A stretch of 32,172 nt of DNA from Jimgerdemannia flammicorona (taxonomy: Eukaryota): positions 62,001 to 94,172 of the forward strand of contig RBNJ01000001.1 in NCBI GenBank assembly GCA_003990765.1. The letters run 5' to 3'. Each line of letters starts with the position of its first letter. The first letter of the stretch is position 1. Under the pieces are notes generated by a model. It saw only the letters and a list, made by a program, of their open reading frames with translations, did not search any database and was not told the origin of the DNA. A program made the position numbers and the translations under genes. Shown in pieces: positions 1 to 32,172 of this stretch.

Positions 1-1
1 G

Positions 2-127
2 GACAGCAAGCCATTAGTAATCACCCCCCCTACCACTGAAGAGGATGGCAACAACACTGAGAAAGACTCTCTACCTTTCTCTCCCCTGGTTCTCAATTTC
101 CGAATCAATGAGGATATTGATTTCTAA
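2..127 (+). CDS. C-terminal tail of the 3' accessory ORF of a family-B Ty3/Gypsy copy (B2); the rest lies upstream of the window
   Basis: Open frame DSKPLVITPPTTEEDGNNTEKDSLPFSPLVLNFRINEDIDF* ends at the PPT. It matches the minus-strand tail at 3266-3350 (ENSLPSSPLVLNF*INENIEF*). Confidence 0.6.
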   Translation, partial: DSKPLVITPPTTEEDGNNTEKDSLPFSPLVLNFRINEDIDF

Positions 128-138
128 GAGAAGTAGGA
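126..138 (+). other. Polypurine tract of element B2
   Basis: AAGAGAAGTAGGA lies immediately before the TGTAAT LTR start. Confidence 0.7.
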
Positions 139-904
139 TGTAATAGAATGAGGTATGATGAGCGATCATATGATCCAGCAATGATATAATCATATGATTG
201 AGTGTAACATATGAATGATAAATGTAATGAAGAATGTGAATGATGCAAAAAATGATATCCAGCTTATCTCTGACAATCAGTGCTACAGCAACTATTATCA
301 CAGTAGCTGATCATTGCTTAGTAATTGAGGTCCTGATCACAAAGTTGTTTTTGCCAAAAACTATCTGACAAAGATTGTGATCACAAACCTCATTATAGTT
401 ACCAAATTAGTCACTCATACTTAGTCAGAAATCATGGACCAACTTGTATAAATACCCCCCAGTTTTCATCTGAAATAAAGCAGTTTTAGTTCAATCTTTG
501 ATATATATAAGATTCAAGTCTCCCCCCCACACACATATTCTCCTGAGTCTTAGTAATGACATCTAAGTGACTCTAGTATTTCTGACTAAACTCCAGAAGC
601 CTAGCTAACTTCTGCTAGAACTGAGACCAGTATATAAATCTCCAAAAGACTTAAGTAAACCCATTAAACCTAAATTCCAAGGCAAATTCAGTCTGGACAC
701 AGCAAAGAATAAGACCCTTGCAAGATAGGGCAAAGAGAAAGACCTTTGAAAGATAAGACACTGCCACTACAATTACTTTTAAAGTGAGTACTTTCTCAAA
801 CTGAAGGCTTCTTGATATATATTGTATACTGAGTCTCTAAGTAATACTCTTACTTCCCTAATTATTCAAAGGATAAGAGAGAGGTAGAAGTGAGAGTTAT
901 TATA
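139..904 (+). repeat. 3' LTR of family-B chromovirus copy B2 (~766 bp)
   Basis: Starts TGTAATAGAA and ends GTTATTATA (decayed ...TACA). It is the reverse-complement homologue of 2491-3261 and 19988-20761. TATAAATA at ~447 and AATAAA at ~474. No PBS follows it. Confidence 0.85.
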
Positions 905-1310
905 GTCTTTCTCTTCATCTCTGGCTATTTGGACTTTTATTTTCTACTAAATAGCTATATCTCCTCATAGTAGTACTTTTGTATAAGTAACTGACTCCTC
1001 ATTTAATATATTCATTATTACTAAGTACTGATTCAGATTGAAGAGCCAGGTTTCAATATCACCACTTCTTCTATTATGGAGTTCAGGTGGTAGTAACGTG
1101 AGGTAAGTCTTCTTATTTTCAGTAGAGGAGTCTGCTATTGGTTCTTTGCCTTTAGAATCCAATACTGCCTCCATTGCTTATATCTTTGCTTATATCTCTT
1201 GATAGATCTGCATTAGCTATACTATTTGTTTTTGAAGCTATTGTACAACTTCTGCAGAAGCCATAGTATTGAAAAGAGTTTGTACTAGTAAGGGGGTGAG
1301 ATTTAACTTT
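905..1310 (-). pseudogene. gag: Decayed N-terminal gag of Ty3/Gypsy element C, interrupted by B2
   Basis: PPELHNRRSGDIETWLFNLNQYL resembles the gag P-x-x-F-x-G...WL motif and lies downstream of a decayed PBS. Confidence 0.6.
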
Positions 1311-1311
1311 T

Positions 1312-1323
1312 CCACTACTACTA
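1312..1323 (-). other. Decayed primer-binding site of element C
   Basis: Minus strand TAGTAGTAGTGG, 2 nt after the LTR end. Consistent with a G>A/C>T-decayed TGGTAGCAG.. (initiator-Met type) and similar to B's PBS. Confidence 0.5.
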
Positions 1324-1325
1324 AT

Positions 1326-1730
1326 TATAATAAACATATATATTATAGAGAATAATTATACTTATTGAAGTATAAGAGTGCTTTAATATAGTTAAATTAG
1401 ATGAAATCTGAGACTTTAGACTATATATTAGCAAATGTCTAAATAGAAATATATAACTAGATTTTAAGAAATAGAACTTGAGAAGTTTAATTGTCTTCAA
1501 GAGATTCAAGAAAATGTGTGATAACTAACTAAACTGAGTTTTATTGAGATATTTTGAAGGAGTATTTATATAAGAGAAATAGAAAGAAAAAGAAATAGAT
1601 AAAGCATTACTAAGCTAAATACTAAGTAATAAGTTATACTTGGAACTATTTAAAAAACAAATTCTTAGTAAATAACTAAGTAATTCTATACTATTTTAAA
1701 CTATTCTAAAATGCTCTACCGAATAATATG
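1326..1730 (-). repeat. Highly decayed 5' LTR of element C (upper boundary uncertain)
   Basis: Minus strand has TATAAATACTCC followed by AATAAAACTCAG (~1530-1575), the same core module as the other LTRs. It ends TTATA before the PBS. Confidence 0.5.
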
Positions 1731-1992
1731 ATAAAAAAAAAAAAAAAAAAAAATTCAGCAAAAAGAAAATAGAATATATATAGAGAATTATTATATATAA
1801 AATCAAATAAGTAAGTTTAGATAAATATAATAGTTTATTATGTGATAATAAGTTACTAAAAATTATTAATAAAATAGCTAATAGAAATTATAATGAAATT
1901 TTTAAAGTAAATTTCAATATAGTAATTATATACTATATATTATATATATAACTATATATAGATATATTCAGTATACTATATTTAGCTATAAC

Positions 1993-2490
1993 TTTTTTTT
2001 TTTTTTTATAGTCTCTTAGACTCTTTTATTACTAAAATATATCACCTATTTAGTCTATCAAGATATAATTACAATATCTCAATCTACTATCTGATCTCTC
2101 AAGAGAGGCCTTCCCCACACATCTTCATGATTGAATGTCACCTTACCATTCCTTACTATAACTCTCCCTCTACTCTACCTACATATCTTCTCTATTAAGT
2201 GGTACTGATGACCTCCTTGCAAACTTCATCTCAGCCACCAACCCATCAAGACATCCCTCATCAACTCTTCTCATCTTGTTAATTACTCTCTCAAACTCAA
2301 CTACTATCTCTCCTCAAAAACAAACTACCAGTATCTAGCCAATCCCATCTATACAACTAAAACCCACTTAATAATAAGTCACTTATTTCTAATCCCACCT
2401 ACCAATCTATCTCTCAAATCCTCCCATTGATCCCTCTTATCATCTCTCCTCCTCACAATACCAAATCTATCTCTAATTACTAACTAAAAG
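1993..2490 (-). mobile_element. 3' end of an L1/Tx1-like LINE (ORF2 C-terminus, polyA signal, polyA tail)
   Basis: T15 run at 1993-2007. Minus strand reads AATAAA...GACTAT(A)n. The decayed coding frame joins 20762+ across the AAAAG TSD. Confidence 0.8.
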
Positions 2491-3261
2491 TGTAATAACT
2501 CTTATTTCTACCACTTTATTATCCTTTGAATAATTAGAGAAATAAGGTATTACTTAGAGACTTAGTACACAAGTGTATCAAGAAGCCTTCAGTGTGAGGA
2601 AGTACTCACTTGAAAATAGTTATAGCAGCAGTATCCTTCTTATTAATTATGATTATAAGGAACTTATTTCTTACTGTATACTAATTAAATTCATCTTGAA
2701 ATTCAGATTCAATAGGTGGGTTTACTTAAATCTTTGTGATTTATATACTAATCTCAGTTCTGGCAGAGTTAGCTAGACTTCTGAAGTTTAGTCAGAAATA
2801 CTAGAGTTACTTAGATGTCATTACTAAGACTCAGGAGAATATGTATGTATAGAGAGAAACTTGATTTTCATATCAAGGACTGAACTAAAACTGTCTTTAT
2901 TTTAAATAGAAACTAGGGGATATTTATATAAGTTGGTTCATGATTTCTGACTAAGTATAAGTGACTAATTTGATAATTATGATGAGGTTTATAATTGTAA
3001 CCTTTGTTAGATAGTTTGTGATCAGGAATACTTTATAATCAGAATCTCTATTGTTAGGCAATGATCAGTTGCTGTGACACTGATTACTGTGGTACTAATT
3101 ACTGGGAATAAGTTGAATATTATTTATTTATATCATTCATATCATTTATTATGTTCATTATTCATATGTTATATATTATACTTAATCATAATATCATTAC
3201 TAAGTCATGTAATTGCTCATTATATGTTGCATCTTGTCTGTTTGTTCATTCATTCTATTAT
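2491..3261 (-). repeat. 3' LTR of element B
   Basis: Direct repeat of 19988-20761. The + strand begins TGTAATAACT. A small deletion affects the PPT-side terminus. Confidence 0.85.
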
Positions 3262-3265
3262 CTCC

Positions 3266-4093
3266 TTAAAACTCAATATTCTCATTAATTCAAAAATTGA
3301 GAACTAGGGGAGAAGAGGGTAGAGAATTCTCCTCCTCATCTAATTCAGTATTATTGCCACTCTACCAGAGGTTGGGAGGTGGTTGCTAATAGCTCAATAT
3401 CAAGAATAGAGAAGTCAATGAAGTCTACAAATAGTTCTTGAATTGGTATAGATAGTGGAGTAGGAGTTCTCTATCTAATATGGTTGGGGTCATCTAGGTA
3501 TAGTTCTTACTTGTTATGTCTAGAGATATCTATTCAGATAGATAGTCCTTCAAAGAGGTCAGAGAGACCCTAGAGCCATTGATCTGGATTATCATTCAGA
3601 ATAGAGCTCTAATGGGGTTTGCAGTCAGTGAACTTGAGAATAATTCAGGAGTTGGCTTCTTGAGTGATCTTGATCTCCAGTTCATCAATCTCAAAGTCTA
3701 GAAGTCCTTTAGTTGTATATAATTGAGATTGGAGATTACAAAAGGTATATGGTGTATAATTTGATAGATCTTCTTGGTTAGTCTTTGCTTATTTCTATCT
3801 AGGTTAGTTCAGTCTGAGATCTGGTCAGTGGGTAGGCCTTTTACATACTGAAGAAGTTGGTGATCAATTTCATATTTATGCCAGATTTCTAGATAGCTGA
3901 TAGCAAGATAGACCCTTTCTATGACTTCACGATGATTAAGAACATACTGTCCTAGGTCCTGGCTGGTGAGGTTAAGGACCTCAGAGTGATAGTTCCTTTC
4001 TTAGATAGCAACTTAGATATATCCAAAGAGACAGTCAACTTGGCTTGAGAGGGGCTGGCTATAGCAAACTGTTTAGCAATAGGTAGTAGATAT
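3266..4093 (-). pseudogene. Decayed ~275-codon accessory ORF between pol and PPT, homologous to the LTR ORF of element A
   Basis: Manual translation SQDLGQYVLNHREVIERVYLAISYLEIWHKYEID...KKIYQIIHHIPF/ISNLNYIQLKDF/IDELEIKITQEANS/ILNDNPDQWL*GLSDLFEGLSI aligns co-linearly with 9432-10247. The start appears mutated ATG>ATA. Stops and frameshifts are present. Confidence 0.8.
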
Positions 4094-4160
4094 TCTTATC
4101 TTATCTTTTCTTTGGAGAAAGGAGAGAGAGATGGAGGTTGTAGTGTATTTCTGTCCTGAG

Positions 4161-4168
4161 TATTTATA
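4161..4168 (-). promoter_or_regulatory. Putative internal TATA box for B's accessory ORF
   Basis: Minus-strand TATAAATA(CTC) about 70 nt upstream of the inferred start. Confidence 0.45.
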
Positions 4169-4782
4169 CTTATTCATCTGACTGGTTTAACTTCACTTTG
4201 ATCATATTCTTTGTAGAATATATAATTTATTACTATGTAGGGTATGTGCTAGTTATATGAGAAAATATAGATTTTGAAGATATCATCATATTGTAGTTAT
4301 AGTTATACAGAGGTGACAGATCTTAGTCTTCTTTTTTTTATCTTATTGGTATATTTATAAGGACTGGCCATTCTTGTTCAGGACAAGAGCTTCCATTATT
4401 ACAGCTGGAAATTCAAACTCTCAGAAATAGTATTTCTTATAATCTGAGGCAATTTCTAGTAACAATATCTGTCATATAGATGGACTTGAGATTGGTTTCA
4501 ACATTGTTAGCTTTCTTGAGTTCTATATGAAGTATTTGTTATTCTTCAATAGAGATGATATAGATAACATAAATAGGGTTATTCAAATATATTTTACTAA
4601 ACCTTACTAGGTTGTTTTTCACCTAATTATTCTCTTATTGGTTAATTATAATATTCCTTTTTCCTATAATGTTCAATATTGTATATCCTGGATAAATATA
4701 TAGTATCTTCTTTATTTACTATATATTCTAGATTTTAGAGCTATAGTTTCTTCCTTTACTATAGGGTGAGTGTTTTTATATA

Positions 4783-7700
4783 TATAGTTCTAAAGGTCTT
4801 TATGTGCATTCTCCAGTGCTTCTTCTTTTTCCCAGATAGCATCATGGATGGGATAACTCTTCTACTTGATGAGGAAAAAGCACTTGACTGTTTTAGCATA
4901 TTTGTAGATCTTGTGGTCAAGTACTTCCTCAATTTTGAATTTCTCATGATTATTAATTCTAATTGAAAGTAGTAGTGGAACTATATACTTAGAGAATAGA
5001 TTCACATAGTAGTCTACCAGTTGGCTGATATAGAACACTGAGTATACTCAAACATTTTGGAGAAGTTGTAACTTGTAGTTGACTTTACTGTTTTTCTACA
5101 ATCATATATAGTCCAATTCTTCTAATATAGAGTTTCTTAAATAGTTGCTACACTAGAGTGTCTGGATAGAGATAGTCTGTTCTAAGCATGATTATGTCAC
5201 TGATATTATAGGAGACTTCTCTTTACTTCAAGTTTGCATACTGGGCCTGGTAGTCCTATACTTCTATAAGAGTATATCTTATTATTCACATAAGGTCAGA
5301 AATAGTCTTAGCCAGATCTTGGGCTACTGAGACTGCTGATTTTGCAGTTATACTCAGGGTCCTTGGATGTTGACCATAGTTCAGAAAGAATGGGGTCTTC
5401 TTTGTAGAGATTTGCTGACTATTGTTGTAGGCAAACTTAGTATAGGCTAGGTACTTATTCTAATCATTTTGCTTGTAACAGCAGAAGATACTAAGCATCT
5501 GCTTGAGAGTTCTATTGGTTTGCTCAGTCTGACCATCAGTCAGAGAGTAGTAGGCAGTAGAAAACTTCAGCTTGATTCTATGAAGAGAGAAAAATATCTT
5601 CCAGAAGTTGCTGATGAACTTCATATCTCAGTTAGATATAATGGTGCTAGGTATGTTATATAGTCTGAATACTTAGTTGAGAAAGATTTTGGCAATCTCT
5701 GGTACTATAGTAGTAGTCTTAGTGGGTGCAAAATGGGCTTATTTGCTTAGATGGTCCACAAATACTATATTGGTATCTTCTCCTGCCTTGGTCTTGGGGA
5801 GCTGAACAATGAAGTCTATAGTAATCTGATCCCAGTTGTAGCTATGAATGGGTAGAGACTGTAGAAGTCCTACTGGTAGCTTGTTACTACTTTTGAATCT
5901 TTGACATATCTTATATAAGACTATAAAATCTTTGATATTCTTAGTCATCTTTGGCTAGTAGAACTCTCTTAAGAGGAGATTGTAGGTCTTCTCAAAGCCA
6001 AAGTGTCTTGCTACAGGAGTGTCATAGAGTTTCTGCATGATCTTGAGCTACAGAGTATTATTATTAAGTACAATTACTCTGTCATAGTCTCTATAGATAA
6101 GCCTATTATGGTAGATAAATCTTTTGAACATTTGCCTCATGGGTTCTGAGATCTTGGCCTCTAGATCTTAGTAAAATTGAAGGAAATTTACCAGGAGGCT
6201 GTCTTGTTGGTAGTCATTCTTAATCAGCTGAGTAAAGTCTCTAATTATCTTGATCATGAAGACAAGTTTATCTTCCATATATCTGGAGAAATTATCAGCC
6301 ATACAGTTGGTCTTACTTGAGATATACTTGATTTTTATATCAAAGTTAGCAATGATTTTCATCCAATAGGCTTGTCTATGGGTCAGTATGGGCTATATGT
6401 GAATGTACTGTAAAGTATAGTGATTAGTATAGGTCATAAATAGTTATCCTAGGAGGAAATGATACCATTTCTGAAATGTAGTGATAATGGTCAGGAGTTC
6501 CTTCTCATGGATAGTATACTGGATCTCAGCTAGCTTAAGCTTTTAAGAGAGATAGGCTACTGGGTGATCTTCTTAGCTGAGTACTACTCTAAAACAATAT
6601 CAGAAGCATCTGTAGTCAGAGTGAATGGCCTAGTAGAGTTAGGTACAATTAGCACTGGAGCCTTAGTAAGGAGTCTCTTGAGATGGTTCATGTCTGAGTA
6701 CACTCAGAGGTCTATTCAGTCTTGATATTTACTCCTTTGTAGATCAGGTTGGTCAGTGGGGCTGCAATAGCAGAGTATTCTTAGATAAACCTTCAGTAGT
6801 AATCTGTAATATCTAGGAAGCACTAGAGTAGCTTGAGAGTAGTGGAGATAGAAATATCCTTGAGGGCTAATATCTTTTGGAAATCCACATTGATGCCTTT
6901 AGTAGAGATTATATATCCTAGGTACTCAATCTGGTCTTGATAGAACTTGCACTTACTCATCTTAGTATAGAGCTAGTATTCTTGCAGAAGGGTCAGTACC
7001 TGTCTGAGATGGGTATAGTGTAGCTCCACTGTTTTACTGTAAATTAGTATATCATCAATGTACACAAGGATACAAATATTGAGTAGTAGTCCAAAGATAT
7101 CATTCATCAGATACTGGAATATTGCTAGTATATTAGTCAAATTAAAAGACATAACTTGAAACTAGTAGTATCCAAACTATATTCAGAAAGCTGTCTTCTT
7201 AATGTCCTTCTCATTAATGAGAATCTGGTGATAACCATTTCACAAGTCTAGTAGGGAAAAGGTCTTGGCCTTGAAGATTTGGTGCAATAACTTATCAATC
7301 CTAGGTAAGGCATACTGGTGATCTTGTTAAGAGCTCTGTAGTTAATGTATATTCATAAAGAGCTATTCTTTTTCTTGATAAATAGAATGGGGGCTCCAAA
7401 TGGAGAATGACTGAATTCAATATATCCTTGGGCCAATAGTTTGGTCAATTCATCCTTGAGAATCTTGAGTTTAGATTGGGCTAGCTGATAGATACTCTTA
7501 TATAGAGATTCAGATTCTGAAATGAGATCAATTCTATGTTGAATTTGGCACTTAGGTAGAAGTTCTTTGGGTTTCTGGAATATATCTTGGAATTCTCCAA
7601 ACAATTCTTGAGCTTCTGGTGGGATTGGGCTACTCAAGACTTCAGTGACTTCTTGTATAGTAAAAATGAAGTATATGTTTCCTTCCTTATAGAAGAGTCT

Positions 7701-8900
7701 CTTCATTTGAATAGCAGAGATGATTTCGATTCCTTGATGATTAGTGTCTTCTTGAGGTAACAGGGTGATCTTTCTGCCTTTATGGGTCAAGTTAACCTCA
7801 TTAGTCCTCTAGTTGATATCTGGGTTGTACTGGGTCAATCAGGCCTTTCCTAGGATAATGTCTTGTTCTGGAAGGTCTATGATGCTGAAGTCTAACTTCT
7901 CTTGATATTTACCAATCTTGAGTAATAAATTTTTGCAGATCTTGGTCAATAGTGCAGTCTTACCATTACTAAAGATAACACTCTTTTTCTCAATAGCTGG
8001 TCTGCTTCAGGCTCTAATTCTCTTGGCAGTCTTGGTGCTAATATAGTTTTTAGTAGTACTACTATCCAATAGAACATTGATATTCTGTCTATAAACTTGG
8101 TCTGTGAACTTGATATAACTGTTCTCTTTCTTGATAGTATTGAGCTCTTCATTCTTATTGTCCCAATTGCTATCAGTCTCCTCAAAGTCAGTTTCTTCCC
8201 ATCCTTTATAAAGAGGGTGGTCTTGTTTGAGTTCCTTAGTCTATTGGGCTTGACATTTCTTAGATTGGATTTTAAAAACTTTGGAGAGGCATGTATGGTA
8301 TTCACTAATATATTCCATGCAGTATATTCAGATAGAATGAGGACATTATCCATATGGTATATAACTATCTACAATTCTCTTATATTAGTTTCATCATCTT
8401 TCTTTATAATGGTAACTTTTTGACTAGGGGGTTTGTTAGTTAATCTAAACTCTTTCTTGCTACAGTCTATCTGAGAGAGCTCAAGGACTTCTTCAATAGT
8501 GAGATCTTGATAGATTACTTTAATGATTGTTTGTTCAATTCTTTGACCTACTTTGACTTCAAATGAGGTGTCTTCAAAATTTCACAAAATGACATGGATT
8601 TTACCAGTAAATTCTTAGTTAACTACTCCTTTTTCTAGTCCAATGTTGAATTCTTTGACCAGGCTGCTTTGCTCAGCAAGATAGATATATATATATATAT
8701 TCCTTTGGAGGCTTGCATTATAATTCTAGTATGTACTGTAGTATTTATACTTAGTGGAATGGTGGGCTATTGTAAAAGTTATATCCAGTATCAGTGGGAT
8801 AAGCCTTAGTGGAGATGGGGGCCTTGTACCATATCTTCTATACTTTGATGATATTCTCAGAATTCTTCTTTCCTGGGCCTTCTCCAATAACAGTGATGTT
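4783..8900 (-). pseudogene. pol: pol of element B: protease, RT, RNase H, integrase, chromodomain
   Basis: VLLDSSTTKNYI (~8040-8075), SPFGAPILFIKKK, ILVYIDDILIYS (~7035-7070), TTDASD, WDQITIDFIVQLPKT, TDGQTEQTN. Chromodomain FKIEEVLDHK...FLIK*KSYPIHDAIWEKEEALENA (~4800-4945). Many stops. Confidence 0.9.
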
Positions 8901-9185
8901 CTGATTGTTAGATTCATCTGATCTTTTTCTCTTCTCAAAGTATCTAACTGAGATATATCCTGCCTTCTTGCAAATAAAGTACAATCCTTTTTCACAAAGC
9001 TGCTTCTTTTTGTTCTCATTGAGGGATCTTAGTTCTTAGGGATTTTGCTGGTTCCTTTGGTCATTCCTTTGATCATTTCTTTAATTATTTCTTCTAATGA
9101 GATTCCTCTTATCTTGGTTATCCTTCTCATGTTCTGAATTTTATGAGGTCTATACAGTAAGGATTTTACAGACTCTTCTTTATAC
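8900..9185 (-). pseudogene. gag: C-terminal part of B gag (decayed zinc knuckle), cut by element A
   Basis: Minus-strand LYFICKKAGYIS is a decayed CCHC knuckle. The sequence joins 18384+ across the ATAT TSD. Confidence 0.7.
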
Positions 9186-9307
9186 ATATTGTAATGATGA
9201 CCCCAGAATGATGACATCAGCACAGGAGATAGCCTTTCCTTGCAAACTACCAGATCAGAGCATAAGAAGATCATATGGTATATAAGATGAGCAATGATGA
9301 CCAACTG

Positions 9308-9351
9308 TGAGTCATTGTGACCACAGTACAAGCATCCTGAAGAATATAAAA
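9308..9351 (+). promoter_or_regulatory. Putative promoter of the LTR ORF: TGAGTCA (AP-1/Gcn4-type site) plus TATAAAA
   Basis: TGAGTCA at 9308-9314 and TATAAAA at 9345-9351, about 80 nt upstream of ATG 9432. Both are kept in the 3' LTR (16860-16866 and 16897-16903). Confidence 0.5.
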
Positions 9352-9431
9352 GAAGGATCAAGGAACTGCAGTAGCAGTAACCAACAAGAACCACCAATCC
9401 CAAAATAGCTCAAAGACTTACTACAAACAAA

Positions 9432-10247
9432 ATGCCTACTGCCCACCAAACCTCAAGGTCAAGGAATCACCAAGGTATCTTAGTCAAGAAAAGGATGTTT
9501 CAAGACATCAGAAGAGCCATGGGGACCTGCTCAAGAAGGACTCCTAGTGTCCACCATACTGCAGACCCTTATCACTTCATTCTCTATCACCATGAAATGG
9601 AAACAAGGATCACTATTGCTACTGAATGCCTCCAAATGTGGCAGGAGTATGAAATAGGAAACCTCCTCTGCTGGGAGTTCCCACAGGCCAGCACCCAAGA
9701 GCTACAAGATGCCACTCCCATAGATATACATGAAATGAGGACAGCTAAGAAGATCCATCAGATCTTCAGGCATGTACCATGGTCAATCCCCAACTTGGAG
9801 TATGTCAGAGTCTCAGACTTCAGAGATCTATCATCCCACTATATCAATGCACTAGAAGCCAGGGTGGCTACAGAAGCCCAGTCCACTATCACCCTCAACA
9901 GCAAAGAAGTAGAAGACTTCTGGCATCCTATCCTTCAGGACAACCCAGACCAATTCCTGCAAGGATTGATCTCAGTATTCCAAGGCCCAAGCATCCAGGT
10001 TAGACCTCTCCAAGATCTCACATTTGTTCTCTATTTTGTAGAAGAGAACCTCATAGACTGGAGAGCTCCAGATCTTGTTTCCAATTTCCCCACCACAGCT
10101 GGACATGATGACATCATTGGTGATAATATCATCTCATGCAACATCGAAGTACATGAAACACATGACCTACATGACAAATTTGCGGATCTCATCTCCTTCA
10201 GTGATGATGATGATGAAGCCTCCATGATCCTGAACTTTCTACTCTAA
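9432..10247 (+). CDS. LTR (U3)-encoded uncharacterised protein, 271 aa, acidic C-terminus
   Basis: Longest ORF in the window. Open in both LTRs, with a homologue in element B. Confidence 0.85.
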   Translation: MPTAHQTSRSRNHQGILVKKRMFQDIRRAMGTCSRRTPSVHHTADPYHFILYHHEMETRITIATECLQMWQEYEIGNLLCWEFPQASTQELQDATPIDIHEMRTAKKIHQIFRHVPWSIPNLEYVRVSDFRDLSSHYINALEARVATEAQSTITLNSKEVEDFWHPILQDNPDQFLQGLISVFQGPSIQVRPLQDLTFVLYFVEENLIDWRAPDLVSNFPTTAGHDDIIGDNIISCNIEVHETHDLHDKFADLISFSDDDDEASMILNFLL

Positions 10248-10255
10248 AAGTTCTT

Positions 10256-10383
10256 TGTTATACTGGATAATGCCAGTACTGGTATTCTCATGTAACACTG
10301 GATTATGCCAGCACTGGTATTCTGAGGTAATGCGAAATTGTTCCAGCACTGATATTTTGATGTGACACTAAATAATGCCAGCA
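10256..10383 (+). repeat. 35-bp tandem repeat in 5' LTR of A (~3.7 units)
   Basis: Unit approximately TGTAACACTGGATAATGCCAGCACTGGTATTCTCA, with internal palindrome AATGCCAG-CA-CTGGTATT. Confidence 0.9.
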
Positions 10384-10488
10384 TCCTGAACCTGTACAAC
10401 CATCAGTGCTAGCCCTGGAACTTAGTAGTTTTAGTTATTGAAATTTATATTTAGCTTTATATCATAGCAACTATTGAATTATATTTTG

Positions 10489-10521
10489 TATAAATACTCC
10501 TCTTATTTCCTCTGAAATAAA
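10489..10521 (+). promoter_or_regulatory. LTR core promoter TATAAATA and polyA signal AATAAA
   Basis: TATAAATA at 10489-10496 and AATAAA at 10516-10521. Equivalent modules occur in the other LTR families. Confidence 0.65.
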
Positions 10522-10727
10522 GTCAGTCAAGTTCACTTATACACACTTCCTTGCAAGCCATTTAAGAGATAACAAGACAGTTAAAGATAAGAAGTTTGAG
10601 AACTATAAGACCTTAAGAAGGTACTCCAATAAGAGCTTGCTTATAACAAACTTGAGTTAGTCTAAGAGATATACCTTGAAGAGAATCTGGTATATTTGAA
10701 GGACTCAGTGACCACTATGTGACAACT

Positions 10728-10745
10728 TAGTGCCCATTGGCTGGT
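10728..10745 (+). other. Primer-binding site of A (tRNA not assigned)
   Basis: TAGTGCCCATTGGCTGGT 3 nt after the LTR end. Element E has TGGTATCCATTGGCTGGT at 29238. Confidence 0.75.
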
Positions 10746-10850
10746 GATTCAAGATGAATCCCTCACTTTCAAGCTGAAAAACAAACAACCTCCACAACAA
10801 CTACCCTGACTACAAGAGTTACCCCTGTAAGAATTCAAGACAAGATAGAA

Positions 10851-11650
10851 ATGCACCCCCCCACATTCTATGAATATACTACTGAAGAGTCAATTCTGAC
10901 CTTCATTGAAGACTTTGAACAATTTGCCACCATACAAGCCCTTGGTATGGATGCTCAATTGGCCCTTCTACCAGTCAGCCTCAGAGGACCTGCCAGAGAC
11001 AAGTTCAATGTAGCTACTATTGCTGATGCTGGTGCAGCCAAACTTACCAACATGAAGGTCTTCCTCAGAACAATATATTATACCAAAGAGATCAAGCAAG
11101 CTCTCAAGGATCAACTCAATACTATCTGCCAGAGACTTAGTGAAGATCCCAACTCATTCTATACCCAAATTTGCCACCAGATTGTCTTGGCTGGCTATGA
11201 TAACCACCTTAAGGAACAAATAGCAGATTCAACCTTCCTCAAAGAAGTTCACTCTGAAATTGCCCTAGCAATCCAGTCTACCCCAGCTGCACTGACCCTT
11301 GATCAGAAAGTGGTCTTTGTACAGAGATATTGGACTGCCAGACATCCTACCAAACACTCAATAGAGAAAATAACTGGTATCAAGATGGAGCCATCAAAGC
11401 CAACTAGTATCATACCTGCCACAGTCATAAATAGACAACCAACCCCACCTATCCCCAAGACAGCCAAAGCTGACCCAGTGGAGGAACTTGTCAAGCAGTT
11501 TGCCGAGATAACTGCACACCTTGGTGATATTGTTAGAGAAGTCCAAAGTGCTAACAGGAGACCAGTATAGAGATTTGTAGCTGCTACAGAAGAATGCAAT
11601 ATCACATGCTTCAGATGTGGAGAAGAAGGCCACTATGCAAAGAGTTGCAT
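10851..11650 (+). pseudogene. gag: gag of element A with CCHC zinc knuckle
   Basis: 239-aa open capsid-like frame, then a TAG, then in-frame CFRCGEEGHYAKSC. Confidence 0.85.
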
Positions 11651-12936
11651 GACCAAAACAAGATGTAAAGCCCAACCAAGCAATGCTAGCAGAACCAGAG
11701 AAAAACCAATACAGTAGTCATTGAGGAGATTGGTGATACTGATGATGAAGAATACTATGAGGAGCTTGAATTCTACCCTGCTACCGAAGGTACCAGAACC
11801 TGGTCCAAGCCCTATGATAAGAAGAGCAACAGTAAGCCAGTTGGAAGACCAAAGAAGACCCCAGCTATCACTATTCAAAGTAAGACCCAACCCGAGGAGA
11901 TTGATCAAGACATGGAGTTAGATGAAGCTGTTTGCCAAATTATTGAAGGCACTATTCTAGTCTCAGGAGAAAGCAAAAGCAAGAAGGAACAGAAGTTGCA
12001 CAAGACCAAGATCCACCAGTATGACATCTACAAGGACCTCAAGAAATAGAAGGTCAATGCCACTTTTGGACAGCTAGCTGAAGTCCCTGCCTTTAGACAG
12101 CAGTTGAGAGTAGGACTTGCAACTATGCCAAGAATCAAGAGTACAAGATTGTAGAAGCTCACAATGCACAAGAAGAATCCAAGAACTTAGGTAAAGAATC
12201 TGAAGACCAGCGCAAGACATCAGCCTATACCCCCTGCCAGATCGAAGACTATATCTTTGATGCCATTATTGATACTGGTACTAGAGGATGCCTCATGAGC
12301 AAGAAGGCAATTGACTACCTAGGTTGAGACATTGAAGAGTCCACCAAGATGGTCTATGTTACAGCAGATGGTATACAAGCTACCCCCCTTGGCAAAATCT
12401 GAGAAGTCCCCATCAAGATAGGAGGAGCTACCATTCCAGTAGACATGATTGTTACAAGTACCACCAACTATGACATCCTCATTGGCAACCAATGGCTTCA
12501 CAAGACCAAGGCCATTATTGACCTCAATGCCCAGAAGATGCAGATCAACTACAGAGGAAGAAAGGTATAAGTCTCTATCAATGTCCACAAAGGAGTTCTA
12601 CCAGACATGGAGGAAGGAGATGAAGAAGACACAGAGGTCTTCATGCACTTGGTGAACAAGAACAAGAACAAGAGCAAGACACCTAAGCTCATAGATGAGT
12701 AGTGGTACAACAAGATCATTGATGGATATGTCCCTCAAGGAAGATGCCCCCATAGTACTAGGATGTACTGCTCCAAACACCTGAATGACTGCTGGTTCTG
12801 TATCAGTGAAGTCAGGAAAATCCGCCAACAGAAACATGAGCAAGAAGCCACCGAAGCAAAAAGGAAAGCTGAAGAAGATGACCAGCCCCCAGAGCTTCAA
12901 GCTGATAGTGATGATGAGGAGAAACAAGAATCAGAC

Positions 12937-13670
12937 ATCACCCTCAAAGTCAAGAAGTTTCACCCTGAAGTCAAGATCCCAGAATACAAGACTGAAGGAG
13001 CTATAGGAATAGACCTTGCTAGCATTCAAGATGCTACCCTTGAACCACAGACCACCACCCTACTTGGCACTGGAATTGGAGTCAAGCTGCCAGAAACCAT
13101 GCCAGAATTATCAAGACCAGGAGCAGTCTGGCCAAAAGTGAAATCTCAGTTGAAGGAGGAGTAATTGATCCTGATTATACTGGCAAGATCTTCCTCATAG
13201 TCAGAAATCACAACTACACCACTCCCTTCAATTTTTTTTTTTTTTTTTTATAGTCACTCAGACTCTCCCTTTATTACATCCCATCTATCCCATATAAGTA
13301 CAGTGAACTCACCCCCTAATCTATCCCCCTAGGGAGGCCCCTCCCCCCTACTCCTTCTTGATGAAACACCACTCTATTGAATACAATTCCTACCCTCCCA
13401 CCACTCTGTTTACATATCCTTGTCACCAAACCCCGTCATCGCCCCTCTGAAGGCCCCCAACCTATCCACCATCCAGTCATCAGATCTCCTGACAGCTCCT
13501 CCCACCTTAAAACCTTCTTCTGCAGGCTCAACACACCACCCCCTTTGAAGTCAAGAAGCATGACAGGATTGGCCAGATGCTGATCCATGAAATCAAGAAG
13601 CCCAAGATTATAGAAGCCATCGAACTCATCAAGACCAAGAGAGGAGAACAAGGCTTTGGATCTACTGGAA
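12937..13670 (+). pseudogene. dut: dUTPase domain of A, split by a LINE fragment
   Basis: Motifs AIGIDL, RSSLA, GVIDPDYTG, DRIGQML and RGEQGFGSTG, in canonical trimeric dUTPase order. Confidence 0.92.
13232..13532 (-). mobile_element. 5'-truncated LINE insertion (301 bp) with polyA tail and 16-bp TSD
   Basis: T18 run. TSD ACACCACTCCCTTCAA (13216-13231) versus ACACCACCCCCTTTGA (13533-13548). Encodes LSLQKKVLRWEELSGDLMTGWW..., homologous to the LINE C-terminus at ~2100-2300. Confidence 0.9.
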
Positions 13671-16600
13671 GAGAGGTCTATGCCACCACCAAGATTACCA
13701 AACTTGAGCACAAGAAAGATAAGGACCAGAACAAGTACACATATACCATTGGAGAAAACTTTCCCCTGGAGAAACAACTTCTCAAGATCCTGCATCAGAA
13801 CAAAGAAGTACTTGCTACAGACTTTAGGGATATCCACAATCAAGAACCCAAGTACTAACATAAAGTTGACACTAGTGATACCAAGCCTATCTACCAGAAA
13901 GCCAGACCTATACCACCTGCCTACAGAGAGTGGCTGCAAGCTGAACTCAATGAAATAGAAGAAGCCAGAATCATTAAGCAAGCTATCAGCCCCTGGGCCT
14001 CACCCATTGTTCTAGCCCTGAAGAAAGGAAGCAAGCCTGGAGAGTTTGTACCAAGACTCTGCATTGACTATAGGAAACTCAATGCCATCACCAAGAAGGA
14101 TAGGCAGCCCTTGCCAAATATTTAAGAAATTCTCACTACTCTTGGAAGTGAAGCCAAATACTACACTACCTTGGATCTGTTCTCAGGCTTCTATCAGATT
14201 GGTCTCACTCAAGATACCAGTGAGAAATCAGCCTTCATCACACCTGATACCACCTATATCTATCTGTGAATACCATTTGGAATGTGCAGTGCTCCAGCAA
14301 GTTTCCAGCAAATGATAAACAGAGTCTTCAGCAACAAGATTGGAAAATAGCTCTTTGTCTATGTTGATGATGTGATCATCTTCAGCAACACTGTATGGGA
14401 ACATATCAATTACATACAGCTAGCCCTCAAGAGGCTCAAGGAGCATGGCCTCTACATCAAGCTCAAGAAATGCAAGTTTGCAGCTCAAGAAATTGCCTAC
14501 CTAGGACACCTCATCAACCAGACTGGAATCCACACAGACCCCATGAAGATCGAGGCTGTTGCAGCCTACCCAAGACCCAGAACAACCACAGAAGTCTACA
14601 CCTTCCTTGGACTGGCCAGCTACTACAGAAGATTCATCAAAGGATACTCCAACATTGCAGCACCTATCTATGAGCTACTGAAGAAGGAGACCAAATTCAA
14701 ATAGACCAAGGAGTACCAAGAAACCTTCAATGAACTCAAGACCAGGTTGACCCAAGCATCCATCCTCAGAAGACCAGACTGGAACCTAGAATTCATCCTG
14801 CAGATAGATGTGAGTGCTATAGAATTTGGAGCAGTTCTAGCTCAGAAGAAAGATGGACATGAATATGTCATCTCTTATGCAAGCCAAGGTACCTGCAGAG
14901 CAGAACAGAACTATAAGTCATGCAAGCTTGAATGCTTAGCAGTAGTCTGGGCAGTAGACAAGTTCCACTACTACCTAGCTGGGAAATACTTCACTTCAAA
15001 CAGACCATTCTGCTCTTGCCTGGCTATTCCACACTCTGAACCCCAAAGGAATATATGCCAGATGGATCTACAGGCTACAAGAGTATGACTGTACTGTTAA
15101 GCACTGCTCAGAAAAGACCAATACCAATGCTGATGCACTCTCAAGGACACTCTGAAACACCCCCATCAAGACTATTCAACATGAATAAGGAGCTATACTA
15201 TGGATTAATTAGCTATCTTAGGCAGCGGAAGATGCCCAACCACCTCGAACCCTGGACAATCACCATTATCAACTGGACTTAGAAATAGTTTGAATTAGAC
15301 AACACTACACTCAGAAAAGAAGGAAAGCTAGTAATACCTGAACACAAGAAGTATCAAGTAATGAAGGAAGTACACAAGCAAGGACACTTAGGAGGAATCA
15401 ACACATATGACAAGGTAAGAAGAACTATGTAGTAGCCCAAGATGGAAGAAGATCTGCGCCAATTTGTCAAAAGGTATGACAAGTGCCAAAAACAGAAACA
15501 AGATCAGCAAGACCAGGTATCTGGGTCATCAAGAATTGAGCCTATCTCCTTTCACCACATTGCAATGGATATCATTGAACTACTACCAGTGACACTATCA
15601 GGAAACCACTATATTATAGTTATTGTAGACCTCTTCACCAAATAGATAGAGGCAGGAGCATTATAAGAAGTCAATGTCCTCTCTATAGTTGACTTCCTAT
15701 ACCGAGAAATCATCTGTCACTACAAGACACCAAAGCAAATCACAACAGACTGTAGAATGGAATTTGTCAATGGATTCTATGAGATAATATATCAGAAATA
15801 CAAGATCCAGCACATCAAGACCACTGTGTACCACTCTTAAGAAAATGGACAGACAGCAAGAACCAATAAGACCTTTAAGAATATTCTAGCGAAGATCTCA
15901 GACACATATGAGAATTGGGATAACTATCTCCCAACTACCCTCTCTGTCCTATGAGACATATGGTCACAGAGTACACATTTTACCCCAAGAGAGCTGCTCT
16001 TTGGAGAAGAAGATTCTGATGGAACCTCAGCCACAAATATAGACCTAACTTGGAGATGGGTTGATGCAGAAATCCAGAGACTACACCAAATCAGGAAGAA
16101 GGCTGAAGATTACATCACCAAGTTACAAGCACTGATAAAGAAGAATGTGGAAAAGAATCACAAGGCCCTAGAATCCATCTAAATCAGAGAAAAGGTTCTA
16201 CTATATCAAAATATGGTAGAAGCCTCATGGTCATGAAAACTAGAGCCCAAATGGGAAGGACCCTTCTATGTGCAAGATATAAAGGGAACTATCTTCTGGC
16301 TTAGAAAAATCTCAGAGACCATACTGCCTACCATGGTACATAGGAACAGACTCAAGAAGTACCATGAACCTATACAAGAGAAGTAAAATGTGATGACTGC
16401 CCATGAGGTTCTAGTCTGTGAATTGTAACAGCATGTCCCATGACTAGCAGGCTATCTGTCTGGACCATTCTCTAAGGGATATGGCACTGGCAACTACTCA
16501 TCTGTGAGACTTTCGAAGTCAGAGGAGTTTGAACCATCAACTGATTGGTCAAGATCAGAATCAGGCCCTTGCTCTAAATGAAGGAAGTGACTCTTCACCA

Positions 16601-16731
16601 TCACACCAAAATACAAAGGGAAGATGCCAGCCCATAAACACCAGTTTTTGACCCCTTGCCAGAGATTATAGGATCAGCAAATTTTTCAGGACTGGACTAA
16701 TGAATAAGAATGCTCAGGAAGATCCTTATTC

Positions 16732-16741
16732 AGGAGGAAGA
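16732..16741 (+). other. Polypurine tract of A
   Basis: AGGAGGAAGA abuts the TGTAAT start of the 3' LTR. Confidence 0.8.
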
Positions 16742-16983
16742 TGTAATGGTGACCTCAGAATGATGACATCAGCACAGGAGACAGCCTTTCCTTGCAAGCC
16801 ACCAGATCAGAGCACAAGAAGATCATATGGCATATGAGATGAGCAATGATGACCAACTGTGAGTCATTGTGACCATAGTACAAGCATCCTGAAGAATATA
16901 AAAGAAGGATCAAGGAACCACAGTAGCAGTAACCAACAAGAACCACTAATCCCAAAATAGCTCAAAGACTTACCACAAACAAA

Positions 16984-17832
16984 ATACCTGCTGCCTGCCA
17001 AACCTCAAGGTCAAGGAATCACCAAGGTATCTTGGTCAAGGAAAGGATGTTCCAAGACATCAGAAGAGCCATGGGGACCTGCTCAAGAAGGACTCCTAGT
17101 GTCCACCTGGGTACTGCAGACCCTTATCAGTTCATTCTCTACTACTGTGAAATGGAAACAAGGATCACCATTGCTACCGAATGCCTCCAAATGTGGCAGG
17201 AGTATGAAATAGGAAACCTCCTCTGCCAGGAGTACGAAATAGGAAACCTCCTCTGCCAGGAGTTCCCACAGACCAGCACCCAAGAGCTACAAGATACCAC
17301 TCCTATGGATATATATGAAATGAGGACAGCTAAGAAGATCCATCAGATCTTCAGGCATGCACCATGGTTAATCCCCAACTTGGAGTATGTCAGAGTCTCA
17401 GACTTCAGAGACCTATCATCCTGTCATATCAATGCACTAGAAGCCAGGGTGGCTACAGAAGCCCAGTCCACTATCACCCTCAATAGTGAAGAAGTAGAAG
17501 ACTTCTGGCATCCTATCCTTCAGAACAACCCAGACCAATTCCTGCAAGGATTGATCTCAGTATTCCAAGGCCCAAGCATCCAGGTTAGACCTCCCCAAGA
17601 CCCCACATTTGTTCCCTATTTTATGGAAGAGAACCTCATAGACTGGAGAGCTCTAGATCTTGTTCCTGATTTCCCCACCACAGCTGGACGTGATGACATC
17701 ATCAGCAATGACGTCATCCCATGTGACATCAAAATACATGAAATGTGCAATCTGTATAACAAATTCGCAGATCTCATCTCCTTTAGTGATGATGATGATG
17801 AAGCTCTCATAATTCTGAACTTTCTGCTCTAA
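16984..17832 (+). CDS. Second copy of the LTR-encoded protein (first ATG mutated to ATA, frame still open)
   Basis: Co-linear with 9432-10247. Carries a tandem duplication of QEYEIGNLLC and has no internal stop. Confidence 0.75.
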   Translation: MPAACQTSRSRNHQGILVKERMFQDIRRAMGTCSRRTPSVHLGTADPYQFILYYCEMETRITIATECLQMWQEYEIGNLLCQEYEIGNLLCQEFPQTSTQELQDTTPMDIYEMRTAKKIHQIFRHAPWLIPNLEYVRVSDFRDLSSCHINALEARVATEAQSTITLNSEEVEDFWHPILQNNPDQFLQGLISVFQGPSIQVRPPQDPTFVPYFMEENLIDWRALDLVPDFPTTAGRDDIISNDVIPCDIKIHEMCNLYNKFADLISFSDDDDEALIILNFLL

Positions 17833-17840
17833 AAGTTCTT

Positions 17841-18038
17841 TATTACACTGGATAATGCCAGCACTGGTATTCTCATATAATACTAAATAATACCAGCACC
17901 AGTATTCTCATGTAACACTGGATAATGCCAGTACTGGTATTCTCATATAACACTGGATAATGCCAGCACTGGTATTCTGAGGTGACGCAAAATTGTTCTA
18001 TCACCAGCATTTTGATGTAACACTAAATAATGCCAGCA
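17841..18038 (+). repeat. 35-bp tandem repeat in 3' LTR of A (~5.7 units)
   Basis: Units start at 17841, 17876, 17911, 17946, 17981 and 18016. Confidence 0.9.
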
Positions 18039-18383
18039 TCCTGAACCTGTACAACCATCAGTACCAGCCCTGGAATTTAGTAGTTTTAGTTATTGGAATT
18101 TATATTTAGCTTTATATCTTAGCAACCATTGAATTATATTTTGTATAAATACCCCTCTTATTTCCTCTGAAATAAAGTCAGTCAAGTTCACTTATATACA
18201 CTTCCTTGCAAGCCATCTAAGAGATAACAAGACAGTTAAAGATAAGAAGTTTGAGGACTATAAGACCTTGGGAAGGCACTCCAATAAGAACTTGCTTATA
18301 ACAAACTTAAGTTAGTCTAAGAGATACACCTTGAAGAGAATCTGACATATTTGAAGGACTCAGCAACCACTATATGACAATAT

Positions 18384-19099
18384 CTAAGCAAAGTATAATA
18401 AGTAGTGGAGATATTCTTAAAGAAGGTCTTATTCCTTAATCTTCTGAGTGAGTCAGTCTGGTAGTGCTATAGAGAGATGGCTGGCTCTGATACCATTGAT
18501 GGCCAAATTGTTTTCCTAGTAGATAAGTCTCACAGTCTTGAGATAGGCATCTATCCTGGTGGTAAAGATTTCTAGATCCTCTTCACTATTCTTATAGAAC
18601 TTCATCTAGGCTAGTTTGTTCCAAGTTTCTTATATATAGGCTGTATTTTAGAATTTGGTCAGTAGCAGAGCCTTGAGTTCTGAGTCTACTATATAGTTAC
18701 CTCAACCTGGTCTGTTATAGGCAAGTACTTATCCAGTGACTTGAGGGCAGTCTTCTCAGATTACTGAGTGTTTTTCTAAGATACACCAAAACTTGACTGC
18801 TATTCTAGTAAAGAATGTTACTACTGTTTCCACTTGTACTGCTGATGTAGCAAACAGCCATTAAAGGGTATTATCTTGGTTATTGATAAGTATTCCAGTA
18901 GGTACTTGGTTATTATTCATTAATTTACTTAGTATCCTATATATACTATTTTGATAAAGGTTTCAATATTGCTGTTTTTTCAACTAAAAGTGGAAATTCT
19001 CAAGGTCTTGGTTGGTTTGTTCTGTTCAGCAATTTGTTCTACTATGCCTGCTAGTATGGCTGGCTAGGTAGTCAGAGCTGCAATATTGGTATCTACCAT
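18384..19099 (-). pseudogene. gag: Core gag of element B (N-terminal part)
   Basis: MVDTNIAALTT...; similar to D gag MAN*QILDLTAQ... and shares the NG(I/T)RA motif. Confidence 0.65.
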
Positions 19100-19960
19100 T
19101 GTATTAACTACTGGTAGTAGACCTATGGGGGTAGATTCTCCTGAAGATTATTCTGTCTAATGAGATTGTGATGCTGTATGACTTGAGGTTACTTGATTCC
19201 TAGAGATCAGATCAAAGAATCCTATAAGAGTAGATAGACCAAACCTCTATATAGGTGGCTGGATTAGTTCTGAGGTCTGATCTTCTTGATCTATAGATTC
19301 TTGGTAAATTTCTAGGCCTACTGTTCATTGTTGGCTATTATCAGACTAATAACCTACAAAGTCTTCATCTGACTCTCTTTTCTGATGAGATAGTGCATCC
19401 TCATACTGACTAGGTTCTTCAAAGAAAATATCTATCTCTGGTAGAGTAAATGGGTCTGCTTCTTGATCAGCAGTAGGAGGTAGATGGCCTGCCTATTTAG
19501 TCTCATATCTTATTATAGCAGAGGCATAGTAAACAACTAATCTATAGTAGAGAGAGATCCTAGTAGGAATATGATGGTATCTGTTAGATATAATCTACTT
19601 GACAGCTGCTTCTCTTGCTACAGGGGGTGAGATATAATCTAAAAATTCCTAGGTGGCTATAATAGTAGATTCTTGAGTCCTAGTAGTTCTAAGAAAGTTA
19701 TAGAGAAGTATATAGAACCTATGGTGGCTGACTATATTCCTAAGACTTAGGTGAAAGTTTCTAAAGACCTCATATAGATCTCTGTAAGCCTGGTCAATTA
19801 CTAGCTAGTAGATTTCTGAGTCAGAGGTTTTCTGGTATTACCTGGTCTTAATGTCTAGCTCTAGTTTGGAGGTTTGTTCCTAGAAAATCTACAGTTGGTT
19901 TTGGGGTTACTTCTATCTAAGGTTGGTCTTGTTCCAACTTCTCAAGAGTGTGTTCTTCTG
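19100..19960 (-). pseudogene. Decayed pre-gag ORF or gag N-terminal extension of B
   Basis: FLDYISPPVAREAAVK*IISNRYHHIPTRISLYY~ISCLLC aligns with the D region 24472-24594. Confidence 0.6.
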
Positions 19961-19972
19961 GGCTCAGTAATT

Positions 19973-19984
19973 CCACTGCTATTA
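19973..19984 (-). other. Decayed PBS of element B (probably initiator tRNA-Met type)
   Basis: TAATAGCAGTGG 3 nt after the LTR end, consistent with G>A decay of TGGTAGCAG. Confidence 0.6.
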
Positions 19985-19987
19985 AGT

Positions 19988-20761
19988 TATAATAACTCTT
20001 ATTTTTACTCCTCTCTTATTCTTTAGATAATTAGAAAAACAAGGTATTACTTAGAGACTTAGTATATAAGTATACTAAGAAGCCTTTAGTATAAGAAAGT
20101 GCTTACTTAAAAGTAGTTATAGTGGTAGTATCCTTCTTATTAACCATAGTTATAAGGGACTTATTTTTTGCTATGTATCAACTAAATTTGTCTTGAAATT
20201 CAGGTTCAATAAGTGGGTTTACTTAAATCTTTATAATTTATATATTAGTCTCAGTTCTAGCAGAAGTTAGCTAGACTTCTGAAGTTTAGTTAGAAATACT
20301 AGAGTCTACTTAGATGTCATTACTAAGACTCAGGAGAATGTATGTATGTGGAAGGGGGCTTGATTCTCATATTAAGAACTAAACTAAAACTGTCTTTATT
20401 TTAGATAGAAACTAGAGGATATTTATACAAGTTAGTTTATAATTTCTGACTAAGTATAAGTGACTAATTTGGTAACTATAGTGAGGTTTATAATTGTGAC
20501 CTTTGTTAGGTAGTTTGTAATCAAAAATACTTTATGATCAGGACCTCTATCATTAGATAATGATTAGTTGCTATAGTGCTGATTACTGCAGTGCTAATTA
20601 CTGGAGATAAGCTGAATATCATTTATTTATATTATTCATATCATTTATTATATTTATTGTTTATATATTATATATTGTACTTGATTATGACATTATTACT
20701 GAGTTATATAATTACTTATCATATGTCATGTCTTGTCTATTTATTTATTCATTCTATTATA
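19988..20761 (-). repeat. 5' LTR of element B (774 bp)
   Basis: Repeat of 2491-3261. Termini decayed TGTA>TATA. Followed by the TSD AAAAG. Confidence 0.88.
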
Positions 20762-22860
20762 AAAAGTCTCCAAGTATCTTACACTCTCCCAGCTAATATT
20801 CCAATATCTGCACAAATCTGCCTTCCATAAGGTGGCCTGAATAAAAGTTAAACATGATATTTCTTCTCAGCAAGTACTACTATACCACCCAGAACTTAGG
20901 TGGTAGCTATTGCTATATCTCAGTACTTTAGGACCAGACTCTATTCTAGTTTCACCTCTTACCAATGTCTGCTATCTACCAGCTACTAGGTCATATATCC
21001 TGTCCTAACCCTCTCTGGTACTCTACTCTATTACTAATATCAAAGTCAATTAGTAGAGTTTCCCCTAACAACACTTGATCCCATCTCCACATCACTGGGC
21101 CCCATGACATCTCTCCCTTAGCCCTCTACTAGTGAAGACCAATGTGATATACCCCATCAACTACTCCCCACCAAAAGTCCTCCTAAGCCCAATCAAAGAT
21201 AGTAGATTCCTTGAAGAGCCTCTTAGTGAAAATCTCATCCCCCAGACCTTTTGCATCAAAGAAACCCAGCCACCTCCCCTCAGTTTCACAGCTCTCTTTA
21301 GCCACCATGCTCTCAGACAATATAGCCTCTTCAGGAAGTCAACTAGCCCAAGACCTCCTCTATCTACTAGTAATGACAGAATTTTTCAACTAATCTGACT
21401 CTGTTTCCCAGCCCAGATCTAGTCTTTGGTTAGCTTCAACAGCCTCTTTATCATCCAGGTCAGAAAGTTCAAATGATATGCTAAATATCATAGCTTCAGA
21501 AGCCAATAGACATTCAGAATTGAAACACAGCCCACTAAAGAGATGTGATGGCCTCTCCAGCTCTACAGGGTCTTTCTCCAAATAACTACCCACTGCTTCC
21601 ACCAAGTTTTTGATTGAACTGACCCATAGACTGAAAGGAAAATACCTAAGTACTACACAGTATCTCCAGTAGAGACAATTGTTTCAATGATATCCCCTCC
21701 CACTAGACCATTATTCAATACCATTGTTTCATACTTATGCTAGTTAATTTTTGTCCCAGAGTATGCCTCATACCACTCCACCATTTTTCAAAGTACTCCC
21801 ATATCTGCAATTGATCCAAGGTTAATTACTATATCATCTATAAAGGCCCCAACCTTCCAGACAATTCCAACATAGAGAGCTCCACTATCTTATGATGAAT
21901 CCTATTCATAAATGGCTTCAAGAATAGAGCATACAAAATAGAAAATAGTGGGTAACCTTGGGGAACACCTTTACCCAGAGAGAACACTACCCCCTAATGA
22001 CTATTACACATAAGTACAGCCCTACTCTCTTCTAGTAAACTAATTATTAATATTTAAAACTACTGAGAGACTCCAATCCTATCTAGTACTCTCACCAACC
22101 AGACCTATTGGACATGATCATAGGTCTTCTCCTGATCCAGGAAGACCTATCTCTCATCCAGCCTATAGGCTTGAGTCTCTTCAATGATGCTATAAACCCA
22201 AGCTATGCTATCCCTAATAAGCTGACCCTCAATGAAGCCCTATTGCTCCTCATCTAATACTTACTGAGCTATCATCTGCAGTCTTGTAATAACTATCTTA
22301 GTGACCATCTTTCTGTCTATATCCAGGAGTAGGATCAGTCACCAGTTCTTCCAATCCTCTCTCCTATTCTTATCCTTATATGTACAACAGTGCTACCAGT
22401 CCCAGATCCTGCTCTCTCACCCACTTCTCTGACTATAATACCAAGTCACAAAGCACTGTCATCTCTCTCAGTACTCCAGGGACTCCCACTATCTTCTTCC
22501 AGAAGTTCCAGAGCAGACCATCCTCTTCTGATGCAGTGCTCAGTATAGTTGTAGCAAGAATCTGGTGAATCTCCTTCTCCTGAACTGACAGCACCAAACT
22601 GCCAAGCCCATTCACTTGTAGTGGGTGCCAATCCTTCAAAGTATATTCAATAATAGCAGCATTAGCCCCACCCTCCTTCTCACTCTACAGACTACTCCAC
22701 TTCTCCTTCAGTGAGCCTAAAATGTTTTGTAAACCATATATCAGCAAATCATCAGAATTCAGGACCCCCTTCCACCTCTGTCTCACTCTCCTCATCTGAA
22801 GAAGCCTTGAGAGATACTTAGAGGGCCTCTCCCCCTCCTCCAGCCAATCACTGAATTTAT
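20762..22860 (-). mobile_element. L1/Tx1-like LINE ORF2 (RT and C-terminal zinc-finger region), decayed and 5'-truncated
   Basis: TASEEDGLLWNFWK (GPDG-like), KNW*LILLL, GFIEGQLIRD, FLDQEKTYDHV, GVPQGYPLFSILYAL and AFIDDI. The frame QILEY*LGECKILGDF continues into 2490. Confidence 0.88.
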
Positions 22861-22886
22861 ATCATATAAATCTTAGACAAAAAGAA

Positions 22887-23180
22887 TAATATCTCCATGA
22901 ATATTCATCCAAATTCAACGAAACAAAGTGTGTGGTATTCGCCTGATTAGGGGCTTTCTAGCAATATAGGTTTCATTGAAATTGGACAAGTATTTATGGA
23001 GGAAATTAACAAAATGTCCATAGGTCATAGTTGAGCCACATTCTGTAAAAGGTTTTGTTGAATTTCTCCACAAATACTAGTCCAGATTAAATGAAATCTA
23101 TACTGCTGGAAAGCCCTTAATCAGGCGAATACAGCACACTTTGTTTTGTTGAATTTAGATGAATATTCATAAAGATATTA
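22887..23180. mobile_element. MITE/foldback-like long inverted repeat
   Basis: Imperfect arms of ~128 bp (22887-23014 and 23053-23180) around a ~38-bp spacer. TA at both outer ends. Confidence 0.75.
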
Positions 23181-23222
23181 AGTGATTTATGTTGATTGTT
23201 TTGGTTAATTATATTTGAATTG

Positions 23223-23273
23223 ATTTGAATCTGATTCAAATTCCATGTGACTGGATTTGAATCAGATTCGAAT
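23223..23273. repeat. Pair of 19-bp palindromes forming a larger inverted repeat
   Basis: ATTTGAATCTGATTCAAAT (23223-23241) and ATTTGAATCAGATTCGAAT (23255-23273). Confidence 0.8.
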
Positions 23274-24096
23274 TACACTGACTCATTTGGAGCACTATAT
23301 ATAGCTATCTTTCACCATAGTGCTGTTACCTATAGAATATATACAGACAGTGAATCTGATGAAAGTAAAGATGATGCACTCCTTCTCCACCCCCCAACTC
23401 TATACCCAGCATATGAGACAGATGATGCTATTCTATAGAATAGTAACATAGTTCCAATGTATTATTACTTGAGTAAATAGGGAAAAGTAATCCAAGAACC
23501 ACTCTTCCTAGATGATTACTTTATCAGAGATAATATCATTGATAGTGATATCATCAAAGACTACCCAGATAGCATCTAAATCTATAAATAGCTTAGCAGT
23601 CATTAGTATAGTTAGATTAGCCTTATATAATATGACTATATACTGACTCAGTAGCTAGATAATCTCTTGATATATTAGTTCACACTTATACTATGTGACT
23701 ATATTTTAATTTAGCAAGACACTAAGTACTATATCTATATTTAGCATAGTCCAGATAGTATCTCATTAGTATAAATACCCCCTCTCTCAGACCTCAGAAA
23801 CTCAGACTCAAATAATTGAACTTCTGAACACTTTTCTACAATATCTCTTCACATAACTACTCCTAGTATAGTAATATTATAAATAGCAAATAAATCTATT
23901 TAATAACCCACAAATTACTCTTAAGTAAATCTGTACCACATTAGGTCCCACTTTTAACCATATTATGAAATTTTCTAATTAGGTATTATCTGCAGTAATA
24001 TGTCAATTCAACTAAGCTGGTCTTAGTTTCTTAAACCTCCTGAAACACTAAAAATCCTGAACATCTAAAAATAGTCTGAAAAAAGACTTTAAAGGA

Positions 24097-25048
24097 GATG
24101 TCAATCTAATTCCACTTCAAGATACTTTCTCACTCTGCTATAAACCTCTATAAGAATTTCTATAAGTTAGTATAAAACCTAATCTCTAAACTGAAATTTA
24201 TTCTGAATCATTTGACAATCTGAAGAGAATTGAATCTGATGTACAAGGACAATTTGACCTCTATATCTACAATAAGTGAGACAGACTTTATCTACAAAAA
24301 GAAGTACTCTAATTAAATCAACAGATAGACAAAACTCTATATACTGAACTTCTTGCTCTATACCCTATAAGTCAAGATGAAGAAGGTCTTATAGAAGCCT
24401 TCTTTACTCTTCTCAATAAGAGTTTTATTAGCTCTACAAACCCAAGTGACCTAGGACAACCAGCAGCTGTCTTTCTAGCCTTAGTTTCTCATAAAGCCCA
24501 AGTCTCTATAGCCAAGTAGCTCAACTCTACCAACTTTCACTGTACCAGGACTAAGACTGCCTTATACTACCACTTTCAGAATTGCAAGACCTGCTATATT
24601 CTTAAAGAAGAAGTAAAAGAAACTCTTCATCAACAACCTGATTCTGAACTAGAAGTAGGCCTGGCTATAGCCCTATCTGAAACCAAAACCAATACTGAAT
24701 CTGAACCAGCTTTTAAATTAAGCTCATCTGAAATCTGATATACAACTAATACTATCTACTTCAATATTAAGTAAATCCAATTACACAGAGACCAAAGTGA
24801 AGAGAAGAAGGAGTACATATCTTAGTGAATTTGATCCCAGATATACTACTGAAGGAGAAACACCCCTCTCAGGACAAAATACATCTACAAAATAACAGAT
24901 AGTTATCTATAAAGCCCTTACTCTAGATCAATAACAGTTACTCCAGTAACTTATACAGACTCAAAGAACACTATCACACTCTGCACTAGTATCTCAAGTT
25001 ATATCAGTAACATTACTACCAGTAGTCCAATTACCTCTAGTAAATAAT
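24097..25048 (+). pseudogene. Decayed pre-gag ORF of D
   Basis: Long protein-like frame with few stops, including FLALVSHKAQVSIAK*LNSTNFHCTRTKTALYYHFQNCKTC. Confidence 0.6.
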
Positions 25049-28000
25049 ATGGCAAACTAACAGATTCTAGACCTCACAGCCCAGATAGTCATAATGGCAA
25101 CAACTATTACTACCTTAGTCAAACAGACCCAACCAACAAAAAGTCTGAGCCTATCTACCTTCAATAATACTATATAGAAAGTCCAAAGTTTCATTAGTGT
25201 AGTTGATATCAATTTCAAAGCCAACCAATAGATCAATGAGCAAGTTGCTGACCACCTTCTGATAAATAATTAAGACCACACTCTAGAATAACTCTTTACT
25301 ACCACTATAGCTTATGTCTACTAAGTTGTTATATTCTTCTGAGGACCTGCTAAAGAATGGTGGTAAACTCTTTATAAAAAACCCCTCATATAGAATACCT
25401 GGCCTACAGTCATTGTCCAAAATGTAGCAAATAATACTTCTAGATATAGAGATCATCCTGCAGTCCCTGGACTCAAACAACTCATGATTGCTCAATATTA
25501 CAGTGAAACCTTGATTGCTGAATCCCAAGTTAAACTCCACAATCTCAAATTTGATATATATGGTAAGGAGGAATTTGAAACCTTCTATACAAAACTCAAG
25601 TAACTCCTGAACACTGTTGGCCTAGAATATATTGCTAATGATAAAGCATGAAATGGTACAAGAGCAGACTATTTATTTGATGTACTACCTGAATAGCTTA
25701 TAAGAAAAATCTGAGAACAAAGATGCTCAGTTGGTTGTGATCACTAATAATAGTGTCTGGCAAGAATCAAGACTATGATTAAGTGAATCCTAACAGCTGG
25801 ACAAATCCTGCCTCAAAGACAATTCAACAACAAGAAAAAAACTTAGACCAAAAAAGAAGAACTCAAGTATAAAACATTCCAAGCTCCCTCTATATCCACC
25901 TCTTGGACACCCTGAAATCCTGAACCCACCCAGTTTAGTACCTTCAAGAAACTCACTAAAGGAGAAAGAAATGAACTTTGAAGAAGCAGAGTATGCTTCT
26001 ATTGCTGAAAGACAGGACACATAGCCAGTGTCTGTCTCAACTGAAAACCATAAACAGTAATATGAACAACTGTTACTACTCTGTAGCACCTCAACAATCT
26101 GACTAGACTTTACTAAGCTAAGGCCTACTACTACAGCCCCAAGTAAAGAAAATCAAAAAGCAGCCAGATATGACCTATACATAGCCAAAGAAGCTATAGT
26201 CTCTAACTGAGAAGTTAAGTAAGTCTATATAGAGATTAGTATTCAAATTCCTGAAAGATATATTGGAAGAATATACTGTTATAGCAGTCTAGCATTGGAA
26301 GAACTCTCAGTAAAAGGAAGAGTCATTGATGAGAATTATATAGGTGAAAATTAATGTCCTCATCTAAAACCATAGTTGGATACCCTTTAAGATCTCTATT
26401 GGTTTCTGTATTACTCAAATCCTATTCAAGAAAATTGAATCAACTCTGATAGTCAAAGAAGTCCCTGAACTACTGCCTACTATCTGAGGATCTAGAGAAT
26501 TTGGCTCATCAAATAAGGCTCCAGCCCAACCCACTATGAATAAGGAAGAATAATTCTATAAGAAAATTGAAGATGAATTTGTACCAAGTAGCTGATGCTC
26601 CTATGGTATTAGAATGTACTCTTTCTGAATAATCAATAATTACTTCTCTTATGTCAATGAACTGGTCCAAAGATGAACTAATAGAAGAAAAGCTCCTATA
26701 ACTGAAATCACTACTATTGGATCAGACAAACTGCTTACACTCCAAGCTTTTATCAATAGAGCATCTGTCAAGATCATAATAGATAGTGGTACCTCAGGCA
26801 ACTTTATCAATGAAGAAACAGCTAACAGACTCAAGGTCCTGACCTCTCCAGTATAATAAATCCAAGCAGTTGCCATAGCTGATAGAACCTCACATATCAT
26901 TAACAAGGAAGTCTGCAACCTATCCTTCTAAATTGATGACTACTGAGTATATATTACACTCCAGATCATACTACTTCCTGATAATGAAATCATCCTTGGG
27001 ACCCTATGGTTAAAACAAGAGAACTTTATAATTGATTGGGTAAACCATTCTCTGACCATTAAGAAGAGATGCTACAATTTCAAATTATAAGGCAAAAAAG
27101 ACCCATTTAGTTCTAGTGACTCTGGCCCAAAGATCACTCACATCAATAAGCTATAACTCAAAAAACTAGCTAAAAAATACCCTCTCTTTGTTATCTCTAT
27201 CTGACCATCCAAAAGAGAACCTGAGAATCTCAAAGAAGACTTTTCTAAAGTTGACAGCCATATTAGACTCTTACTCTAGAAATTCTAAAACATATTCTCA
27301 AAGAAACTTCCAAAATGTCTATCACTTAAATAAGTAGTATATTATGCCATCAAGACTATTCTAGATACTAAGCCCACCTTTAAGTCAATCTACTATATGT
27401 TGTTTAGAGAAATTGATATACTCAAAAAAGAAATCAATGAACTCCAAGAATAAGGATTCATTAGACCTAGTATATTATTATATAGTACACCAGTTCTCTT
27501 TATTGTCAAGAAAGGAGGAGACCTATAAATGTATATAAACTACTATGATCTTAATGAGCAAACTATCAAGAACTGCTGCCCACTACTCTGAATTGATAAA
27601 ATATTTGATAGGCTTACCAATCTACAGTTTATGAGCTCTTTTGACCTATAAAATGATTACTAGCAAATTGCTATAAAAGAAGAAGATATCTACAAGACTG
27701 CCTTCTGAACTTACTATGGATATTTTGAGTTCTTGATTATGCCTTTTGGCTTAACTAATATCCCTACAATCTTCCAGATACTAATGAATACTATCCTATA
27801 TCTATATCTAGACAAATTTATTATTGTCTATATTGATAACATTCTAGTCTTTAGCAAAACCCTGGAGGAATATCTTAAATACCTTAAACTAGTACTATTG
27901 AAGCTTCATGAAAACTGACTCTTTGTAAAACTCAGCAAATGTGAATTCCTCCTGAAGGAAATTCAATTTCTTGGACATATTGTTATAATGGAATCAAAGT

Positions 28001-28861
28001 AGCCCCTAGCAAAATCTTTACAATTAAGGATTGGCCCAGACCCAAGAAGCTGAAAGATCTTCAGTCATTCCTGAGACTAATAAACTATTATCAATAATTT
28101 GTTGTAAACTTTGCCAAGATTGCTACTGCCCTCACTCAAATGGCCAAGTATAGTAAAAAAGAAGAATAGTCTTAGACTGTAAAATAAAAAAAAGACTTCA
28201 ACAATCTTGTAAATTGGAGATCTGAACAAGACATAGCCTTTTAAATACTGAAAGATGTCTTGATAATCACTTCAGTACTTCAAGCAGCAAACTCTGCCCT
28301 ATCTTATGAAGTTACTACTGATGCCTCTGACCTAGCTCTTGAAACAGTACTCATGCAAGAAGAACACCATGTGGTCTATCATTCTTATAAGTTCAATGAT
28401 ATTGAAATCAACTATATGACCCATAATAAGAAGATGTTAGCTATTGTAGACACTCTGATCAAATAGCAACCATATCTGGAAGAAGTACACTTTATCATAT
28501 TGATAGACCACAAATTATTAGTCAATATTAAGAACCAGGCTACTCTTTTCTGAAAGTAAGTCAGGTGGATAAAGGTTCTCACCAACTTCAACTATGAAAT
28601 CCAGTATTGTCCTAATAAGGAGAATATTGTTGCCAATGCAATTTCTAGACCACTAATTAAAAAGATTATCCAAACTCTCACCTTGGTTACCAACTCCATC
28701 ATAGAATAAATTATTACAGTATATACTAATGATAAAGAAGCTCAAGTACTCTAAGAAATCCTGAACAGTGATAATATTGATAAGTATACTGTGACAGTAC
28801 AGCCAAATTTGGAAGAAGGAAATAGGGAATAGACACTTGATCACACCCAGTCCCAAAGTAG
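25049..28861 (+). pseudogene. gag-pol: gag-pol of D (gag, PR, RT, RNase H)
   Basis: Motifs as listed for element D, with dense stop codons. Confidence 0.85.
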
Positions 28862-29234
28862 TATAGCCTTATAGTTAGCAGTCCTCGATTTCAACATTAT
28901 CTAAATTCTTAGACATTGTCTAAATCTTTAGACATTATCCAAATCGAACATCCTGATTTAGTATAGCATTTAGACATTGTCTAAATGACTCATTTATTAC
29001 TTAGCCACCCTCTCATAGCTAGCAAACTTGTATAAATAACCCAGTATCTTGGAGTGAATAAACCTCAGATCGAAAGTGTTAGAAAAAGAACAAGTAACCG
29101 ATAAAGGGACTTTTGGGATTACCTCTTAAACACATTTGGCCTCAAGGAACTACTGACTCTGGAAGTCAAGAAGACAAGAATTCAAGATAAAGAAATCTGA
29201 TATACTTGCCCATCTTAGCATCTGCTATGTTACA
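28862..29234 (+). repeat. 5' LTR of E (~373 bp; start approximate)
   Basis: Ends TATGTTACA before the PBS. TATAAATA and AATAAA present. Repeated palindrome TTTAGACATTGTCTAAA and ATGACTCAT at 28985. Confidence 0.75.
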
Positions 29235-29333
29235 ACTTGGTATCCATTGGCTGGTAATTCAAGATGAATCCCTCACTTTCAAGCTGAACAACAAACAACT
29301 ACAACCAGAATGCACAGAACACAATCAGACAGA

Positions 29334-31927
29334 ATGGATATGAGACCCCATGTATTCTATGGATATACGTCCGATGAATCAATCATTACCTTCATTGATG
29401 ATTTCGAGCAGTATGTCACTGTAAGGACCTTAAGTGCAGCACAACAAGTAGTCCTACTCCCTGTAAGCCTCTGAGGCCCAGCAAGAACCACGTTTACTGC
29501 AGCCAATGTACAAGCAGCCAATGATTCAGCAAGAATCATAGCTTTCAAGACCTGGCTCCAAGCAACCTACTATACAGATAAAATCAAACAAGCACTCAAA
29601 GATCAACTAAATACTATCTGCTAAGGAATGTCTGAAGACCTAAACACATTCTATACAAGAATCCGACATCAAATAGTCCTTGCTGACTACCCCAATGCAG
29701 TTCAAGACCAAGTGGCTGAGAATACCTTTATAAAAGGCATTCACCAAGAAATCGCTTTAGCTATTCGATCTACCCCAACACTACTGGACCTGGGACAGAA
29801 GGTTACCTATGCCCAAAGATACTGGACTGCCAGACACCCTCAAGGCCATACAATGGAAAGGATAACCAGAGTAAAAATTGAACAAGCACCAAGAGTCACC
29901 AATACAATCCCAGCTACCATAGTCAACCAGAATACACAACTGCAACCACAAGATCAGAGAAGGGTCGACCCAATGAAGGAACTGGCCAAACAGTTTGCAG
30001 AAATGACTGCATATCTCAGCGATGTAGTCAAAGAGTTCAAGAAGAAGCCAGTATAGAAGTTTGCTGCTATAAATGCAAGATGATCAATAACATACTATAA
30101 CTGTGGAGAAGAAGGCCACTATGCCTCTGAATGTATGATAGAAACCAAGTGAAAGGCCAATCCAAGCAATGCAACCAGGAACCGCAAACAAGCAAACACT
30201 ATCACCTTCAAGGAGATTGGAGAATCTGAGGAAGAGAGGGAGGAATGGGAAGCTTACCCTGCCACCTTAAGCAAGAAGGATGTCCGATCCAGTCCCTACA
30301 AAAGACCTCCAGGCAGACCTCCTAAGAAGGCCCAGATACAAACAAGACAACCAGAAACAGTCATCGAAAAAGAGAACCAGCAGAGCAAAGCTGATCAAGA
30401 TATAGAGCTAGAACAAGATGCTGAACTTGAATGAGCAGTAGAAGATATCATCAGAAACACCACCCCATCAAGTAAAGGGAAGAAGGAGCAGAAATTGCAC
30501 AAGAGCAAGACCTTCAAGTATGATATCTTCAAGAACCTCAAGGACCAAAAGGTCAATGCAACCTTCGGCCAACTAGCAGAAATCCCAACCTTCAGACAAC
30601 AAATGAGGACAGGAATCTCAGATATTGGCAAAGACCAAGGTTACAGAATAATCGAAGCCAACAATGCACAAGAAGATTCAGATGAAGAGAGTGAAGATAA
30701 CCGGAAAACATCAGCCTATGCTACCTGCCAGATCGAGGACTGGGTCTTTGAAGCCATCATTGATATAGGAGCAGGAGGATGTCTCATCACCAAGAAAGCA
30801 GTAGACTATCTAGGCTGGGAGATAGAAGAAGCCACCAAACTGGTATTCATCACAGCTGATGGAATATGAGCAACACCCTTGGGAAAGATCTGAGATGTAC
30901 CAATCAAGTTCGGAGAAGCCACTATCCCTGTAGATGTCATTGTCACTAATGTAACTAACTACGATATCCTCATCAGCAACCAGTGGCTTCACAAAGCCAA
31001 GGCCATGATCAACCTCAGTATACAGAAGATGCAGATCATCTACCAGAGAAAGAAGATCAGAATTTCCATCAATGTCCACAAAGGAGTCTGCCCTGAGATA
31101 GAGGAAGACCAAAAAGAAGAAGCCTATATGGTTACTATGAAGAAAGGAAAAGGCAAGCAATTGACAGAGGAAGAATGGTATACAAGAATCGCAGACAGAT
31201 ATGCCCCACTAGGAAGGTGCCCCATGGTGAAAGAATGTACTGTGCCTAGCACTTGGATCACTGCTACTCTTGTATCATTGAGGTGAAGAAGATCACCAAC
31301 AAGCCAAAGAAGAACCAGGAGGAACCAGAAGATGGACCACCAGAACTATTGGATGACAGTGATGATGAAGAAGACATCACAGTCAAGATATGAAGAATCC
31401 ACCCTGATGCAGTCATGCCACAATACAAATTAGAGAGTGCAGCAGGAATGGACCTATCCACCACAACACACACAATACTTGAACTGCAGACCACTACCAT
31501 TCTAGGAACAGGAATTGAAGTAACCATCCCACCAAACTATGTCAGAATCCTCAAGACAAGGAGCAGCTTGGCAAAGAGCAAAATATCAATAGAAGGAGGA
31601 GTTATTGATTCAGACTACACAGGAGAAATTCTCCTCCTTACCAGGAACCACAACCCAACCATTCCATTTGAAGTAAGGAAGAAGGATTGGCTGGCACAAA
31701 TGCTCATCCTACCTGTCCTTAATCCAAGAATCAAGGAGGTTGCGAACATTAGACAAACTCAGTGAGGAAGGGCTGAATTCGGCTCTACAGGAAGAGGAGT
31801 CCTTGCAGTAACTAAGATCACTGAATTGGAGCACAAGAAGGAGGAAAGCCAAGACAAACACACCTACACAATTGGAAGAAACTTCCCCCTCAGGGAAGAA
31901 TTGCAGAGCCTCTTACATACCTTCGAG
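29334..31927 (+). pseudogene. gag-pol: gag-pol of E (partial)
   Basis: MDMRPHVFYGYTSDESIITFIDDFEQY matches the start of A gag. Knuckle YYNCGEEGHYASEC and a protease motif follow. Confidence 0.88.
31375..31790 (+). pseudogene. dut: dUTPase domain of E
   Basis: SAAGMDL, RSSLA, GVIDSDYTGEI, LAQMLI and FGSTG. Confidence 0.92.
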
Positions 31928-31962
31928 TAGTGCATCGCAACCCGAGCCGACCCGTGTACATA

Positions 31963-32172
31963 TTTAACCCGACCCGGAATTATACGTCACCCGTCTTTAA
32001 CCCGACCCGGAATTATACGTCACCCGTCTTTAACCCGACCCGGAATAATACGTCACCCGTCTTTAACCCGACCCGGAATAATACGTCACCCGTCTTTAAC
32101 CCGACCCGGAATTATACGTCACCCATCTTTAACCCGACCTGGAAACGTACGTCACCCGTCTTTAACCCGACC
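31963..32172. repeat. 33-bp CpG-rich tandem array (6 full units plus a partial unit, runs off the window)
   Basis: Unit TTTAACCCGACCCGGAATTATACGTCACCCGTC at 31963, 31996, 32029, 32062, 32095, 32128 and 32161. Confidence 0.95.

Follow-up and report, generated by a model that had tools for sequence, protein, structure and literature searches.

The minus strand at positions 3266–4093 of the DNA analysed here, a stretch of 32,172 nucleotides from Jimgerdemannia flammicorona which we refer to as the window, contains the decayed copy of a gene that is found in intact form within the LTR of a second, distantly related retrotransposon. This gene, an orphan here termed ORFx, is real and under selection. 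We regard it as a lineage-specific accessory gene of a dUTPase-carrying Ty3/gypsy group, where it constitutes a sense additional ORF at the 3' end, and we think that its carriers probably share it by descent from a common ancestor and not by exchange, with a presumed shift of the LTR boundary in one of the families.

Organization of the nested elements

In the window, decayed Ty3/gypsy elements are stacked and nested in one another. Element B extends on the minus strand from 2491 to 20761, with LTRs of 84% identity and the TSD CTTTT, and element A (plus strand, 9190–18379, TSD ATAT) is inserted in the gag of B. The two duplications, of 5 bp in B and 4 bp in A, had been correctly assigned in the first-pass annotation, which was made from the sequence alone. 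Both elements contain the constituents of Ty3/gypsy retrotransposons, namely LTR pairs, TG...CA ends, TSDs and a pol region of the order PR-RT-RNaseH-INT, in which the Pfam domains RVP_2, RVT_1, RT_RNaseH and Integrase_H2C2 follow each other. Element C, which is related to A, has its PBS at 29236 and interrupts element D (about 24500–28790). The only intact ORFx of the window resides in A, and every other copy is decayed. The features on which the following sections draw are listed below.

1–126, plus strand: C-terminal end of ORFx in B2, a third, B-like copy; ends with ...SPLVLNFRINEDIDF-TAA and is cut by the window edge
127–904, plus strand: polypurine tract of B2 (127–138) and subsequent LTR, which starts with TGTAATAGAATG at 139
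2491–3260, minus strand: 3' LTR of B; TSD CTTTT at 2486–2490
3261–3265, minus strand: remnant GGAGA of the B polypurine tract, directly after the ORFx stop; partly deleted compared to B2 and contig L002
3266–4093, minus strand: ORFx pseudogene of B; 10 in-frame stops, 2 frameshifts and ATA in place of ATG
4161–4168, minus strand: putative cassette promoter box TATAAATA of B, about 70 nt upstream of the former ORFx start
4795–4939, minus strand: putative chromodomain of the B pol, a weak match; PF00385, E 2.5e-4, 21.3 bits, under the cut-off of 25.1
8449–8695, minus strand: dUTPase of B, upstream of the protease; PF00692, 30.6 bits (cut-off 22), E 3.1e-7
9190–10724, plus strand: 5' LTR of A; TSD ATAT at 9186–9189
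9345–9352, plus strand: box TATAAAAG in the A LTR, 87 nt upstream of the ORFx ATG
9432–10247, plus strand: intact ORFx of 271 aa in the U3 part of the A 5' LTR
10256–10381, plus strand: 35-bp tandem repeats, starting 8 nt past the ORFx stop; 3 overlapping register copies
10489–10521, plus strand: A LTR core with TATAAATA at 10489–10496 and AATAAA at 10516–10521; kept in A, B, B2, C and L001
16732–16741, plus strand: A polypurine tract AGGAGGAAGA, upstream of the ORFx cassette
16742–18379, plus strand: 3' LTR of A; TSD ATAT at 18380–18383
16984–17832, plus strand: second ORFx copy, in the A 3' LTR; open throughout, ATG changed to ATA, 30-nt in-frame duplication
19988–20761, minus strand: 5' LTR of B, without ORFx; TSD CTTTT at 20762–20766

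Domain orders were obtained from Pfam scans of stop-masked frames. Element B is organized as gag(CCHC-like)-dUTPase-PR-RT-RNaseH-INT-chromodomain, with the chromodomain scoring below the Pfam cut-off, and D shows the same succession of dUTPase and PR. The order in A is gag(CCHC)-PR-dUTPase-RT-RNaseH-INT, and C is ordered as A. A chromodomain was not detected in A at E≤0.05 between 16150 and 16741, in an element whose decay makes loss indistinguishable from absence.

A decayed copy of ORFx in element B

In a tblastn search, the 271-residue protein encoded in the A LTR (P0001) matches the minus strand at 3964–3701, with 34% identity over 88 residues (E 8.8e-14, 62 bits), and in a second HSP at 3761–3537, with 34% identity over 76 residues (E 1e-6). 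Among 500 dinucleotide-preserving shuffles of the region 3266–4093, 134 gave any HSP and the highest score was 24.3 bits, compared to the 62.0 bits that were observed. The same region is recovered by a profile constructed from 12 outside homologues alone, from which both window rows had been excluded. In the six-frame translation of the window, this profile gives five domain matches, two in the 3' LTR and one in the 5' LTR of A and two in B, the latter at 4030–3692 (E 1.4e-35) and 3755–3444 (E 8.1e-21). Pairwise search, shuffled control and profile thus all sustain the relationship to the A LTR ORF that the first-pass annotation had proposed on the basis of a manual alignment, and the peptide pairs quoted there are present in the translations.

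The B copy has retained the stop codon of the family (TAA at 3268–3266), whereas its start position (4093–4091) now reads ATA, where the family has ATG. Over two HSPs with P0009/P0023 it contains 10 in-frame stops, and the frame is left and later regained. An additional TGA at 3292–3290 is found where the sister copy B2 has CGA. The B copy is located between the putative chromodomain and the polypurine tract, and its position in B had therefore been aptly described as env-like. Beyond these matches, the same profile detected nothing in the six translated frames of the window, even with a threshold of E≤10 and without filters, and on this ground we reject a derivation of ORFx from gag.

ORFx defines an orphan gene family under purifying selection

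Outside the window, protein searches identified six relatives of ORFx at E≤1e-3 among 166 candidates and six at the same threshold among 1.84 billion representatives, with the probably spurious P0013 as one of the latter, a profile search retrieved 13, and cluster look-ups added further members. All of these relatives are from metagenome sources, with intact ones present in soil metagenomes, and a functional name is attached to none. Runs containing near-identical words of the A LTR are likewise mostly labelled as soil metagenome. A scan of metagenome contigs provided two short loci out of 44 pattern matches, and ORFx was found in none of 18 viral contigs and in none of 23 contigs of prokaryote genomes.

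A phylogenetic tree of 15 ORFx proteins displays three well-supported groups. One, the A-side clade, combines the A-type proteins with the L001 type (support 97/97), a B-side clade contains P0009, P0023/L002 and P0011 (97/92), and a third is formed around P0024 (100/100). Between these families, ORFx is subject to purifying selection, as manifested in a dN/dS of 0.19 for A compared to L001 and of about 0.09 for L001 compared to L002, in the latter case with saturated dS. The claim of the first-pass annotation that conservation at the protein level reflects a real, selected gene is thus confirmed by the existence of intact homologues elsewhere and by a between-family dN/dS of 0.09–0.19.

The A family is highly repeated in metagenome runs, with 7681 contig pieces of 85–100% identity in run X1 alone, and the window copy of A mostly has A or T at sites where other copies have G or C. 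In two runs (all four that were compared, X1, X5, X10 and X17, being contigs), the LTRs of A are covered deeper than the interior. As the RNA label of these runs is guessed and the copy number of LTRs gives the same picture, the deeper coverage is no evidence for or against expression.

Position of the cassette relative to polypurine tract and LTR

A TATAAA sequence upstream of ORFx is invariant in all five aligned sequences (A 5', A 3', L001, L002 and B), where it precedes the start codon by 65–87 nt. It is followed by a leader of about 20 nt ahead of the ATG, in which A matches the B-type contig L002 at 19 of 20 positions and L001 at 17 of 18, and this conservation coexists with saturated synonymous sites between the same families. 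The invariant box and the conserved leader agree with the unit of 'TATA plus ORF' that had been noticed previously. ORFx would in this way constitute a small transcription unit in which a TATA box and a short leader (about 20 nt) precede an ORF of 250–340 aa and the LTR poly(A) signal follows downstream, and its mRNA, of about 1.2 kb, would start at its own TATA box and end at the poly(A) signal of the LTR.

The cassette is found in two different arrangements. In B, B2 and L002, the ORFx stop is followed by a purine tract, which is partly deleted in B, and then by the LTR start TGTAAT, so that ORFx ends at the polypurine tract in the manner of the additional ORFs classified as aORF-3S, whereas in A it is located inside the LTR. 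There, the LTR begins with TGTAATG immediately after the polypurine tract AGGAGGAAGA and 242 nt ahead of the ATG. Since this purine tract is upstream of the cassette, the whole ORFx cassette is contained in both LTRs, and ORFx (9432–10247) is encoded in U3, between the LTR start at 9190 and the core TATA at 10489. The remainder of the A LTR after ORFx comprises 477 nt. It opens with TGTTATAC 8 nt past the stop and continues, after the 35-bp repeats, with the core TGTATAAATAC...AATAAA. The repeats differ in number between the two LTRs of A, with 3 register copies in one (10256–10381) and 5 in the other (17841–18036), and each unit opens with TGTAAC/TGTTAT, similar to an LTR start.

An LTR core of the form TGTATAAATA...AATAAA is kept in A, B and C, and its TATAAATA element is invariant in all seven aligned LTR ends (A 5', A 3', B 5', B 3', B2, C and L001). 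LTR starts of the TGTAAT type are found in A, B, B2 and L002. In the 8 kb that precede the PBS of C, no match to the ORFx profile was found, and the LTR of this element would be about 445 nt long if it started with TGTGACAG at 28790, its 3' LTR being located outside the window. The A-side L001 and C contain an identical block of 16 nt in their LTR cores.

From these arrangements we infer the following succession of events. In the presumed ancestral state, as preserved in B, B2 and L002, ORFx would end where the polypurine tract begins. Priming of the plus strand would then have shifted, in the A family, to a purine tract located ahead of the cassette, with the consequence that reverse transcription would place a complete cassette in the U3 of both LTRs. 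The direction of this shift is judged from one outgroup-like element, C, with its presumed LTR start.

Two lineages with common traits

The PF00692 profile detects a dUTPase in all four elements, with scores of 28.7 and 29.5 bits in A, 30.6 in B, 77.6 in C and 38.6 in D. The first-pass annotation had assigned this domain to A, as is the case, and had described B as being devoid of it, which is refuted by the match in B at about 8695–8449 (cut-off 22 bits, E 3.1e-7). The domain is found in the order PR-motif-dUTPase in A (12232–13670) and C (30696–31793) and in the order dUTPase-motif-PR in B (8695–7778) and D (26133–27067). The motif contained in this succession is a Cys/His motif of the form Y.[KR]I[IV]D.Y[VI]P.G.CPHS...YC...C, which is located between dUTPase and PR at 12706–12855 in A and 8384–8235 in B. 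The versions of A and B align with each other, with a weaker alignment to D. The segment 12733–12846 of A that holds the motif aligns to C with 42% identity over 38 residues, in a region where C is frameshifted. There is no simple path of duplication and deletion that would convert one order of PR and dUTPase into the other. A variable location of the dUTPase within Pol resembles the situation described for PosPlaTy3-3/-4/-5, where, in the accessible parts of that study, it differs by family, either preceding the remainder of Pol at the N-terminus, which corresponds to B and D, or following PR and preceding RT, which corresponds to A and C (PMC2864245). In distinction to the elements described in those parts, both arrangements are found here next to a common Cys/His motif and in elements that carry ORFx.

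The RT core is 49.6% identical between B and D (131 aa), compared to 37% between A and B (142 aa) and 33% between A and D (120 aa), and C is the closest relative of A in the window, with 52–62% identity in gag and PR on the amino acid level. A/C and B/D are thus two lineages with different domain order. Across these lineages, ORFx of A and B share 34–43% of their residues and that of A is 36–41% identical to intact B-type proteins, whereas similarity between the gag proteins of A and B is undetectable.

Descent, exchange and other origins of ORFx

The first-pass annotation had interpreted ORFx as a mobile accessory cassette that was exchanged between retrotransposon lineages, and it had founded this proposal on the contrast between A and B. 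One part of this claim stands, since a TATA-plus-ORF unit is indeed found in two lineages. The contrast does not, as both elements contain a dUTPase, have the Cys/His motif and the LTR core in common and differ in ORFx to about the same extent as in RT. Since A and B share several derived traits besides ORFx, a shared gene by itself does not demonstrate exchange. After a recent transfer, one would expect ORFx to be clearly more alike than RT, and the observed values are 34–43% for the former and 37% for the latter, in a window that holds one element per lineage (A and B) with both RT and ORFx. With these common traits, and with an ORFx identity that does not exceed that of RT, descent from a common ancestor, combined with a shift of the LTR boundary, is sufficient as explanation. 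The separation of A-side and B-side proteins in the ORFx tree also fits the LTR features of L001 and L002, of which few are available.

It is conceivable, although we are doubtful about it, that recombination, for example template switching of co-packaged RNAs, has instead carried the TATA-plus-ORF module from one of the lineages A/C and B/D to the other, and that the module landed inside the LTR in A and before the polypurine tract in B. The cassette is self-contained, with its own TATA and leader, and it is placed differently with respect to the polypurine tract in the two elements. The lineages also differ in the order of PR and dUTPase, which implies that modules have moved within the group, and no chromodomain was found in A, which is decayed. 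Moreover, ORFx is conserved as well as RT in a pair of elements without detectable similarity in gag, which for an accessory gene would be unusual in case of vertical inheritance. There are also precedents, as in the available text of the respective studies, ORF3 types are common to unrelated retroelements in bdelloid rotifers (PMC5408684) and fungal elements are suggested to have gained their dUTPase independently (PMC2864245). Conversely, ORFx of A and B (34–43%, or 36–41% with respect to intact B-type proteins) is not more similar than RT, and with synonymous sites being saturated between the clades, any transfer would be about as old as the split of the lineages. The tree separates the A-side from the B-side proteins with high support, the A-side L001 has a C-like LTR core with an identical 16-nt block, and dUTPase, Cys/His motif and LTR core are common property of both lineages. 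We thus continue to favour common descent with a shift of the LTR boundary.

The decay of the two LTRs of A bears on a further alternative. The 5' and 3' LTRs (9190–10724 and 16742–18379) differ by 123 substitutions, of which 119 are transitions, and these affect 40 of 48 CpG, 48 of 252 CpA (19%), 26 of 176 CpC (15%) and 5 of 218 CpT sites (2%). This pattern looks like the consequence of cytosine methylation and deamination, unlike classical RIP with its bias for CpA. Within ORFx, the two copies differ by 27 synonymous and 48 non-synonymous changes, where 25.6 and 45.1 are expected from the mutation spectrum, and with this neutral split we reject selection on the two copies after insertion. 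Neither copy has gained a stop codon, compared to an expected number of 4.3 (P 0.012), which we treat as chance, since the gag of A has also kept an open stretch of 270 codons.

The stop-free copies might suggest that ORFx is a host gene, transduced once or domesticated for the host, without a role in the life cycle of the element, and LTR elements are known to capture genes, as stated in the available text of PMC7264820. We consider such an origin very improbable. The amino acid changes between the two A copies are exactly neutral, and every copy of ORFx with flanking DNA is found in the context of a retroelement. A free-standing or longer homologue was not identified, and there is no fused or longer form among 7827 longer candidates, although this is weak evidence. 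The sole long protein at E≤1e-3, the repetitive P0013 of 920 aa (E 8.6e-4), is probably a spurious relative.

Finally, A-type LTRs hold ORFx and are highly repeated in metagenome runs, and nested insertions abound in the window, but there is next to no chance that the match in B is merely a stray A-like LTR fragment inserted beside the 3' LTR of B and no gene of B itself, as the dead copy is closest to intact B-type proteins (53–56% identity) and just 34% identical to the A-type, its junction of ORFx end, polypurine tract and LTR is shared by contig L002 and by the B2 copy cut off by the window edge, and its flanks contain no A-LTR sequence.

Predicted properties and potential function

From its sequence, ORFx is predicted to be a soluble protein whose core is helical and whose tail is acidic, with an N-terminus that is basic in A-side forms. 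A hydrophobic segment was not found in the six members analysed, in which the highest Kyte-Doolittle mean over 19 residues is 0.64–1.07. The first 40 residues, which are not hydrophobic, have a net charge of +5 to +8 in four of the six proteins and of 0 and +1 in two B-type proteins, one of which, as called, lacks part of its N-terminus. The core, about residues 40–215, is conserved and helical by prediction, and the variable, acidic tail has a charge of –11 to –27 and contains short acidic-hydrophobic motifs such as DLI.F, with the end of the protein near a conserved [VIT]LNF. The lack of a transmembrane segment and of a hydrophobic N-terminus rules out an envelope protein, and ORFx is thus, despite its location in B, not env-like.

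ORFx does not belong to any Pfam family, the matches to ATG5_HBR (E 0.088, 2 of 14 members) and GAE_BBS1 (E 0.23, 1 of 14) being noise. A profile search against the PDB gave no match at E≤10. In the ESM Atlas, the top feature score was 0.83, with a bar of 0.9, and structures reached TM-scores of at most 0.33, and a Foldseek search of the PDB yielded no match at E≤1e-3, the best being 1.6. As AlphaFold2 models of ORFx are poor (mean pLDDT of 43.0 with the full-length protein and of 55.9 with the core), we have drawn nothing from them.

As a tentative working guess, ORFx might act in the nucleus and regulate either the transcription of the elements or their silencing by the host, a proposal that is prompted by its putative promoter, its 3'-terminal position and its layout of basic head and acidic tail. 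Were this the case, a simple retrotransposon would possess a feature reminiscent of 'complex' retroviruses. A more specific version, in which ORFx is a self-contained unit encoding a Tas-like autoregulator that moved as a module within the group and became part of the A-family LTR, appears improbable to us. If true, every A-family LTR, including solo LTRs, would be an autonomous protein-coding gene, and such genes could spread and persist independently of gag-pol.

Relation to known systems

A gene within the LTR has a parallel in MMTV, where sag is an ORF in U3 whose product is a membrane glycoprotein. ORFx of element A is similarly located within U3 and consequently duplicated in both LTRs, a likeness that concerns the position only. 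It differs from sag by the lack of a hydrophobic segment and, so far as the profile search of the PDB shows, the two are unrelated.

With respect to its location in the other elements, ORFx resembles the sense additional ORFs between pol and the 3' LTR, which are recognized as the class 'aORF-3S' (Vicient & Casacuberta, 2020, PMC7264820). Compared to what the available text of that study describes, its position and strand match in B, B2 and L002, and it is conserved over copies and families without a homologue outside elements, but it has an apparent TATA box of its own and a conserved leader, and in one family it is found inside the LTR. In the parts of the survey of fungal Gypsy elements that were accessible, the legend of Figure 3 contains an 'add. 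ORF of unknown function', and the positions of dUTPases in fungi are described as variable, with independent acquisitions being suggested (Novikova et al., 2010, PMC2864245). This additional ORF, as worded in the legend, may equal ORFx or be a different protein.

A functional analogy might be offered by the tas/bet genes of foamy viruses, which, as described in the available text of PMC13220597, share with ORFx the character of an accessory gene at the 3' end, which has its own promoter upstream and is 3'-coterminal with the genome. The acidic tail of ORFx would be compatible with an activator such as Tas, with the promoter of ORFx being putative, as deduced from nucleotide patterns. The profile search of the PDB and the Foldseek search revealed no similarity to these proteins in sequence or fold.

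In the literature on ORFs in fungal LTR elements, ORF3 of chromoviruses and internal promoters of LTR retrotransposons, we did not find the ORFx protein described, and the accessible parts of the papers on crapaud (PMC10787394) and Salpingoeca (PMC6875170) have no bearing on it. Two aspects thus appear to be new. The first is an orphan protein family with a putative promoter of its own and a leader conserved across lineages. The second is a natural pair of arrangements, before the polypurine tract and inside the LTR, which would illustrate how an LTR can engulf a gene once plus-strand priming shifts to another site. Additional ORFs are common in LTR retrotransposons, a function is known for almost none of them, and cases of the fungal type have barely been described. 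Within this class, ORFx is unusually tractable, as an orphan family that is conserved about as well as RT over two lineages and that has an apparent promoter of its own.

Further observations in the window

The first-pass annotation had contrasted an 'iMet-like' PBS in B with a different one in A. The bases that follow the 5' LTR in A (10725–10750), B (19987–19960, minus strand) and C (29236–29260) all begin with ACTT(A/G)(A/G)T(A/G), and none of these sites opens with the TGG that is usual for a primer site of a tRNA 3' end. The contrast may thus have been overstated.

The minus strand of the region 20767–23400, the left flank of B in the orientation of this element, is GC-richer, with strong negative GC skew, and contains a match to RVT_1 (E 3.8e-13), beside which Pfam detects no other retroelement domain. 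Our guess is that this region is probably a non-LTR retrotransposon, which was the insertion target of B.

In element C, the segment 31930–32160, just after the dUTPase, contains a 33-nt unit (11 codons) that is repeated in tandem five times, with 94–100% identity of the copies, at the place where RT should begin.

Follow-up and report, generated by a model that had tools for sequence, protein, structure and literature searches.

Evidence for an accessory gene within the LTRs of a dUTPase-bearing Ty3/Gypsy retrotransposon of Jimgerdemannia flammicorona

Introduction

Genes that lie wholly within an LTR are, to our knowledge, textbook matter only for a few retroviruses. In the betaretrovirus MMTV, the complete superantigen gene sag is contained in U3 and hence occurs in both LTRs of each provirus; its product, Sag, is a type II membrane glycoprotein of a vertebrate retrovirus. 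Foamy viruses encode Tas/Bel1, a regulator with an acidic activation region that is expressed from an internal promoter upstream of the 3' LTR and activates the LTR. The extra genes of LTR retrotransposons are mostly uncharacterised. For Ty3/Gypsy elements, the passages of the literature drawn on here describe CERV, an accessory protein of Cer1 from C. elegans that is required for genomic RNA export (PMC10309623), additional ORFs in the plant Retand lineage (PMC11963269), 'add. ORF' elements in a survey of fungal Ty3/Gypsy retrotransposons (PMC2864245) and brtn, an antisense gene found in Boty-like elements (PMC8365987). Fungal Ty3/Gypsy elements bearing a dUTPase appear in the same survey, namely PosPlaTy3-5 from Postia, Phanerochaete elements and Tmt1 from Tuber (PMC2864245). 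Full-text searches for ORFs located in an LTR brought up almost exclusively MMTV papers and no Ty3/Gypsy case, in line with a preceding sequence-only reading of the locus described below, which had called a U3 gene unusual for this type of element.

Here we analyze a window of 32,172 nucleotides from Jimgerdemannia flammicorona (positions 62,001 to 94,172 of contig RBNJ01000001.1), in which both LTRs of a decayed Ty3/Gypsy element, termed A, harbor a long open frame, and in which two further elements, B and C, permit a comparison of where this frame is located.

Results

Element A is a Ty3/Gypsy LTR retrotransposon that occupies positions 9190–18380 of the forward strand, is bounded by TG..CA and is flanked by a 4-bp target-site duplication (ATAT at 9186–9189 and the identical four bases at 18381–18384). 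Its two direct repeats, a 5' LTR of 1535 nt (9190–10724) and a 3' LTR of 1639 nt (16742–18380), each of the TG..CA type, were aligned over 1639 columns. The LTR limits derive from these ends and the ATAT duplication, together with a polypurine tract, AGGAGGAAGA (16732–16741), that abuts the 3' LTR and a PBS-like stretch, ACTTAGTGCCCATTGGCTGG (10725–10750), that adjoins the 5' LTR and has the equivalent ACTTGGTATCCATTGGCTGG in element C. Similarity between A and the contigs of run X10 ends at 16749, 10725 and 18386, so that other copies share these LTR ends. The contigs of this run, which we guess to be RNA, extend over the LTRs but over little of the interior; as missing contig cover proves nothing, this pattern counts neither for nor against expression or solo LTRs. 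Between the LTRs, Pfam searches identified gag with a CCHC zinc knuckle (10851–11714; PF00098, E 1.9e-07), an aspartic protease fragment (12403–12567; PF08284, E 7e-07), a dUTPase domain distributed over three frames (12703–13855; PF00692, E 8.8e-04, 1.3e-06 and 6.9e-07), reverse transcriptase plus RNase H (14126–15085; PF00078, E 3.7e-11; PF17919, E 9.4e-30) and an integrase region with a detectable zinc-binding domain (15289–16383; PF17921, E 5.8e-05), all on the forward strand and in Ty3/Gypsy order with the dUTPase as an extra between PR and RT. No chromodomain matched in the segments of A that were scanned, the final 350 nt before the polypurine tract having been read by eye; the chromovirus branch, which is recognized by a chromodomain at the integrase C-terminus, was dismissed for A with respect to these segments. 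The minimum-cost frame path through 10851–16400 runs into 26 stops and requires 4 frame changes, so that the interior is decayed and pol broken, as the sequence-only reading had it. With A's gag as the query, a protein search found one relative of about the same length and none exceeding it, which points to an element family that is absent from annotated protein sets.

The claim of that reading that both LTRs contain a stop-free frame of about 270–280 codons, located in U3, was reproduced. The ORF of the 5' LTR extends from the ATG at 9432 to the TAA at 10247 on the forward strand and encodes a protein of 271 amino acids, P0001 (288 codons if measured from stop to stop); it is situated wholly within the LTR and upstream of the main TATAAAT at 10489. 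Its counterpart in the 3' LTR (16984–17832, forward strand) comprises 282 stop-free codons in a stop-free stretch of 299 codons (16933–17832), and contains an in-frame 30-nt tandem duplication (17197–17263) and one further codon. This copy has ATA for the start codon; at position 16986, nearly all contigs from other copies carry the G that gives ATG (402.7 of a depth of 462.7 in X1, 22 contigs). The longest other frame wholly within the LTR has 84 codons in both LTRs. The accompanying signals were likewise found in the order originally proposed, all on the forward strand: TGAGTCA (9308–9314), by consensus a putative bZIP site that we take to be of the AP-1/Gcn4 type; TATAAAA (9345–9351), which lies 87 nt ahead of the ATG as the candidate ORF promoter; 3.5 copies of a 35-nt tandem repeat with the internal palindrome CCAGCACTGG (10262–10383), a candidate U3 enhancer that has two further units in the 3' LTR; TATAAAT (10489–10495), the main TATA box for genomic RNA; and the poly(A) signal AATAAA (10516–10521). 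The latter two are spaced by 27 nt, such that the poly(A) signal may precede or follow the start of the genomic RNA. At the upstream TATA box, GAATATAAAAG is identical in the metagenome contig L001, and the main TATA box, TGTATAAATAC, is kept there as well, downstream of the ORF (the counterpart in element C is CTTGTATAAATAAC); both boxes have been retained in this lineage despite saturated silent sites. RNA initiated at the upstream TATA box would traverse the ORF and receive its poly(A) tail at the AATAAA within that LTR, yielding a message of about 1.1 kb within one LTR.

Relatives of the protein are rare. We found 21 related proteins in nine clusters, encoded on metagenome contigs and sharing 29–87% identity with P0001, with counts of 6 among 5.8 billion clusters and, in a set of 1.84 billion, 5 representative clusters; a viral contig collection contained no relative. 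This is an orphan family, with 9 clusters in total among billions of proteins, and natural intact members exist: the homologues have intact frames in four subfamilies, which are open down to 29% identity. In a search of metagenome contigs, L001 was the sole relative for which DNA was at hand. Against L001, the 5' copy (270 codons) gave pN 0.286, pS 0.710 and dN/dS 0.165, and the 3' copy dN/dS 0.174; restricted to alignment columns 1–225, dN/dS was 0.156 and 0.12, respectively. Differences at codon positions 1, 2 and 3 numbered 77, 49 and 106, thus peaking at the third position. This dN/dS of 0.12–0.17, which refers to L001 as a single outgroup and to saturated synonymous sites, argues together with the third-position peak for constraint at the level of the protein rather than the DNA. 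We consider the frame very probably a real accessory gene residing in the LTR, in keeping with its original designation as protein-coding.

The family had not been recognized from the letters alone, and our searches, which extended to env, left it without a match. Pfam gave nothing significant for the ORF, in both copies and in all 14 family members (best ATG5_HBR, present in 3 of the 14 at E 0.028), comparison of a profile with PDB sequences returned 0 matches at E up to 10, and the ESM Atlas offered no usable match for P0001 and, in the case of P0020, nothing that scored above 0.88; no DNA-binding or other domain was recognizable in these three resources. AlphaFold produced two models of low quality (mean pLDDT 39.4 and 46.8), and the fold consequently gives no usable reading; a Foldseek search against the PDB with the better of the two turned up nothing that reached E 0.001, although this model is too poor for the outcome to mean much. 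Two possible origins were rejected, a duplicate derived from A's own gag (hhalign probability 0.1) and a retroelement env, for which there was no family match, no hydrophobic span by eye and, with the poor model, no structural match. The protein has a basic, Arg-rich N-terminus, a conserved core (about residues 45–215 of P0001) that is probably helical for the most part, and a tail that is acidic and carries the conserved hydrophobic motifs DLISF and LNF. This acidic/hydrophobic tail, which reads SDDDDEASMILNFLL in P0001 as had been described, is conserved in every subfamily that reaches it.

Homologues of the ORF also occur outside LTRs. On the reverse strand, element B contains a decayed homologue (3290–4093) between its pol and its 3' LTR (2493–3261, reverse strand; partner at 19990–20760, 84% identity). 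It shares 50–53% identity with P0019 and P0020, has at least 8 in-frame stops and one frameshift, and terminates with ...PLVLNF and a stop, 28 nt before B's LTR; a TATAAAT (4162–4168, reverse strand), read from the sequence, precedes the codon equivalent to the start by 75 nt. A third copy of the B type is cut by the window edge, leaving its C-terminal end (1–130, forward strand; ...PLVLNFRINEDIDF and then a stop), after which a B-type LTR occupies approximately 68–902. Sister element C is 66% identical to A at the nucleotide level from gag to dUTPase and has its dUTPase between protease and RT as well. The short 5' LTR of C (28880–29234, forward strand; about 350 nt, start approximate) is devoid of an ORF homologue, and an internal gene copy in C may or may not exist, as its 3' end is outside the window. 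Since homologues are found outside the LTR in a neighboring element, the gene in the LTR represents one of the arrangements of a broader accessory cassette at the 3' end, which looks like it was absorbed into U3 by lineage A, the direction of movement into or out of the LTR being unrooted. The cassette comprises a TATA box 75–87 nt upstream of an ORF of about 270–340 codons, in the same direction as gag-pol. In the B-type arrangement, represented by B and the third copy, it is placed between pol and the 3' LTR, whereas lineage A has its polypurine tract, and with it the U3 boundary, upstream of the cassette, so that reverse transcription copies gene and promoter into both LTRs. What remains of the LTR of A, about 475 nt with the repeats, the main TATA box, AATAAA and U5, would then correspond to an ordinary short LTR like that of C.

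As to decay, 119 of the 123 differences between the LTRs of A are C-to-T-type transitions; 38 of the 123 are decayed CpGs, and the remainder favor CpA and CpC over CpT. CpG observed/expected amounts to 0.00–0.11 in eight of nine window regions and in the L001 ORF, with element C (0.35) as the exception. We rejected RIP of the Neurospora type as the source, because both indices of A (TpA/ApT 0.51–0.81; (CpA+TpG)/(ApC+GpT) 1.50–1.82) fall outside the classical thresholds of above about 0.89 and below about 1.03, respectively. A first simulation of stop codons (P about 0.003) was replaced, as it had wrongly taken TG/CA double differences for CpA events, these being old CpGs that decayed differently in each LTR. 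Likewise, an NG86 dN/dS of 0.45 between the LTR copies was not accepted as constraint, since 75 of 77 differences are transitions and a context-aware comparison shows no constraint: since insertion, 25 of 270 replacement and 16 of 184 silent site-copies have changed (P 0.64). Both copies in the window are relics of a dead insertion that drift neutrally. An ORF kept beside a broken pol is no demonstration of maintenance here: the rates are equal, the 3' copy has lost its ATG, and the absence of stops has a probability of about 0.01. The overall interpretation is partly supported: a genuine gene in U3 is borne out by the dN/dS relative to L001, and maintenance of the window copies is not, as their mutual comparison reveals no constraint.

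Discussion

Leaving its role aside, we regard it as probable that the gene is an accessory gene of a small dUTPase-bearing Ty3/Gypsy clade, organized as a cassette in the positions described, expressed as outlined above and represented in the window by neutral relics. Two explanations would dispense with parts of this statement. One is that the frames in the window were kept open after insertion by host domestication or selection in place, which would account for the observation that none of 48 stop-prone CpA/CpC site-copies mutated compared with 41 of 454 others (Fisher one-sided P 0.0135), that no stop is present where 4.70 were expected in both copies together (P(none) 0.0071), and that all three indels within the frames are multiples of three while the interior of A carries at least 26 stops. 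The absence of stops is, however, an event of about 1 in 100 and only mildly surprising, and a P near 0.01 is weak evidence because the window was picked for both frames being open. With replacement and silent changes proceeding alike, the ATG lost in one copy, and selection having to act on two redundant copies, such maintenance is highly improbable. The other is a passenger ORF, captured or arisen de novo, that has no part in the life cycle and seems conserved via overlapping cis-acting U3 sequences or because young copies were sampled. An orphan family of few members, the missing confident fold prediction and the neutral drift of the window copies would suit a passenger, but a dN/dS of 0.12–0.17 at saturated silent sites, the uneven distribution of differences over codon positions, open frames in four subfamilies down to 29% identity, and retention of the gene both inside and outside the LTR, in each case behind a TATA box of its own, make this reading very unlikely.

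Regarding function, a nuclear regulator that would boost the element's own promoters, similar to foamy-virus Tas, is a possibility that we put forward tentatively on the basis of the conserved acidic/hydrophobic tail, the separate promoter and the repeats between ORF and main TATA box. Some of the same features can be accommodated by a post-transcriptional helper in the manner of HIV Rev or Cer1 CERV, whose Arg-rich N-terminus would bind element RNA and whose C-terminal motifs would recruit the export or packaging machinery. Here, the basic N-terminus with QTSRSRNH and RRAMGTCSRR and the conservation of DLISF and LNF near the C-terminus, all motifs identified by eye, agree with such a role, and the passages on CERV provide a Ty3/Gypsy precedent (PMC10309623); a need for help in export would, on the other hand, presuppose splice sites in the element, and we judge this helper unlikely. 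A counter-defence factor against repeat silencing (cytosine methylation, repeat-induced mutation or RNA interference) that acts in trans, also from solo LTRs, would make sense in a host that attacks repeats, as evident from CpG depletion in all window regions measured except C and from the C-to-T-type differences between the LTRs, and presence of the gene in both LTRs would increase its dosage; it bears no likeness to known suppressors in Pfam, however, and the copies in the window were mutated anyway; the case is circumstantial throughout, and we hold this function to be decidedly improbable.

Extending the Tas-like regulator, one may conceive of a self-promoted regulatory gene that moved into a Ty3/Gypsy LTR and turned each LTR, solo LTRs included, into a stand-alone gene serving the family in trans. 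We are doubtful about this full version. If true, the factor would be a Tas-like activator or a counter-silencing protein, and the system would represent the retrotransposon counterpart of a complex-retrovirus regulatory circuit, built from an undescribed protein fold. Were the LTR to act as an autonomous transcription unit, solo LTRs would be more than inert scars, in that they could supply a trans-acting factor from copies scattered over the genome, and the LTR load of such genomes would have to be read differently. Independent of function, the cassette inside and just outside the LTR provides a natural before-and-after pair for the absorption of a gene into U3.

In relation to described systems, the ORF resembles MMTV sag in that all of it falls within the LTR, ahead of the main TATA box. 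This likeness is positional only: A's protein lacks a long hydrophobic stretch by eye, has no Pfam or PDB-sequence match and is carried by a Ty3/Gypsy element. The second promoter and the acidic activation region of Tas/Bel1 may have their counterparts in the pair of conserved TATA boxes of A and in the tail of its protein, which is acidic and hydrophobic, but no DNA-binding domain is recognized in A's protein, and lineage A has the putative second promoter and the gene inside the LTR. CERV, as far as its description in the passages cited can be compared, likewise belongs to a Ty3/Gypsy element and is an accessory protein other than env, the regulatory role being that of CERV, yet its mRNA is spliced and its gene does not reside in the LTR (PMC10309623). 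PosPlaTy3-5, going by its description, matches A and C in layout, with the dUTPase between protease and RT (PMC2864245). The additional ORFs of plant and fungal elements, according to the excerpts referred to, are likewise lineage-specific extras around pol and the LTRs (PMC11963269, PMC2864245, PMC8365987); theirs are internal, and brtn is antisense, whereas the ORF of A is in sense orientation, comes with a TATA box of its own and is contained entirely in the LTR.

The LTR reading frame, its signals and its product

Element A is a decayed Ty3/Gypsy element on the plus strand (9190-18380; LTR pair of 1535 nt and 1639 nt). The stop-free frame that the sequence-only reading had reported in both of its LTRs was recovered, with 271 codons in the 5' copy (plus strand, ATG 9432 to TAA 10247) and 299 codons stop-to-stop in the 3' copy, where ATA replaces the ATG, one codon is extra and an in-frame 30-nt tandem duplication (17197-17263) amounts to exactly ten codons (QEYEIGNLLC repeated). 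The signals it had listed are likewise all in place on the plus strand: TGAGTCA (9308) and TATAAAA (9345, 87 nt from the start codon) upstream, and 35-nt repeats that each contain a palindrome (10262-10383), TATAAAT (10489) and AATAAA (10516) downstream. The protein, whose family had not been recognised, gave no match in Pfam, among PDB sequences, in the ESM Atlas, to the gag of element A or, from a poor model, in Foldseek. Its N-terminus is basic, its conserved core is predicted to be mostly helical, and it has a variable acidic region and two conserved hydrophobic motifs (DLISF and LNF) near the C-terminus.

Coding evidence from relatives

Judged by its relatives, the LTR ORF is a genuine gene. 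Of 166 candidates scored in a word-indexed search across 5.8 billion clusters, six proved to be relatives, comprising 16 member sequences, all on short metagenome contigs; five clusters came out of an exhaustive profile search covering 1.84 billion representatives. The 14 sequences aligned are 29-87% identical to the window's protein and form about four subfamilies. With L001, the metagenome contig carrying the only relative available as DNA, and with silent sites saturated, dN/dS was 0.165 for the 5' copy (270 codons, pN 0.286, pS 0.710) and 0.174 for the 3' copy, or 0.156 and 0.12, respectively, over the first 225 alignment columns; in the first block, the 5' copy differed at 77, 49 and 106 sites at codon positions 1, 2 and 3. 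By this measure, the LTR ORF is under protein-level constraint at a distance where silent sites are saturated. Since L001 also retains GAATATAAAAG before the frame and TGTATAAATAC after it, both TATA boxes appear to be functional.

At 80-99% likeness, the family is represented in contigs of two soil-metagenome runs and of two coded organisms. At position 16986, nearly all contigs of other copies have G, which restores the ATG. Contigs of other copies further carry insertions of one base each at 11702 and 12125 and of two bases at 14994, close to three of the four frame changes in element A, which fits a family that has intact members and of which the window's element A would be a dead one.

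Decay of the window copies

Both ORF copies in the window are, by their substitution pattern, decaying. The element A LTRs differ at 123 aligned positions, 119 of them by transitions. Thirty differences are TG/CA pairs, ancestral CpGs that decayed on one strand in one LTR and on the opposite strand in its partner, and a further eight are single CpG losses; the remaining 81 transitions occurred at 0.10 (CpA) and 0.08 (CpC) versus 0.004 (CpT) per site and copy. Of nine window regions measured, eight had a CpG observed/expected of 0.00-0.11, the exception being element C, the sister of A, at 0.35. Classical RIP was considered as the source of decay and rejected on its indices.

The interior of element A contains 26 stops (12 TAG, 8 TAA, 6 TGA) and four frame changes on the cheapest path across three frames (10851-16400), so that the neighbouring pol is indeed broken. 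We do not take an open ORF beside it as maintenance: replacement changes (25/270 site-copies) were as frequent as silent ones (16/184; P 0.64), and the 3' ATG is lost. Stop-prone site-copies changed in 0/48 cases versus 41/454 for others (Fisher P 0.0135), 4.70 stops were expected in the two copies (P(none) 0.0071), and the three indels within the frames are all multiples of three. Because amino acids show no constraint, the ATG is gone from the 3' copy and the window was picked for having both frames open, the absence of stops is treated here as luck.

Element nest and position of the gene

The window consists of nested Ty3/Gypsy elements. Element A, with TG at the start and CA at the end of both LTRs, is flanked by ATAT on either side; a PBS-like stretch directly follows its 5' LTR, and the polypurine tract AGGAGGAAGA adjoins its 3' LTR. 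Its interior runs from gag with a CCHC knuckle through protease, dUTPase, RT and RNase H to integrase. Element A sits within the older element B on the minus strand (RT 7161-6976; LTRs 2493-3261 and 19990-20760, 84% alike). Element C, from about 28880 to past the window end, is nested in a fourth element, D, and is 66% identical to A from gag to dUTPase. The dUTPase domain lies between protease and RT in both A (12703-13855) and C (31394-31762), as described for fungal elements (PMC2864245), and is intact in C (PF00692, E 2.3e-20). Taken with the contigs from soil metagenomes, this layout tentatively suggests that the host may be a fungus. Element C also holds a tandem repeat of 66-nt period at the window end (31959-32172), one frame of which reads as repeated TRPGIIRHPSL. 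Elsewhere, 294 nt at 22887-23180 match their own reverse complement at 80%, forming a long imperfect palindrome; the surrounding region is rich in C (GC skew about -0.35) and gave no family matches.

Comparison among these elements indicates that an LTR position is not obligatory for the gene. By tblastn, element B carries a decayed homologue after its pol (4093-3290, minus strand; at least eight stops, one frameshift), 50-53% identical to the metagenomic relatives P0019 and P0020. It ends (...PLVLNF, stop) 28 nt ahead of where B's two LTRs start matching, and a TATAAAT of its own lies 75 nt before the codon that corresponds to the start (87 nt in A). A third, B-type copy on the plus strand ends at about 130, with a B-type LTR after it. 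The 5' LTR of element C, only about 350 nt long, contains repeats, a TATA box and AATAAA, and neither tblastn of the window nor reading of this LTR found a trace of the gene in it. These elements may thus carry a promoter-plus-ORF cassette at their 3' end; in lineage A, the polypurine tract lies upstream of the cassette, which would place the cassette within U3 and have it copied to both ends. The gene may have moved either into or out of the LTR. In X10, a coded run, contig likeness ends exactly at the element A LTR edges (16749, 10725, 18386), so the LTR-resident arrangement is not peculiar to this insertion. Contigs of this run lie at high word depth over both LTRs and hardly over the interior (9000-18500); the run is small and only guessed to be RNA, and depth there is not interpretable as expression.

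The element C LTR (28880-29234) has repeated palindromic units (TTAGACATTGTCTAAAT-like) and TGACTCA before its TATA box; the repeat differs from A's 35-nt unit and occupies the same relative position. In each of the three B-type LTR copies (2493-3325, 68-902, 19990-20760), the TATA box is closely preceded by TTAGTCA-type motifs (ATTAGTCAC and ACTTAGTCAG), and L001 has the similar CTAGTTAGTCAC at about 1100-1200; by consensus, we take these motifs to resemble bZIP (AP-1/Yap-like) sites.

Possible roles and comparison with known systems

A short message could lie within one LTR, beginning at the upstream TATA box and ending at the AATAAA of the same LTR, and its product would be a nuclear factor acting on expression of the element. 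By analogy with the foamy-virus Tas pattern, we tentatively favor a transactivator. A Rev- or CERV-like RNA helper, for which CERV offers a precedent (PMC10309623), comes second and appears rather doubtful, and a counter-silencing factor, third in order, seems improbable.

By position, the LTR ORF resembles MMTV sag; it belongs neither to the sag family nor to any env family. Ty3/Gypsy elements with extra ORFs are known from plants, rotifers, nematodes and fungi. Our literature search for an ORF inside an LTR, with most subscription journals outside its coverage, returned MMTV and unrelated papers and no Ty3/Gypsy case. We conclude that the LTR ORF is an orphan accessory gene, new, and in a real and unusual arrangement.
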